DNA from: Clostridium sp. CAG:302
GTDB taxonomy: Bacteria > Bacillota_I > Bacilli_A > RF39 > UBA660
Direction of reading: 5' to 3'
Assembly: GCA_000431795.1 (NCBI GenBank)
Contig: FR887371.1
Coordinates: forward strand, 14,837-78,836
DNA: 64,000 nt
The notes below the pieces were generated by a model that did not search any database, had not been told where the DNA came from, and saw nothing but the letters and a program-made list of their open reading frames with translations. The position numbers and the translations under genes were made by a program. How positions within the stretch are numbered: the stretch's first letter is position 1; the number at the start of each line of letters is the position of its first letter. Positions 1 through 64,000 of the stretch are shown piece after piece.

Positions 1-1102
1 GCTGTTCATCATTACTTATCTCATTGACAATGGTAACTTCTTTTACTTCTTTAATATTATTATATTTAAGTAGTAACTTTTCTTTAGCGGTTTCTACTGC
101 TTTATTTTTAGCCTCTTCTTTAGTATATATATCATCAATTACTTCAGTTTCATATTGATATTCATAATTTAATGATATTGGATTTACATTATTATCAAAT
201 ATACTTTTTATATTTTTATCAAAAGTTTTATACTTCTTAAAGTCAAATAGTGATATTCTTTTATTGATAAAGTTAAATACTAATACTTTTTTCTTATTAC
301 CAGTATATTTTACTTCATGATGATAATATGGATAATTTATATCTATTATATACCAAACTTCTCCAATTACCTTTCCTCTTGCGGTACTTAGTATTTTCTC
401 TTCACTTGGAGTAGTAATATATGCTGATATTATAGTTTCACCTTTTTTAACATAAGTATTAATATCTCGTACTTTTTCACCAGACTCTGCTTCAATAACT
501 CTAATAACAGCATTTTTTGAAGAAACTATATCATAGTTTTTGTTATCATCTATTTCTTTATTAATAATTCTCTCTTCTACTCTAACAGTATATTTAGTAC
601 CATTTCTTATTATTTCAAGCCATTCTAAATTATCTTTATTATTATTAAGTATTTCTTTTTCTATTTTTTCTACTTCACTATAACTTTTAGCGAAAGCATA
701 TTTCTTAATACCACGATCTTTTAACTCTTCAGTCACTAGTTTAATTATTTTACTATTTGAATGTATTACTTCAACGCTAAATATCATATTTGATAATATA
801 AATATTATTATCATACTAAGTAATAAGAATAATAAAATAAATCTATTCTTTTTTAAGAATTTAATTATATGAAGTTTTCCGTAATATCTAACTATTTTAA
901 TATCATAAATAGTTTTATATTTTTCTATTTCTTCTAAATCATTATAATCAATTATTAAATCTATTTCTTTATGACTTCTTGGAGTTAACTTAACTATCTT
1001 GATATTATTTTTTATTATTCTTTTAATAAAATTATTAATATTTCTACCACTAACTCTAATTTTAATATTACTAGAAAATATTCTAAATATTTTTTCTTTC
1101 AT
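1..1102 (-). CDS. yqfD: Sporulation protein YqfD (stage IV), N-terminal ~367 codons; the C-terminus runs off the left edge
   Basis: My own minus-strand translation from the ATG at 1102..1100 reads MKEKIFRIFSSNIKIRVSGRNINNFIKRIIKNNIKIVKL... and stays open to position 1. It has one TM segment (FILLFLLLSMIIIFILSNMIF). It lies 14 nt downstream of yqfC, as in Bacillus and Clostridium. It is absent from the ORF track because its stop codon is outside the window. Confidence 0.75.
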   Translation of the reverse strand, partial: MKEKIFRIFSSNIKIRVSGRNINNFIKRIIKNNIKIVKLTPRSHKEIDLIIDYNDLEEIEKYKTIYDIKIVRYYGKLHIIKFLKKNRFILLFLLLSMIIIFILSNMIFSVEVIHSNSKIIKLVTEELKDRGIKKYAFAKSYSEVEKIEKEILNNNKDNLEWLEIIRNGTKYTVRVEERIINKEIDDNKNYDIVSSKNAVIRVIEAESGEKVRDINTYVKKGETIISAYITTPSEEKILSTARGKVIGEVWYIIDINYPYYHHEVKYTGNKKKVLVFNFINKRISLFDFKKYKTFDKNIKSIFDNNVNPISLNYEYQYETEVIDDIYTKEEAKNKAVETAKEKLLLKYNNIKEVKEVTIVNEISNDEQ

Positions 1103-1116
1103 AATATCAACTCTTT

Positions 1117-1368
1117 CTATTTATTAAAAGAAATACCTTCAATATTACCAGTTATTAATACTTCTTCTTCAAGCATTTTAGATATAACTAAATTAGTACC
1201 TGTTATTATATATTTACTATCTAAGTAACTAATACTAATTTTAGTGTCTGAGAAGTCCATAATTTTAGTATAATTAATAATATCTAGTTTGTTATTCTTA
1301 TATAATATACTAAACTTTTTATCATTAATATAATTATCTATTGATCTAACTAATTTTAATTTTTTCAT
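1117..1368 (-). CDS. yqfC: Sporulation protein YqfC
   Basis: 83 aa. The C-terminal ITGTNLVISKMLEEEVLITGNIEGISF matches the YqfC family pattern. It lies immediately upstream of yqfD. Confidence 0.75.
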   Translation of the reverse strand: MKKLKLVRSIDNYINDKKFSILYKNNKLDIINYTKIMDFSDTKISISYLDSKYIITGTNLVISKMLEEEVLITGNIEGISFNK

Positions 1369-1451
1369 ATTAATATATATGATTTATAATTGAAATTTAT
1401 GAAAATATTAACTTATATAGGTATTCGTAGTGCATTTTTATTTACTTTTGT

Positions 1452-1460
1452 CATAAGTTA
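1452..1460 (+). promoter_or_regulatory. Possible sigma-K-type -10 element (CATAagtTA) upstream of the coat gene
   Basis: cataagtta fits the CATA---TA pattern and lies 29 nt upstream of the ATG at 1489. No convincing -35 AC element was seen. Confidence 0.25.
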
Positions 1461-1488
1461 TATTGAATACAAAAAAGGGGTGGATTAT

Positions 1489-1908
1489 ATGTGTAATAAT
1501 GAAAATAATACTTGCGAGAATTGCATCGCGGATATCCTTAAAGTTATCCTTATACTTCAGCAAAGTGTATGTCAAAATGACTGCTGCCTAGAGACTTGTG
1601 ATAGAGGATTCTTAGGACAAAATAGTAGTTTCTGCTACAACACTAGACCTATACAGTTATATACTTGTTCAGGAGGAAATACTCCATTAGCAATGCCAAT
1701 TAGTAAAGATCCAAGTATTACTACTACAAGTACTGTCTTTAGACTAGAAAAATTAGATGGTTGCTGTGCTACCTGCAGAGTACTTGCACCTAATACTGAT
1801 GAGACTAGTGTATTTCCATACGAAGCTACAAACTCATTCTTTACTATTAATTTAGGATGCTGCTGCATACTAAGATGTCTAGACGATACAGTTGTTGAAA
1901 GCATATAA
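1489..1908 (+). CDS. Cysteine-rich spore coat/exosporium protein, CotZ/CotY/ExsY family
   Basis: Motifs seen: CENCIADILKVILILQQ, NTRPIQLY, VFRLEKLDGCCATCRVL and INLGCCCILRCL, which parallel B. subtilis CotZ (FRLEK...CFCAINCL). The start was moved to the ATG at 1489, which follows the strong SD aaaggggtgg. The TTG at 1390 in the track has no SD. Confidence 0.7.
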   Translation: MCNNENNTCENCIADILKVILILQQSVCQNDCCLETCDRGFLGQNSSFCYNTRPIQLYTCSGGNTPLAMPISKDPSITTTSTVFRLEKLDGCCATCRVLAPNTDETSVFPYEATNSFFTINLGCCCILRCLDDTVVESI

Positions 1909-1936
1909 AAAAACAGGCTATATAACCTGTTTTTTT
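1907..1936. terminator. Bidirectional intrinsic terminator
   Basis: The arms aaaaaacagg and cctgtttttt pair around the loop ctatataa. A-runs and T-runs flank it on both sides, between convergent ORFs. Confidence 0.7.
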
Positions 1937-2130
1937 AATAAAAGGAGACGATAAAAGTATTGTTCTCCTTTAAATGTTACTAAAAATATCTTGTAAAACT
2001 TTTTAGCTATATTGTTATATCTTGCATTATATCTTTTCAATTTCATTTTTAAATCTTCTTCTGAAGTAAATTCATTCCTACTATAAAACCTTTCTACATC
2101 TATTTTGTGACTTCTTTCAACTTTTTTCAT
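1918..2130 (-). pseudogene. Relic of the C-terminal end of a DDE (rve-type) transposase
   Basis: KVERSHKIDVERFYSRNEFTSEEDLKMKLKRYNARYNN resembles the conserved GKVERSHR.D.ERFY...YN tail of integrase-core transposases. The catalytic core is missing, and the ORF tail reads through the terminator hairpin. Confidence 0.5.
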
Positions 2131-2298
2131 TTTGCCAGCCTCCTTTCTTATATAATTTATAGATTTTATATATAAATTATATTTATCTACCTTACATATA
2201 AAATAATATCATAAATTAAATATTTATACAAGTACTTTATAAAACAATTTATACTAAATATATAAATATAGCTTATATATAATAGATATGTAGATATA

Positions 2299-4593
2299 TT
2301 ACTTAAATAATCTCTTATATACATCCTCATAGTCTTCTACTAAGACTATATCAAGTCTATCCTTAACCTCACTAGGAAGTAATATAAGCTCTTTAGATAA
2401 CTCCAAAGGTAAATAAACAGTAGTAATACCATTAGTAACAGCAGATATAAGTTTCTCTTTAAGACCCCCAACAGGAAGTATCTTACCTCTTAAAGTAATC
2501 TCACCAGTCATAGATATCTTATTATCAATAACCCTATTCTTAAGTAAACTAAGAATAGCAGTAACAATAGTAATACCCGCAGAAGGACCATCTTTAGGAA
2601 CAGCCCCTTCCTCAATATGAAAGTGAAAATCAGACTCTTCAAATATCTTATAATCAATCTTAAACTTAGTATTATTAGCCTTAATATAACTAAGAGCAAT
2701 ATAAATACTCTCCTTAATAACATCTCCTAAAGCCCCAGTCAAAGTAACATTACCATGACCAGGATACAAAGTACAAGTAACCTTAAGAATAGTACCACCA
2801 TAAGGAGTATAAGCAAGCCCATTAACAATACCAGTCTTATTAGTCTCTTCATTAGCCATAATACTATATTTAGAAGGTCCTAAATACACCTCAATATCCG
2901 AAGGAGTAACATCTACCCTACTATTCCTATCTCTAGATATAATAACCTTTCTAATTACCGAATCAATTTGTCTATACAAATCTCTAGCTCCAGCCTCTTT
3001 AGTATAAGAAGTAATAATCTTCTCAATAGCCTCATCAGTAAACTTAATACCCTTTACCTTATAATCCTCAAGTAAATTAGGAATTAAATAATACTTAGCA
3101 ATACTAACCTTTTCATATATCGTATAACTAGATAACTCAATAATCTCTAATCTATCAAGTAAAGGAGCAGGTACTTTTTCAATATTATTCGCAGTAAGTA
3201 TAAAGAGTACCTTACTCAAATCAAACTCTTCTTCTATATAATTATCACAAAACTTATTATTCTGTGACTTATCAAGTATCTCAAGTAACGCTGACGCTGG
3301 GTCTCCCTTATAATCCTTAGTAATCTTATCAACTTCATCAATTAAAAATACCGGATTAGAAGTCTTAGCCTTCTTCATCTGCTGAATAATCTTACCAGGC
3401 GAAGCCCCTACATAAGTTCTTCTATGACCAAGTATCTCAGCCTCATCATTAATACCACCCAAAGATACCTTAACAAACTCCTTACCAAGTGCTCTAGCAA
3501 TAGAACTAGCAAGTGATGTCTTACCAACACCCGGAGGCCCAACCAAACAAAGTATTGGACTATTAGCAGTATTAGTCTTCTTCTTAACTGCTATAAACTC
3601 AAGAATTCTCTTCTTAACACTATCAAGACCAAAATGCGATTCGTCCAAAGTACTCTCTATTTTCTTAATATCCGTAATATCCTTACTCTCATTATTCCAA
3701 GGTAATGCCAAAAGCCAATCAATATAACTCCTAATTGTAGTAACTTCCGGTGAAGCACTACTAGTAAGAGAATATCTTTCTATCTCTTCATTAAGTCTCT
3801 TCGTAATATTATCAGGTAAATTAAGACTATTCATCTTATTCCTAATCTTATTAATATCCTCTTCTTTTAAATCAGTCTCCCCAAGTTCTTCCTTAATAAG
3901 CCTAATCTTCTCCTTAAGCATATATTCTCTTTGTTCTTCTTCTAGCTTAACCTTCAAATTATCTTCAATATCATTCTCTAATCTAACAGTCTCTATCTCT
4001 TTAGATAAATCCTCAATAATATTCTTAATCCTAACCATCGGATTAGTAATCTCTATATACTTAATCAAATCCTTATATTCCAAAGGAAGTTCTGCCACTA
4101 TAATATCCGATAACTTACTAATATTCTTAACATCATTAATTCTACCAAGAACAGTATTAGACATATAAGGAGAAATATCAATATACTCATCCAATTTACG
4201 ATATAAAACTCTCTTTAAAGCAGCAGCCTCTACCTCATTATAATCATATTCTTTAGTAGGAACAACAAAAGCCGATAATACTGTAGTATCCTCAACATAA
4301 CTAGATATCGTAACCCTATCAATACCCGCTAGTACCACTCTTGTTATCCCATTAGGAAGATCTATCTTAGACTTAATCTTAGCCAAAATACCAACATTAG
4401 ATAAATCATTAATTAAAGGAGCCTCCTCAAGAGGATCAGCCAAATTAATAAGCAGAATATTACTATCATAATTCTTCATCGAAATATCAAGAATATTCTT
4501 TTCTTTATCTTCAGTAAACTCTAATCTAATTTCATTAAATGGAAGTAATACTACTTCTCTTAAGTACAATATCGGTAAATTAGTCTCAATCAT
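2299..4593 (-). CDS. lon: ATP-dependent Lon protease (LonA)
   Basis: It has the Lon N-domain (LPILYLREVVLLPF), Walker A GPPGVGKTS and the protease serine motif PKDGPSAGITIVTAILS. The start is set at the ATG at 4593, which follows the SD ggaggt. The longer track start would run into a terminator-like hairpin. Confidence 0.95.
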   Translation of the reverse strand: MIETNLPILYLREVVLLPFNEIRLEFTEDKEKNILDISMKNYDSNILLINLADPLEEAPLINDLSNVGILAKIKSKIDLPNGITRVVLAGIDRVTISSYVEDTTVLSAFVVPTKEYDYNEVEAAALKRVLYRKLDEYIDISPYMSNTVLGRINDVKNISKLSDIIVAELPLEYKDLIKYIEITNPMVRIKNIIEDLSKEIETVRLENDIEDNLKVKLEEEQREYMLKEKIRLIKEELGETDLKEEDINKIRNKMNSLNLPDNITKRLNEEIERYSLTSSASPEVTTIRSYIDWLLALPWNNESKDITDIKKIESTLDESHFGLDSVKKRILEFIAVKKKTNTANSPILCLVGPPGVGKTSLASSIARALGKEFVKVSLGGINDEAEILGHRRTYVGASPGKIIQQMKKAKTSNPVFLIDEVDKITKDYKGDPASALLEILDKSQNNKFCDNYIEEEFDLSKVLFILTANNIEKVPAPLLDRLEIIELSSYTIYEKVSIAKYYLIPNLLEDYKVKGIKFTDEAIEKIITSYTKEAGARDLYRQIDSVIRKVIISRDRNSRVDVTPSDIEVYLGPSKYSIMANEETNKTGIVNGLAYTPYGGTILKVTCTLYPGHGNVTLTGALGDVIKESIYIALSYIKANNTKFKIDYKIFEESDFHFHIEEGAVPKDGPSAGITIVTAILSLLKNRVIDNKISMTGEITLRGKILPVGGLKEKLISAVTNGITTVYLPLELSKELILLPSEVKDRLDIVLVEDYEDVYKRLFK

Positions 4594-4613
4594 AAGCTGA
4601 CCTCCAAATAAAC

Positions 4614-4657
4614 AAAAAAGCACATACTAACTAATTAAAAATTAATTGTAGATGTGC
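4614..4657 (-). terminator. Terminator-like bulged hairpin plus U-run in the lon leader
   Basis: On the minus strand: gcacat-ctacaattaa-ttt-ttaattagttag-tatgtgc followed by tttttt. It ends about 20 nt upstream of the lon SD. Confidence 0.45.
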
Positions 4658-4729
4658 ATCACTTCCTTGGTTATTTATAATACCATAAAATAAAAATATA
4701 TCAAGTATTTTTTGATATATTTTACATTT

Positions 4730-5776
4730 TTATTCATGAAAGTCTATCTTAGTAACAACATAATTATTATCTACTTTATCAATATTAAACTTCCCAAGTT
4801 CATATTTAAAATTAGAATTACTACACTTAGATAAGTTCTTAACATCACAACTACTCTCTTCAGTTAAGTATTCATAAACAATATTACCAGATATCCTACT
4901 ATCACTACTATTAATAATCTCAATATCATAGTTACCAGTATATCTAGTAAGCCTTCCCTTACCAGAATAATTCCTACAATATAAATTACCATCAATCTCA
5001 TAGTAGTCATCATACATTCTCTTATTATTAATATCCGAAAGTTTAAGTTCTGTCTTAATAAGCGATTCATCTAAGAAAGTAAGTAAATGTTTCTTTAACT
5101 CCTCAAGATTCTTATACTCAGACTTAACATAATACCCCTTAAAACTATTACCATTCTCATTATATTCAATAGTCTTAGTCTCCCCAGGATTCTCACCACA
5201 GTAAGCCTTAAGAACACTATTATCATAATAATTATTAGCCTTATCAATAACCTCTTTAGCAGTCTTAATAGTATTCTTATCTATATCTTCTACCTTAATA
5301 TAAGTACCACAAGCATACCCAGTATAATTACTGCCCCTCTTCACATAACTAACCTTATACCACTTCTTACAATTATCCGTACCAGGTAGTTCCTCTTCAA
5401 TAGTAACTTCCTTATAACAGGATAACCCATCAATAATATCCCCACTAGTAGAATTTCTCACATTAAGAAGCGAAGTATTATCATCACAAGATACATATCC
5501 CATATTACTCTTATTAGTATCCTTATCTTTATCTTCATCCTTATTTACAATATCAATATCATTCTTCTTATTATCAGTATTATCTTTCTTATTACCAAGA
5601 ACAATATAAATCATAACCAAAATCAAAATAAGTACTACTACTCCTATAACAACATACATAATAATTTTCTTCTTATTATCATCATTACTTCTATTAAGTT
5701 TCATTTTCATATCACTATTATCCTCCTTATAATCAAAAGGTTCAGTCTCCATTATAGGTTTATTCTCATTATCCAT
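4730..5776 (-). CDS. Membrane-anchored protein with an SH3b-like domain and a possible IseA-like C-terminal domain
   Basis: One TM helix (IIMYVVIGVVVLILILVMIYIVL). An SH3b-like segment reads GYVSCDDNTSLLNVRNSTSGDIIDGLSCYKEVTIEEE...WYKVSY. The C-terminal pattern YY..S...Y...Y..LEELKKHL..F...L...YYEIDGNLY is reminiscent of DL-endopeptidase inhibitor (IseA) family proteins. Confidence 0.35.
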   Translation of the reverse strand: MDNENKPIMETEPFDYKEDNSDMKMKLNRSNDDNKKKIIMYVVIGVVVLILILVMIYIVLGNKKDNTDNKKNDIDIVNKDEDKDKDTNKSNMGYVSCDDNTSLLNVRNSTSGDIIDGLSCYKEVTIEEELPGTDNCKKWYKVSYVKRGSNYTGYACGTYIKVEDIDKNTIKTAKEVIDKANNYYDNSVLKAYCGENPGETKTIEYNENGNSFKGYYVKSEYKNLEELKKHLLTFLDESLIKTELKLSDINNKRMYDDYYEIDGNLYCRNYSGKGRLTRYTGNYDIEIINSSDSRISGNIVYEYLTEESSCDVKNLSKCSNSNFKYELGKFNIDKVDNNYVVTKIDFHE

Positions 5777-5884
5777 ATTAATTCTCCTTACTTACACCTA
5801 TAATATAACACAAATTATGAAAAAAGAATAGTTTTTATTCCAAGTTTACACTTTATTTGATATAATCTTTATAAGAGGTGTATT

Positions 5885-6373
5885 ATGGAAAGAATAGATA
5901 AAATAAATTACTACTTAGACATTGCTGAAACCGTTGTTGAAAGGGGAACATGTCTAAGAAGAAACTTTGGAGCCATCATTGTCAAAAATGATGAAATAAT
6001 ATCAACAGGCTATGTTGGGGCCCCACGTGGAAGAAAAAACTGCTGCGATCTTGGCTATTGCACAAGAGAAAAATTAAATATCCCAAGAGGAGAAAGATAC
6101 GAACTATGTCGTAGTGTTCATGCCGAGCAGAATGCCATTATCAGTGCATCAAGAAGAGATACAATAGATTCCACTCTATATCTAGTAGGAATAAACTATA
6201 AAGACCATACCTATGTTGAAAATGCTAATCCTTGTGCTCTATGCAAAAGAATGATCATCAATTCCGGTATCAAAGAAGTAATAATCAGAGATACCAAAAA
6301 GAAATATCGTATAATCAAAGTACAAGAATACATAGATAATGACGAAAGTTTAGAAAAAATATTAGGTTATTAA
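5885..6373 (+). CDS. comEB: dCMP deaminase (ComEB family)
   Basis: Zinc-binding deaminase motifs HAEQNAI and PCALCKRMI are present. Length is 162 aa. Confidence 0.85.
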   Translation: MERIDKINYYLDIAETVVERGTCLRRNFGAIIVKNDEIISTGYVGAPRGRKNCCDLGYCTREKLNIPRGERYELCRSVHAEQNAIISASRRDTIDSTLYLVGINYKDHTYVENANPCALCKRMIINSGIKEVIIRDTKKKYRIIKVQEYIDNDESLEKILGY

Positions 6374-6400
6374 GAAAAGACAATTATTGTCTTTTCTTTT
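6374..6400. terminator. Bidirectional terminator between comEB and spo0A
   Basis: The arms gaaaagaca and tgtcttttc pair around the loop attat, followed by tttt. Confidence 0.7.
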
Positions 6401-6401
6401 A

Positions 6402-7157
6402 TTATCTAACATACTCTAGTCTAAGTTTATCCGCTACTGTAACAATAAACTCCGAATTAGTAGGTTTAGCCTTATCAATATCCACACTATGTCCAAATAC
6501 CTCTTCCATCAAATCCCAGTCACCTCTATTCCAAGATACCTCAATAGCATGCCTAATAGCCCTTTCAACTCTAGACACAGTAGTATCAAACTTACCAGCC
6601 AAAGTAGGATATAATTCCTTAGTAATTCCTCCTACTATTTCCGGATTATCATATACCATTGAAATAGCCTCTCTAATATATTGATACCCCTTAATATGTG
6701 ATGGCATACCAAGTTCATGTAACATCTTACTAATAGATATCTGCAGATTATTACTAATAAGATTAATACTCTTACTCTTATTAGTATTAAAAGTATCTAG
6801 TATCTTCTCTTCTAAGTCAGTAAGTTCAAAAGGCTTAAGTATATAATAGTTAGCTCCATATTCACTAACCTTCCTTATCGTATCAGGAGCATTATAAGAA
6901 GTAGCCACAATCACATTAGAAGCAATATTAGAATTCTTAAGTTCCTTAAGAACACCAATTCCATCTTTCTTTGGCATAATCAAATCTAGTACAATAAGGT
7001 CATATTTAAGTTTACCTTCCTTAATAATATTCAAACCTTCCATTCCATCATTAGCACTACCGACAATTTCAATCTTAGGATGATTCTCAAAGTAATCCTT
7101 AACCATCTCCACTAAATTAACATTATCATCAATCATTAAAACTTTTATTTTTTCCAT
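6402..7157 (-). CDS. spo0A: Sporulation master regulator Spo0A
   Basis: It has a receiver domain ([16 protein letters not shown]) and the Spo0A-specific C-terminal domain ([31 protein letters not shown]). Confidence 0.95.
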
Positions 7158-7212
7158 TTTCTTATACCTTCTTTCTTACATTATCATTGTACTGCATCAA
7201 AAACGAAAAATA

Positions 7213-7219
7213 TGTCGAA
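7213..7219 (+). promoter_or_regulatory. Consensus Spo0A box (TGTCGAA) in the spo0A upstream region
   Basis: An exact tgtcgaa lies 56 nt upstream of the spo0A start. It abuts a tataat on the gene strand. Confidence 0.4.
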
Positions 7220-7269
7220 TTATACTATAAACCAAAGAAAAATAGAGAAATATCTTATTAAGTACTTCT

Positions 7270-7971
7270 CTATATATTTTTAAATATTTTTTGTATTTCT
7301 TTTATATTCGATGATATAGCTCCTATCATAACTCCAGATAACCCTTCTATATTAATAATTTCATCAATATTACTACTATCAACACTACCACCATATATAA
7401 TACTAGGCTTCTTATGATATTTATCTTCAATATATTTACTAATAAAATCAGTTACTTCCTTAATTCTATCAACACTTGGAAGAGTTCCAGTACCAATAGC
7501 ATAAGCAGGTTCATAAGCAAAAGTAATAAAATCAATATTAAGAACATCTTTTAAATAAGCATCAAGTATTTTAGGAATAGCCTCCTTATAATCCTCATCA
7601 ATATTCTCACCAAAACAAAGAATTGGTAATATATTCGCCTCTAAAGCCGCAATAAGTTTCATATTAACAATACTCTTATTTTCATGATACTTTTCTACTC
7701 TCTCATTATGTCCTATAATAACATAATCTACTCCAAGAGCTCTTATCTGATCAGTAGATATCTCACCAGTATTATTAACATCTAAGTTATAATTAATATT
7801 CTGACATCCAATAGCATAATCAGAATTATTTAAGAATGCCTCTAAATAAATATTAGATGGACATACAACAATATCACAATCAGTTTCAATATTATTAATC
7901 ATCTCTATATAACTATATAAATCATCATATAAAAGACTCATCTTATGATTAAGAACAACTAATTTATTCAT
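7270..7971 (-). CDS. tpiA: Triosephosphate isomerase
   Basis: Motifs GHNERV, AYEPAYAIGTG and IIYGGSV. Confidence 0.9.
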   Translation of the reverse strand: MNKLVVLNHKMSLLYDDLYSYIEMINNIETDCDIVVCPSNIYLEAFLNNSDYAIGCQNINYNLDVNNTGEISTDQIRALGVDYVIIGHNERVEKYHENKSIVNMKLIAALEANILPILCFGENIDEDYKEAIPKILDAYLKDVLNIDFITFAYEPAYAIGTGTLPSVDRIKEVTDFISKYIEDKYHKKPSIIYGGSVDSSNIDEIINIEGLSGVMIGAISSNIKEIQKIFKNI

Positions 7972-8989
7972 AATTATGTTTCACCTTCTTCCACGTAATT
8001 GCAATTAAACCACCTACAATAAGAGGGATATAATAAGTAACAAGTCTCCACATCAACATATATGCCATTATATCAGATTCAGATATAAGACCAGTAAATA
8101 AATACACAAAGTTATATTCTGCTGCCCCACTATTACCAGGAGTAATAAATATAAGACTAAGCATCTTAACATAAGTAGACAAAATAAACATCTTAACTGC
8201 ACTAATACTAGTAATGCCCATAGATACCGCTACTGGATAAGCCGCTAACATATAAAATAAGAATGATAACATTTGAATACCAATTACCTTAAAAAATAAC
8301 TTCTTATCATGTTTTAACTTTTCAACACCCTCATCAAAGTTTTTTAAATAATTATCTAGTCTATCTCTAGTCTTATCAATATTTCTAACAAAATGAAGTT
8401 TATGACCTATCTGTAGTCCCTTCTTCATAATAAAATGATTAAACTTCTTATTGTAGGCTACCAAGAAAAAGAAGCCAAGTAAAAAGCCATTTACCAAGAA
8501 ATTAATAACTACAAAAGAAAAGACAAAACTATTAAGAGGTACAACCCTAATAAACAAGTTTAAAATTACTGCCATCGTATTAATAATAAGTAGTGATATC
8601 TGATAAGTAATAAACTTCTGTATAGTAATATTAGATCCCTTACCAACCGAAATACCACAGTCTCTCATATATAATATTTCAAAAGACTCACCACCTAATG
8701 AACTAGGAGTAATACCCGCAAAAAAGGGATAAATAAGTTCAATAAGTACCATATCTTTTATTTTAATATCAGACTTTTCTTTTTTTGCCAAAAAATATAA
8801 TGTTTCTCCAAGAAAATATTTAGATAAAAACATAAAAAATACTCCTATCAAAAGAAACAATATATTAACATCATTAAGTGCATTCAAAATATCTTTATAA
8901 TCATCTTTCAAAGAAACATATAATACACATACAAATAATATTATAACAACTGTCAAATATATAGTAAGCTTATTTTTTTTCATCATCAA
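7964..8989 (-). CDS. Polytopic membrane protein, lysyl-phosphatidylglycerol-synthase TM-region / flippase-like (UPF0104) family
   Basis: About 8 hydrophobic helices. The motif TPGNSGAAEYNF resembles the PGG.G..E signature of PF03706 proteins. It overlaps pgk by 20 nt and tpiA by 8 nt. Confidence 0.5.
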   Translation of the reverse strand: MMMKKNKLTIYLTVVIILFVCVLYVSLKDDYKDILNALNDVNILFLLIGVFFMFLSKYFLGETLYFLAKKEKSDIKIKDMVLIELIYPFFAGITPSSLGGESFEILYMRDCGISVGKGSNITIQKFITYQISLLIINTMAVILNLFIRVVPLNSFVFSFVVINFLVNGFLLGFFFLVAYNKKFNHFIMKKGLQIGHKLHFVRNIDKTRDRLDNYLKNFDEGVEKLKHDKKLFFKVIGIQMLSFLFYMLAAYPVAVSMGITSISAVKMFILSTYVKMLSLIFITPGNSGAAEYNFVYLFTGLISESDIMAYMLMWRLVTYYIPLIVGGLIAITWKKVKHNYE

Positions 8990-10151
8990 TCACTTCAATT
9001 CCAATCAGTTTACCATCCTCTAGATATTTCATAGTTGCACCACCACCAGTAGAAACATGATAAAATTTCTTTTCAAAGCCAAGTTTATTAACTGCAGCAG
9101 CTGTATCTCCACCACCAACAATAGTTTTAGCCTTAATTTCACTAAGCTGTTTCATAATCAAATAAGTACCATTACTAAATCTGCCTTCTTCAAACATTCC
9201 CATAGGACCATTTAATATTACTCTTTTAGCGGTACTAAGTATCTTTTTAAACTTATTAACTGTTTTAGAACCTATATCATATCCAATATCATCATCTTCA
9301 AAATGCTCTATCATAGTATTACCAAGTACATCATCCTTTTCAGTAATAAAATCCTCCGGTAATACAATCTTATTTGAATATTTTTCTAACATTTTCTTAC
9401 AAAAAGGAATATGTTCATCACTGACGATCGATTTACCAACATTATATCCCATAGCCTTTAGGAAAGTAAAAGACATTGCTCCACCTACCAAAAGCTTATC
9501 ACATTTCTCCAAAAGTTTTTCAATAAGTACTATCTTATCATCTACTTTTTTACCACCCATTACTACAATAAATGGATGAGTATCACTATTCAAAACCATA
9601 TCAATCTTATTTAATTCATTTTCAATTAAAAAACCAATACCACTAGGTAAATACTTAGGTATCCCTGTAACAGAAGCATGCTTCCTATGACAAGAACCAT
9701 AAGCATCTTCAATAAAAATATCACCTAGTGATGCCCAGTATTTAGATAATTCTTCATCACAGTTTGATTCTTTTTTACCACATATATCCTCAAATCTAGT
9801 ATTTTCTACTAGTAAAACATCACCATTATTAAGTTCATCTATCATCTTCTCTAGCCTATATCCTCTAGTATCAGGAGAAAACTTAACATCTTTATTTAAA
9901 TATCTAGATAAAGCTACTGCTACCGGATACAAACTATTACTTTTTCTATCTAAATCATTTTTTACTTTACCCAAATGTGAAAGTAAAATAACCTTAGCCC
10001 CTTTCATAACAGCATACCTAATAGTCTTTAAGTTAGCTTTTATTCTAGTATAATCAGTTATTTTATTTTTACTATTCAAAGGCACATTAAAATCGCATCT
10101 TATAATAACCTTTCTACCCTCTAATCTATAATTCTTAATTGTTTTTTTCAT
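8970..10151 (-). CDS. pgk: Phosphoglycerate kinase
   Basis: Motifs IIRCDFNVP and GGGDTAAA. Length is 393 aa. Confidence 0.95.
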   Translation of the reverse strand: MKKTIKNYRLEGRKVIIRCDFNVPLNSKNKITDYTRIKANLKTIRYAVMKGAKVILLSHLGKVKNDLDRKSNSLYPVAVALSRYLNKDVKFSPDTRGYRLEKMIDELNNGDVLLVENTRFEDICGKKESNCDEELSKYWASLGDIFIEDAYGSCHRKHASVTGIPKYLPSGIGFLIENELNKIDMVLNSDTHPFIVVMGGKKVDDKIVLIEKLLEKCDKLLVGGAMSFTFLKAMGYNVGKSIVSDEHIPFCKKMLEKYSNKIVLPEDFITEKDDVLGNTMIEHFEDDDIGYDIGSKTVNKFKKILSTAKRVILNGPMGMFEEGRFSNGTYLIMKQLSEIKAKTIVGGGDTAAAVNKLGFEKKFYHVSTGGGATMKYLEDGKLIGIEVIDDEKK

Positions 10152-10242
10152 TTCTTATCCTCATCTATACCTAATTGTAACATATTTATCATTTTTAGTC
10201 TATATTTTAATTTAAAATAATAAAATATTATTGAGGGATACT

Positions 10243-11184
10243 ATGAAAAATATAATAGAATATTACTATAACTTAAGAATAGATGAACTGCATAATAATA
10301 ATGACGTCTATTATTTTGATTTAAATAATAATCACTTTACTTTCAAACCATACACAGATAATATAGATAAAAGTTATGATATATATAAACTAAATACCAT
10401 TATTTCAAATAAATTAAATATAGATAGTATAATACCAAATAAATATAATAATCCCTTAACCAAGGTAAACGATACCTATTATATCCTAATATTAAATAAA
10501 ACCAAAGTAAAATTATCATTACCATTAATATCAAACATGGCCCTATCAAACATAAATATAACATCTTTAGAAAGAAATAAATGGGAATTATTATGGGAAA
10601 GCAAAATAGATTACTACGAACTGCAAGTAAGAGAAAATGAAAAAAAATATCCCTTAATAAGAGAATCATTTGATTATTTTATAGGTATGGCTGAAAATGC
10701 TATATCTTATTTAGTAAATACCAAACTAGAATTAAAACCAACCATTACTGATCAAAAAGTTATATCCCACAATAATATAGTATTATCCCTAACCGATCCT
10801 TCTAACTTAATATTAGATCATAAAGCCAGAGATGTTGCAGAATACATAAAATTCTCTTTTTGGAGTAATAATAAAAATATATTTAAAGAATTAAATGAAT
10901 ATTTTTATTACAATTATTACTCACTTTATGGAATAAGAATACTATTCTCTAGAATATTATACCCCAGTTTTTATTTTATCTTATATGATGAAATAATAAG
11001 TAATAAAAAAGAAGAAAAAGAACTAAATAAAATAATAAGTAGAATAAACGATTATGAAGTATATTTATATAATATTTATTTATACCTAAGAAAACATTAT
11101 GATATACCAACGATTGAATGGTTAAAAAAAGAGGACCTAATCCTCATTTACAACCTTAACAACTTCAGGTATTTCATTTATTAA
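10243..11184 (+). CDS. Hypothetical protein (possibly CotS/YutH-like, unverified)
   Basis: A long ORF. The start was moved to the ATG at 10243, which follows gaggga. No firm motif was recognised. Its 3' end overlaps the convergent NifU-like gene by 48 nt. Confidence 0.4.
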   Translation: MKNIIEYYYNLRIDELHNNNDVYYFDLNNNHFTFKPYTDNIDKSYDIYKLNTIISNKLNIDSIIPNKYNNPLTKVNDTYYILILNKTKVKLSLPLISNMALSNINITSLERNKWELLWESKIDYYELQVRENEKKYPLIRESFDYFIGMAENAISYLVNTKLELKPTITDQKVISHNNIVLSLTDPSNLILDHKARDVAEYIKFSFWSNNKNIFKELNEYFYYNYYSLYGIRILFSRILYPSFYFILYDEIISNKKEEKELNKIISRINDYEVYLYNIYLYLRKHYDIPTIEWLKKEDLILIYNLNNFRYFIY

Positions 11185-11388
11185 AGCAGATTCAATACCA
11201 TCCTCTAATGTAACAGAGGCCAAAGGACAATTTGAACAAGCACCTACTAATGTTACATAAGCAACTCCATTCTCATATCTATTAAACTTAACAGAACCAC
11301 CATCATTCTCTAAATATGGTCTTATTTTATCTAATACTTCACATATCTTTTTTTCAATTTCTTTATTATCCATAATTTTTCTCACCAC
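11137..11388 (-). CDS. NifU-like (Nfu C-terminal domain) Fe-S cluster protein
   Basis: Motifs DGGSVKF and GACSNCPLASVTLEDGIE. Confidence 0.8.
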   Translation of the reverse strand: MVRKIMDNKEIEKKICEVLDKIRPYLENDGGSVKFNRYENGVAYVTLVGACSNCPLASVTLEDGIESALINEIPEVVKVVNED

Positions 11389-11477
11389 AATTATTATATA
11401 TTTTTTTTATAAAAAAAACAATAATATATTCTAAAAATAAAGAAAAAGTGCTATAATAATGCCAGTGAGGAAGAAAT

Positions 11478-11834
11478 ATGAAAAAAATAGAGAAAGAAGA
11501 TGTGGTCAAAGTCATAGTAACAGGGATTCAAAAATATGGTGTTTTTGCCCAAACTGATAACTATGAAGGACTAATTCATATTTCTGAAATATCTTATGGT
11601 TACGTAAAAAATGTAAATGACTATGTAAAAATTGGCGATGAAATATATGCCAAAGTTGTTGATGTTGATAATGAAGATAATCATCTGAAACTTAGTATAA
11701 AAGATATAGACTATAAAAATGATGGTTCAAAACTAGAAAGAATGGAAGAAACCAAAAATGGTTTTAAACCTCTAAAAGATAATTTAGAAATATGGATAAC
11801 AGAAAAAATAAAAGAAATTACTAATAAAATGTAA
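11478..11834 (+). CDS. S1 RNA-binding domain protein (YabR/CvfD-like)
   Basis: An S1 fold pattern: VTGIQKYGVFAQ...GLIHISEIS...GDEIYAKVVDVD. Confidence 0.7.
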   Translation: MKKIEKEDVVKVIVTGIQKYGVFAQTDNYEGLIHISEISYGYVKNVNDYVKIGDEIYAKVVDVDNEDNHLKLSIKDIDYKNDGSKLERMEETKNGFKPLKDNLEIWITEKIKEITNKM

Positions 11835-11861
11835 AAAATGTAAAAAATGTTGCCAAATCTC

Positions 11862-11891
11862 TTGACAAGCGCCATAAATAAATGGTATATT
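11862..11891 (+). promoter_or_regulatory. Sigma-A-type promoter of the tRNA cluster
   Basis: TTGACA at 11862-11867, an 18-nt spacer, then tggTATATT (extended -10) at 11886-11891. It lies 22 nt upstream of the first tRNA. Confidence 0.6.
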
Positions 11892-11913
11892 ATTGAATGT
11901 CCAGAGATGATAT

Positions 11914-11990
11914 GGGCGATTAGCTCAGTTGGTTAGAGCACTTGCCTTACAAGCAAGGGGTCATAGGTTCGAGTCCTATATCGCCCACCA
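11914..11990 (+). tRNA. tRNA-Val (anticodon TAC)
   Basis: A cloverleaf folded by hand: acceptor gggcgat/atcgccc, anticodon stem cttgc/gcaag, loop ctTACaa, T-loop ttcgagt, encoded CCA. Confidence 0.95.
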
Positions 11991-11999
11991 TTTATTTAT

Positions 12000-12075
<76 letters not shown>

Positions 12076-12083
12076 TTTTTTTT

Positions 12084-12167
12084 GGAGGGATAGCGAAGTG
12101 GTCAAACGCGGCAGACTGTAAATCTGTTCCTTCGGGTTCCATGGTTCAAATCCATGTCCCTCCACCA
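12084..12167 (+). tRNA. tRNA-Tyr (anticodon GTA)
   Basis: Acceptor ggaggga/tccctcc, anticodon loop ctGTAaa, a long variable arm (class II), encoded CCA. Confidence 0.95.
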
Positions 12168-12176
12168 CTTGATTAT

Positions 12177-12251
12177 TGCCTCGTAGCCAAGCGGTAAGGC
12201 ACCACACTTTGACTGTGGCATTCGTAAGTTCGAATCTTGCCGAGGCAACCA
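12177..12251 (+). tRNA. tRNA-Gln (anticodon TTG)
   Basis: Acceptor tgcctcg/cgaggca, anticodon stem ccaca/tgtgg, loop ctTTGac, encoded CCA. Confidence 0.9.
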
Positions 12252-12260
12252 ATCAATTTT

Positions 12261-12336
12261 GCTCCGTTAGCTCAGTCGGTAGAGCATTTGACTTTTAATC
12301 AAAGGGTCTGGAGTTCGAATCTCCAACGGGGCACCA
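12261..12336 (+). tRNA. tRNA-Lys (anticodon TTT)
   Basis: Acceptor gctccgt/acggggc, anticodon loop ctTTTaa, T-loop ttcgaat, encoded CCA. Confidence 0.95.
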
Positions 12337-12347
12337 CTTTAAATACA

Positions 12348-12373
12348 AAAGCCTTATAAAATAAGGCTTTTTT
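12348..12373 (+). terminator. Intrinsic terminator of the tRNA cluster
   Basis: A 10-bp stem aaagccttat/ataaggcttt with loop aaa, followed by a T-run. Confidence 0.8.
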
Positions 12374-12426
12374 ATATTATGACACTAAAACAAAAATTAA
12401 AAAAACTAACCACTTTTTTCAAATGG

Positions 12427-13140
12427 TTAGTTTTTACTTTTCCTCATATTAAAATAAGAATAAAACATAAACTCAAAGCCATCCAAATAAAACTTATATG
12501 TATCCATAGTAACCTTATTAAATAGAGATAAAACAACATGTTTATCATTATTGTACAAATATATAACTTTAAGCATATTCAAAAGTTTTTCAATATCATT
12601 CGCATCATCAATATTCAGTTTATCAACCTTTACAGAGAAATCCTCAAAATATTCATTAAGTTCTTCCTTAAAAGTACAAATATTATAATAAAAATTACTA
12701 ACAATAATTTTATCATATTCTCTTCTATAGTATTTAATATTATCATTGTCAAACACATACTTATTACAAAGCAAAATATCACTATTATTCTTTAAGCAAG
12801 CTGCAATTATTTCATACTCAGAATCAATATTATAATTAAAATTGTCATAAAAATAATGAATAAAATTATCGAGCACATAAACATAATGATTATAACTATC
12901 AACATAATCTTTTTTTAGCACCGGTTTGTTATTACTATATATAGGGACACCACCAATTTTCTTTATACTAGAGTCAAGTATCCCACTTTCAATAATTTTA
13001 AATATAAGCAAACTATTACCAATATTTATCTTTTTCGTTTGTTTAATTAATTTATTCTTTTTAATAGATAGAATTATACTTTTTTTACTACTGCCAAATT
13101 TTATTTTCTTTTGCATCATGTATCCCTTTCCTATCATCAC
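12427..13140 (-). CDS. Hypothetical protein
   Basis: A 237-aa ORF with no recognisable motif. The exact start is uncertain because of several in-frame Met codons. Confidence 0.4.
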   Translation of the reverse strand: MMIGKGYMMQKKIKFGSSKKSIILSIKKNKLIKQTKKINIGNSLLIFKIIESGILDSSIKKIGGVPIYSNNKPVLKKDYVDSYNHYVYVLDNFIHYFYDNFNYNIDSEYEIIAACLKNNSDILLCNKYVFDNDNIKYYRREYDKIIVSNFYYNICTFKEELNEYFEDFSVKVDKLNIDDANDIEKLLNMLKVIYLYNNDKHVVLSLFNKVTMDTYKFYLDGFEFMFYSYFNMRKSKN

Positions 13141-13252
13141 CTAATAAAGTTGACTTATTTAGAATAACACAAACACAAATACATTACCATACAAAAATAA
13201 ACATCAGTGAATTTAAAGTGATAATATTATTTTTGTTAATTAATAGTTAACC

Positions 13253-13293
13253 AAAAAAAATAAAGAAAATAAGCCATTCACAGCCTATTTTCT
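13253..13293 (-). terminator. Intrinsic terminator downstream of yutD
   Basis: On the minus strand: agaaaata-ggctgtgaatggct-tattttct followed by ttatttttttt. Confidence 0.7.
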
Positions 13294-13302
13294 AATATAT
13301 CA

Positions 13303-13587
13303 CTATTTGCCAGTAACTCTCTTTAACACAAAGTATTTGCAGTCCACTGCACAGTTATCTGTCAAATACTTATCCAAATACTTATAATTATTAATATTTT
13401 TAGCCTTCTTATTAGTCTCTTCATAGAAGCCCTTTAACCTAAGTTTACCATAAGCAATATCCCCTACTATATAATCATAATCACTAAAGAAATCAGTATA
13501 ATGACTAGTAAACTCATTCAAATCAAACCCATCTTTATAATTATTTATAAGTTCATACTTATTATTTTCAACCTCAATAAATTTCAT
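13303..13587 (-). CDS. yutD: YutD-like protein (DUF1027)
   Basis: YELINNYKDGFDLNEF...DYIVGDIAYGKLRLKGFY matches the YutD family pattern. Confidence 0.7.
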   Translation of the reverse strand: MKFIEVENNKYELINNYKDGFDLNEFTSHYTDFFSDYDYIVGDIAYGKLRLKGFYEETNKKAKNINNYKYLDKYLTDNCAVDCKYFVLKRVTGK

Positions 13588-13595
13588 AATATCTC

Positions 13596-15266
13596 CTATC
13601 CATAATTCTTTGCAAATGCACTCTTAATCTGTTCATACTTAGCCAAACTAGAGGCTGAATTCCAAGTAATAAATCCACCATCCAATCCAGCATCATATAA
13701 TGCCCTTACCTGATCTTCAATCTTACCAGCATTATAAATAACCTTAGGATTCCAATAAGGCGTATCATAAGCCGTTATCCATGTTCTAGCAACCGCAGGT
13801 GTAGGTATTTCTTTTTGTCTTGCACTAGCCCCCTTAGCCCAATTATTAACTGTCTGATATGCATTAGTCCAGGTATCAACACTTCTACCAAAATGGTCCG
13901 TATAAGGCATTGAACTAATAGCATCAACAATATTAGAGATTGCAGGCCAATATTGCCCATATGCTGTTACATACTCACTAGAACATTCACCAAATACATC
14001 AACCGATAAATATATACCCTCTTTATGTATCTGATCAGTAGCATAGAATAGAAAATTCTGCACAGCCTCAGCCTTTTCCTCATCATATTTATTTTTAAAG
14101 TCAGCCTTTGCTACTGACAAATTATAAGCATTCTCTGGAAATCTAACATAATCAAATTGTATCTCATTAAAGCCCATTTCTCTAGCAGCCTCTTTAGCAA
14201 GTTCCACATTATAATACCACACATTCCTACTATAAGCAGATGGCCATCCAGTAGAATTAATACAGTCTTCCGGATGATCCTTAGCATAATGCGTATCATT
14301 AAATACCACTATTCTACCAATAGCATATATACCGGCCTCTTTAATCTTATCAATAGCGGCTTTATATAAACTATTATCATTAATCGCAGTCTTATAAGCT
14401 GTTGGAGATATCTCTTTAGCCACCTCAGAACTATATGCAAGTGCTCCATCCTTAATATCAACAACTATTGCATTAACACCATTTTCCTTAGCAATCTTCA
14501 AATAACTATCAATAGAACCAATAGTTCCAGCATTCAAATACATTGCCTTGGCACTTTTAAGAAGCTTATTATTCTCAAATTCCACTCTCTCATAAGGATA
14601 ATAATCCAAAGTAGATGCCTTACCACCATATAACTCTCTCAAGCCATACTTACGGTCCTTATGCGTATCATAAACAGAGTTCTCATTATACACCTCATTA
14701 GCGGTCTCTTCATCATTAACCAAATACTTACCATACACCCAGCCTTCAGTATTATCATTCTTAATCTTATACATATTAACAGAGCCATCTTCAAGAAGTT
14801 TATCATAATCAGTTACATCAATTTTATTACCCTTCTTAATAAAAGATTCAATCTTTGAGTCCTCACTATTTTGATATACCGTAACAGAAGTTCTAACATA
14901 CTTAACCTTTTCTAAGACAGCACTCTTCGCATCCTTAACTAAACTACCACTGTCAACATAATAAATACTCTTATCATAATCAATCTTTGTATAAGACTTA
15001 TTATCCTTAGTAATAGTATCCTTATAACTACTTACTTTAGTACCTCTTACCAAGTCCTTATCTTCCTTAAGATTACCATCATCATCCTGAATATAAAGTT
15101 TTACCACCTTATCACTAGAAGCCAAATACATAGCTTCCTTATTAATAATATCTTTACCTTTTCCAAGTAGTAACACCGCTAACACCACAATAATAGCAGA
15201 AATACCAATTGTAATACCTACCTTTACTGGATTAACTCTTCTTTTTTTTCTTCTTTTTTCACCCAT
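13596..15266 (-). CDS. Membrane-anchored putative glycoside hydrolase (DUF4015 / GHL TIM-barrel, YngK-like)
   Basis: An N-terminal TM helix, then NAIVVDIKDG, GRIVVFND and IQFDYVRFP, which are typical of the DUF4015 putative glycosyl hydrolase domain. Confidence 0.55.
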   Translation of the reverse strand: MGEKRRKKRRVNPVKVGITIGISAIIVVLAVLLLGKGKDIINKEAMYLASSDKVVKLYIQDDDGNLKEDKDLVRGTKVSSYKDTITKDNKSYTKIDYDKSIYYVDSGSLVKDAKSAVLEKVKYVRTSVTVYQNSEDSKIESFIKKGNKIDVTDYDKLLEDGSVNMYKIKNDNTEGWVYGKYLVNDEETANEVYNENSVYDTHKDRKYGLRELYGGKASTLDYYPYERVEFENNKLLKSAKAMYLNAGTIGSIDSYLKIAKENGVNAIVVDIKDGALAYSSEVAKEISPTAYKTAINDNSLYKAAIDKIKEAGIYAIGRIVVFNDTHYAKDHPEDCINSTGWPSAYSRNVWYYNVELAKEAAREMGFNEIQFDYVRFPENAYNLSVAKADFKNKYDEEKAEAVQNFLFYATDQIHKEGIYLSVDVFGECSSEYVTAYGQYWPAISNIVDAISSMPYTDHFGRSVDTWTNAYQTVNNWAKGASARQKEIPTPAVARTWITAYDTPYWNPKVIYNAGKIEDQVRALYDAGLDGGFITWNSASSLAKYEQIKSAFAKNYG

Positions 15267-15332
15267 TTTATCACTCCATTTTCTCTTAATATTAGTATAA
15301 CATATTTATACATTTTTTTACCAAAAAAATAC

Positions 15333-15370
15333 AAAAAAAGCACAAAATTATTTTATACCCATTTTATGCT
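15333..15370 (-). terminator. Intrinsic terminator downstream of the HD-domain gene
   Basis: On the minus strand: a 10-bp stem agcataaaat/attttgtgct with one G-U pair, followed by ttttttt. Confidence 0.65.
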
Positions 15371-15376
15371 CTTTAA

Positions 15377-15874
15377 TTATATATCTCTAGATAAATATAT
15401 ATAAGATTTACCCAGTTCAAAACTAATTTCCTTGCAGTATCTAACAAACTTTTCATATCCCCAAACAAGTTTATCAGCAAAAGCAACAACATAACTTTCT
15501 TTATACTTAGGTTTAATCTTAACAACCAACGGAAACATATGACTCTCAATAATATTAATTTCCTTCTTATTAAGATTAAAATGTTTCTTAGCATTAGTAC
15601 TTGCTATTTTAGGATGATTTCTAATTAACTTATTAGTATTTTTAGCAGTATACTTATTCAAAAAGAAATCATGAAGCATTCCCCCTCTAGCGGCACTAAC
15701 ATAATCCAAATCTAGTTTCTTACATATCCTATACGATAAATAGGCCACTCTCTTAGAATGCTCCATTCTAGTAGTTTTATGATGTGTGAAATCCTTTAAC
15801 TTATTAAATTCCCTATTCTTTAATATTTCACTAACTATTTCCATATATTCTATATCATCATTACCAGTTTTCAT
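15377..15874 (-). CDS. HD-domain phosphohydrolase
   Basis: HSKRVAYLSYRI and GGMLHDF (the H...HD signature). Length is 165 aa. Confidence 0.75.
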   Translation of the reverse strand: MKTGNDDIEYMEIVSEILKNREFNKLKDFTHHKTTRMEHSKRVAYLSYRICKKLDLDYVSAARGGMLHDFFLNKYTAKNTNKLIRNHPKIASTNAKKHFNLNKKEINIIESHMFPLVVKIKPKYKESYVVAFADKLVWGYEKFVRYCKEISFELGKSYIYLSRDI

Positions 15875-15944
15875 TATTACACCTCAGTATTATTTTATTA
15901 AAAACATAATATCATAATTAATTAAAAAGAAGCAACTCGTGCTC

Positions 15945-16376
15945 CTATTTATTATCTAACATATTAAGAAGATTAATCTTAAACATATCTCTCTCAGCAT
16001 GAGACTTAGATACCATTACTCCCTTATAAGTAGAAAGTTCTTTTTGATGTCCCTCAGTTAAAATATCCTCCGGAGTTAAAGTATCAAGCATTACTAATTT
16101 TTGATTTTCATACACTGTATAATGAAGTACAACATCACCATGTACTTTAGCAAACATCCTATCAGTAGGAAGCTTAAGCTCATACTTAGTAATCATATCC
16201 TTAGTGTTCTTTGATACTATAATACCCTTGAAATCACCATCTCTAAATGATGGATAAAAATCAAAAACTAACTTCTTATAAGCAAGCATATTATATTTCT
16301 TAACAGCACGTTCTTTTTTTCTAAATTCATTTTCATTTAGATATTCAATAACAAAACTATTCTTCATTTTAACCAT
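15945..16376 (-). CDS. Hypothetical protein
   Basis: A 143-aa ORF with a strong upstream promoter. No motif was recognised with confidence. Confidence 0.45.
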   Translation of the reverse strand: MVKMKNSFVIEYLNENEFRKKERAVKKYNMLAYKKLVFDFYPSFRDGDFKGIIVSKNTKDMITKYELKLPTDRMFAKVHGDVVLHYTVYENQKLVMLDTLTPEDILTEGHQKELSTYKGVMVSKSHAERDMFKINLLNMLDNK

Positions 16377-16403
16377 CCCCCTAGTTCAAACGAATGTATT
16401 TCG

Positions 16404-16433
16404 ATTATACCACAAAAATACTAGTATTGTCAA
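16404..16433 (-). promoter_or_regulatory. Sigma-A-type promoter of the 143-aa gene
   Basis: On the minus strand: TTGACA, an 18-nt spacer ending in tgtgg, then TATAAT. Confidence 0.6.
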
Positions 16434-16453
16434 ATGTTTTTTTATGTTCTTAG

Positions 16454-16514
16454 CACTTCAAGCCTTATTTTATAAGTCTTTCAGTGTTGTTATTAGCCTG
16501 TAGTCTAATAACAA
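16454..16514. repeat. Tandem pair of hairpins with a conserved AGCCT-N-GTCT core (copies 3 and 4 of a four-copy family)
   Basis: 16454-16486 reads cacttca-AGCCT-tattttataa-GTCT-ttcagtg. 16487-16514 reads ttgttatt-AGCCT-gta-GTCT-aataacaa. It shares its core and architecture with 21766-21819. Confidence 0.6.
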
Positions 16515-16614
16515 TATACCAGCAGTATCTATCATATATAAGCCATGACTATATACAAAAAAAATATAACAGATATTTATATTATAAAAATAATTAAAAA
16601 ATAGTCATATTATC

Positions 16615-16644
16615 TTGACTATAATGTTTAAACTAGTATATAAT
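16615..16644 (+). promoter_or_regulatory. Sigma-A-type promoter of the orphan structured RNA
   Basis: TTGACT at 16615-16620, an 18-nt spacer, TATAAT at 16639-16644. Confidence 0.6.
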
Positions 16645-16716
16645 GTTGGCGTGGTTAATACTTATGGTGTTCTCTTCTTTTTCTAAGGTTTTTACTTTAG
16701 AAGGAGAGGTGATTTT

Positions 16717-16761
16717 ATGATAGAAAGTAATTTCTTAACCTTAGGGGGAGGAGGTTATTAG
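16717..16761 (+). CDS. Candidate mini-ORF 1 (MIESNFLTLGGGGY)
   Basis: The SD aaggagaggtg lies 5 nt upstream of the ATG. The ORF has 14 codons plus TAG. Its 3' end spans the SD of mini-ORF 2. Confidence 0.25.
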   Translation: MIESNFLTLGGGGY

Positions 16762-16764
16762 TAG

Positions 16765-16809
16765 ATGGAATTAGTTATAGCATACGCTTTAACTATTCTT
16801 GTTACATAG
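16765..16809 (+). CDS. Candidate mini-ORF 2, hydrophobic peptide (MELVIAYALTILVT)
   Basis: The SD gggggaggagg lies 10 nt upstream of the ATG. The ORF has 14 codons plus TAG. Confidence 0.25.
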   Translation: MELVIAYALTILVT

Positions 16810-16953
16810 CAGTAATAGTGCTAGGTAGCCATAGAAAATAGATAAAAATCGGGGCACCTCAGGGGGTTGCTCCGATAACTATAGTTTGAAGAGAACACCT
16901 TACCAAATAGGTGTTAGCCATTTTTATTATGACTAATTTCTCTTTTCATATAC

Positions 16954-16982
16954 ATTATATGATAAATTTAACAAAAAAGCAA
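16954..16982 (-). promoter_or_regulatory. Convergent sigma-A-type promoter facing the 3' end of the structured RNA
   Basis: On the minus strand: TTGCTT, a 17-nt spacer, TATAAT. A transcript from here would be antisense to about 16850-16945. Confidence 0.4.
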
Positions 16983-17011
16983 TAAAATTTATCAAATTAC
17001 AATCAGAAGAT

Positions 17012-17950
17012 TTAAATAACACTATCTCCCTTAAATACCGGAATAAAACTCTCTTCTTGACTTTCTTTATCCTGTACAAAACATTTTCTTACTCCAAGGT
17101 CATAAGCATAATCTATAATCTCATCATACTCTTCTTCACTTACTCTATTATTAAGTTCCAAATATTTACATCTTCTAATAGGAGTATACTGATTCATTAT
17201 ACTAAGATAAATATTATTACCATAGTTATCAAATAAATACTTAATAACTCTTTTAGAATCCTCAATATGACTAGGTAATACCAAATGTCTAACAATAACT
17301 CCCCTTTTCATTATACCTTTCTTAATTACTGGTTTGCCTACTTGTCTATACATTTCTTTTAAAGCTTCACTAGTAATCTCAAAATAATTATTAACATTAG
17401 AATACTTATTTAATTCTTTGTCATAATACTTAAAATCAGGTAAATAAATATCAACAAGACCATCAAGTAATTTCAAACTATTTACCTTTTCATATCCTGA
17501 AGTATTATATACTATCGGTATAATAAGTCCCTTCCTCTTAGCCATAATAAGACCCTCTCTAATTAATGGTATATAGTGGCTAGGAGTAACTAAATTAATA
17601 TTTTCAGCACCCATTTCTTGAAGTAAAAGACATATATCACTAAATCTTTCAATACTTATTTCCGCGCCATTATTATTAATACTAATGTCATAGTTTTGAC
17701 AATAAATACATCTTAAATTGCAATAAGAAAAAAATATTGTACCAGAGCCATTCTTACCAGTAATAATAGGCTCTTCCCACATATGTAAATGATAACCACC
17801 TATCTTAATCTTATTAGAGGCTCCGCAGTAACCAATTTCACCCTTATTTCTATTTACATTACATTCTCTAGGACAAATATTACATTTATTAAATAGTTCT
17901 TCCATATAAATCACATTAGATATTATAAAATAAAAAATAGACTTTTTCAA
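17012..17950 (-). CDS. Radical SAM enzyme (PflX / activating-enzyme-like)
   Basis: It has the CxxxCxxC motif YCNLRCIYCQN and an N-terminal Cys cluster (CNICPRECNVN). The start is uncertain: TTG at 17950 or ATG at 17905. Confidence 0.75.
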   Translation of the reverse strand: MKKSIFYFIISNVIYMEELFNKCNICPRECNVNRNKGEIGYCGASNKIKIGGYHLHMWEEPIITGKNGSGTIFFSYCNLRCIYCQNYDISINNNGAEISIERFSDICLLLQEMGAENINLVTPSHYIPLIREGLIMAKRKGLIIPIVYNTSGYEKVNSLKLLDGLVDIYLPDFKYYDKELNKYSNVNNYFEITSEALKEMYRQVGKPVIKKGIMKRGVIVRHLVLPSHIEDSKRVIKYLFDNYGNNIYLSIMNQYTPIRRCKYLELNNRVSEEEYDEIIDYAYDLGVRKCFVQDKESQEESFIPVFKGDSVI

Positions 17951-17963
17951 GGTCTATTTAAGT

Positions 17964-18905
17964 TTATCTATTAGTTAATACAATTGCTATCACTATAGCA
18001 ATGAGTAGAAGTATCGTACCAATATTAATAAAGCCATTACTTCTTTTCTTTTTAGGAACATCAAGTTTAATTCTTGGCATAGTACTAGTAAATTCAAGAT
18101 TATCACCAATTAATCTAACTTCTTTAACTACTGGTAAAGGAAGTTTTTTTATCTTTTCACTACTCATACCATTACATTCTTTTACTTTTTCAATATCTAT
18201 TTTATCTTTTTCTCTATTAGTTAGAAGTTTATCCGCTACTACAAACTCCAAAGATACTGTCGTATATTTTTTATTATCAGAAGTAACATAAGGCATAATA
18301 TAATCATTCATTTTAGCGGCTATACTCTTAATTCTACCAATCTTTTTCTTGCAGTCAAAAGTATATTCAGTTATACCTTTATCAGTTTCTTCAAATACAA
18401 ATATATTAACTTTAATTTTATCAACAATTACTTGAAAACCATAATCAATATTATTAACAGTATAAGTTAAACTATCTCTTTTAGGGTCATATAAGTCTTC
18501 CTTACGAAATAATTCCCTTAATTGTTCAACATCCTTCTTATCGCAAAGTAAATCTAAACTCTCATGTCTACGACCTGTTCTATCATTAAGAAGAACATAA
18601 GGAACTATACCACCCATTAAATAAAGTTTAGCCCTTGTTTTATTAAGTTTAACAACTTTATCATATACTTTCATTATTTCATCATAAGTATATCCCATTT
18701 TGTCTAAGTTTTCTTTATAAGCACTAATACTGTTATTAAAAATAGTATCTATTTTAGTTTTAATTATTTCTATATCTTCATTTCTATTAAGAAAGTTATT
18801 AATAACCTTTTGTACATTATCCTTAAAAACAAACATAGACATATTTTCTAATTCTTTAACCTTGTTTTCTATATATAAAGTAATTAATCTATTTTTCTCT
18901 TCCAC
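17964..18905 (-). CDS. Hypothetical protein with a C-terminal TM anchor, possible nucleotidyltransferase fold
   Basis: LYLMGGIVPYVLL...RRHESLDLL loosely resembles the G[GS]...D.D minimal nucleotidyltransferase motif. The C-terminal helix is GFINIGTILLLIAIVIAIVL. Confidence 0.3.
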   Translation of the reverse strand: MEEKNRLITLYIENKVKELENMSMFVFKDNVQKVINNFLNRNEDIEIIKTKIDTIFNNSISAYKENLDKMGYTYDEIMKVYDKVVKLNKTRAKLYLMGGIVPYVLLNDRTGRRHESLDLLCDKKDVEQLRELFRKEDLYDPKRDSLTYTVNNIDYGFQVIVDKIKVNIFVFEETDKGITEYTFDCKKKIGRIKSIAAKMNDYIMPYVTSDNKKYTTVSLEFVVADKLLTNREKDKIDIEKVKECNGMSSEKIKKLPLPVVKEVRLIGDNLEFTSTMPRIKLDVPKKKRSNGFINIGTILLLIAIVIAIVLTNR

Positions 18906-18989
18906 AATCTGTCACCTACTATTTTCATACTAATTATAGCATATAAAAAGTAACAATGTAAAGAAAAAGAAAGAATTTTCTCGAAATAT

Positions 18990-20366
18990 CTAGAATTTTA
19001 TTCTTTCTTCAATATATTTTTCTATATCTTCTACTTTAATAGTAGTCTGCTCCATAGTATCCCTATCTCTAATAGTAACAGTACCATTATTAATAGTTTC
19101 TTCATCAATAGTTATACAGTAAGGAGTACCCATAGCATCTTCTCTTCTATATCTTTTACCAATACTACCAGATTCATCATAAGTAACCATAAATGATTTA
19201 GATAATTTCTTATATATTTCCATAGCCTTTTCACTATGATATTTTTTTACTAATGGAAGTATACAAGCTTTATAAGGAGCTAAATAAGGATGAAATTTCA
19301 TAACTTCTCTTGTCGTACCATCTTCTAATTCTTCTTCGTGATATGCATCGCATAATACTGTTAAGAATGTTCTCTCTACTCCAACTGATGGTTCAATTAC
19401 ATAAGGAATATATCTTTCATTAGTCTCAGGATCTAAATACTCCATAGATTTACCAGATACCTTTTGATGACAAGTTAGATCATAATCAGTTCTTGAAGCA
19501 ATACCCCATAATTCACCCCATCCAAATGGGAATAAATACTCAATATCAGTAGTGGCATTACTATAGAAAGATAATTCTTCTTTAGAGTGGTCTCTAAGTC
19601 TTAATTTATCTTTATCAATACCTAATGACAATAAGTAGTTGTAGCAGTATTCTTTATAATACTTATGCCAATCAAGTTCAGTACCAGGTTTGCAGAAGAA
19701 TTCAAGTTCCATTTGTTCAAACTCTCTTACTCTAAATATAAAGTTACCAGGAGTAATCTCATTTCTAAAAGATTTACCAACTTGTCCTATACCAAAAGGA
19801 ACCTTAAGTCTCATACTTCTTTGAACATTTAAAAAGTTAACAAATATACCTTGAGCAGTCTCAGGCCTTAAGTATATTGTAGATTTAGCATCTTCAGTAA
19901 CACCTTGAAATGTTTTAAACATCAAATTAAACTGTCTAATATCTGTAAAATTACTCTTACCACATTTAGGACATGGTACCTTATTTTCTTTGATATACTC
20001 CATCATTTCATCTTGAGTCATAGAGTCTCCGATTAAACTCTTAGAATAATCATTAATAAGATTATCCGCTCTATGTCTTGTTTTACATTCCCTGCAGTCT
20101 ATTAATGGGTCAGAGAAGGTCTTTAAATGACCAGAAGCTTCCCAAGTTTTAGGATTCATAAGTATAGCACTATCTAGTCCAACATTATTTTTATCTTCTT
20201 GAATAAATTTCTTAATCCAAGCCTTCTTTACATTATCTTTTAAAAGTGCACCTACTGGACCAAAATCCCAAGTATTAGCAAGTCCTCCATATATTTCACT
20301 ACCTTGAAATATAAATCCATATTGTTTACAAAAATTAACTAATTTATCCATAGTCATCTTTTCCAT
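18990..20366 (-). CDS. glyQS: Glycine--tRNA ligase (homodimeric GlyQS type)
   Basis: 458 aa. Motifs [25 protein letters not shown] and [10 protein letters not shown] are typical class II GlyRS motifs. Confidence 0.95.
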
Positions 20367-20421
20367 TTTATACCTTCTTTCATGTTTAATATCATACTAT
20401 AATTTATCTATTTTGTAAATA

Positions 20422-21690
20422 TTATTTAATCACTTCATATATTAATTTAATATCATTATTAATATTATTACCTATAGTAAATAATTTATCTTTATCTATA
20501 CTAGGTACTTCTCTATTAGTATATAAAGTAAGTACTGTATCACCAACATTAACTTTATCATTAATATTCTTATTTATAATAATACCCGCAGAATAATCTA
20601 TCTTATCTTCTTTATTCTTTCTACCAGAACCTAAACTACTAGATAGTTTAGCTATCTCTAAAGAATGAATATTAGTTAAATATCCTTCTCTATCACTCTT
20701 TACTTCATATATATAATTACTCTTAGGTAGTTCATTAATATTACCACCTTGATAACTAACAAATTCTAATAATTTATTATATGCTTTTCTTGAAGAAATG
20801 CTTTCTAATACCTTTTCTTTAGCTTCTTCATAATTAATATTAAGACCTAAACTTACCATATAACTAGCAAGTTCTATACATAGTTTATTTAAATTATTGT
20901 TAGGATTATAATACAAAGTATTAATAGCCTCAAGTACTTCTAAAGAATTGCCAATATTATTACCTAAAGGAATATCCATATTAGTAAGTAAGCATACTAC
21001 TTTCATATCATTTTCTTTACCTATCTTAATCATAAGATTAGCAAGCCTTCTACCAGAGTCAATATTTTTAATTAAAGCACCTTCCCCTATTTTAATATCA
21101 AGAACTAAATTCTTAGAACCAGATGCTATCTTTTTACTCATAATTGAAGAAGCAATAAGTGGAATACTTTCAGTAGTTCCTGTTACATCTCTTAAAGCAT
21201 ATATTTTTTTATCTGCTTTAGCAACATCTTCAGTTTGACTAGTAATAGCCATACCAATATCACTTATTTCTTTAATAAAACTATCCATACTCAAGTTAAC
21301 ATTAAAACCTGGTATACTTTCTAATTTATCAATAGTACCTCCTGTATATCCAAGTCCCCTACCACTCATTTTAGCTACTCTACATCCAAGTGAAGCTACA
21401 ATTGGCGATATAATTAAAGTAGTTTTATCACCTACACCACCAGTAGAATGTTTATCCACTACATTATTTAAATTACTTAAATCTATTCTACTACCTGACT
21501 GAATCATATATTTAGTAAGATATATAACTTCTTCATCAGTCATATCATTAATAACAATAGCCATAAGTAATGCTGACATTTGATAATCTTTAATATTACC
21601 ATTATCAAAGTTTTCCACTACATATTTAATTTCTTCTTCAGTAAGTATTTCTTTATTTTTTTTCTTAAGTATTATATCAATTATATTCAT
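20422..21690 (-). CDS. pdp: Pyrimidine-nucleoside (thymidine) phosphorylase
   Basis: Motifs KHSTGGVGDKTTL and SGRGLGYTGGTIDKLESIPG. Confidence 0.9.
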   Translation of the reverse strand: MNIIDIILKKKNKEILTEEEIKYVVENFDNGNIKDYQMSALLMAIVINDMTDEEVIYLTKYMIQSGSRIDLSNLNNVVDKHSTGGVGDKTTLIISPIVASLGCRVAKMSGRGLGYTGGTIDKLESIPGFNVNLSMDSFIKEISDIGMAITSQTEDVAKADKKIYALRDVTGTTESIPLIASSIMSKKIASGSKNLVLDIKIGEGALIKNIDSGRRLANLMIKIGKENDMKVVCLLTNMDIPLGNNIGNSLEVLEAINTLYYNPNNNLNKLCIELASYMVSLGLNINYEEAKEKVLESISSRKAYNKLLEFVSYQGGNINELPKSNYIYEVKSDREGYLTNIHSLEIAKLSSSLGSGRKNKEDKIDYSAGIIINKNINDKVNVGDTVLTLYTNREVPSIDKDKLFTIGNNINNDIKLIYEVIK

Positions 21691-21716
21691 TCATCAATCA
21701 CCTATCTATCATAATA

Positions 21717-21745
21717 AATATACCACATAAAAGAGAAAGATTCAA
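21717..21745 (-). promoter_or_regulatory. Sigma-A-type promoter of pdp
   Basis: On the minus strand: TTGAAT, a 17-nt spacer ending in tgtgg, then TATATT. Confidence 0.55.
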
Positions 21746-21765
21746 TAAATTTTCTTTATTTATGG

Positions 21766-21819
21766 CTAGTTAAGCCTAAGGTCTTAACTAGTATTTTATA
21801 GCCTAAAGTCTATAAAATA
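21766..21819. repeat. Tandem pair of hairpins with a conserved AGCCT-N3-GTCT core (copies 1 and 2)
   Basis: 21766-21791 reads ctagtta-AGCCT-aag-GTCT-taactag. 21792-21819 reads tattttat-AGCCT-aaa-GTCT-ataaaata. The two hairpins abut directly. Confidence 0.6.
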
Positions 21820-21895
21820 GTCTATTATATATAAGAGAAAGTTCAGGATAAAAACATTATTTATTACCTAGCCTTTTTATTAACAAAAGAAGAAA

Positions 21896-22984
21896 CTATT
21901 TTTCTTTAGTTTCTTCTTTTGTTTTTTCTTTCTTTTTATCATGATTCCATATTATATTAGTTTTTAATATTAGTAATAAAATTAATACAAATAATATAGC
22001 ATATATAACCATACCATAAATATTGCTACCAAGCATACTATTACCAACAGCGTATACAATAGAAGCTGAAGCAAATAGTAAATCAACTATATATATTATA
22101 ATTACTGTCTTTTTTTGAGATAACTTTAATTTTAACAATTGATGATGTAAATGATTTTTATCAGGTTCTCCAAGTGGCTTATGATTAATAAGTCTTCGAA
22201 GAATCGCAAATAAAGTATCAAGTATAGGAATAGCAAGTAAAAGTATAGGTATAATAAATGAAGTCAAAGTTACATTTTTAAATCCTAACAATGCAATAAC
22301 CGCAATTATATAACCTAAAAACATACTACCAGAATCACCCATAAATATTTTTGCCGGATTAAAGTTATGTACTAAAAATCCAAGTGTACTACCAAGCATT
22401 ATAAATGTTAATATAATATCAAGACCATTAGAATTATTAAGAAGCATTGCTATTATACCAATAGTTAAGAAATATATACTAGCAATACCCGAAGATAAAC
22501 CATCTAAGCCATCAATTAAATTAATACAGTTTATAATAGCTACGATAAATATTATTGTTATAGGATATGCAAGTATTCCAAAATTCAAATATAATCCAAA
22601 TGCTGAAATATCTTTTAATAATATACCACCATATAATGGTATTATTGAAGCTCCTACTGTTTGAGCAAGCAACTTCCATTTAGCAGGTACTGGTTTTATA
22701 TCATCAAATATACCAGTAACCAATATTATAAAACTACCAATAAGTATTGCATTCATTTGTACCGAATGAATACCAAATAACATATAGCCAAGTAAAAAGC
22801 CAGCGTATATGCCAAGACCACCTAATCTAGGAATAGGTACCTTATGTACTTTTCTTTCATTAGGCATATCAAGTGCTCCAATAAAATTAGCCATCTTTTT
22901 TACAACAGGAACAAATAAAGCAGTAAATAAAAATGTTGTTCCTACCATTAGTAAAACTCTTTTTATATCCATAATTATATACAA
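21896..22984 (-). CDS. tagO: Undecaprenyl-phosphate N-acetylglucosamine-1-phosphate transferase (TagO/WecA, MraY-like GT4)
   Basis: Polytopic. Motifs NLIDGLDGL and FMGDSGSMFLGY. Confidence 0.85.
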   Translation of the reverse strand: MYIIMDIKRVLLMVGTTFLFTALFVPVVKKMANFIGALDMPNERKVHKVPIPRLGGLGIYAGFLLGYMLFGIHSVQMNAILIGSFIILVTGIFDDIKPVPAKWKLLAQTVGASIIPLYGGILLKDISAFGLYLNFGILAYPITIIFIVAIINCINLIDGLDGLSSGIASIYFLTIGIIAMLLNNSNGLDIILTFIMLGSTLGFLVHNFNPAKIFMGDSGSMFLGYIIAVIALLGFKNVTLTSFIIPILLLAIPILDTLFAILRRLINHKPLGEPDKNHLHHQLLKLKLSQKKTVIIIYIVDLLFASASIVYAVGNSMLGSNIYGMVIYAILFVLILLLILKTNIIWNHDKKKEKTKEETKEK

Positions 22985-23046
22985 CTCCTTAAATCAAATT
23001 ACATCTATATTATATAATATATTTATATATTAATCAATAAAAGAGC

Positions 23047-23076
23047 AAAAAAAAGAATAGTCTATTTGCTATTCTT
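23047..23076 (-). terminator. Intrinsic terminator downstream of galE
   Basis: On the minus strand: an 8-bp stem aagaatag/ctattctt followed by tttttttt. It overlaps the galE stop codon. Confidence 0.65.
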
Positions 23077-24063
23077 AACATAATTATATGAATCTTTTAC
23101 CATATCTTCGATGTTATAAGCGCAAGACCAATCTAGTACATCTTTAGCCTTACTAGCATCAGCGTAGCAGGATGCTATATCTCCATCTCTTCTACCTACT
23201 ATTTTATATGGAACATCGATATTATTAAATTTCTTAAAAGCTTCAACAAGTTCTAATACACTATAACCATTACCAGTACCTAGATTAAATGCATCAATAC
23301 CATTATTATTAAGTACCCAATTAAGTGCCTTAATATGACCTTTAGCCAAATCAACAACATGAATATAATCTCTAACACCAGTACCATCTATAGTATCATA
23401 ATCATTACCAAATACAGATAATTCTTTTAATTCTCTATTAGCCACTTTAACTATATAAGGCATCAAATTATTAGGAATATCATTAGGATTTTCACCTATT
23501 AAACCACTCTTATGTGCTCCAATTGGATTAAAATATCTAAGTAAAGCAATATTCCAAGTATTATCAGAAACATATAAGTCATTTAATATTCTTTCAATCA
23601 TAATTTTAGTTTCACCATAAGGATTAGTAGCATGAGTAACATCAAAGTTTTCTTTAATAGGTAAACTCTTCGGAGTACCATATACTGTAGCACTTGAAGA
23701 AAATACTATATTTTTAACATTATGTTCATTCATTACTTCACATAAAGTAAGTGTACTATCGATATTATTTCTATAATACATAAGAGGTTTCTTTACCGAT
23801 TCACCTACAGCTTTATATCCAGCAAAATGAATTACAGCATCAATCTTATTATCATTAAATATCTCTTCTAATAGTTTTTTATCACATACATCACCCTCAT
23901 AAAAAATAACATCTTTTCCTGTAATTTTTTTAATTTTATCTACTACTTCTCTTTTAGAATTAGATAGATTATCAATAATAACAACTTCATAATCATTATT
24001 AAGAAGTTCAACAGCAGTATGGCTACCAATATAACCAGTACCACCAGTAACTAATATTTTCAT
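23062..24063 (-). CDS. galE: UDP-glucose 4-epimerase
   Basis: Motifs VTGGTGYIGSH, SSSATVYG and the YGETK catalytic dyad. The start is set at the ATG at 24063, which follows the SD ggagg. Confidence 0.85.
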   Translation of the reverse strand: MKILVTGGTGYIGSHTAVELLNNDYEVVIIDNLSNSKREVVDKIKKITGKDVIFYEGDVCDKKLLEEIFNDNKIDAVIHFAGYKAVGESVKKPLMYYRNNIDSTLTLCEVMNEHNVKNIVFSSSATVYGTPKSLPIKENFDVTHATNPYGETKIMIERILNDLYVSDNTWNIALLRYFNPIGAHKSGLIGENPNDIPNNLMPYIVKVANRELKELSVFGNDYDTIDGTGVRDYIHVVDLAKGHIKALNWVLNNNGIDAFNLGTGNGYSVLELVEAFKKFNNIDVPYKIVGRRDGDIASCYADASKAKDVLDWSCAYNIEDMVKDSYNYVKNSK

Positions 24064-24073
24064 AAACATCCTC

Positions 24074-25174
24074 CTACTTATATTTATCAATAATAGCATC
24101 AACTATATATTTACTAGCAAAGCCATCTCCATAAGGATTAGATGCTCTACTCATTTTATTATATTCATTCTTATCATCTAACAACTTTTTAGTTTCATTA
24201 TAAATAACATCTTCTGAAGTACCTACTAATTTCAAAGTACCTGCAGCAATACCTTCGGGTCTTTCTGTAGTATCTCTAAGTACAAGAACAGGCTTGCCAA
24301 GTGAAGGAGCTTCTTCTTGAATACCACCAGAATCAGTAAGGATAATATAACTCTTATTTTGAAAATTATGGAAGTCAAACACTTCTAAAGGTTCTATCAA
24401 TCTTACTCTATCAGTATCTTTAAATATTTCATTAGCAACTTCTCTAACTTTAGGATTTAAATGTATTGGATATACTACTTTAACATCAGGGTATTCACCC
24501 ACTATTCTTCTTACTGCCTTAAATATATTTCTCATAGGTTCGCCAAGATTTTCTCTTCTATGAGCAGTAAGTAAAATCATTCTATCATTACCTATCCAAT
24601 CAAATATTTCATTATTATAATCTTTCTTTATGGTTGTTTTCATAGCATCAATAGCAGTATTACCAGTAACATATATTTTATCTTCTGATATATTTTCTTC
24701 TAACAAATTATGTTTACTTACATCAGTAGGAGCAAAATACATATCACACATTCTATCTACCATTTGCCTATTCATTTCTTCAGGAAATGGTGAATACTTA
24801 TTCCAAGTTCTAAGACCAGCTTCAACATGTCCTATATCTACTTGATTGTAAAAGGCTGCTAATGCACCAGCAAAAGTTGTAGTAGTATCACCATGAACAA
24901 GTACAATATTAGGTTTTTCTTTTTCTATTACATCTTCAAGTCCAATAAGTACTCTAGAAGTAATTTCACTAAGAGTTTGGCCTTGTTTCATAATATTTAA
25001 ATCATAATCAGGATTAATATCAAACACATCAAGTACTTGATCTAACATTTCTCTATGCTGAGCAGTAACACATACTATACTTTCAATTTCTTTTCTTTTT
25101 TCTAATTCTTTAACAAGAGGTGCCATCTTAATAGCTTCCGGTCTTGTTCCAAATATTGTCATAACTTTAATCAT
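24074..25174 (-). CDS. mnaA: UDP-N-acetylglucosamine 2-epimerase (non-hydrolysing)
   Basis: FGTRPEAIKMAPL, HVEAGLRT and TDSGGIQEEAP are typical of MnaA/WecB. Confidence 0.9.
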   Translation of the reverse strand: MIKVMTIFGTRPEAIKMAPLVKELEKRKEIESIVCVTAQHREMLDQVLDVFDINPDYDLNIMKQGQTLSEITSRVLIGLEDVIEKEKPNIVLVHGDTTTTFAGALAAFYNQVDIGHVEAGLRTWNKYSPFPEEMNRQMVDRMCDMYFAPTDVSKHNLLEENISEDKIYVTGNTAIDAMKTTIKKDYNNEIFDWIGNDRMILLTAHRRENLGEPMRNIFKAVRRIVGEYPDVKVVYPIHLNPKVREVANEIFKDTDRVRLIEPLEVFDFHNFQNKSYIILTDSGGIQEEAPSLGKPVLVLRDTTERPEGIAAGTLKLVGTSEDVIYNETKKLLDDKNEYNKMSRASNPYGDGFASKYIVDAIIDKYK

Positions 25175-26903
25175 TAATTATCTTCTCCTTTTTAATTATA
25201 AATGGTAAAAATACTAAAAATGGTGAACAAGTAAATAAACCATAAATATATCTTAATTCGCAAAATACTGGAGTTGAAGCCATCAAAGATAGCCATAAAC
25301 CAAATAAAGGTATATAACAAAGAAGATATTTTTTATTTCCAAAATACATAGTCATTACAAAGGAAATTAATAAAATAATAAATTGTAATCCTAAACTCCA
25401 TATAATATTAGAAAGTGGTATTTTTCTCGAAACACTAATATCAATAACTTTATTATACCATTTAGGTGTCAAAGGAGTATTTCTAATATTTTCTTCTGGG
25501 AAGAAGCCTACGCTTTCACCACCAGTTGAAGCATAAATAACATCAGGATACCAATAACCTAAAGTTTGTGAAAAATATGCTTCAAAATAAATATTTGGAT
25601 ATTTAGTAAATAAATGCAAGTAAGTATCTAAAAAATCCCTTTTATTGTCTGATAAGATTTCATTATTAGCTAAACTCTTAATAGGATCACTTATATATGG
25701 TTTATATTCAGTACTCACTTTGTCGTAATCAATAAATAATTTTTTTAAATATTTTTCATCCTTAGCAGTTATATTTTTATCTAGAGCAATTACTCTTGCT
25801 ATTTGCTGTAATGGAATTGAAAATGCCTCAACTGAAGTAGTTTTCTCTATATTAAAGTAATCGAAGACCGGACCCTTAATTACAAAGTAAAAACAAGCTA
25901 TAGAAATAGTGATGATACTCATCATAATTCTTTTATTTTTCATAAAGCCAATTATAAATGGAATACAGAATAAATAAACATATATACCATTGTTTCTAAA
26001 GAACAGCATAATAAGTACACCAATTATAAATAAAATAATATATGCAATCTTAATTTTACTTTTGCTCGAAATAAACTCATATAAACAAATTAATATAAGA
26101 AGAAAAGAACCACCAAACATTATATCTCTCCATAATGTAATGCTATAATGAGCGTGTAATGGATTAAATGCAAAAAACAAAGTCAAAAATATACATATTT
26201 TTTTATTAAGTCCCTTATTATAAAAATATCTAATTGAAGTAGAAAAAATAAGAGACATACAAAGCATTTGAACAAGTGTAGAAAATGCTATAGATTTACT
26301 TAAACTATGAAACAAAAATTTTCCAAGATGAAAAAATATACCAAAAAACCAAGTATGACCAAAAGTATGGTAATCACTCAATATAAAATTATTAGCATAA
26401 TGAATAACATAATAAGAATCAGGAGTCATAATTGCCGGATAAAATCTAATAAAATACAGAAAGTATCCAATAAATATTACACCAATCATCAAAATAAATG
26501 TTTTAATTTTCATTTTATTATGTGCTTCAATTACTTCAATTTTTTTTAATTTATAAAATAAAATTCCAAATAATTTATAAAATAAAATGAATAGACCAAA
26601 AAAGCACTGAATAGTAAGAAAAAGATTTTTCAAATTAAAAATATAATTAACCTCTTCTATATATAAATTTACCATATTTCCAATTGATAGCATCAGACTC
26701 AAAAGTAAAGATATAATTATAGAATACCTTTCTTGCTTTTTATTTAAACTTAATTTATATTTATAAAAGAAAATAAATAATATTAAAAAAAGCAATGTAA
26801 TCAAAAGATTATAAGAACCATAATTATAAATTAACCTAGTATAAATTAAAATTCCAAAAAACGATAAGAAAGACTCTATTAAATTAACTAATACTTTTTT
26901 CAT
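25167..26903 (-). CDS. Large polytopic membrane protein, GT-C-like (possibly DUF6020 family)
   Basis: About 12 N-terminal TM helices, an extracytoplasmic segment of about 150 aa, then 3 C-terminal helices. The start is set at the ATG at 26903, which overlaps the upstream stop (TAATG). Confidence 0.35.
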   Translation of the reverse strand: MKKVLVNLIESFLSFFGILIYTRLIYNYGSYNLLITLLFLILFIFFYKYKLSLNKKQERYSIIISLLLSLMLSIGNMVNLYIEEVNYIFNLKNLFLTIQCFFGLFILFYKLFGILFYKLKKIEVIEAHNKMKIKTFILMIGVIFIGYFLYFIRFYPAIMTPDSYYVIHYANNFILSDYHTFGHTWFFGIFFHLGKFLFHSLSKSIAFSTLVQMLCMSLIFSTSIRYFYNKGLNKKICIFLTLFFAFNPLHAHYSITLWRDIMFGGSFLLILICLYEFISSKSKIKIAYIILFIIGVLIMLFFRNNGIYVYLFCIPFIIGFMKNKRIMMSIITISIACFYFVIKGPVFDYFNIEKTTSVEAFSIPLQQIARVIALDKNITAKDEKYLKKLFIDYDKVSTEYKPYISDPIKSLANNEILSDNKRDFLDTYLHLFTKYPNIYFEAYFSQTLGYWYPDVIYASTGGESVGFFPEENIRNTPLTPKWYNKVIDISVSRKIPLSNIIWSLGLQFIILLISFVMTMYFGNKKYLLCYIPLFGLWLSLMASTPVFCELRYIYGLFTCSPFLVFLPFIIKKEKIIND

Positions 26904-27259
26904 TATTTTCTCCCCAAGGTCATCACACATACTCCAATTATCACTATAAATATTCCTATTCCTTGAGTAAGTGTTATTTTTTCTTTTAATATTAAACAAG
27001 ATTCGATTATAACAAGAGTATTAACTAAAGCAACAGAAAGTGGCATTGCTATAGTTAAGTTGCTTTTGCTAACTATTAACATCCAAAGTATAAAACTACA
27101 GCCATAACATAATAGACCTAAAATCATTTTAATTGAATAGTTAATTTTAAGTCCAAATATAGATAATGTTAAATTACTATTAGCACTACCAAGTTTAAAC
27201 AGAATCAATCCAGAAGACGCTAAAAGCACATAACAAGCAAACATAATTATTAATTTCAT
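26903..27259 (-). CDS. Small 4-TM EamA/SMR-like transporter (ArnE/F-like candidate flippase of a lipid-linked sugar)
   Basis: About 118 aa with four hydrophobic helices. It sits between a GT2 polyprenyl-phosphate glycosyltransferase and GT-C proteins. Confidence 0.45.
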   Translation of the reverse strand: MKLIIMFACYVLLASSGLILFKLGSANSNLTLSIFGLKINYSIKMILGLLCYGCSFILWMLIVSKSNLTIAMPLSVALVNTLVIIESCLILKEKITLTQGIGIFIVIIGVCVMTLGRK

Positions 27260-27260
27260 A

Positions 27261-27614
27261 CTAATCCTTCTTTCCATTTTTATTTACACTTTCCTTTAAC
27301 ATAGATATTTCTTGTATTAATAATTTAGTTTTTTCGTTTTGAATCGATATACTTGTAGTAATAATAAACGAAACATAAAACAAGAAGAAAAAGCCAAGTA
27401 AGAATACCATATTTGATGGTTCCTCGAAACCAGCAAGTTTTGAGATTTTGAAAACAATTTCAGGAAATATAACGACGATTGTCATCAAAATAATTAAAAA
27501 TATCCAAAAACTAGCATACTTCATCGTAAGTCTTTTTTTCTTTACAGTTCTAATTATCAAAAACAACTGAAATACTAATAGTAATAATAAAGATATTTTC
27601 AATACAATATTCAT
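27261..27614 (-). CDS. DUF2304-family small membrane protein
   Basis: 117 aa with 3 TM helices and a coiled C-terminal tail. The position immediately downstream of a GtrB/ArnC-like GT2 is the characteristic context. Confidence 0.5.
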   Translation of the reverse strand: MNIVLKISLLLLLVFQLFLIIRTVKKKRLTMKYASFWIFLIILMTIVVIFPEIVFKISKLAGFEEPSNMVFLLGFFFLFYVSFIITTSISIQNEKTKLLIQEISMLKESVNKNGKKD

Positions 27615-28324
27615 TTTTTCATCTCCCCACTTATACTAGTTATTACTATTGATATTGATACACTAAACATATAGTAAATACTCTTTAATGGTTTTATTGA
27701 AGAACTACCAAATTCCCTTTCATGCATTTCAACAGGTATTTCTTTAACTTTAAATCCTTTACTTATAAGTTCTACCGTTGATTCTGGTTCAGGATACTCC
27801 GTTGGATAGTGATCAGCAAACAATTTAATAACCTTTTTATCTCCTGCTCTAAATCCACTAGTAGGATCGTATATCTTTTTGCCAGTACATAATTTAATTA
27901 AGAAAGACAATATTTTAATTCCCATTCTTCTAGTACCAGTAGACTTAAACTTACTTAATTCACTTACAAACCTAGAACCAATAACAAAATTATTTCCTTT
28001 TTTTATCTCTTCTATCAAGTTATCTATATAATTTTCATCATGTTGTCCATCACCATCAAATTGAATAGCTATATCATAATCGTTTTTTAATGCATATTTG
28101 TATCCTGTTTGTACAGCACCACCAATACCAAGATTATGTACTAAATTAATAACATCATAATTGTTTTTTAAACATATTTCTCCAGTATTATCTTTACTGC
28201 CATCATTAATTATAATATAGTCTATCTCATTAGAAGATTTCTTTTTATACTTTTTTATTTTATTTATTGTATTTTCTATGTTTAACTCTTCATTATATGC
28301 TGGAATTATCATTAACACTTTCAT
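27611..28324 (-). CDS. GT2 polyprenyl-phosphate glycosyltransferase (GtrB/CsbB/ArnC-like)
   Basis: IIPAYNEE, INDGSKDNT and QFDGDGQHD (DxD). The start is set at the ATG at 28324, which follows the SD gaggt. Confidence 0.75.
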   Translation of the reverse strand: MKVLMIIPAYNEELNIENTINKIKKYKKKSSNEIDYIIINDGSKDNTGEICLKNNYDVINLVHNLGIGGAVQTGYKYALKNDYDIAIQFDGDGQHDENYIDNLIEEIKKGNNFVIGSRFVSELSKFKSTGTRRMGIKILSFLIKLCTGKKIYDPTSGFRAGDKKVIKLFADHYPTEYPEPESTVELISKGFKVKEIPVEMHEREFGSSSIKPLKSIYYMFSVSISIVITSISGEMKK

Positions 28325-29618
28325 TTCTTTTACCTCTTCTACTTTTATATATTTCACAAAAACTTAAAATACCAATACCAATAATTATATATCTTATAAA
28401 GAACATACTTATAGCATATCTACTAAAAGCAAATGTATAGGAATATATGGCTATTTGAGATCCATATGTTAATATTAAGAACAACCACTCTTTAATTCTC
28501 TTTTTATTTATAAAAATAAGTATTGAACTAATAACAAACAATATTATTTCAACTTTTCTTACTACATTTAATTGATTACCACTTATTCCCATAATAGTAT
28601 CCCAATAAAAGTAATTATCAAAATTTTGTAATGGTTTATAAATTAAATATGATTTAAGCATAGAGACCTTATCTTTATTCCACCATTCATGCATTCGATA
28701 TTTTGCTTTCAAGCCGTCATATTCTAATGAATAATACTTTGTCATATAATCTTTTTTATTAGGGTTTTGTAAATAGTATTTCATTTCAGCAGGCATTTTT
28801 TCATCAACATTTTTCACATAATCTAATTCTTCATCTGTAGGATAACCACTTCCCTGATATGTTCCTAAAAGCAGTGGATTACCTGTACCATATGTTAATG
28901 GAATAAAATGATTAAATATTTTATAGTTTCTATAAGTCCAAGGTATTAAACATAATAACAAAATAATTCCAGCAATTATACATTGCCTAATTAAAAGTTT
29001 AAAATTATATTTTTTTAATATTAAGAAAACAAACAGAAAAATAGGAAATATGCCTATAGTTGGACGTATAAATACTGCCAATATATAATAAATCACTATT
29101 AAAATAAAATCTTTTTTGTTCGCCTTCATAGATAATTTTAATGTATGATATATAAGTAAAGAAAATAGTAAAATATATGGTGTTTCAGTTAAAATTAAAT
29201 TATCCATCCAAATATAATCAGCAGCAAGAAAAAACAAGCATGAAATAGCAGCAATATATTGATTAGAATATAATTTAATAGTTTTATAAACAATATAAAT
29301 CGTTAACAATCCCATAACCAGCCATAATATTTTAAGAGAAATTATAAGCTTCGAACCAACACCAAATATTAGTGCCATAAATGCAATCAAAAATGTCATG
29401 CCTGGCATTATTTGTGCGGACAATACATCGTGCATTGTTATTTCACCAGTTTGTAAAAATACTATACCGCTTTTTATATAGTCAGCATCATCACTATTCA
29501 ATGAATAATTAAATCCTAATTCTTTTAAAGCTAAAATATGTAAAATTAATGATATAATTAACACAACCAAAATACACCAATTATCTAAAAACAAAGACTT
29601 TATCTTATTTTTCTGCAT
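28293..29618 (-). CDS. GT-C fold membrane glycosyltransferase (ArnT/PMT-like, GT39/GT83)
   Basis: 441 aa and polytopic. An N-terminal acidic loop (NSDDADYIKSG) follows TM1, as in ArnT/PMT_2 proteins. Confidence 0.6.
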   Translation of the reverse strand: MQKNKIKSLFLDNWCILVVLIISLILHILALKELGFNYSLNSDDADYIKSGIVFLQTGEITMHDVLSAQIMPGMTFLIAFMALIFGVGSKLIISLKILWLVMGLLTIYIVYKTIKLYSNQYIAAISCLFFLAADYIWMDNLILTETPYILLFSLLIYHTLKLSMKANKKDFILIVIYYILAVFIRPTIGIFPIFLFVFLILKKYNFKLLIRQCIIAGIILLLCLIPWTYRNYKIFNHFIPLTYGTGNPLLLGTYQGSGYPTDEELDYVKNVDEKMPAEMKYYLQNPNKKDYMTKYYSLEYDGLKAKYRMHEWWNKDKVSMLKSYLIYKPLQNFDNYFYWDTIMGISGNQLNVVRKVEIILFVISSILIFINKKRIKEWLFLILTYGSQIAIYSYTFAFSRYAISMFFIRYIIIGIGILSFCEIYKSRRGKRNESVNDNSSI

Positions 29619-29625
29619 ATCTAAC

Positions 29626-30336
29626 TCACCTATACTTTTTTATTCTAAATAAAAATTTAACATTGCTATCATAAAATCTTTTTAATCTTTTTGGTTCTTT
29701 CATAATTCTGTATAACCATTCTAGATTTAATTTAATAAATATTTTAGGTGCCCTTTTTTTCATACCACTCATTACATCAAAAGAACCGCCAACACCAACA
29801 AATATACCTTTTTTAAATCTATTTAAATGTTTATATATTAACATTTCTTGAAGCGGAATACCAAGTGCTACAAGAACTATATCAGGCTCAAGCTTTACAA
29901 TTTCATCAAATACCTTATCTTTATCAGCAACATACCCATTAGAAGTACCAACTAGTTTTAAATTAGGATATTGTTCTTTAATAACTATTTTCATTGAATC
30001 AATAACTTCTTGCTTAGAACCAAATAAATAAATACTCTTTTTTTGTTCATTACCAAACTTTAATAATTCATTTGCAATATCTATTCCAGTAATTCTCTCT
30101 TCAATGTTATACCCAATCTTTTTACCAGCCTTCAATACACCTATACCATCTGGTACCATAACCGTTTCTTTATCTAATAACATTTTTCTTACATCTTCAT
30201 TTTTTTCACTAATCATAAATGTTTCAGGATTAGCGGTAATAACAAATGTTTTCTTATTATTTTTTAAATTATCACTTAAAATTTCATAAAAAGATTGTGC
30301 ACTCTTTTTATATAATTTATCAAATAGTTTTCTCAT
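29626..30336 (-). CDS. tagA: WecG/TagA/CpsF-family glycosyltransferase (N-acetylmannosaminyltransferase)
   Basis: Motifs PDGIGVL, LGIPLQE and GVGGSFDV. Confidence 0.85.
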   Translation of the reverse strand: MRKLFDKLYKKSAQSFYEILSDNLKNNKKTFVITANPETFMISEKNEDVRKMLLDKETVMVPDGIGVLKAGKKIGYNIEERITGIDIANELLKFGNEQKKSIYLFGSKQEVIDSMKIVIKEQYPNLKLVGTSNGYVADKDKVFDEIVKLEPDIVLVALGIPLQEMLIYKHLNRFKKGIFVGVGGSFDVMSGMKKRAPKIFIKLNLEWLYRIMKEPKRLKRFYDSNVKFLFRIKKYR

Positions 30337-30395
30337 CTATTCACCTCTTAGTTCCTATAACAATAGTATACCATTATTATATATTTTTTTTAATA

Positions 30396-33116
30396 TTATT
30401 TTAGAATTTTTTCCCAAATATTAACTATTTTTTCTTTAGAAAATTCATTTGCTTTGTTTTTAGCCTCTATTCCCAATTCATTTCTTAGTTTAGAATCATT
30501 AATTACTTTTTCGATTTTTTCTATATATTCTTCTTCATTTCTATTTTTAATAATATAACCATTTTTATTATTATCAATTATATCATTAACTCCACTAGCA
30601 ATTTCATAAGCTATACAAGGTATACCATAACTCATAGCCTCTAAAAGTACCATTGGAAGTCCTTCTGTTTCAGAAGCCATTAAAAATAAACTAGATTTTA
30701 ACATATATTCTTCAATTTCTTCTTTGTTTTTATAACCAGTAAGTATAATTCTATCATTCATATTTAAATCATTAATTAACTTATTAAGATTATTAAATTC
30801 TTTACCATCGCCAATGATATATAATTTCCAATCATTTTCTTTTATTTTAGAAAAAGCTTTAATAATATCATCATTTCTTTTACCGTAATCTAATCTGCTT
30901 ATAGTTATAATATTCTTTTTATCTAGTTTACTTTGTTTACTAGGTATATAATATAACATATTAGGTACCAAAACTACTTTAGTATGTTTATTCTTAATTA
31001 AAAACTTTTTATAATCTTTTTCTAAAGTCTTAGTAAGAGCAAATAAAAAATCTATATTATAATATTTATTTTTTAATATATTAATATATCTTTTATTATT
31101 ATTATGATAATGATGTTCTTGTGCTATTTTAACTGAATTATCATTACCATATTTACTAAGTAAAGCACTAAAATCATATCTAGTGGAAACTATATATTTA
31201 CTATCACAATTTTTTATATAGTTAATTACTCTAATTTTCTTTTTCGTTAATATACTAACAGACCTTATACCCTCTTTTAATATATTAAATATTTTATGAT
31301 TATGAAAAGCATCTAAGAATTCTTCTTTATTTGGACCACCATCATATAAATATTTAACTTTAATTTTATCATTAAGTCTATTAGCTTGTGTCTTACTTAG
31401 TTTATAAAATGACATAATTTCAATATCGTAATCATCACATAAACTATTTGCAGTATTAATTGTAGCACTTTCTATACCACCATAACCTAGATGTAATAGC
31501 AAGAAACTTATTTTATTATCATTAATATTAATTTGATTTCGTTTTACTCCATTATATAGACCAACTAACAATAAAGACAAAATACAAGTGGTAAGAAATA
31601 TTCCAAAAACATGACCAGCCAATATAGAAGATAAAATCATATAAGCAGAGGCAAGTAAAAATGAACAAGTAAATATATTAATTTTTTTCTTAAAATGTAT
31701 AAGTAATGAGACTAAACTAAATGCAAAAATAGCGACAAATGGTATTGTAACCAAAAACATGCCAATTTTTCCAAGCCAAACTTCTTGTCCAATAAAGTCT
31801 CTCTCTAGATATGGAAAATTAGAAGAATACCCTATTCCTAACCACTTATCTATTTTATCATCATGCTTATTTAATATATCCTCATACATACTCTTTTTAA
31901 ATCCTCTATAATTAGTCAAAAAAGAAGTATCTTGTTTAATTGTATCAAACCAAAAATTGAAGTTCTCCTTAACTGGATAAAACTCAACATATGTCTCAGG
32001 AACACTAAACTTTTGAGGACATTTTTCAATACATAGTGATAAATACTCTTTTTCACTATTATCAATATTTTCTTTTTTTAATATAGCATCTAGAGATAAA
32101 TTATATTTATCACTTAACTCATCTATCAAATAATCACATTCTGAATTCACTGAAGGCACATCATTATCCGTATTATTATTTATATTAGTTATATATCCCT
32201 GCATTTTATATTTTACAGGTGAATAACTAAAAAGAAATAATATAAAGCAGAATTCTAATACAAAGAACAAACATCTTATTTTTAATACTTTTTTCTTGTT
32301 AAAAATATACTCTATCATTGCATAAACAAATATTGATAAAATAGAAAAAGTAATAGCAAAAAAGGCTGTCTTTGTAGATAACATTAATGCTGCAATTAAT
32401 TTAATTAAAAATGACAAATAATATTTGCAATCATTTTTTAATAATGTATAAAAAGCAGATATAAAAAGCAAAGATCCCAGTATAGCAGAGAGTTGATTAG
32501 TTGAATAAAATAATCCTTTTGATGTATATAAATCAACATCATTAATATTAATGCCATTAAACCAGCTAAATATATTACCTATTATAGTAACATTTCCTTC
32601 ATAGTTAGAAGAATACCCAACATATGAAAACTTAAAAACATTGCTAATAACTATTATTAAACTAAATATTAAACTAATTTTTGATAAAGTACCCATTATA
32701 TCTATCGTTTTAAGATTAGATTTCATGTATACAAACAAGACAATCAAAGGTAAAATATAAGCCCTAACAACATAATATAGTTCTACAATCGTTGATATAT
32801 TTTCATTAATATATATAAAATTTTCAAAGGATAAAATATGCAAAACATGAAGGAATATATATATTCCATAAACAATTATTATTGGAATTATTTTTTTAGA
32901 AAATATTTTTTTGTTTTCTTGTTTACTTTTAAAAAACAACAAGACAAACAAAATAAAAGTAAATAAAAAGTTAATCAATTCAACAAAGGAAAAACCAAAT
33001 AATTGAAATTTGTTACCTACTGTTGAACGATAAATATCCATGAATGGAAGTAAAAAACTAAGTAATAAAATATATTTATCATAATTTTTCTTTTTCATTC
33101 TTATCATCCCTAACAT
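30396..33116 (-). CDS. Fusion protein: N-terminal polytopic O-antigen polymerase/ligase-like domain plus C-terminal GT4 glycosyltransferase
   Basis: Residues 1-520 contain about 12 TM helices with one large loop. Residues 540-906 are a GT-B/GT4 domain (LGYGGIESAT, SETEGLPMVLLEAMSYGIP, NGYII). Confidence 0.6.
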   Translation of the reverse strand: MLGMIRMKKKNYDKYILLLSFLLPFMDIYRSTVGNKFQLFGFSFVELINFLFTFILFVLLFFKSKQENKKIFSKKIIPIIIVYGIYIFLHVLHILSFENFIYINENISTIVELYYVVRAYILPLIVLFVYMKSNLKTIDIMGTLSKISLIFSLIIVISNVFKFSYVGYSSNYEGNVTIIGNIFSWFNGININDVDLYTSKGLFYSTNQLSAILGSLLFISAFYTLLKNDCKYYLSFLIKLIAALMLSTKTAFFAITFSILSIFVYAMIEYIFNKKKVLKIRCLFFVLEFCFILFLFSYSPVKYKMQGYITNINNNTDNDVPSVNSECDYLIDELSDKYNLSLDAILKKENIDNSEKEYLSLCIEKCPQKFSVPETYVEFYPVKENFNFWFDTIKQDTSFLTNYRGFKKSMYEDILNKHDDKIDKWLGIGYSSNFPYLERDFIGQEVWLGKIGMFLVTIPFVAIFAFSLVSLLIHFKKKINIFTCSFLLASAYMILSSILAGHVFGIFLTTCILSLLLVGLYNGVKRNQININDNKISFLLLHLGYGGIESATINTANSLCDDYDIEIMSFYKLSKTQANRLNDKIKVKYLYDGGPNKEEFLDAFHNHKIFNILKEGIRSVSILTKKKIRVINYIKNCDSKYIVSTRYDFSALLSKYGNDNSVKIAQEHHYHNNNKRYINILKNKYYNIDFLFALTKTLEKDYKKFLIKNKHTKVVLVPNMLYYIPSKQSKLDKKNIITISRLDYGKRNDDIIKAFSKIKENDWKLYIIGDGKEFNNLNKLINDLNMNDRIILTGYKNKEEIEEYMLKSSLFLMASETEGLPMVLLEAMSYGIPCIAYEIASGVNDIIDNNKNGYIIKNRNEEEYIEKIEKVINDSKLRNELGIEAKNKANEFSKEKIVNIWEKILK

Positions 33117-34078
33117 TAATTCTTTTTTATTTTAAATATAAAATTAATAATACCATACTGCTTTTTTAATAACAACTTATATATAATTTTTCGATTTTTA
33201 TCCAATTGTGACAAATAACTATTACTTTTAAAATTTGGAAAATTATCATTCATATAACATAATAACTTATCAATAGTTTCTAATTTTATATTCTTATCTG
33301 CTTCAGATCTAATTATTCTAACAATAGCGGATATATATATATGATCAATAGCCAAAAACTCTATAATTTCCTTATTATCATCATACATAGAGCTTTTTAA
33401 TATACTATCAAAAGCTTCTAAAATCTCAAGATTTCTTAAAACATTAGAATTATTCATCGTTGATCCTTCTCTTATTAAATAATCATACAAAGGTTCATTT
33501 ACATACCCAATCCTATTTGCCTTACATATTACATTAATAGAAAAATCAAAATCTTCATACCATACTTTACTTCTAAAAGATAGGTCATCAAGAATAGATT
33601 TTTTATATATTTTATTCCATACTGCTTTTTTTCCCAACAAAGCATTAATTTTATTATCTTCATAATTAATATGTTCTAAATCTATTTTTTTATTTTTATA
33701 ATCTTCACTAACATTATAATTTCCACATATAACTATATCCAAATCATCATCTACAGCTTTTTTATATAGTTTTTCAAACATTTGAGGTTCAACAAAATCA
33801 TCTGAATCAACATAACCAATATACTTTCCATTAGCTTTTGATAATCCATAATTTCTTGCAGAGCCTTGTCCTCCATTTTCTGTTATATATGATTTTATAT
33901 TTTTATATTTCTTAGCATAATCATCAATGATTTTTTGACTATTATCTTTTGAGCCATCATTAACAACTATTATTTCAATATCTTTAAGTGTTTGTGAGAC
34001 CAAACTTTTTAAACATTTATCAATATATTTTTCCACTCCATACACAGGAACTATTACACTAACACTATATTTTATCAT
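33116..34078 (-). CDS. GT2 glycosyltransferase
   Basis: Motifs VSVIVPVYGVEKYI, VNDGSKDNS and VDSDDF. Confidence 0.85.
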   Translation of the reverse strand: MIKYSVSVIVPVYGVEKYIDKCLKSLVSQTLKDIEIIVVNDGSKDNSQKIIDDYAKKYKNIKSYITENGGQGSARNYGLSKANGKYIGYVDSDDFVEPQMFEKLYKKAVDDDLDIVICGNYNVSEDYKNKKIDLEHINYEDNKINALLGKKAVWNKIYKKSILDDLSFRSKVWYEDFDFSINVICKANRIGYVNEPLYDYLIREGSTMNNSNVLRNLEILEAFDSILKSSMYDDNKEIIEFLAIDHIYISAIVRIIRSEADKNIKLETIDKLLCYMNDNFPNFKSNSYLSQLDKNRKIIYKLLLKKQYGIINFIFKIKKN

Positions 34079-35208
34079 TATTTTTCATCTCCAATCATTT
34101 TTTCAATATTTTTTATTTGGCTTTCGATAGAAAAATTCTTTGAATAACAAATAGCTTCTCTGCTAAATTTATTATACAATTTAGTATCAGCCATCAATAA
34201 TTCTATTTTACTTACAAATTCTTCAATATTATTAGCTATAAATCCACATTGCTCATCATTAGATATTTCTAGTGCTCCACCAACATTTGTAGAAACAAAT
34301 GGTACACCTAAAGTAATAGCTTCCACAAATATTGTCGGAAAGCCTTCACTATAAGAGCAACCTATCACTATATGTGCATTCTTAATATATGGATATGGAT
34401 TTTTTTGATATCCAAGTATATCAATATATTTTTCAATTTTTAATTCAGAAATTCTCTTATTCATTTGCTCCAACAAATCACCTTTTCCAATAAATTGCAT
34501 TTTAAAATCATATCCAGCATCAACTAGTTTTTTAGCAACTTCAATTGCAAATAAAGGATTTTTATTGTTATCAAATCTATTGATAAATAAAATTGTCTTC
34601 TTTTTATTTTTCACTTCAAAACTTGTAGACTTATCTATTATATTTTGTATATTAAATCCATTGTTAATAAGAACTATTTTATTCTTATATTCGGGAAAAA
34701 CTTCTAATAGTGATTTCTTTGTATTATTAGAAATTGCTACAATTTTATTTACATTTTTAAAGCTTTTCTTTTGAGCAATATAATTTAGTTTATCATTATT
34801 CAAATCATAAACATCACCATGAACCCAAGCATAAGTTTTACACTTTTTATCAAGTAAAAAGGTAGGAATTAAATAATTAAAAGATATTTGCATATCATAA
34901 TTATTTTTTATATATTTTTTCCTTAAATAATAAGGAAAAACATATAAAAGAATCTTATATAAAATTTTTTTTAAAATACTATCATTATCAGCATCAATTA
35001 TAGGTTCAAGTAAAGTTACATTATCATTAATTTCTTCATTATTAATATTAGTATGCCAATACTCAATAATATCAATATCATACCTATTTTTATCTAAATT
35101 ATTTACTATATTAGCAAGCACTCTTTCAGCACCACCTCCGTAAGTAAATGACCAAATTATAAATAATATCTTTTTCTTTTTCATTTTTAACATCCTATTC
35201 AAATTCAA
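34078..35208 (-). CDS. GT4 (GT-B) glycosyltransferase
   Basis: Motifs GGAERVL and SYSEGFPTIFVEAITLGVP. Confidence 0.8.
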   Translation of the reverse strand: MNLNRMLKMKKKKILFIIWSFTYGGGAERVLANIVNNLDKNRYDIDIIEYWHTNINNEEINDNVTLLEPIIDADNDSILKKILYKILLYVFPYYLRKKYIKNNYDMQISFNYLIPTFLLDKKCKTYAWVHGDVYDLNNDKLNYIAQKKSFKNVNKIVAISNNTKKSLLEVFPEYKNKIVLINNGFNIQNIIDKSTSFEVKNKKKTILFINRFDNNKNPLFAIEVAKKLVDAGYDFKMQFIGKGDLLEQMNKRISELKIEKYIDILGYQKNPYPYIKNAHIVIGCSYSEGFPTIFVEAITLGVPFVSTNVGGALEISNDEQCGFIANNIEEFVSKIELLMADTKLYNKFSREAICYSKNFSIESQIKNIEKMIGDEK

Positions 35209-36250
35209 CTGTTTCCTTTACATCATTATTTATTTCATATGGAAAATCATATAAATAATCTTTTAATTTTTCTTCAATAATTCTACTCTCTTCCAGATAC
35301 TCTTTTTTTCTAAACAATTGTGTGTTCTTAATTGATATATCAGGATTAAATCTTGATTTTTTATTTACATGATCTTTCTCAGTAAAGCCCAAAAATTTTG
35401 TTATTTCTTTTACTTTATTTTCATAATCATAAATTAGATCTTCAAACTTTACTCTATACACCTTATTTGAATTGCATTTTTTTTCACTTTCACGCATTTT
35501 TTTATAAAAATCACAAAATTCATTCACTTCTAATGGAAAAGGTACACATAATTGTCTTGCTTGCCATATATACTTATTAATAATAAATACATCTCTAGGA
35601 TCTCTTTCAACTACTATTACTCTTAATTTATCATCAAAATAATTATTTACTCTAAATAAATTAAATGGTAATAGGAATTGATCTAATATAATATTTTCTT
35701 TACCTTTAGCTATTTCTTTAATTATCTTATATATATATTCATTTGAATACTTATAAAATTCTTTATCTTTAATATATGAAATTCTCATTCCATCGGAATA
35801 TTTAAGTACTTTATTAAATCTAATCTTATTCAAAGTAAACATTTTTAGTGGCTTTCTAATCAACAATTTAATAAACATTTTTGCATTAACTTCTTCATGC
35901 ATATACCAATATCCAGAATAATTAAATTGTTGAATATTTTTTATAAAATCATCAGTTATTTTCATAAAGTTAGGACTAATAATTTTTTTATAATTTCCTA
36001 CCCACCAATATTTTTTATCGTATAATTTCTTCATTTGTAGTTCAAAACTTCTTATAGCCTCATCACTTCTAATTGCATTATTACCTATTAATAATTTATC
36101 TTCTAAGTCGAAAAGTCCATTCGGACAATGTAATAATACATATTCATAACTCTTATATTCATTTTGACAATCCTTAAACTCTGCAACTAAATCCGTAATA
36201 GCAGAACTTCCACTTCCCATATAGCCAGTAGGAACTATGATTCTTTTCAT
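35195..36250 (-). CDS. Sulfotransferase-fold protein (putative PAPS-dependent)
   Basis: An N-terminal P-loop-like GYMGSGSSAITDL (5'-PSB-like), VVERDPRDVFI (3'-PB R.P.D motif) and the C-terminal VKFEDLIYDYENKVKEITKFLGF (the sulfotransferase-typical YEDL....FLG tail). Confidence 0.55.
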   Translation of the reverse strand: MKRIIVPTGYMGSGSSAITDLVAEFKDCQNEYKSYEYVLLHCPNGLFDLEDKLLIGNNAIRSDEAIRSFELQMKKLYDKKYWWVGNYKKIISPNFMKITDDFIKNIQQFNYSGYWYMHEEVNAKMFIKLLIRKPLKMFTLNKIRFNKVLKYSDGMRISYIKDKEFYKYSNEYIYKIIKEIAKGKENIILDQFLLPFNLFRVNNYFDDKLRVIVVERDPRDVFIINKYIWQARQLCVPFPLEVNEFCDFYKKMRESEKKCNSNKVYRVKFEDLIYDYENKVKEITKFLGFTEKDHVNKKSRFNPDISIKNTQLFRKKEYLEESRIIEEKLKDYLYDFPYEINNDVKETVEFE

Positions 36251-37719
36251 TTTTTATCACCTTTTCCAATCTTAAATTTAAACTTACTTAAAATAAATAT
36301 TAAATTATTATCTTTTGTCAATAACAAAACGCCAAAATATAAAATGATACAAGCGGCCACAATCAAGCAAAGATTTACAACAAAGCTCAAATTAAAAGTT
36401 CTGATTATTAATGAAAGTGGTATAAAAAGTATACCTATTATCAAATAAAGTAAATTTCTTTTTGTAAATATTTCTACATTTAAATTCATTTTTTTTCTTG
36501 CGTAAATATAATGACAAATGAATACAATAATTTCTGAAATACCTGTAGTTATCATTGCAGTTGAAGGATTCAAAATATCAAAAAAGACTAATAAATAATT
36601 CATAATCAAATTCAATGCTCCACAGCTAAGTGAAACTTTTAATATTCTATCCTCTCTATCATTTGGATACATAACCAAATTATTCATAACTGATTCTAGA
36701 CTAACAAATATCCTAACCATACTTGCAATCATAAGAGGAATAACCGCTGTAACATATTTTTCTCCTGCATATAATGCAATAATTTCTTTAGCAAGAACAA
36801 ATATACCAAAACACATTGGAACTATTATAAATAATAATGAAGAAATAGAATTATTTAATTTCTCTTCATACTTCTCCTTACCTTCATTTCTTAAAATATA
36901 TGACATTCTGGGAATTGATACAAATATTATAGAATAAGGAATAGAAGCTAATGTAGACACAACATAATAAGGAATATAATATAGTGTAACAGAAACATCA
37001 TCAACATATTTTCCAAGCATAACTTTATCAAGCTGACTATATAATAAATCAAGGTTAGAAATAATTAAAACCGCTATTAATGGTTTAATATATTTTTTAA
37101 GTTTAAATTCCGAAAAATCAAATTTAATTTTTTTCTTTGAATATATAAAACTAATTATATTATTTAATAATATAGTTAAGCAAACTATTATCGCATATAA
37201 AATAACATCATCAGGCTTTCTTACAAATAATAATAAAGCAATAAAATAAATAATCTTAACAATAACAGATTTTATAGTAATAAATTTATAATTTTCTAAA
37301 GCCTCATTAACAAATTCTACATAAAACACATTAGCAACTATTTGTATTATCATTATCATATATAATGATGTTGCTATCCCACTCGAAGAGAATATAACAT
37401 AAAGTAAATATATAATTAATACTAATATATTAGAAAAAAGAGAAATCAAAAACAAATTACTAAAAAGTTTAGAAGTAGCTTTTTTATCATTCCTAATTCT
37501 ACTAATTTCTCTAACTCCATAATTATAAACTCCAAAAGAGGCAAATGCTAAAAAAATCTGAAACTCAGATAATACTCTATTATAAGTTCCATATAAATTA
37601 ACATCTAACAATCTTACAATGTAAGGGCCTATTATTATAGGAATAACTATATTTACCAAACTAAGTATAGATTTATAAATTGTATTTTTAAATAAAGTAT
37701 TTTTCTTCATCTTAGGCAC
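36247..37719 (-). CDS. Wzx-type oligosaccharide flippase (MOP/PST family), copy 1
   Basis: 490 aa with about 12-14 TM helices. The N-terminus is typical of polysaccharide biosynthesis proteins. Confidence 0.7.
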   Translation of the reverse strand: MPKMKKNTLFKNTIYKSILSLVNIVIPIIIGPYIVRLLDVNLYGTYNRVLSEFQIFLAFASFGVYNYGVREISRIRNDKKATSKLFSNLFLISLFSNILVLIIYLLYVIFSSSGIATSLYMIMIIQIVANVFYVEFVNEALENYKFITIKSVIVKIIYFIALLLFVRKPDDVILYAIIVCLTILLNNIISFIYSKKKIKFDFSEFKLKKYIKPLIAVLIISNLDLLYSQLDKVMLGKYVDDVSVTLYYIPYYVVSTLASIPYSIIFVSIPRMSYILRNEGKEKYEEKLNNSISSLLFIIVPMCFGIFVLAKEIIALYAGEKYVTAVIPLMIASMVRIFVSLESVMNNLVMYPNDREDRILKVSLSCGALNLIMNYLLVFFDILNPSTAMITTGISEIIVFICHYIYARKKMNLNVEIFTKRNLLYLIIGILFIPLSLIIRTFNLSFVVNLCLIVAACIILYFGVLLLTKDNNLIFILSKFKFKIGKGDKK

Positions 37720-37788
37720 CAGCTTTCTATTAAATTATACTATAAAAAGCCATTATTATCAAGGTAATAGAAAAAAGAATATCATATT

Positions 37789-39600
37789 TTACAAATAATA
37801 TTCTTTAATACTTTCTAATAAATAATCATTTTCTTCTTTAGATTTAATAGCTATTCTAATATATTCATTATCATCAAAACCATTTTTACCATTAAGTACT
37901 TTAATTAATATCTTTTTACTATCTAAAAGATATTCTGCTATTTCTTCTGCTTTACCTTTATTTAATTTAATCATAAAATAGTTAGCATCAGATTTATAAA
38001 CATTTAATTCTTTTATTTCTAATAATTTATTATAGAATCTATTTCTTTCTTCTTTTATCTTGTTACATCCAATAACATAATCTTTTTTATAAATAGAAAT
38101 AATTTGTAAAAAGTATTCTGCAAATGAATTAATATTCCATACAGGTAAATTCTTATTAATAATATCCAAATATTTTTTATTACCACTTGCAAGTACTCCA
38201 AGTCTAAGGCCAGGCACACCATAAGATTTACTAATACTCTTAATAACAATCAAATTAGAATATTTATTTAATATATCATCATTGATTAAAGTATAATTAT
38301 CATCAGCAAAGTCAATAAAAGATTCATCAAATATAACTTGTTTATTCTTTTCACTAGCAGTATCTAACAACTTAATAGTTTCATCATAAGTCAAATGAGA
38401 ACCACTAGGATTATCTGGAGATATAACTATCAAAGTATCAACTTTATCTAACACTTTAATTAATTCATCCAAAGATAATCTATAGTCATTATCTTTACTA
38501 TTTATATATAAAATATCATTATCCGGAAAACATCTTACATACTCGTTAAATGATGGAATAGTAAGAGCAATTTTTTTATTAGTAACATATCTTAGATTAT
38601 TAATAAGCTCTGCTGCCCCATTGCCAATTAAAATGTTTTCTTCACTAACATTATCAAACATTCTAGAAGCACATATTCTTTCTATTTTTTGACCAGAAGG
38701 ATAATTAAATAAAAGTTCATTATAAAAATACTTCATTTTATCTATCATTTTATCAGTAGGAAAATAAGGATTAACTAAATAACAATAATCTTTAATACCA
38801 TTAAATCTCCAATATCCGCCAAATCTCTTATGAAATAATTCTAGTTTTTCTCTAGTACTTGGAGCAAATATAGCTTTAGCTATATCATAATCTTGACAAT
38901 CATCTATTTCATACCAATCTTCACCATTTAATTGTAAACCATGTAACTTAGCCTCTTTAAGTCCGCTAATAACCTTTAAAACAAGTTCATAATAATCATT
39001 ATTACCATAAGCTTTAATATAAGATTCTAAAAATGGTAAATAAAATCTTTCACTAAACTCCTTACTAAATTTATAAATATTAACTGTTTTATAGTACTTA
39101 TTTACATCACTATAATCAAAATCTTTCTTTTCTACAAATGAACTAATAGTATCGTCATCATTTAAAGTTACAACAGTACCATCCATCCATTCCTCATATT
39201 TAGCTACAACTGCCGCACTCTCATACTTAGAATTAACTAATTTTTTTACTATAGAAGTATCATATATCAAATCAGATTCCAAGAGTACAGTATCATCTTT
39301 AACCAAATAATCTTTTGCCAAATATAAAGAATATATATTATTAGTAGTATCATATATATCATTATTTATATAAGTAATATTAATTTTCTTATCAAGTTCT
39401 TTTTCTTCAATATATTCTTTTACATTTTCACCTTTATAACCAAGTACAATAATAAAATCTTTAATATCAGCTTCAATTAAAGCATCTATTGCTCTTTCTA
39501 ATAAAGTTTTACCATGTATATTAAGCATACATTTAGTATTATTTTTAGTATATTTACCAAGTCTAGAGCCTTTACCAGCTGCTAACATAATTGCTTGCAT
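37789..39600 (-). CDS. Bifunctional fusion: LicC-like nucleotidyltransferase plus class I/II PLP-dependent aminotransferase/decarboxylase (HisC/CobD-like)
   Basis: The N-terminal MQAIMLAAGKGSRLG is the NTP-transferase signature. The C-terminal half carries VISPDNPSGS, DESFIDF and SISKSYGVPGLRLG (the PLP-lysine motif S.SK..G..G.R.G). Confidence 0.7.
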   Translation of the reverse strand: MQAIMLAAGKGSRLGKYTKNNTKCMLNIHGKTLLERAIDALIEADIKDFIIVLGYKGENVKEYIEEKELDKKINITYINNDIYDTTNNIYSLYLAKDYLVKDDTVLLESDLIYDTSIVKKLVNSKYESAAVVAKYEEWMDGTVVTLNDDDTISSFVEKKDFDYSDVNKYYKTVNIYKFSKEFSERFYLPFLESYIKAYGNNDYYELVLKVISGLKEAKLHGLQLNGEDWYEIDDCQDYDIAKAIFAPSTREKLELFHKRFGGYWRFNGIKDYCYLVNPYFPTDKMIDKMKYFYNELLFNYPSGQKIERICASRMFDNVSEENILIGNGAAELINNLRYVTNKKIALTIPSFNEYVRCFPDNDILYINSKDNDYRLSLDELIKVLDKVDTLIVISPDNPSGSHLTYDETIKLLDTASEKNKQVIFDESFIDFADDNYTLINDDILNKYSNLIVIKSISKSYGVPGLRLGVLASGNKKYLDIINKNLPVWNINSFAEYFLQIISIYKKDYVIGCNKIKEERNRFYNKLLEIKELNVYKSDANYFMIKLNKGKAEEIAEYLLDSKKILIKVLNGKNGFDDNEYIRIAIKSKEENDYLLESIKEYYL

Positions 39601-39683
39601 TTACTTCACATCCTTACATAATCTAAGTTTATCATTATTTTAAATCATAGTCAATTAAATTAAGCAGAAAAAAATGAAGTAAC

Positions 39684-41072
39684 TTACCTCACTTTACATT
39701 TTATTTTAGAACAATTATCAATTGTTTTTCTTCCAACAGAATCATAATATACATTATATTTTTCTACATCGGATAATTTATAACAATTTCTACCATCATA
39801 AATTCTAGGACTTGCCATTAACTCTTCATATCTGGATATATCATATTCTTTAATCATAGGCCATTCAGTCATAATAAGAACAGCATCAGTATCCATAATA
39901 GTACTATCAATATCAGTAAAATAACTAATACTTCCTACTACACCATCATCTTCTAATTTATATGAAATTCTTTTTTTAAAGCTTTCTATTGATATTGGAT
40001 CATAAGCTTTAATTACCGCACCAGCATCCAATAATAATTCAATATTATATATAGAAGGAGCTTCTCTTAAATCATCAGTACCAGGTTTAAAAGTTAAACC
40101 AAGTACAGCTATATTTTTACCTTTTAGATTACCAAAATCACCTAATAACTTTTCATATAATTTAATTTTTTGACTTTCATTAACATCAATACAAGCCTTA
40201 ACAGTTCTAAGTTCTGCACCAACTTGTGAACTCAAATAATGAAGAGCTTTAGTATCTTTGGGAAAACAGCTTCCGCCATAACCTATTCCAGCATTTAAAA
40301 ATTTATTGCCTATTCTAGAATCAAATCCCATTCCCTTTGATACATCTTCAATATTTGCACCAAGCTTCTCACATAAGTTTGCGATTTCATTAATATAAGA
40401 AATTTTTAATGCCAAGAAATCATTAGAAGCATACTTAATCATTTCTGCACTTCTTCTATTCGTAGATAATAAAGGCACATTATATGGTTCTTTAGTTAAT
40501 GGTTCATACATTCTTAGTAATACCTCTTCTGCTTCCTTACATTCAGTACCAATTACAATTCTTGAAGCATAAAGAGTATCCCTCACTGCAGTACCCTGAG
40601 CTAAAAATTCTGGATTACTAGCAACATTAATGTTAATTCCATCTCTAACATTATTTTTTAAGTATCTTTCAACTTCATCATTAGTACCAATAGGTACAGT
40701 AGATTTAACAACCACTACTACATCTTTTTCTACTGATTTAGCAATTTGTTCACACACACCATAAACATAATCTAAATTAGCAGATCCGTCTCTTCTTTCA
40801 GGAGTACCAACGCCTATTATAATAACATCTGCATCTTTATATGCCTTCTTATAATCGGTAGTATAAATAAGCCTATTACTATTTTTTTGCATAAGTTCTT
40901 CTAAACCTTGCTCATAAATAGGACTTATACCACTTCTCATCTTTTCTATTTTCTTTTCATCAATATCAACACAAGTAACATTATGTCCAATATTAGCTAA
41001 TGCCACTCCTGTTACCAACCCTACATATCCTGTTCCAGCTACTGCTATTTTCACTTCTATTACCTCCATCAT
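39684..41072 (-). CDS. ugd: UDP-glucose 6-dehydrogenase
   Basis: IAVAGTGYVGLV Rossmann motif and the catalytic GGSCFPKD motif. Confidence 0.9.
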   Translation of the reverse strand: MMEVIEVKIAVAGTGYVGLVTGVALANIGHNVTCVDIDEKKIEKMRSGISPIYEQGLEELMQKNSNRLIYTTDYKKAYKDADVIIIGVGTPERRDGSANLDYVYGVCEQIAKSVEKDVVVVVKSTVPIGTNDEVERYLKNNVRDGININVASNPEFLAQGTAVRDTLYASRIVIGTECKEAEEVLLRMYEPLTKEPYNVPLLSTNRRSAEMIKYASNDFLALKISYINEIANLCEKLGANIEDVSKGMGFDSRIGNKFLNAGIGYGGSCFPKDTKALHYLSSQVGAELRTVKACIDVNESQKIKLYEKLLGDFGNLKGKNIAVLGLTFKPGTDDLREAPSIYNIELLLDAGAVIKAYDPISIESFKKRISYKLEDDGVVGSISYFTDIDSTIMDTDAVLIMTEWPMIKEYDISRYEELMASPRIYDGRNCYKLSDVEKYNVYYDSVGRKTIDNCSKIKCKVR

Positions 41073-41111
41073 GTATATACATCATAACATTATTTAGCCT
41101 TGAAATCAACC

Positions 41112-42161
41112 CTAATTAATACTTAAATTACCACTAGTAGGATAAATTTGAATATAAGTATTACCATCATTAACAACTAATTCTTCACCACTAGATTTTA
41201 TTTTATATATAGTTTTATCATTTTTACCACTCTTATTCCAAGTAATAGGTATACTATAACCATTAGATACATAATATCCTTCTCCACTACCAACATTATC
41301 TATTTTTTGATATGCACAGTATCCATGATCACAATAATTAGAATAATTAACACTATATATAATAATATTTTTAATCTTATATTGTTCTCCAGTTACTAAA
41401 TCAACATTCTTAGTACCATTCATACTTCTTAAATATACTTTATTATCACTATCATAAGTATAATTAGAAGTTCTATAATCAGAATATTTAATACTAACAT
41501 TATTAGCTATACTACTACCATCTAATTTAGATAAATCTATTTCTTCAGCACTATATTTAAGTAAACTCTTAGTTTCGGTAGTAGTTCTATACTTTCTATT
41601 ACTAGCACCTTCACCTAATAATTTAGTAGAAGTAAATAATTTATGTTCCCAAGCTCTATTTAAAGAAGTATCTCTAAATCCATATTGACCATCAACATCA
41701 ACATCATTAATACCTTCACTAGCAATTCTTTTTAAAGCATCTTCTGCTCCTCCAGCATGACCATATATAGCATCATTTTCATATACATAATCTAAATATT
41801 GTGTTCTAGCGCTTCTAACAGAACCAATCTTATCTACCTCTGTATCTTTAAATAGTGCCATCATTCTCGTAATACCACCTTCAACCATTAATTCATATAC
41901 AATATATGCTTTATCAAGACCAGCTTGTGGCAATGCTCCATTATGGCAATTTATCATAACAGCATAAGGCCTAGTATCACTATCTACATCAATTATACTC
42001 ACCTTTTTTTCTTCTTTTATTTCTTCCTTAATATTATCTTTTTTATCAGGAATTTTTTTATTATTATCAATAACAAAATATACTCCTATGCCAATACCAC
42101 ATAACACGATAACACCAAGTACAATAAATAAAATTAACTTATTATTTTTTCTTTTTCTCAT
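41112..42161 (-). CDS. DUF3048-domain membrane-anchored protein (YerB-like)
   Basis: An N-terminal TM helix, then RPYAVMINCHNGALPQAGLDKAYIVYELMVEGGITRMMALF. Confidence 0.6.
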   Translation of the reverse strand: MRKRKNNKLILFIVLGVIVLCGIGIGVYFVIDNNKKIPDKKDNIKEEIKEEKKVSIIDVDSDTRPYAVMINCHNGALPQAGLDKAYIVYELMVEGGITRMMALFKDTEVDKIGSVRSARTQYLDYVYENDAIYGHAGGAEDALKRIASEGINDVDVDGQYGFRDTSLNRAWEHKLFTSTKLLGEGASNRKYRTTTETKSLLKYSAEEIDLSKLDGSSIANNVSIKYSDYRTSNYTYDSDNKVYLRSMNGTKNVDLVTGEQYKIKNIIIYSVNYSNYCDHGYCAYQKIDNVGSGEGYYVSNGYSIPITWNKSGKNDKTIYKIKSSGEELVVNDGNTYIQIYPTSGNLSIN

Positions 42162-42210
42162 ATTTACCTCCTAACAATAGTATTTTATCTACTTCAAGTA
42201 TAACACATAA

Positions 42211-42240
42211 AAGAAAAAATACAAACTAATTTTTGTATTT
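42211..42240 (-). terminator. Intrinsic terminator downstream of the uronate epimerase gene
   Basis: A 9-bp stem aaatacaaa/tttgtattt followed on the minus strand by tttctttt. Confidence 0.55.
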
Positions 42241-43208
42241 TATTCTTGACTATTATTTTTATACCAATTAATAAAGTTTTCAATTCCTTCTTTAAAGCTA
42301 GTTTTAGGTTCATATCCTAATAGTTTTTTAGCTTTTGATATATCAGCGTATGTTCTATCAACATCACCAGGTTGCATAGGTAAAGTATCAATACTAGGAG
42401 TAACTCCAAGTACATCACCAATAACATTAATCATATCTTTTAAACTAATAGGATTATTACTACCTAAATTAATAATTTCATAGACATTATCATTATTCAT
42501 TACATAATCACAAGACTTGCATATACCATCAACAATATCATCTACATAAGTATAATCTCTCGAAGTATTTCCATCACCATACATTGGAATAGATTTACCA
42601 TCAAGCATTAATCTTGTAAATTTATTAATTGCTAAATCAGGTCTTTGTTTAGGTCCATATACTGTAAAAAATCTAAGCATTATAATATTCATATCATTAA
42701 GTTTATGATAAACATGAGCCATTACTTCATTAGCCTTCTTAGTAGCGGCATAAGGACTAATAGCATAATCAACTATCATGTCTTCTCTAAAAGGAACTTC
42801 CTTACAATTACCATAAACACTACTACTTGATGCCATAACCAAAGATTTAACATTATGTAGTTTAGCCTCTTCAAGAATATTTTGCGTACCAATACCATTA
42901 ACTTCTTGATATAATAAAGGATTTTCAATAGAAGGTCTAACTCCGGCCATCGCAGCAAGATGCATAACAACATCAATATGATTTTCATCAAATACTTTCT
43001 TTACATCTTCTCTATTTCTAATATCTCCCCTATATAATTTATAATTATCATTATTAATAAAATCTTTAATATTCTTTTCTTTAATTTTAGGATCATAATA
43101 ATCACAAAAATTATCAATAGTAACAACCTTATTTCCCTCTTTTAATAATCTTTCAGTAAGCGTAGAGCCAATAAACCCAGCTCCACCTGTAATAAAATAT
43201 GTTTTCAT
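42240..43208 (-). CDS. NAD-dependent UDP-glucuronate 4-epimerase (Cap1J/WbnF-like SDR)
   Basis: Motifs GGAGFIGS, SSSSVYG, YAATKKANE (YxxxK) and RFFTVYGPKQRPDLA. Confidence 0.75.
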   Translation of the reverse strand: MKTYFITGGAGFIGSTLTERLLKEGNKVVTIDNFCDYYDPKIKEKNIKDFINNDNYKLYRGDIRNREDVKKVFDENHIDVVMHLAAMAGVRPSIENPLLYQEVNGIGTQNILEEAKLHNVKSLVMASSSSVYGNCKEVPFREDMIVDYAISPYAATKKANEVMAHVYHKLNDMNIIMLRFFTVYGPKQRPDLAINKFTRLMLDGKSIPMYGDGNTSRDYTYVDDIVDGICKSCDYVMNNDNVYEIINLGSNNPISLKDMINVIGDVLGVTPSIDTLPMQPGDVDRTYADISKAKKLLGYEPKTSFKEGIENFINWYKNNSQE

Positions 43209-44610
43209 TTCTTCTTTCTCCTTTTAGTATTGTTTTTTTATCATTAGTAGTAAGATAATCTATCCAACCATCGGTAGGAATGAAATTTTTATTATATTTT
43301 TCCTCACTATTTATTCCATTTTGATCAATAAATTTATATTCCATTAATGAAGATATTTTAAATTTTTTTAATTTGTATCCCTCATTAATATATTTAATTT
43401 TTTTAGGATCAAACCCCATTATTTTGCAAATAGACCTATCCATATTTAATTGATTAAAGCTAGCTACTATTAGTCCGACTTCTTTATTCGATGGAATAAG
43501 TGGGCCTTCTTTTTCACCAGAAATAATCATATCCGCAACATTAAAAATAATTCTCTTTTTATTATTAGATAAAACACCATTTTTATCAGAATATAATAAT
43601 ATTTTATTTATATCAAGTATAGTTCTCCATATTGTATCATTTCCATACCAACTTCCCTCTTGAAATCTTTCTTTATGAGTTAAAACCATCAATTTATAAA
43701 ATACACCATTTATAAGGTAAATTATTTTGCTATGTGTATAAGAATAATTCTTAGCAACAGAACGACAATATTTAATAAAACTACTTTCTGGATATTCATC
43801 ACCATGACTAGCAACACTACCATTCCTATGATGTGGTAAATACTCTTTTTTACTATTCACACCAACAAAGTTTTTCATAGAGGCAGTGATACCAGCTTTT
43901 CTATGACATTTTGGCTTTGGAACATTAATTATAACATCAGCATCAAGAATATCTTTAGAAATTAAATATTCATGTTTTCCTTGACAATGATGACTATGCA
44001 TATACTTTAAATTGTAATTTGTAATAGCATACTTTTTATAATATTCATCAGTTTCAACCAAAGAACTATTTTCTCCAATATCGACTACAGTACATTCAAT
44101 TTCTGGATTACTATTCTTTCTAAAATCTTTTAATTCAACCTTATAATTAAAATCATTATATTTTTTTATTGCCTCTTCTAAATTATATAACTTTATAACT
44201 TCAGCAAAATTGCATTCTTGTACAGGAGCATCACCAACGATAATACTACCAGTACCATTTAAAGCAATTATTGTATAATCAATAATTGGTCTAATTACAG
44301 AAAAGTTAGTTATTAATGAATCGGTATTACCATCCAAAGATTCATTAATATGTTTCACTAAATTAGGTTTTATCACTACTTTATTATTTTTTTTAATAAA
44401 ATCACCAAAAGGATTCCAATTTTTTTTACCAATATTCCCTTTATCAAGCCCCATTTGAATAAAAAGTCTACGAACACAATCGTATATATTAGAATCACTC
44501 TTAATATCAATGTTTAATCCCTCTGGATACACTGTTGATGGATTAAAAACATTGTCATTACTATATTTATATATTTTTGTATCAACAACATATACATCGT
44601 TATTTTTCAT
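43153..44610 (-). CDS. DUF362-domain protein
   Basis: KVVIKPNLV and KCHRKAGITASMKNFVG match the DUF362 signature. The last 56 nt overlap the epimerase start. Confidence 0.55.
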   Translation of the reverse strand: MKNNDVYVVDTKIYKYSNDNVFNPSTVYPEGLNIDIKSDSNIYDCVRRLFIQMGLDKGNIGKKNWNPFGDFIKKNNKVVIKPNLVKHINESLDGNTDSLITNFSVIRPIIDYTIIALNGTGSIIVGDAPVQECNFAEVIKLYNLEEAIKKYNDFNYKVELKDFRKNSNPEIECTVVDIGENSSLVETDEYYKKYAITNYNLKYMHSHHCQGKHEYLISKDILDADVIINVPKPKCHRKAGITASMKNFVGVNSKKEYLPHHRNGSVASHGDEYPESSFIKYCRSVAKNYSYTHSKIIYLINGVFYKLMVLTHKERFQEGSWYGNDTIWRTILDINKILLYSDKNGVLSNNKKRIIFNVADMIISGEKEGPLIPSNKEVGLIVASFNQLNMDRSICKIMGFDPKKIKYINEGYKLKKFKISSLMEYKFIDQNGINSEEKYNKNFIPTDGWIDYLTTNDKKTILKGERRNENIFYYRWSWVYWLYAY

Positions 44611-46111
44611 TGCTATTTTTCCTTTCCTTAATCATTTTTATTATATCATTAAAATCATTTCTAAATAAGATAATATTAACTAAAAGTACAAAGACTGTAA
44701 TTACTACAATAGTTATAACTGCCAAAATCACCCATTTAATATAAGTATCAATATTAATATTAATACAAAAAATTTGAAATAACATAACTATTAACATTTC
44801 AATAAATGAAACAATTATTATTTTTAAAGAATTAATAAACTTAGTTTCTAATATTTTTGTAGAACCATAGTATATAAACCCAAATGTTCTAATTGGCATA
44901 GATATTAAAGTACCAATAGCAACTCCTACTAAACCATATTTTTTAACTAGTAACACAGAAATTATTATATTAACCACTGGTTCTATAATAGAAAAAATCT
45001 TAGTTTCCTTAAAATGACCCTTAGCATATACAATAGTTGAATATGGATATCTTATAACAAAGAAAAACTCAGCAAAAACTAAAATATAGGCAAAAGTAGG
45101 AATAACATAATTAGCATCAACAAAATTTTTAGTATAAACTGAAACAAAAGGAACTATCAATATTAAAGTTGAAGCAAGCAATATTGTTGTCAATGTATAA
45201 AATATGAAAGAATACAAACTAAACTTATGTCTTACTTGTTCTGAATTCTGCGTAATTAGTGTTTTGCCAAAAAAAGCATCAATACCATTAGTTAAAGAGA
45301 CAATCAAAGCACGAATACCATTCGTAATCAAAGCATAAACTGAATATATTGAAATATTTGTTAAATTACTAAATATAGTTAATAAAATAACATCTATACT
45401 AGATTGCACAGTTGATGCAATATGATGAATTAGTCCATCCCATTGTTTATCAAATTTATAAGTTGAATTATTGTTTATTTTATAATTATACTTTTTGTTA
45501 AAATACATTCGCATTATAATCGGTTTAATTACATATATAATTGAACCTGCTAACTTTACACATTGAATATTACAATTTAGTTTTATCAAAATAACAATAA
45601 CAAGTAGGTTAACAATATAACCAATTGAATTTATATTATCAATAAAATAATTTTTTTGATCGGATTTCAAAAACAAATTATATGTCATTCCTAAATAATA
45701 TTCAGAAAAATATCCAATAGCAATAATTAATATTAATGATACGGTATATAAATATGAATAATTATTATTTATAAATCTTGGATATATGACACAAAGAAAC
45801 GAAATGTATGCTAAAAGAACATATGATATTCTTTTAAAAAATAAATTAGCTTTACCTAATATATTTCCAACCTCTTCTTTATTTTTTTCTACCAAAGGTT
45901 TATAAAGAGCATTTTTTATAACAGGTCCTATACCGCCTTCTAATAAAGAAATATAAGCTAAAAACTGTGCAATCGAAGAAATAAGGCCATTGACTTCAGA
46001 ACCAAATTTTTTTATTATCATTACAGGAACGATAAATCCATATACTATAGTAATTGCCTGATAAATAAACGAAGAAAGAATATTTTTAATTATAGTTTTT
46101 TTATTATTCAT
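44600..46111 (-). CDS. Wzx-type flippase (MOP superfamily), copy 2
   Basis: 503 aa with about 14 TM helices. Confidence 0.65.
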   Translation of the reverse strand: MNNKKTIIKNILSSFIYQAITIVYGFIVPVMIIKKFGSEVNGLISSIAQFLAYISLLEGGIGPVIKNALYKPLVEKNKEEVGNILGKANLFFKRISYVLLAYISFLCVIYPRFINNNYSYLYTVSLILIIAIGYFSEYYLGMTYNLFLKSDQKNYFIDNINSIGYIVNLLVIVILIKLNCNIQCVKLAGSIIYVIKPIIMRMYFNKKYNYKINNNSTYKFDKQWDGLIHHIASTVQSSIDVILLTIFSNLTNISIYSVYALITNGIRALIVSLTNGIDAFFGKTLITQNSEQVRHKFSLYSFIFYTLTTILLASTLILIVPFVSVYTKNFVDANYVIPTFAYILVFAEFFFVIRYPYSTIVYAKGHFKETKIFSIIEPVVNIIISVLLVKKYGLVGVAIGTLISMPIRTFGFIYYGSTKILETKFINSLKIIIVSFIEMLIVMLFQIFCININIDTYIKWVILAVITIVVITVFVLLVNIILFRNDFNDIIKMIKERKNSNEK

Positions 46112-46113
46112 AT

Positions 46114-47085
46114 CTAATCATTCCTTTTAGAAGGTAATTTAATTAAATCACCTATTTTTTTATCCCATTCTAATGGTTTAAACTCCTCATATCCATTTCC
46201 TGGATAAAAAGTCATTTCACCAAAATATAGTTTCCCATTAATTTCATACCAATCAACTCGTACAAAAGGAATATTATCGGACAAAATCTTTGAAAATTTT
46301 AACATTAAGTTATAGTTAAAAGGCTTTTTAATTTCTTTATTTGATGAAGGATAATGTCTTTCAAAAGGTAACTTGTTCCAATCTAAGTCAAAAAAAGTAA
46401 CCTTTAAACCATCTTTATACCGCTCACTACATGTAAAAGATAACTTAGGCTCTCCATCAAAACACATAAACTTATAATCAATTAACTCCTTATTTACATT
46501 ATCTTCCATATATTTTTCGATTATTATTTTAGGCTTAACATTCTTATACGGCCATTCCCTACCACAATAATAATAATTTCTTTTCAAAGAAGCATTGATT
46601 TTTTTTCTTGCAGAAACTATATCAAAATTACTTTTATTTCTACATATTGCTAACCCACCAGAATCATGATTACATTTAATTACAAATTGATTAGGTAATT
46701 TATCAAAATCAATATCATCAAATTTGTCATATACTCCAATTAAAGGTATTAGATATTCTTCACCTATTTTTTCTTTTATATACTCTCTAACTTCATATTT
46801 GTCTACCATCTTAGTATACTCTGGATTTTTATCATAGAGTTTTAACCATTGTAACTTTTCATTAAAAGTTTGTGGATTTTTTAAATTTAATTTATATCCC
46901 ATTTTATATTTAAAATATATCTTCAAATATGTTTTATCAGATAATATTTTTGAAAGTTTACTATTCATTACTCTTAACACAAGTTTTGATGGATTAAGTA
47001 AATAATACTTTAACTTTAACAATTTATTTTTCATTTTTCGCACCCATAAAGTAATCATAATATTTCTTATATATTGTATTAGCAT
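46114..47085 (-). CDS. TupA-like ATP-grasp amidoligase, copy 1
   Basis: NPQTFNEKLQWLKLYDKNPEYTKMVDKYEVREYI...FVIKCNHDSGG...YFGEMTF matches the ATPgrasp_TupA family. The likely true start is the Met at 47034. Confidence 0.75.
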   Translation of the reverse strand: MLIQYIRNIMITLWVRKMKNKLLKLKYYLLNPSKLVLRVMNSKLSKILSDKTYLKIYFKYKMGYKLNLKNPQTFNEKLQWLKLYDKNPEYTKMVDKYEVREYIKEKIGEEYLIPLIGVYDKFDDIDFDKLPNQFVIKCNHDSGGLAICRNKSNFDIVSARKKINASLKRNYYYCGREWPYKNVKPKIIIEKYMEDNVNKELIDYKFMCFDGEPKLSFTCSERYKDGLKVTFFDLDWNKLPFERHYPSSNKEIKKPFNYNLMLKFSKILSDNIPFVRVDWYEINGKLYFGEMTFYPGNGYEEFKPLEWDKKIGDLIKLPSKRND

Positions 47086-48124
47086 CTAGTTTCTTTCTTA
47101 TTTTCATTGCTTCTTTTTCTATATTTTCTCTGACACTATCATTTTCTATTAAGAATAATATTTTTGTCGCCAAAGTTTCGGCATCATCAACAGGTACCAA
47201 CAAACCGTTTTTACCATCAGCAATTAATTCTGACGGTCCGAATTTACAATCAGTAGAAATACAAGCAGTACTTGTAGCCATTGCCTCAATAAGTGCATTG
47301 GGCATCCCTTCATATCTAGAACTTAATACATATATTTTTGACTTTGCAACTTCAAAAATGGCATCTTGATTAGCACCACATAATATTACATTTTCACTTA
47401 AGCCAAGTTTATTTATTAATTCTTGCAATTTATTCTTTTCCAGACCATTGCCAAATATTTTTAATTTATATTCGGGATGTCTATTATATACTTCTTTAAA
47501 TGCATTTATTAATACATCAAAACCTTTTTGTTCATCTAGCCTTCCCATTGCAGTAATTACATTTTCTTTTTTTATTTTTGAATAATCAATTTCATAAACT
47601 TTTTTATTACTAATTGCATTAGGAATTACAACAGACTGTTTTTGAACACTATTTTGATAACATTCTTTAATTCCATTTGTCTGAAAAATAAAACCAGTGC
47701 ATTTTTTAGCAGCATATTTAGATAAGACTTTACTAATATAACTTCTTTCATTTATGTTGGCTCTCTCTGAGCCAATCAATACACATCCCTTTGGTTTAGA
47801 TAATTTTGCATATATTTCAGTTTGATAAAACATAGCAACAACAATTGTAGCATTAAGTTGTTTTAAATTATCTTTACAAAATTTATATCTTTCAATTATA
47901 GCACTGATTCTATTTTTCTTATTATTAATCATACTTACAACATTAATTCTTTTATCTAATTCATATGCATTATCTTTGTTATCAAACTTGATAATACTTA
48001 CATTATCTTCAGTATTGTTAACTATCCAATTACATAAAGAAGATACAACTCTTTCAGCACCACCAAATCCCAAAGAAGACATAATAAATACAATACTATT
48101 TTTTTTCATTTCTTTTACCGCCAA
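47024..48124 (-). CDS. GT4 glycosyltransferase
   Basis: Motifs GGAERVV, GRLDEQKG and SSRYEGMPNALIEAMA. Confidence 0.8.
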   Translation of the reverse strand: MAVKEMKKNSIVFIMSSLGFGGAERVVSSLCNWIVNNTEDNVSIIKFDNKDNAYELDKRINVVSMINNKKNRISAIIERYKFCKDNLKQLNATIVVAMFYQTEIYAKLSKPKGCVLIGSERANINERSYISKVLSKYAAKKCTGFIFQTNGIKECYQNSVQKQSVVIPNAISNKKVYEIDYSKIKKENVITAMGRLDEQKGFDVLINAFKEVYNRHPEYKLKIFGNGLEKNKLQELINKLGLSENVILCGANQDAIFEVAKSKIYVLSSRYEGMPNALIEAMATSTACISTDCKFGPSELIADGKNGLLVPVDDAETLATKILFLIENDSVRENIEKEAMKIRKKLDANTIYKKYYDYFMGAKNEK

Positions 48125-49010
48125 TTTTAATATAATTTCCTAATATAGTTTCGTATTCCTTTGGTTCAAACTTCGTAAAACCAGCAAAATGAGAAAATGT
48201 TAATTCACCTATATATATTTTATCGTTGCATAAATATAAATCCACTCTTAAACAAGGAATGTTCTTACTTAAAGACTTTGCTATATCAATCATTTCATCT
48301 AATTGTTTTGGCCTTTCAAATATAACATCAGATGTATTATAAATACATTTTAAATTTAATTTATTAAATTTGATATCATAATAATCATTAAATCTATTTT
48401 TTTCTTTATTGCCATAACAAACAGATATAATTTTAGGAACTCCATTAAAGCAAAAGAAATTATATTCTTTTAAATCTTCTTTATTCTTATTTTCCATATA
48501 TTTTTCAATTATTATTCTAGGTTTAACATTTTTGTATGGCCACTCTCTATGAACATAAAAATATTTTCTTTTAAGATATTTATTAATTTTTTTTCTTGCC
48601 TTTTTTAAGTCTAATTGTTTTTTATCTTTACAAATTACAAGTCCACCAGAATCATGAGTACATTTCATTACAAACTGATTGGGTAATTTATCAAAATCTA
48701 TCTCATCAAATTTATCATAAATACCGATTAAAGGAATTAAATATTTTTCTCCAGCTTTATCTTTTATATATTCTCTCGCTTCATATTTATCAACCATTTT
48801 TGTATATATTGGATTCCTATCATACAATTTTAACCACTGAAGTTTTTCACTTAGCAATTTAGGATTTTTTAAATCTAATTTTTTACCAATAATAAGCCTA
48901 TATTTCCATTTTAAATATATTTTATCTGGAACAAAAAAGAAAAAGTTTTTATTCATCATGCAAACCAATGTATCTTTAGGATGACATATATATTTAATTA
49001 TTTTTTTCAT
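48096..49010 (-). CDS. TupA-like ATP-grasp amidoligase, copy 2
   Basis: NPKLLSEKLQWLKLYDRNPIYTKMVDKYEAREYI...FVMKCTHDSGG. The N-terminal half is highly similar to copy 1 and the C-terminal half has diverged. Confidence 0.75.
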   Translation of the reverse strand: MKKIIKYICHPKDTLVCMMNKNFFFFVPDKIYLKWKYRLIIGKKLDLKNPKLLSEKLQWLKLYDRNPIYTKMVDKYEAREYIKDKAGEKYLIPLIGIYDKFDEIDFDKLPNQFVMKCTHDSGGLVICKDKKQLDLKKARKKINKYLKRKYFYVHREWPYKNVKPRIIIEKYMENKNKEDLKEYNFFCFNGVPKIISVCYGNKEKNRFNDYYDIKFNKLNLKCIYNTSDVIFERPKQLDEMIDIAKSLSKNIPCLRVDLYLCNDKIYIGELTFSHFAGFTKFEPKEYETILGNYIKIGGKRNEKK

Positions 49011-50085
49011 TATTACACACTTCCTTCATAAAATCAAACCATTTATTAACAATTTTATCACAATTATATTCTTGCATTTTATCTCTTGCATTTTTAGACA
49101 ATTGTCTACATATATTATTATCTTCAATAAGTCTACAAATTGAAGAAGTTAATTCTTCCTTGTTATTATTTTCTACGAGTAAACCATTTTTATTACCATC
49201 AATTAACTCCTTTGGCCCACCACAAGGACAATTCGTAGAAATACAAGGAAGTCCGACTGCCATAGCTTCCATAAGAGCATTTGGCATTCCTTCATATTTT
49301 GAGGATAAAATAAAACCTTTTTTATCTTTCAAAATATTATCAATATCATCTACATTTCCACACAATTTGACATTATTATTAAGTTTATTATCCTTTATAT
49401 ACATACTAAGTTCATTTTTTAAACTACCTTCACCATAAATAAGTAATTTATAGTTTGGATATTTCTTAATAACATCTTTAAAACTCTCTATTAAAAGTAT
49501 TTGATTCTTTTGTTCATTTAATCTACCAACATTAATAAATTCAGTACTTTTATATCCAACATATTTAGTTTTCAAGAATCTATCATCTACAGGATTAGCA
49601 ATAACTATAGATTTATCTTGAATTTTTTTGCAGAAATAGTCGCGTGCTTCATCTGTTTGAAAAACGAATCCATCGGCTCTTTTATATAAAAACTTCATTA
49701 TGGTTCTACTTTTCAAAGATGCATATTCTATTTTTGGATCATTTCTATCAGAAATAATTACTGGAGATTTAATAAATGGCTTCAATATAAGTAGTCTATA
49801 ACTTGGCTCAGGTAAAAAACCTAAAATAATATCAGGATCAATTTCTTTTATATAGTCTTTTAATCTCTTTAAATATATAATATTCTTTACTAATGGATTC
49901 TTATTACCATCAAAATTTTTCAAACTAAAGAGTTTAATACTTTTATCAAGACTATATTCTACTTTTTCATCAGTAGTAGTAATAATAATAACTTCATTTT
50001 TTTCTACTAGTTTATTAGATAATGTAGCAACAACTCTCTCAGCTCCACCTTTTCTCAAATTACCTATATAAAATAATATTTTCAT
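48994..50085 (-). CDS. GT4 glycosyltransferase (paralogue of 47024-48124)
   Basis: Motifs GGAERVV, GRLNEQKN and SSKYEGMPNALMEAMA. Confidence 0.8.
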   Translation of the reverse strand: MKILFYIGNLRKGGAERVVATLSNKLVEKNEVIIITTTDEKVEYSLDKSIKLFSLKNFDGNKNPLVKNIIYLKRLKDYIKEIDPDIILGFLPEPSYRLLILKPFIKSPVIISDRNDPKIEYASLKSRTIMKFLYKRADGFVFQTDEARDYFCKKIQDKSIVIANPVDDRFLKTKYVGYKSTEFINVGRLNEQKNQILLIESFKDVIKKYPNYKLLIYGEGSLKNELSMYIKDNKLNNNVKLCGNVDDIDNILKDKKGFILSSKYEGMPNALMEAMAVGLPCISTNCPCGGPKELIDGNKNGLLVENNNKEELTSSICRLIEDNNICRQLSKNARDKMQEYNCDKIVNKWFDFMKEVCNNEKNN

Positions 50086-50093
50086 ACTTCCTC

Positions 50094-51158
50094 CTAAAAT
50101 AGTGTATAATTAACATAAACAGAATTTGTAAATATCTGATATATATAAAATAAAAATAATGAAATATAAAATATTGGATACATGAATTTACGATATTTTA
50201 AATCCAAAACCTCCAAATTATTTGGAATTAAAATTATAAATGAATAAGTAAAATATAAAACTATTCTTGCAACCAGCCCTTGAGTAGTTGAAAGAATTTG
50301 AAATGGTAAAGCTAATAATAACATACCGACAAAGTATTTATTACTATTTTTGTTTATATCAAATTTTTTATTTATAAAGCATACACCAACTATTATTAAA
50401 AATATCAATAAAAGCATTGTATATCCACTACCACTAGTATCACGATAGTCAAGATACTGACTGTAAATTAATTCAGTTATAATATTAAGAATAGGATTTT
50501 TAATTATAAATAAAACTATGCATAAACTCATAAAACGAAATATTTTATTAGTAGTAAATTTAATATGTTTAAATACTGGTAAAATTAAAAATACCAATGA
50601 TGTTTTATGGAACAAACTAGCAATCATAACCATTGTAATATACCAAAGTAAACTCTTTCTATCCTTAGCTAACAATAATGGAAAAGCACACAATAAAACT
50701 GATATAGCTAAGCATTGTCTTAATGTACAAGTATAATATACAAAATAATTAAAAGTTATAAATAAGAAAACACTTGCAAAATAATCTTTGGAATAATTTT
50801 TAATAAAGTTATATATGCCTATCATAGAAAGAATTGAAATAATAAATACATAAAATCTAAAATCATAAAATATAAAGCTTATAAATTTAGTAAGCATTTT
50901 AAAGCCCAACTCAAAATCATAATGAAAATATAAATACTCTATAGTACTATTTTTAGCAGCTACAAAAAATTTATAATAATTAATCATGTCAAGTCCAACC
51001 TTAGGACCACGCAATCCCAAAAATAGAGTTAAAATAATAACTATTATTAGAAGATATTGTTTATTGTTTTTGATATTAATCCCAAATATTTTAAATATTA
51101 AGGATAATAAAGTCAAAGAAAGCAATAATATTATATATTCCAAAACAATCACCTCCAT
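50094..51158 (-). CDS. EpsG/Wzy-type polysaccharide polymerase
   Basis: 354 aa with about 10 TM helices. Size and topology are EpsG-family-like. Confidence 0.5.
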   Translation of the reverse strand: MEVIVLEYIILLLSLTLLSLIFKIFGINIKNNKQYLLIIVIILTLFLGLRGPKVGLDMINYYKFFVAAKNSTIEYLYFHYDFELGFKMLTKFISFIFYDFRFYVFIISILSMIGIYNFIKNYSKDYFASVFLFITFNYFVYYTCTLRQCLAISVLLCAFPLLLAKDRKSLLWYITMVMIASLFHKTSLVFLILPVFKHIKFTTNKIFRFMSLCIVLFIIKNPILNIITELIYSQYLDYRDTSGSGYTMLLLIFLIIVGVCFINKKFDINKNSNKYFVGMLLLALPFQILSTTQGLVARIVLYFTYSFIILIPNNLEVLDLKYRKFMYPIFYISLFLFYIYQIFTNSVYVNYTLF

Positions 51159-51167
51159 ATTGTAACA

Positions 51168-52202
51168 TTATTTATAATATTGGTTTAACACTTTTTTATA
51201 TTTTACTATATCGTTATTTTTTGTTGAATCATTATCTGCGTTTTTTGACATTTGCAGTAATTTTTTATCATTAGTAATTAATTTTATAATATTATTAATA
51301 AGTTCATCATCTTTGTCACTCAAAAAGCCGTTAAATCCTTGTTTAATAAGATCTTTCATTCCATCAGTCGGAGTAGATACAATTGGCTTCCCCAAACATA
51401 GAGCCTCTAAGGCACACATTGGAGTCCCTTCATATATTGAAGTTAAAAGCATGATTTTAGAGTTTTTAATATATACATATGGATTAGTTTGGAAACCCAA
51501 AAGAAAAACATTATTATTTAAATTGTTATTATTGATATATTCTTTCAGTTCATCATACATTGGTCCATTTCCAACTATTGCTAATTTTGCAGTAGGAACT
51601 TTACCAACGACAGACAAAAATATATTCAAAAGTCTTTTTGGATTTTTTAATTTCACTAATCTTCCAACAAAAACAGCATCATATTTTTCATCTATATTAA
51701 ATTTCTTGCTATTATAAATGATTTCTTTTTTATCAACAACATTAACGAGAACGCTGCTTTTATTGCAAATTTGTTTATAAAATTTATATTGGCTTAAACT
51801 GCTATCAGAAACCCAAAAAATGTGCTCTACCTTTTTAGATACAATAAGGAAAAGCAACGATTTTAAAGATGTTTTTCTCATATCTATACTGTTACCATGA
51901 ACATGTGAAATAATCTTACACTTCTTAGAAAATAAACTAGCATAAATAGTCGCTTTTATATCATGTGCATGTATAATATCAGGTTCAAAATCCATAATAG
52001 CCTTTTTTATACTAGAATAATTTAATTTATTTAATGGATAAAATTTAATATTTTTTTCTACCAATTTATTTTTTATTTTACCATTTGGAGAACAATAAAC
52101 CATATCCAAGTTTTTATCATTTTTGTACATATCAATAATTTGACATACAACATTCTCAGCTCCGGAAAAAGAATTGGTGGCTAATAAATGCATAATCTTC
52201 AT
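51168..52202 (-). CDS. GT4 glycosyltransferase
   Basis: Motifs FSGAENVV, FVGRLVKLKNP and TSIYEGTPMCALEALCLGKP. Confidence 0.8.
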   Translation of the reverse strand: MKIMHLLATNSFSGAENVVCQIIDMYKNDKNLDMVYCSPNGKIKNKLVEKNIKFYPLNKLNYSSIKKAIMDFEPDIIHAHDIKATIYASLFSKKCKIISHVHGNSIDMRKTSLKSLLFLIVSKKVEHIFWVSDSSLSQYKFYKQICNKSSVLVNVVDKKEIIYNSKKFNIDEKYDAVFVGRLVKLKNPKRLLNIFLSVVGKVPTAKLAIVGNGPMYDELKEYINNNNLNNNVFLLGFQTNPYVYIKNSKIMLLTSIYEGTPMCALEALCLGKPIVSTPTDGMKDLIKQGFNGFLSDKDDELINNIIKLITNDKKLLQMSKNADNDSTKNNDIVKYKKVLNQYYK

Positions 52203-52208
52203 ATATAT

Positions 52209-53318
52209 TTACCTCTCATATATTTTAATAATTTCTGTCAAAACAGAATCAAGCATATACTTATTTACTTCTTCTTTATTAGTTTGAATAAATTTTTCTG
52301 CTTTTTTCTTATTTTCATATATTTTCTCTATTTTTTGTGCAAATTCATCAGCTTTATAGCTATCAACCAAGTATCCATTTTTACCATCTTTTATCAAGTC
52401 TCTATTGCCTCTACAATTAGTGGCAACTATTGGAAGTCCAACATACATTGATTCAATTATATTTATAGGAAGTCCTTCTCTTTTACTAGATGATACTGCC
52501 ATATTTGAAATTCTTAGAAGTTGTGGAATATCTTTTCTGTATCCCAAAAATCTTACATTATCATAAAGTCCATTTTGTTTAGCATATTTTTGAAGTTTTC
52601 CCTGCAGTAAATCATAACCAGGTAATAGTAATACAATATTTGGTATTTTTTCTTTTAATATTTTAATAGTGTCCAATAATAGAATTTGATTTTTGTTATT
52701 ATTAATTTCACCTGGAAAAATCAAAACAAAGTTATCATTGACGATATTTAACTCTTTACGCAATTTCATTTTCTCACTTGCAGATACTTTAATATCAAAT
52801 TTTTCCCTACTTATACCAATTCCATGTACTTTATAAATTTTTGATTTCATCTTTTTCTTTGCAGTATTATAATCCTCATCATTTATAGTAATAATTGAAT
52901 CAGTGTACCTAGACAAATACTTTTCCATTGGATAATAAATCATCCAATTAATTAGAGGTGCACCTTTATAGAAGTGAAATCCGTGTGCTGTATAAACTAT
53001 TTTAGAGTTGAAGTTTTTAATTTTACTAGCTGCAAGTCTTGGAATAGCAGCTCCAAAAGGAGTATGGCAACTAATAAGTTCATAATCATTATCTAATAAT
53101 ATTTTTTTTATTTGTTTATAAGAATTAAAAATTTCATTTACATTCAAACTTCTTGTAAAACAAACATCAAATTTTTTATCACAATAAGGCACATCAATTC
53201 CCTGATTTTTCGAAGCAATATGAACTTCATAACCATTATCTTTAAAATATTTTAGTTGAGGAATCAAAAATTTTATAAAAAATGAATCCAAATTAGCAGT
53301 AAATAAAACTTTTTTCAT
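52209..53318 (-). CDS. GT4 glycosyltransferase
   Basis: Motifs SSSKREGLPINIIESMYVGLP and GKNGYLV. Confidence 0.8.
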   Translation of the reverse strand: MKKVLFTANLDSFFIKFLIPQLKYFKDNGYEVHIASKNQGIDVPYCDKKFDVCFTRSLNVNEIFNSYKQIKKILLDNDYELISCHTPFGAAIPRLAASKIKNFNSKIVYTAHGFHFYKGAPLINWMIYYPMEKYLSRYTDSIITINDEDYNTAKKKMKSKIYKVHGIGISREKFDIKVSASEKMKLRKELNIVNDNFVLIFPGEINNNKNQILLLDTIKILKEKIPNIVLLLPGYDLLQGKLQKYAKQNGLYDNVRFLGYRKDIPQLLRISNMAVSSSKREGLPINIIESMYVGLPIVATNCRGNRDLIKDGKNGYLVDSYKADEFAQKIEKIYENKKKAEKFIQTNKEEVNKYMLDSVLTEIIKIYER

Positions 53319-53337
53319 CTTAACATTACTCCCTACA

Positions 53338-54789
53338 TTATTTATTTATATACCCATTTATCTTTTCTTTTGCACTATTTACAGATTTTTCATCTTGCTT
53401 CATTACATATAATTCAATATTGGGATATGTATATGTATTCTTAGTATATAAGTCAGTACCTACAAGATTTTGACTTTCAATGTCCCAACCTCTCATATCA
53501 TTAAGTTGCATCTTAATAAATCTATTAATATTTTTAGTTTCCATATTTGTTGAAAAACTATTTCCAACACTATCTAATATTTGTGAAAAATTTGTCACTA
53601 ATGTTGTTGATGATGTTACTTTGTCTATAATTGCTGTAAGAACTTTCTGCTGATTTTTAACTCTTTGTACATCTCCATCTTTAAAAGCATATCTTTCTCT
53701 AGCAAACATAAGAGCGTGAAATCCATCTAAATGATTATTCCCTTTTTTGTAGCAAATATCAGGGCGGCCATTAGCACAAAAACTATAATCAGAATACACA
53801 TCAACACCTTTAATTGCATCAATAACACCTTCGATAGTAGAGAAATTAACCTTAACATAATAGTTAATATCAATATCAAGTAAATTTTCTATAGCTTTAG
53901 CAGACTCTTCTATACCATAATATCCAGCATGAGTAAGTTTATCATAAGCATCATCACCAAACGAAGGCAAATTAACATAATAATCTCTTGGTATTGAAGT
54001 AAGTAATACTTTCCTATTAATAGGATCTACTGTAATAATCATATTAACATCAGTATTAGTAACATTATCAATACTACCATAAGCATCTCCACCTGCTACA
54101 TATATATTAAATGGCTTCTTAGTAATATCAACTACTTTTACTATATCAGTCTTTTCTATCGAAACATATACCTTATATATTTCCTTTAATTTAAGTTTCA
54201 TATCAGCTAAATCAGTATCAAGTAAATTCTTCGTAGATTCATTAATTAATACAGCATCTATCTTATTATCTTGTAAATCTTCAAATAATTCCACAACATT
54301 CTTATACTCTTTAGAAATATTCTTTATCTTTTTATTTAATTCATTACTAGCTTTAGTACTATTCTTAGAACTATATATGCCTATAGACTTACCATCTAAA
54401 TCTTTAATATCTTTATATTTAGAATTTTCTAAAGTCATAACATAATATACTTCTTTTTGAAATAAATCTTTGCTTATAACTCCAACAAAATCCATAGTAT
54501 CATTTAAATATTTAATACCAACACCAAATATAGTACCAAAAAGTATTAAAAATACACATGAACTAATCTTAAATTTATTCTTTATTTTCTTAGGAAAAGA
54601 TGTAATAAATAAATATAAATATAATAGTCCAAATACTATATAAAAGATAATTAAATATTTAAATGGTATCATATCAAGTACATATAACATAATTCCAAAT
54701 ACTATAAATATAATTATTGATATTATAGCAATTGCTCTAAAAAACCAAATACCCTTATTTTTACTTCTTTTTCTTCTATTTTTTTTCAC
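53338..54789 (-). CDS. LytR-CpsA-Psr (LCP) family glycopolymer ligase with an extra juxtamembrane domain
   Basis: GTG start. N-terminal TM helices. LCP motifs TSIPRDYYV and FARERYAFKDGDVQRVKNQQKVL. An inserted segment of about 110 aa (GKSIGIYSS...KIDAVLINES) resembles a solute-binding-protein fold. Confidence 0.8.
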   Translation of the reverse strand: MKKNRRKRSKNKGIWFFRAIAIISIIIFIVFGIMLYVLDMIPFKYLIIFYIVFGLLYLYLFITSFPKKIKNKFKISSCVFLILFGTIFGVGIKYLNDTMDFVGVISKDLFQKEVYYVMTLENSKYKDIKDLDGKSIGIYSSKNSTKASNELNKKIKNISKEYKNVVELFEDLQDNKIDAVLINESTKNLLDTDLADMKLKLKEIYKVYVSIEKTDIVKVVDITKKPFNIYVAGGDAYGSIDNVTNTDVNMIITVDPINRKVLLTSIPRDYYVNLPSFGDDAYDKLTHAGYYGIEESAKAIENLLDIDINYYVKVNFSTIEGVIDAIKGVDVYSDYSFCANGRPDICYKKGNNHLDGFHALMFARERYAFKDGDVQRVKNQQKVLTAIIDKVTSSTTLVTNFSQILDSVGNSFSTNMETKNINRFIKMQLNDMRGWDIESQNLVGTDLYTKNTYTYPNIELYVMKQDEKSVNSAKEKINGYINK

Positions 54790-54863
54790 AAAATCACTGT
54801 CCTACCAATAAAAAGTATAACACATTTCAAAGCCATAGTCTAGGTTAAAAAGACTTTTTTACC

Positions 54864-54899
54864 CAAATATCTACATAAAAAGAACATTTTCATGCTCTT
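54864..54899 (-). repeat. 36-bp direct repeat, copy A (contains a terminator-like hairpin)
   Basis: caaatatctacataaaaagaacattttcatgctctt is identical at 35/36 positions to 56129-56164. On the minus strand, aagagcat-gaaa-atgttctt is followed by ttt. Confidence 0.7.
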
Positions 54900-54901
54900 A
54901 G

Positions 54902-56065
54902 TTATCTTAAATCTTCATCATTTAATATAAATTCTACTATATTAACATTATTAATACCATTAATATTTTTTTGCAAAATCAAATCTAATACAAATAAATA
55001 TCTAGGATACATTTCTTTTATTTCATAAAAGGGTTTATATTCTCTTTTTTCAGTTTTTTCATCATCTATATTTTTAGAAACTTGAATATAGAAGTACTCA
55101 TCTATACCACGTCTAGCAATAAAATCACATTCCAAATTACCAATTTTTCCAACACTTAAAGTATAGTTTTTACTTTTCAAATAAGAATATAAAACATTTT
55201 CTAATACAGGACCATAATTAATTCTATTATCAGTATTAAGTGCAAAATATATACTTAAGTCTGCTAAATAATATTTTTTTTCACCATCAAGAACTTTTTT
55301 TGATTTAATATCAAATAAATCACAAGAATATATTATTTTAGCTTTTTCTAATATTTCAATATATTTCTTAATAGTTCTTCTATCAACATTTATATTTTCA
55401 TTTTTAAACATATACTCATGTATACTTCCAATTGAAATAACAGATCCAAAATTATTTATAACAAATTTCTGAATTACTTCAAATAATGCTTTATTCTTTA
55501 TTTTATTATTACTTTTTATATCTTTTTCAAATATTTGACTAATAACATTCTTAGTATATAATAATTTATCTTCATAATTATTATAGTGTAAAGATCCAGG
55601 AAAGCCACCATTTCTTATAAACTCTTCAAATTCACGATATATATTAATATCTATTTCTTTTTCTAAATATCTTTTCATATCCACATATTCATAAAAATTT
55701 AATGGTAACATCTCAACTTCGATGTATCTACCGGTTAATTTGGTAACTAGTTCTCCACTTAATAAATATGAGTTAGAACCTGTTAAGAATATAGAATAGT
55801 TTCCCTCTTCTTTGTAAGCATTTATTACCATTTCAAAATTTTTTACATTTTGTACCTCATCTATAAATAAATACTTAAAAGCCCTATCATTAACAAAGCT
55901 ATCTATAACCTTTTCTAATTTTTTAGGAGTGTCTATATCTTTAAACTCTTTCTTATCTAATTCAATATATATAATATCATTATCACTGACTCCTTTTTCC
56001 TTCAACTCATTAATAATTGTTTTTAAAAGATATGATTTACCACATCTTCTTATTCCAGTTTTTAT
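54902..56065 (-). pseudogene. 5'-decayed AAA ATPase (AAA_14 + DUF4143 family)
   Basis: The frame is open from just after an in-frame TAG (56066-56068). It reads IKTGIRRCGKSYLLKTIINEL (Walker A) and FIDEVQ (Walker B), followed by a DUF4143-like C-terminus. About 25 N-terminal residues and any start codon are missing. The track ORF begins at an internal Met downstream of the Walker A. Confidence 0.6.
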
Positions 56066-56077
56066 CTAAAAAGCAAG

Positions 56078-56126
56078 TTTTATCGACCAATTTTTGTTAT
56101 ATAAATATCAATATTGGTCGATAAAA
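56078..56126. repeat. Perfect 14-bp inverted repeat with a 21-nt spacer
   Basis: ttttatcgaccaat (56078-56091) pairs with attggtcgataaaa (56113-56126). It lies exactly at the 5' truncation point of the ATPase relic. Confidence 0.7.
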
Positions 56127-56128
56127 GA

Positions 56129-56164
56129 CAAATATCTACATAAAAAGAACATTTCCATGCTCTT
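56129..56164 (-). repeat. 36-bp direct repeat, copy B (terminator-like hairpin downstream of the 1251-aa gene)
   Basis: caaatatctacataaaaagaacatttccatgctctt. On the minus strand, aagagcat-ggaa-atgttctt is followed by ttt. Confidence 0.7.
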
Positions 56165-56170
56165 TTCTTA

Positions 56171-59100
56171 TTATTTTAAATAACCAAGTATCTTTGTTTT
56201 CGTAGGCATATCTGAAGAATATATACTTGATAATAAACTATTTTTATTAAATGGTACATATACTTTTTCTATATCAAATCCACCTTTTTTCTTTTCTTTT
56301 AAAATTATATAATAGGCCAGACTCTTTTTATTATCCTCATATTCTCCCATACCTGCTCCTCTTAAAGTATGAATATTAGTATCATTAAGTCTATCTTCTA
56401 ATTCAAAATGAACATGACCTTGAAAAACATCATCATATGAAGTAATAAGTTTCCCATCAAACATAGGAGTATTTCTGCTAGATAAATATCCTTGTACTTT
56501 AGGATTATCAATACCATATTTATTTATCATATATTCTACTTCTTTATTATATTCATCACCATTAGTAAACATAAACTGATCAGCAGACTTTTCATTACCA
56601 ATATTATCTTGATATATCCAAGTATTATGTTTAACAAAATCCCATCTAATATCATTACCAAAATGACATAATGCTATTTTTTTACCACCAAGTAATAAAT
56701 CTAAAGAAGGCTTATATAATTTTAAATCATTAATATATCCCTGTACTCTATCATTAGTCCAATCTAAACTTCTTTCCCTTTCTTCACTCCAGTAATTAAA
56801 AGGACTACCTCCTAGAGTTAAATAATATTCACTGTTACCCATAATTTGATTAACATTATATTTATCCATCAAATCAAGTACTTCTCTAGGATTAGGTCCA
56901 AGTGAAGTATTATCACCAAGTGAATAAATCTCACTTATACCTCTAAATCTAATATCTTCGAGTATTGCAATAGTAGGTTCATACATAGCATGAGTATCAG
57001 TAAATATAGCCATCTCTCTTCCTGTATATATATCATTTTCTTTTTTAATTGTTAGTTTGCTATCAATATATTTCTTTATACTATCAAGCTCTTTTACCAT
57101 ACTGTCACTGACATATTTACCATTTCCAGAAGTAAACACTCTCTTTGGATTATCAATCGCTGTTTCTTTTTTTTGTGTAATAATAAAAGGTAAATTATAT
57201 CTTTTATGATACATAATTTCATCACTATTAGGTCTTTTTCCATTGGCAAGTATAATACCACATGGTTTTAATCCTTCCCTATATAATAATGTTTCTGCAT
57301 TTTGTTTCTTCACAGAACTAGTTTCTAATATTCCTCTCTGATTTCTATATTTATCGGCCACAACTGCGCTATTCTTTTCTATCATGCAATGATTACTTCC
57401 CATATTAGATAAAGAACTACATATAAAGCTATTATCATATATAGTATCATATGCCAATATACAATCACAGTAATCATAATAATATTTCTGCCCTCTATAA
57501 CTAATTGGACTAAAAGAAATAAAATTACTATTACCACTACTATAACCATTAACCAAATCTTCAATATTCTCTCTACTACTTACCACATGTGCATATAATA
57601 CATAATTTTTATCACTAAAATCAAATACCTCTCCGCCATAAAGTTCCATATATTCCTTATTATATATACCAGGTACCTTTCTCGCAGATTCTAAAGTAGT
57701 TAAATTATACATACTATCAAGTTCATATAATCTTCTAATTTTACTCTTAATATCTATAATATCATTAATCATTCTATTAATAGGGGTATCTTCCCCATCT
57801 ATATAAGAAATAATAATTTTAACGAGTTCATCTCTATCATTAGTAGTAGCCAGTTTATTAATAATATCCATACTAGTAATAATTTCTTCAGTTAAATAGA
57901 AAATTTCCTTATTATCAATATTATCTTTTTGTAGTATCTTCAGTAATGAAATATTACCAATACTATCAAAATAATTACTATTATAAGTAATAATATTATT
58001 AAAAAATATATCTTTAATTCTATTAATATAAGTATTCTTATCAAGTATTTCCACTCTATATTTATTAAATTCTTTTTTTCTAATTTCGTTTAAATCATAT
58101 AAAGTTAAAGGAGTACCATTAATCTTTCCATTAAAAAGTAAACTCAAATTACTTTTATCAATATCACTAAGTATAATATTGTTATTACACATACTAAGTA
58201 ACAAATCTTTATATAAATTATAATTCTTAATCACTAAATTTAAATTAATAATCACAGAGGCATTATTTAAAGTATTATCAAAATAATTATTAAACATATA
58301 ACTTTTAATTCTAACAAAATTATTTATTTCGTCATCATTAACAATACTTATAATATTACTAATTAGTCCATTACCAAAGTCATAACTACTATATTGAAAA
58401 AATGAATCAATATCTACATCTACTCTATCAAGAAACACTTCCATACTCTTAAGTAGTTCTAAAATATTTCCTTTTTTGCAATACTTTATAATAGTTTTAC
58501 AATAATTTATTTTTTCGCTACTTACATTAAATATTTTTAATATAGTATTCTGCATATTCATAACAAAAGTATTCCTATTATTATCATCACTATTTAAAAA
58601 TTCTTTAAGTACATTGTTATCATATTTGCTTAAAACCCCTCTAATATATATACTATTTCTTTTATATATTTTATTTTGTATATTCTTAGGCAAAGAATTA
58701 ATAATATCAAAATATTTATCTGTTTTATTTTTATTATATATAAGATTATCAAAATCAATATTTACTAAAATATTTTTAATATACTCACTTTTATATTTAA
58801 GTATAAAATTGATAATATCATTATTATAGTGATTATTATTTAAAAGATCAATTACTCCATCATCAAAAATCTTTTTATCAATAGTATTAATAATTAACTC
58901 ATCAGTATAATGATATAAACTAATATACTCAAAATATTTATTAACACTACCATTATTTAATTTATTAATTAAATCATCTAATCTATAAGTAACAATTAAT
59001 TCTTTATATTCAAAACATAAATCACTATAATTATGTAGTTTTTCTATAACCTTATCAATACTAAGCTTATTAATATATTCTTTTAAATATTTAATATTAT

Positions 59101-59926
59101 TATTAATTATATTCTTAACGTATTCTTGAGGTAAATTTTTTACTTCAAGAAATCTGATAGATTCTTCTTTTCTTACATCATTAATAATTTTATTAATCTT
59201 TTGTCCATTTCCCTCTAACATAGTACTAATGAGTGCTTCATTTTTAAATGTTCTATCATAAACATTTCTAATATACTTATTAGTAATACAACTAGAAGTA
59301 TTTTTTAACAAATTAGGCTTATATTTTTCAATAAAACTAACATTATCATAATTATAATAATCAAAACTAAGTGTATATACTAAGTCTGCATTTGAAGTAC
59401 GGTAAAGTTCTTTAATAAATCTTCTTTTTTCTGTAGCCAAAATATACTCTCTACACTGATTATCAATTTCATCATTTAATAGAACATTAATAATTTTATA
59501 GTTTTTTATGCACTTTACACATAGTTTCCTTAAACTATCATCAATCATATCATCTTTTAATATTCTTACAACCTCATAACTTGCATTAAGTAAGTCTTTT
59601 ACAATATATTCTTTTAAATCATAATCAATACTCTTCTTTAATAATGTTTGTAACTCTTCATCATTAAAACCATATTCCAAAATATATTTCTTTACATATT
59701 TAGGTATATCTTTATCAGACAAATAACTCTCAATATTAACATCTTCTTTTAAATTCCTAAAATATTTTCTTAATGAATCCCAATTATTCGTACGATTACT
59801 GTCATTATTTAATTTTCTATAAACCATACGATTTATTTTTAACTTATCCTTTTCTAAAATACCTTTATCAAGTAATAATGACATTAATTCTTCAATATTC
59901 CTATTTTTAATATCTTTTTTATTCAT
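56171..59926 (-). CDS. Giant cytoplasmic protein: ~750-aa helical N-region, unknown Cys/His-rich middle domain, C-terminal PPP/ApaH-like metallophosphoesterase
   Basis: 1251 aa with no signal peptide or TM stretch. The C-terminal motifs are IFTDTH, SLGDNTSLGPNPREVLDLM, MGNSEYY (GNHE with His replaced by Ser) and QGHVHFE. Confidence 0.6.
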   Translation of the reverse strand: MNKKDIKNRNIEELMSLLLDKGILEKDKLKINRMVYRKLNNDSNRTNNWDSLRKYFRNLKEDVNIESYLSDKDIPKYVKKYILEYGFNDEELQTLLKKSIDYDLKEYIVKDLLNASYEVVRILKDDMIDDSLRKLCVKCIKNYKIINVLLNDEIDNQCREYILATEKRRFIKELYRTSNADLVYTLSFDYYNYDNVSFIEKYKPNLLKNTSSCITNKYIRNVYDRTFKNEALISTMLEGNGQKINKIINDVRKEESIRFLEVKNLPQEYVKNIINNNIKYLKEYINKLSIDKVIEKLHNYSDLCFEYKELIVTYRLDDLINKLNNGSVNKYFEYISLYHYTDELIINTIDKKIFDDGVIDLLNNNHYNNDIINFILKYKSEYIKNILVNIDFDNLIYNKNKTDKYFDIINSLPKNIQNKIYKRNSIYIRGVLSKYDNNVLKEFLNSDDNNRNTFVMNMQNTILKIFNVSSEKINYCKTIIKYCKKGNILELLKSMEVFLDRVDVDIDSFFQYSSYDFGNGLISNIISIVNDDEINNFVRIKSYMFNNYFDNTLNNASVIINLNLVIKNYNLYKDLLLSMCNNNIILSDIDKSNLSLLFNGKINGTPLTLYDLNEIRKKEFNKYRVEILDKNTYINRIKDIFFNNIITYNSNYFDSIGNISLLKILQKDNIDNKEIFYLTEEIITSMDIINKLATTNDRDELVKIIISYIDGEDTPINRMINDIIDIKSKIRRLYELDSMYNLTTLESARKVPGIYNKEYMELYGGEVFDFSDKNYVLYAHVVSSRENIEDLVNGYSSGNSNFISFSPISYRGQKYYYDYCDCILAYDTIYDNSFICSSLSNMGSNHCMIEKNSAVVADKYRNQRGILETSSVKKQNAETLLYREGLKPCGIILANGKRPNSDEIMYHKRYNLPFIITQKKETAIDNPKRVFTSGNGKYVSDSMVKELDSIKKYIDSKLTIKKENDIYTGREMAIFTDTHAMYEPTIAILEDIRFRGISEIYSLGDNTSLGPNPREVLDLMDKYNVNQIMGNSEYYLTLGGSPFNYWSEERERSLDWTNDRVQGYINDLKLYKPSLDLLLGGKKIALCHFGNDIRWDFVKHNTWIYQDNIGNEKSADQFMFTNGDEYNKEVEYMINKYGIDNPKVQGYLSSRNTPMFDGKLITSYDDVFQGHVHFELEDRLNDTNIHTLRGAGMGEYEDNKKSLAYYIILKEKKKGGFDIEKVYVPFNKNSLLSSIYSSDMPTKTKILGYLK

Positions 59927-59957
59927 ATATATATTCCCTCAAACAGACATTATTATA

Positions 59958-59994
59958 TAAAAATAGACACTAAATGTCAAACTTAGTGTCTATT
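59958..59994 (-). terminator. Intrinsic terminator downstream of the deacetylase gene
   Basis: A perfect 12-bp stem aatagacactaa/ttagtgtctatt with a 9-nt loop, followed by a T-run on the minus strand. It overlaps the stop codon. Confidence 0.7.
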
Positions 59995-61255
59995 TTATCT
60001 GTCCCAAATATTCATTAATACCTTTTATTGTTGTATACGTAACAATAACAAATCTTCTTAATCTAAATTTATCACTGCCTACATGAACTAAATTATCACT
60101 TTTATCCCATTCACCAGCAAACGCCATGGTAAATCCAGCTTCTTTAAGCATCCTTATAGAATATTCATTATATTCATAGAATGGATAAGCTATATATGTT
60201 GATCCTCCTAATTTTTCTCTACTTGTTTTTAAATCAGTTTGTATTTCTTCTTCACTAAGGCATTTTATTCCTCCACCCTGTCCACCAGGACAAACACCAG
60301 TATTATGCATATTATTAGTATGTGAATGAAGTTCAATATAATCAGTTTTATAATAAGTGCTAGGATCATACCAAGCAGTAACCAAAAATATAGTAGCATA
60401 CATCTTATATTCTGTAAGCATATCTACTGCTATTTTATCTCTACCACCATCATCTATTGTCAAAAGAACACTCTTAGGTAATTGTAATTTACCATCAATA
60501 TACATCTCTAATTCTTTCATTTTCAAAGTAAGAATATTATTTTCTTTCAAATAATCAAGTTGTTCTTTAAATTGTTTTTTAGAGTGACATATAACAGTAG
60601 GACATGAATCACTAGGATCATTCTCATCATAAAAGGCATGATAATTAAATACTCCTACCCCACTTGCATTATGTTTATCTGTATTAGTATTATTAATTAC
60701 CTCTCCTTCATCACTCTTTATATATAGAAGTCTATTATTAAATTCCACACCATACCTATCAGTATCTTTAATTATTATAGGTAAAGAATATCCTTCATTA
60801 AAAGAATAAACTAAATTACCATTTTCATCATAAAATTCTGTTTTATCCCTAGTAACAACATTATTATTAAATACTATATATTCTTTATACCTATTATCTA
60901 TACTAGATAATTCATTTATTTTCTTTATATCTTTATAATATACATAATATTTATCATCAAAGTCACTTACATTAAAATATCCATCATTACTATTATCACT
61001 ATTAAGAGTTAGCTCTACATTACTACCTACAACTCCACCTTCTTTATATCCATCATTTTCTTTAGTATATAATTTAACTTCTCCAATAGTAGTAACATAC
61101 TTACTATAATAATCATTATAATTAATTTTTATTGGTTTATTGCCTTTATTATTTAACATAAAGTATACTCCAGTACCACCTATAAACAATAAAAGAAAAA
61201 TTATAACAATTAACAAAACTATCTTCTTACTATTCTTATTTTTTCTCATAAACAC
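59990..61255 (-). CDS. Membrane-anchored polysaccharide deacetylase (CE4)
   Basis: An N-terminal TM helix. CE4 motifs LLTIDDGG and HSHTNNMH. Confidence 0.8.
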   Translation of the reverse strand: MFMRKNKNSKKIVLLIVIIFLLLFIGGTGVYFMLNNKGNKPIKINYNDYYSKYVTTIGEVKLYTKENDGYKEGGVVGSNVELTLNSDNSNDGYFNVSDFDDKYYVYYKDIKKINELSSIDNRYKEYIVFNNNVVTRDKTEFYDENGNLVYSFNEGYSLPIIIKDTDRYGVEFNNRLLYIKSDEGEVINNTNTDKHNASGVGVFNYHAFYDENDPSDSCPTVICHSKKQFKEQLDYLKENNILTLKMKELEMYIDGKLQLPKSVLLTIDDGGRDKIAVDMLTEYKMYATIFLVTAWYDPSTYYKTDYIELHSHTNNMHNTGVCPGGQGGGIKCLSEEEIQTDLKTSREKLGGSTYIAYPFYEYNEYSIRMLKEAGFTMAFAGEWDKSDNLVHVGSDKFRLRRFVIVTYTTIKGINEYLGQIK

Positions 61256-61269
61256 TCCTTATAAATTTC

Positions 61270-62310
61270 TTATTCAGTAACTACAAATCCACTTGCTATA
61301 GGTCTAGTTTCTTCTCTATTAGACCAGTTAAACGGATGATTAATAATCTTATCATTTACTACCATAACACTAGAATTACCACCATCTAGATTAGCGGCAT
61401 TATATGCATGATATCTAAGTAATATTTTTACTAAATCATTCATATCAGCTCCTTTACTTTTAAGACTCCTACCATCTATAACTAGAAATAATACTATACC
61501 ATCTTTTCTCTGTGCAATAGCGGTTCTCGGATGAACACCATAACCACCATTACCATTTATAAATGAACTCTTACCATTTACTATTAAAAATGGTCCAAAT
61601 TCTACTGCATCTCTAATACCAAATTCTATTGCCCTACTAGTACTAATTTTACCAAGATACAATTTATTATCATTAGTAAAACCTATAATACCACCGCCAT
61701 AAGCACCTCCTGTACCATTAGAAAAGTTAAGTACTTTACCTCCAGATATAATAGCTCCAACTGGAGCACCACCATTTCCTTGTCCTCCGGCATCAGCAAA
61801 ACCTCCACCATTAATAGCAAGGACTGCCCCTTCTCTCTTAGCCATATTAACTAGATACTCTCCAGTAACACCAAGATTCTTACTATAAGCAACTTTTATT
61901 TTTGAAGGATCATACACTGCAGCTAAATATCCCGAATAACCATCTTCATCTATTTCAATTAATTTATATATATCATTCTTATTTCTGTCTAGTATTTCTC
62001 TATCATAATCATCAATATATTCATTCTCATCAGCAGTAATTAAACTAGTATCAGTATCAAAGTCAGGTTCTACTGTACTATGCTGTGATAATATTTCTTC
62101 TATTCTATCCATATTATAAAAGGTAGTGGCCAAATACTGATGATTCATTGTCCCCATCGCCGTAGTAACTAACCAGTCTCTAAAGCCATTATAAGGTCCA
62201 TATAAAAGAAATAAAACAGTAACCGCTATAACATCACAAAAAGATAAAATAATCATAAATATATTATCTCTCTTGTTAATATTCTTTTCCTTCTTATCCT
62301 TATTTTTCAT
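61270..62310 (-). CDS. Membrane-anchored phosphodiester glycosidase family protein (NAGPA/DUF2233)
   Basis: Motifs LAINGGGF and PRTAIAQRKDGIVLFLVIDGR, plus NLDGGNSS. Confidence 0.75.
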   Translation of the reverse strand: MKNKDKKEKNINKRDNIFMIILSFCDVIAVTVLFLLYGPYNGFRDWLVTTAMGTMNHQYLATTFYNMDRIEEILSQHSTVEPDFDTDTSLITADENEYIDDYDREILDRNKNDIYKLIEIDEDGYSGYLAAVYDPSKIKVAYSKNLGVTGEYLVNMAKREGAVLAINGGGFADAGGQGNGGAPVGAIISGGKVLNFSNGTGGAYGGGIIGFTNDNKLYLGKISTSRAIEFGIRDAVEFGPFLIVNGKSSFINGNGGYGVHPRTAIAQRKDGIVLFLVIDGRSLKSKGADMNDLVKILLRYHAYNAANLDGGNSSVMVVNDKIINHPFNWSNREETRPIASGFVVTE

Positions 62311-62338
62311 ATTATACTTCCTAACTATTATTATACTG

Positions 62339-63355
62339 CTATTTATTATCTTTAATATACCTGCAAACTCTTTCTATTTCATCATCTTCTATCATAGGAG
62401 TGCTCATTCTAATTAAATTCTTATCATTATCCAAATACATTCCATCTTTACCCAAGTTATCTCTGATAGCCTTACCTAAAAACATATTATATTCTCCTCT
62501 TGAAGTAAGATAAAAACTAATCTTTGATACATTATCTTTATTAAATAAATCATAAGTATCATCTTCAAGTACACTATCCGTAGATACTACTAAATATATC
62601 CCCATAGTACTACCTACTTCTAATAAATAATTAATATCATCTTTAACACTATTATCAAGTTTTAATATTTCATATATCTCATCAATAAATACTACCATCT
62701 TATCTCTAGTATTATTCTTTACTCTATATTCAAATTCTCTTCTAAGTAAATTAATCTTTACAATAATATCTTCTTCTTTATTAACAACTTCACATACATC
62801 ATTATATAAATTATAATTAATACCTTGTGAATCAAGTATAACTACTTTAACATTACTATAATTAATTAAAATATTCATAATAATATCATTAAATAAATTA
62901 GTTTTACCAGTACCACTAACACCAGTAACCAATAGACTCTTTTCCTTATCAAAATCAAAAGTAACTAATTTATCATATTCATCAAGGCCTAATACTACTT
63001 TAAAATCATTATCTACTTTATAATTCTCTAATACTTCTTTTAGACATAAAATATCTTTCTTCATATTATCAACTTTAATAAATATCTCATTATCTTTTAC
63101 TTTATTCATAACTAGTTCAGATACATTTATTCCTAAAGATAAAGCAATTTCTTTCTTTAATTCTAAAATATCATCATAAATCTTATCATCATTCCAAGTA
63201 ATATGATAAACAGTAATACTCCTATAAACTTCATAAGTAACTTTTGGATTAAAACCAAAAGCTTTCAAAGTATTATGTAAATTACTAACAAATAAATCGG
63301 CATTTAATATATTTCTAGTATTATCTGACTTAGGATTATTAAGTAACTTTAACAT
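62339..63355 (-). CDS. FtsK/SpoIIIE-family ATPase lacking TM and gamma domains
   Basis: An FtsK-alpha-like N-terminus (LKAFGFNPKVTYEVYRSITVYHI), Walker A GVSGTGKT and Walker B VVFIDE. Its start overlaps the gpmI stop (TAATG). Confidence 0.6.
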   Translation of the reverse strand: MLKLLNNPKSDNTRNILNADLFVSNLHNTLKAFGFNPKVTYEVYRSITVYHITWNDDKIYDDILELKKEIALSLGINVSELVMNKVKDNEIFIKVDNMKKDILCLKEVLENYKVDNDFKVVLGLDEYDKLVTFDFDKEKSLLVTGVSGTGKTNLFNDIIMNILINYSNVKVVILDSQGINYNLYNDVCEVVNKEEDIIVKINLLRREFEYRVKNNTRDKMVVFIDEIYEILKLDNSVKDDINYLLEVGSTMGIYLVVSTDSVLEDDTYDLFNKDNVSKISFYLTSRGEYNMFLGKAIRDNLGKDGMYLDNDKNLIRMSTPMIEDDEIERVCRYIKDNK

Positions 63356-64000
63356 TATTTAACCTTCTTTCTATTTTTAATAAGTATATTACCAGTCATC
63401 TCCTTAGGTATATCAAGTCCCATTAAAAATAATACACTAGGAGCTATATCACATAAACTACCGTCTAATAATTTTAATCTCTTATCTGTAATAATAAATG
63501 GTACTTTATTAGTGGTATGACTAGTATTAACACTACCATCTTTATTTCTCATAACTTCACAGTTACCATGATCTGCTGTAATAATCATCGTATATTCATC
63601 CAATGATATATTATCAAGTATCTTACCAATACAAGAATCTACTGTTTCCACTGCTTTTACCGCAGCATTATAATCACCAGTATGACCTACCATATCACCA
63701 TTAGCAAAATTAAGTATTATTAAATCTTCTTTATTTTCTGTAATTTCTTTTACTAAAGAAGCTGTAATCATATTTGCAGACATTTCAGGTTCTAAATCAT
63801 AAGTAGCCACTTTAGGACTAGGTACTAATATTCTTTTTTCACCTTCAAATATCACATCACTACCACCATTTATAAAGTAAGTAACATGCGCATACTTCTC
63901 AGTTTCTGCTATTCTAAGTTGTGTAAGACCTTTACTAGATATATATTCGCCAATAGTATTATTAAGTACAGGATGTTCAAAAGCCATAGGACAAAGTACT
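63355..64000 (-). CDS. gpmI: 2,3-bisphosphoglycerate-independent phosphoglycerate mutase, C-terminal part (the N-terminus lies beyond the right edge)
   Basis: RIAETEKYAHVTYFINGG, NFANGDMVGHTG and ITADHGN are GpmI motifs. The frame stays open to position 64000. Confidence 0.9.
   Translation of the reverse strand, partial: VLCPMAFEHPVLNNTIGEYISSKGLTQLRIAETEKYAHVTYFINGGSDVIFEGEKRILVPSPKVATYDLEPEMSANMITASLVKEITENKEDLIILNFANGDMVGHTGDYNAAVKAVETVDSCIGKILDNISLDEYTMIITADHGNCEVMRNKDGSVNTSHTTNKVPFIITDKRLKLLDGSLCDIAPSVLFLMGLDIPKEMTGNILIKNRKKVK

Follow-up and report, generated by a model that had tools for sequence, protein, structure and literature searches.

A fused LicC/PntC-like nucleotidyltransferase and CobD-like PLP enzyme as a candidate source of CDP-amino alcohols in a polysaccharide locus of Clostridium sp. 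CAG:302

Introduction

What would a single protein make that joins a nucleotidyltransferase to a PLP enzyme and is encoded among polysaccharide genes, and what would become of its product? Such a gene lies on the minus strand at positions 37,789-39,600 of the window, the whole 64,000-nucleotide stretch of Clostridium sp. CAG:302 DNA analysed here; the parts of this gene, the cassette genes, ugd and the TupA-like ligases located below are on the same strand. The initial annotation proposed that the encoded enzyme makes, and possibly nucleotide-activates, an amino-alcohol phosphate, and linked it to a nearby ugd gene and two TupA-like ligases that would amidate uronic acids with such amines. The well-studied forms of phosphocholine and phosphoethanolamine decoration rely on imported choline or on phosphatidylethanolamine. 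One account (PMC11982090) describes the route by which such groups reach glycoconjugates as little known.

Results

The open reading frame is real and both of its halves are intact. It encodes 603 amino acids and occupies exactly the interval first reported, and Pfam divides it into NTP_transferase/NTP_transf_3 (PF00483/PF12804, residues 3-182) and Aminotran_1_2 (PF00155, residues 318-598), in agreement with the two domains originally assigned. The motifs quoted at that time are all found in the translation: LAAGKGSRLG (residues 6-15), SPDNPSGS (394-401) and SISKSYGVPGLRLG (455-468), the last including Lys458. Both halves are under purifying selection: between the window and a 97% relative (L006), dN/dS is 0.073 for the whole gene, 0.126 for the transferase domain and 0.052 for the PLP domain. 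Degeneracy of the PLP lysine or of the NTP-binding residues was checked against 114 family members, about 30-53% identical, in which conservation of each catalytic position reaches 90% or more; the window copy carries the consensus at every one of them. These positions are G9, G11, R13, K23, E108, D110, K171, Y204, E205, E231 and D233 in the transferase half, and N327, D425, F428, S455, K458 and R582 in the PLP half.

The N-terminal LicC/PntC-like nucleotidyltransferase domain (residues 1-245; 38,866-39,600) has LicC (1jyk) as its first-ranked solved match (E 3.8e-14, residues 2-240), followed by the PntC domain of Tde1415 (E 1.7e-9). It has the CTP-binding signature, the metal-binding acidic residues and the acidic pair for amine contact that are features of LicC and PntC. 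The signature, GxGxR...K, runs from R13 (93% conserved) to K23 (94%) at 39,532-39,564, and the equivalent of K23 is essential in FrbH (K38A) and corresponds to Lys25 of Tde-PntC (PMC6697681). In Tde-PntC the amine-contacting residues are Glu104, which meets the primary amine, and Glu196, which makes a second contact (PMC6697681). Alignment to 1jyk and 6pd1 pairs these with Glu108 (39,277-39,279), inside a LLESDLIYD motif common to the fusion and Tde-PntC, and with Glu205 (in YYE; 38,986-38,988), whereas LicC has Asp at both positions (Asp105 and Asp192). Both glutamates are 94% conserved in the family, and Glu205 is kept in methyltransferase-fused members too. We therefore regard the transferase half as a predicted LicC/PntC-type cytidylyltransferase with a Glu amine pair, as found in the enzyme with a preference for small primary amines.

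The C-terminal CobD/SMUL_1544-like class I/II PLP domain (residues ~255-603; 37,792-38,838) matches the solved structure 6oux with an E-value of 7e-42 in a single-sequence search. We took 6oux to be SMUL_1544 on the identical molecule name, and SMUL_1544 reportedly acts on serine phosphate, a finding ascribed to Keller et al. in 2019. When a family profile is used instead, 6oux scores 260 bits, 3ftb 210 and CobD 171 and 167, with all HisC structures at or below 155; of the top four solved matches, three are decarboxylases and the other is uncharacterised. At the residue level, 31 family members were compared with 15 bona fide HisC and with a small set of CobD controls, namely three genomic sequences alongside the solved structures. 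At six positions the family has the CobD state, unlike the 15 HisC (D271, E353, S427, F428, S455 and W488). Phe428, in DESF (38,317-38,319), falls at the last position of DE(A/S)(Y/F), which is Phe in the fusion family, CobD, SMUL_1544 and 3ftb and Tyr in 15/15 of the HisC. The PLP-binding Lys458 (SISKSYG; 38,227-38,229) is 91% conserved and is equivalent to the invariant Lys of the CobD and HisC controls. The equivalog models for both enzymes give scores far under their cut-offs (CobD TIGR01140, 151.9 bits against 290.55; HisC TIGR01141, 156.8 bits against 276.55), and in an unrooted tree of PLP domains the fusion family forms a clade apart from both HisC and the three genomic CobD; because the tree is unrooted and the family is separate from both, CobD cannot be named as its sister group in preference to HisC. 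Signature residues and the ranking of solved structures nonetheless appear to group the PLP half with decarboxylases of phospho-amino acids and not with HisC transaminases. The chemistry had been considered unpredictable from the sequence, and signatures of decarboxylase type make it more predictable than that.

The earlier observation that no phosphonate genes lie nearby extends to the genome. In the whole assembly (91.6% complete), PEP mutase PF13714 peaked at 19.6 bits (cut-off 31.5), TIGR02320 and TIGR03297 had no match, and no phosphonopyruvate decarboxylase was found; no PEP mutase exceeded the cut-off in five related fusion-bearing genomes, and among the family loci examined neither enzyme was seen in the parts annotated with Pfam. 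Because these six related genomes lack PEP mutase, we do not consider the fusion a phosphonate route. The fusion that makes CMP-2-aminoethylphosphonate, offered at first as a similar precedent, is a poorer parallel than supposed: the PLP domain of Tde1415 (6pd1) is of class V, and only the N-terminal domain matches.

The fusion belongs to a very large, uncharacterised family with members in no fewer than 589 species genomes of many phyla, ranging over Clostridia, Treponema, Bacteroidales, Campylobacterales, Saccharibacteria and a methanogen relative. Cultured organisms that carry it include Clostridium culturomicium, Ancylomarina euxinus and Parabacteroides sp. PM6-13. A locus scan that started from a 7-sequence alignment covered 87 loci. 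LicD or TagF-like genes flank the fusion in 54 of these 87, at a distance of no more than 2.5 kb in 46, and many abut it on the same strand. Among 18 genomes without a flanking LicD or TagF, 14 carry one or the other elsewhere; the fusion-bearing genomes that lack both are those of loci L053, L091, L092 and L093. Rosetta-stone fusions take the form transferase-PLP-LicD, TagF-like-PLP and transferase-PLP-methyltransferase (four examples, polyphyletic), and methyltransferases sometimes adjoin family members as well as join them. In L015, a family member with a fused methyltransferase sits between flagellin genes with two TagF-like genes flanking it, and in L007 a LicD gene adjoins a stand-alone relative of the transferase domain (53% identical). 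The real partners of the fusion family are LicD and TagF-like phosphotransferases, which indicates phosphodiester decoration rather than amidation. An unknown protein of about 300 amino acids beside distant family members was rejected as a common partner, the candidates being mutually dissimilar.

Downstream of the fusion, the window has a Wzx-type flippase (36,247-37,719; Pfam), a sulfotransferase-fold protein (35,195-36,250; marginal Pfam match) and a GT4 glycosyltransferase (34,078-35,208). The first two are conserved cassette members, with orthologues in L002 and L003 (69% identical and in the same position for the flippase, 80% for the sulfotransferase-fold protein), two loci whose fusions are 82% identical to that of the window. 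The GT4 gene is missing a LicD domain: its sister-species orthologue in L002 is a LicD-GT4 fusion of 651 aa (LicD at residues 26-242, GT4 at 293-623), and G008 has a LicD frame of 653 aa at the equivalent place, whereas GT4 stands alone in the window and in L006. Sister species thus have an attaching enzyme: LicD belongs to this cassette in L002, L003 and G008, and in G038 a TagF gene adjoins the fusion. In the assembly that contains the window, at 91.6% completeness, Pfam searches and custom HMMs run on all six frames found no LicD or TagF-like gene, and no LicD was found in the 97% relative either; a marginal match to the TagF HMM in this genome (E 0.005) is a UDP-GlcNAc 2-epimerase. The window lineage has lost LicD, though sister species keep it in the same cassette, and its fusion is still constrained.

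Whether the sulfotransferase-fold neighbour could be the CDP-alcohol transferase or kinase that is lacking was considered, and it was rejected as an obligate partner: three related genomes have it but no fusion, and it co-occurs with LicD in L002 and L003. Its best solved relative is no better than E 0.017, its Atlas name is sulfotransferase only, and the genome contains no APS kinase. No kinase is evident within the cassette. SerC is absent from six related fusion-bearing genomes, so the canonical source of phosphoserine is missing there. A promoter and terminator scan over 33-47.5 kb found sites no more numerous than in shuffled sequence and is therefore uninformative on operon limits.

Immediately upstream of the fusion lies ugd, for UDP-glucose 6-dehydrogenase (39,684-41,072; Pfam), and also upstream are a uronate epimerase-like gene and, at 46,114-49,010, two TupA-like ATP-grasp ligases identified by Pfam (46,114-47,085 and 48,096-49,010) with a GT4 gene between them. 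This adjacent locus has its own EpsG polymerase and its own flippase (44,600-46,111). The latter, a 503-aa protein without a Pfam match, was tried as a transferase and rejected: it is a multi-pass membrane protein, 25-43% identical to genes in the flippase position of other loci, and is therefore a second Wzx. Querying the PDB with the sequence of a TupA-like ligase returned no match. The genes on which the proposed ugd/TupA link was built are present as stated; their co-occurrence with the fusion is not conserved. TupA-like genes occur in only 2 of the 87 family loci, and L002 and L003 have neither ugd nor a TupA-like gene near the fusion. Elsewhere, ugd is the immediate neighbour of the fusion in L061, L085 and L091; in L091, Ugd and the fusion sit within a block of precursor genes, and in L085, an unrelated Alistipes locus, they occur with a TupA-like ligase and without LicD or TagF within 8 kb, both of which are present elsewhere in that genome. 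In the window, the link looks like two polysaccharide loci side by side, with the TupA/ugd locus abutting the cassette of the fusion and ugd probably the final gene of that uronic-acid locus.

Discussion

Our preferred reading, to which we assign a probability of about 0.6, is that the fusion uses CTP and O-phospho-L-serine to build a CDP-activated amino-alcohol phosphate, with CDP-ethanolamine the most likely product. The analysis supports the initial idea of one protein that both produces an amino-alcohol phosphate and activates it with a nucleotide; its substrate, product and order of steps are what we infer. The PLP domain would decarboxylate a phospho-amino acid in the manner of CobD and SMUL_1544, and the N-terminal domain would cytidylylate the amine phosphate in the manner of LicC and PntC. 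Decarboxylation might come before cytidylylation, following the logic of CobD and then LicC, or cytidylylation might first give CDP-serine for decarboxylation, following the logic of FrbH. Both a kinase and imported ethanolamine or choline would be dispensable. Across the wider family, the product would pass to a phosphotransferase of the LicD or TagF-like kind, which would put the phospho-amino alcohol on a surface glycan, and in some members a methyltransferase would tailor the amine.

The substrate of FrbH, 2-amino-4-phosphonobutyrate, is the C-P analogue of phosphoserine. FrbH, from the FR-900098 pathway of Streptomyces rubellomurinus, converts this compound and CTP to CMP-3-aminopropylphosphonate (PMC8007912, PMC6697681). 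By literature description, it is the closest characterised enzyme of this architecture: a MobA/LicC-type domain and a class I/II PLP decarboxylase in one polypeptide that turns CTP and an alpha-amino acid with a terminal phosphorus acid into a CMP-linked amino-alkyl product (PMC8007912, PMC6697681). The same two domain types share one chain in the fusion, with both the signature Lys and the PLP Lys. FrbH works on a phosphonate and belongs to an antibiotic cluster with PEP mutase, whereas the glycan loci that hold the fusion are in genomes lacking PEP mutase, and its proposed substrate is a phosphate ester. Tde1415 of Treponema denticola (PntC-AEPT; 6pd1/6pd2) likewise couples a LicC-like cytidylyltransferase to a PLP enzyme from which it receives its substrate, and has in common with the fusion a homologous transferase domain, the LLESDLIYD motif and the Glu pair. 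However, its PLP half is a class V aminotransferase, only residues 2-134 of the fusion match it, its pathway is a phosphonate one with PEP mutase, and the two types fall in separate Atlas clusters.

Other systems resemble the fusion in one half or in its setting. The phosphocholine pathway of Streptococcus pneumoniae and Haemophilus provides both LicC, the best solved match, and LicD, which abuts or is fused to family members; it differs in importing choline and needing the LicA kinase, where the PLP domain of the fusion would supply the phospho-amine, in the Asp/Asp rather than Glu/Glu pocket of LicC, and in that the window genome has no LicD. SMUL_1544 (6oux) and CobD (1lc5, 3fkd) are the best solved relatives of the PLP half and have DE(S/A)F and the other positions that distinguish it from HisC, but they are stand-alone enzymes of cobamide operons, whereas the fusion is joined to a transferase, lies in a polysaccharide locus and forms its own clade. 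In the type A flagellin glycan of Clostridioides difficile (FtaB/FtaC/FtaD), a phospho-amino compound is CMP-activated and N-methylated as a CDP conjugate, after which a TagF-like enzyme carries out the transfer; FtaC and FtaD follow a CDP-amino-acid logic in which the methyltransferase acts on the CDP conjugate (bioRxiv 10.64898/2026.02.12.704994). The Fta pathway retains the carboxylate, as CDP-threonine, and has no PLP decarboxylase. Finally, in the HS:2 capsule of Campylobacter jejuni, the PLP enzymes Cj1436 and Cj1437 make ethanolamine phosphate and serinol phosphate, which the TupA-like ligase Cj1438 attaches to Ugd-made glucuronate (PMC12409886). A PLP enzyme, Ugd and TupA-like genes all occur within 12 kb in the window; the Campylobacter pathway has no nucleotidyl activation and needs a HAD phosphatase, and none was seen among the window locus proteins scanned.

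Three other substrates would change the product. If the PLP domain were a transaminase like Cj1437, the C. jejuni enzyme that makes serinol phosphate (PMC12409886), it would convert DHAP to serinol phosphate and the fusion would yield CDP-serinol. DHAP is always supplied by glycolysis, whereas phosphoserine is not obviously available in the six related small genomes without SerC, and the NCBIfam HisC and CobD scores of the fusion are nearly equal. We consider a transaminase improbable on account of the Phe that replaces the HisC Tyr (15/15) together with five other CobD-type states, the three decarboxylases among the best four solved matches, and the fact that FrbH, alike in its two-domain architecture by literature description, is a decarboxylase. 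True CobD chemistry, from O-phospho-L-threonine to CDP-(R)-1-amino-2-propanol, has in its favour that the solved CobD, ranked third and fourth, are threonine-phosphate decarboxylases and that the head groups of the C. difficile Fta pathway are phosphothreonine-based. The serine-phosphate enzyme 6oux leads them widely, at 260 bits versus 171, none of the cassettes examined has a threonine kinase or ThrH-like phosphotransferase, and the substrate of FrbH matches phosphoserine and not phosphothreonine, which together leave this substrate with perhaps a one-in-ten sort of standing. Least probable is a phosphonate substrate, 2-aminoethylphosphonate (AEP) imported from the gut or made by the cell, giving CMP-AEP as in Tde1415. 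The Glu pair is the same as in the AEP-specific PntC, and directly upstream of the 82% orthologue in L003 is an ABC importer whose best NCBIfam match, below cut-off, is the putative AEP transporter PhnS2/PhnU2; but the window genome has no PhnU2-like permease, in addition to lacking PEP mutase and phosphonopyruvate decarboxylase as its five relatives lack PEP mutase, and import of AEP would leave a conserved and constrained PLP domain without a job.

Even if phosphoserine is the substrate, the fate of the product in this lineage can be read in several ways. Because LicD has been lost here, the TupA-like ligases may be alternative users of the amine phosphate: they would consume it, or its CDP form, to amidate glucuronate or galacturonate, as Cj1438 does with ethanolamine phosphate. 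The precedent of Cj1438C with Cj1436/Cj1437 (PMC12409886), the ugd, uronate epimerase-like and TupA genes directly upstream, the combination of Ugd, fusion and TupA-like ligase in Alistipes, and continued constraint on the fusion where three sister genomes have LicD in the same cassette and the window has none all point this way. We nevertheless judge it rather unlikely, given the rarity of TupA-like genes in family loci, the placement of those in the window within a separate locus that has a flippase and a polymerase to itself, and the LicD and TagF genes elsewhere in the Alistipes genome, while in L091 Ugd and the fusion are merely part of a precursor-gene block. Moreover, the Campylobacter route has no need of a cytidylyltransferase, yet the transferase half is constrained here (dN/dS 0.126), and no Cj1435-like HAD phosphatase was found among the locus proteins scanned. 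A doubtful extension is that the window lineage has found a new use for the product, in one of two forms. TupA-made uronamides might be nucleotide-activated according to the logic of the cobamide nucleotide loop, from amide through NMP activation to phosphodiester, which would yield a phosphodiester-bridged uronamide polymer; or an unrecognised family of CDP-alcohol phosphotransferases might have replaced LicD/TagF, which would cover the window lineage and the genomes of L053, L091, L092 and L093 as well.

If synthesis of CDP-ethanolamine from phosphoserine is correct, many gut and environmental microbes would make donors of the CDP-ethanolamine type from a central metabolite with a single protein, and such donors would place zwitterionic phospho-amine groups on surface and flagellin glycans. 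The fusion family would then be the phosphate-ester counterpart of FrbH, and a gene whose products carry only the database name 'aminotransferase class I/II' would have a simple explanation. The window itself is a natural experiment, in which the enzyme that would make the donor has been kept and the enzyme that attaches it has been lost.

The fusion gene and its family

The 603-aa ORF lies on the minus strand and occupies exactly 37789-39600 of the window, the span given in the initial annotation, and all three motifs quoted there are found in it. Pfam places a nucleotidyltransferase domain at residues 3-182 (PF00483/PF12804) and a class I/II aminotransferase-fold domain at residues 318-598 (PF00155); the observation is confirmed, and the function first proposed for it is partly supported. 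The host is an uncultured gut member of the Bacilli with a small genome of low GC (assembly 1.24 Mb, 91.6% complete), and polysaccharide-synthesis genes run on one strand throughout from ~21.9 kb to 56 kb of the window.

Among 1.84 billion representative proteins searched, 633 match at E<=1e-30; the top 150 are mostly complete fusions ~600 aa long, with identities down to ~30%. In one-genome-per-species contigs, relatives are encoded in at least 589 species; carriers at 43-58% identity include Clostridia, Lachnospiraceae, many Treponema, Bacteroidales, Campylobacterales and Aquificales, as well as Saccharibacteria, Melainabacteria and one Methanomassiliicoccaceae archaeon. Within the host's own order the full-length fusion is patchily distributed (4 of 121 genomes, the host's own counted), so in surface loci it is an accessory gene. 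Over 114 family members, conservation of the catalytic residues is 90% or more in both halves, and the window copy matches the consensus at every one. The Atlas clusters that hold these proteins carry generic names only and are distinct from the class V 'AEP aminotransferase' fusions. The window gene belongs to a widespread and apparently unstudied fusion family. One orthologue, in the complete-chromosome MAG CP091726.1 (L008, 10001-12533), is broken into ORFs of 112 and 181 aa with its neighbours broken likewise, which looks like assembly frameshift errors rather than decay.

Predicted chemistry of the two halves

NCBIfam models leave the protein almost tied between HisC (156.8 bits, curated cut-off 276.55) and CobD (151.9 bits, curated cut-off 290.55), far under the cut-off in both cases. 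As a single sequence its PLP half matches 6oux at E 7e-42, far before CobD and HisC; this entry is identified as SMUL_1544 by its molecule name, 'threonine phosphate decarboxylase-like enzyme', which is also the annotation of that protein. A profile built from 26 family members gives the same first place: 6oux scores 260 bits, followed by 3ftb (210 bits, deposited as a histidinol-phosphate aminotransferase, a putative function), the CobD structures 1lc5 (171) and 3fkd (167), and the best HisC structure (155). SMUL_1544 is reportedly, from the work of Keller et al., a serine-phosphate decarboxylase for norcobamides. When 31 family members were compared with 15 HisC (over the TIGR01141 cut-off) and 3 CobD (1 over the TIGR01140 cut-off), six positions had the CobD state in the family and another state in every, or almost every, HisC: 271 D, 353 E, 427 S/T, 428 F (Tyr in all 15 HisC), 455 S and 488 W. 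Maximum-likelihood analysis recovered three separate, well-supported groups (fusion family 100/100, HisC 100/99, CobD 97/85); the fusion family is its own clade, which is all that this unrooted tree shows.

LicC (1jyk, E 3.8e-14, residues 2-240) is the best solved relative of the transferase half, followed by the Tde1415 PntC domain (6pd1, E 1.7e-9); the latter and the transferase half share LLESDLIYD. In the AEP-specific Tde-PntC two acidic residues, Glu104 and Glu196, contact the amine, and choline-specific LicC has the smaller Asp105 and Asp192 at these positions (Rice et al., PMC6697681). By alignment the corresponding residues of the fusion are E108 and E205, each 94% Glu in the family; from this pair the substrate is predicted to be a small phospho compound with a primary amine. 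The two Glu are also kept in methyltransferase-fused members, which would be consistent with methylation after activation, as with FtaC, an enzyme that methylates CDP-threonine (bioRxiv 10.64898/2026.02.12.704994).

Partners of the family

Longer members carry a C-terminal SAM methyltransferase (4), a C-terminal LicD (1) or a TagF-like domain joined to the PLP half (1), and in another locus (L007) a LicD gene lies directly beside a free-standing relative of the transferase domain (53% identity). ORFs were called in 87 family loci and searched with seed proteins and HMMs derived from them: LicD is present in 24, a TagF-like gene in 36 and either in 54, with the partner at most 2.5 kb away in 46 of those 54. 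Many of these genes lie immediately next to the fusion and on its strand, 0-100 bp away. Among 18 genomes with no LicD or TagF within 8 kb of the fusion, 14 encode one elsewhere and 4 have neither. Taken together, the fused domains and the neighbouring genes point to a head group that is CDP-activated and then handed to glycans by phosphotransferases.

Other neighbours recur as well. An ornithine cyclodeaminase/mu-crystallin family gene comes directly after the fusion, abutting it, in 10 of the 87 loci, and an eleventh locus has it ~1 kb upstream (L011:11899-12849, L037, L040-L042 and L085 are among the eleven); no such gene occurs in the window. At L015:99-16619 a methyltransferase-fused member sits between two flagellin genes; two TagF-like genes, several glycosyltransferases and an Asp/Glu racemase flank it. 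The locus probably encodes a pathway for a flagellin-glycan head group like that of C. difficile type A.

Source of the substrate

The initial annotation saw no phosphonate genes nearby, and this holds genome-wide: in the window's own genome PEP mutase (PF13714, only 19.6 bits where the cut-off is 31.5; TIGR02320, no match) and phosphonopyruvate decarboxylase (TIGR03297) were not found. PEP mutase also exceeds its cut-off in none of five related fusion-carrying genomes and is missing from the family loci with annotated genes.

If the PLP half were instead a transaminase, DHAP would yield serinol phosphate and then CDP-serinol. The main point in favour of this route is that SerC, the phosphoserine aminotransferase, is absent from all six small fusion-carrying genomes (G000, the host's own, and G008, G038, G103, G122 and G123) and that no kinase is evident in the fusion cassette; we nevertheless consider it unlikely. 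Another possibility is that these reduced genomes import a phospho-amino acid, as hinted by a three-gene ABC importer at L003:6490-9807, directly upstream of an HTH-transferase gene and the 82% orthologue. Its best NCBIfam matches, under cut-off, are the putative 2-aminoethylphosphonate transporter components PhnS2/PhnU2, and it may take up a phospho-amine or phospho-amino-acid substrate; the window's genome has no PhnU2-like permease.

The cassette in the window lineage

The fusion cassette is common to the window and its sister species. At 82% identity to the window protein, L002 and G008 have an HTH-transferase regulator-like gene, the fusion, Wzx, a sulfotransferase-fold gene and then a LicD-GT4 fusion of ~650 aa (L002:15526-17481; G008:C29:9535-10185), and L003, at about 82%, has a separate LicD after the sulfotransferase-fold gene. 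A TagF-like gene abuts the fusion in G038 (59%) and lies 12 kb off in CAG:609 (77%). In the window and L006 (97%) the GT4 gene (34078-35208 in the window) is without the LicD domain, encoding 376 and 368 aa respectively, in what appears to be a clean loss, or simply an absence, of that domain. LicD is found in neither of these two genomes, and in the window's own no reading frame encodes a TagF-like protein. Yet between the same two genomes the fusion (dS 0.16) has a dN/dS of 0.073 overall, 0.126 in the transferase half and 0.052 in the PLP half, similar to its neighbours; it has been under purifying selection since they split, so some consumer of its product must remain.

Several further features accompany the cassette. 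In the sisters the fusion is preceded by a ~300-aa MarR-like winged helix and nucleotidyltransferase protein (L002:9791-10684; L003:9791-10702), whose nucleotidyltransferase domain and the N-terminus of the fusion share 40% identity across 120 aa; ugd stands there in the window. An NAGPA-type phosphodiester glycosidase gene (window 61270-62310), kept at 74-76% identity, directly precedes the HTH-transferase gene and fusion in L002, and in L003 the importer genes lie in between. The sulfotransferase-fold gene (window 35195-36250) is conserved in the cassette and occurs in three related genomes that have no fusion; APS kinase was not found in the window's genome, so a supply of PAPS is not evident.

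The initial annotation proposed that TupA-like ligases use the amine phosphate, citing ugd and two such ligases in the same locus. Upstream of the fusion lie ugd, a DUF3048 gene, an epimerase, a DUF362 gene and a second flippase, and further upstream an LCP gene, several GT4 genes, an EpsG polymerase and two pairs of GT4 and TupA-like ATP-grasp genes. These are a second, complete polysaccharide locus with its own flippase, set against the fusion's cassette and missing from the corresponding position in L002 and L003; its flippase, ligase pairs, polymerase, GT4 and LCP genes lie within 44600-56005. Use by the ligases is possible in the window lineage and has one independent echo, in an Alistipes locus (L085), but it is weakly supported: TupA occurs in only 2 of the 87 loci, a HAD phosphatase was not seen, and the Campylobacter scheme leaves the constrained transferase half without a role. 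In another family locus (L091) Ugd and the fusion end a block of nucleotide-sugar precursor genes, which suggests that Ugd adjacency reflects grouping of such genes.

A probable phosphate-ester variant of FrbH chemistry

2-Amino-4-phosphonobutyrate is the C-P analogue of O-phosphoserine. FrbH converts it, with CTP, to CMP-3-aminopropylphosphonate, using two domains, a cytidylyltransferase of the PF12804 family in which K38 is essential and a PLP-dependent decarboxylase with the aminotransferase fold (PMC6697681, PMC8007912), and in described architecture and chemistry is the closest characterised precedent of the fusion. Applied to phosphoserine, the same chemistry would give CDP-ethanolamine, and the fusion would be a phosphate-ester variant feeding Lic/TagF-type transfer. 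We consider it most likely that the family makes CDP-ethanolamine-type donors for glycan decoration, to which the window adds a lineage without the attaching enzyme in which the donor enzyme is still under selection.
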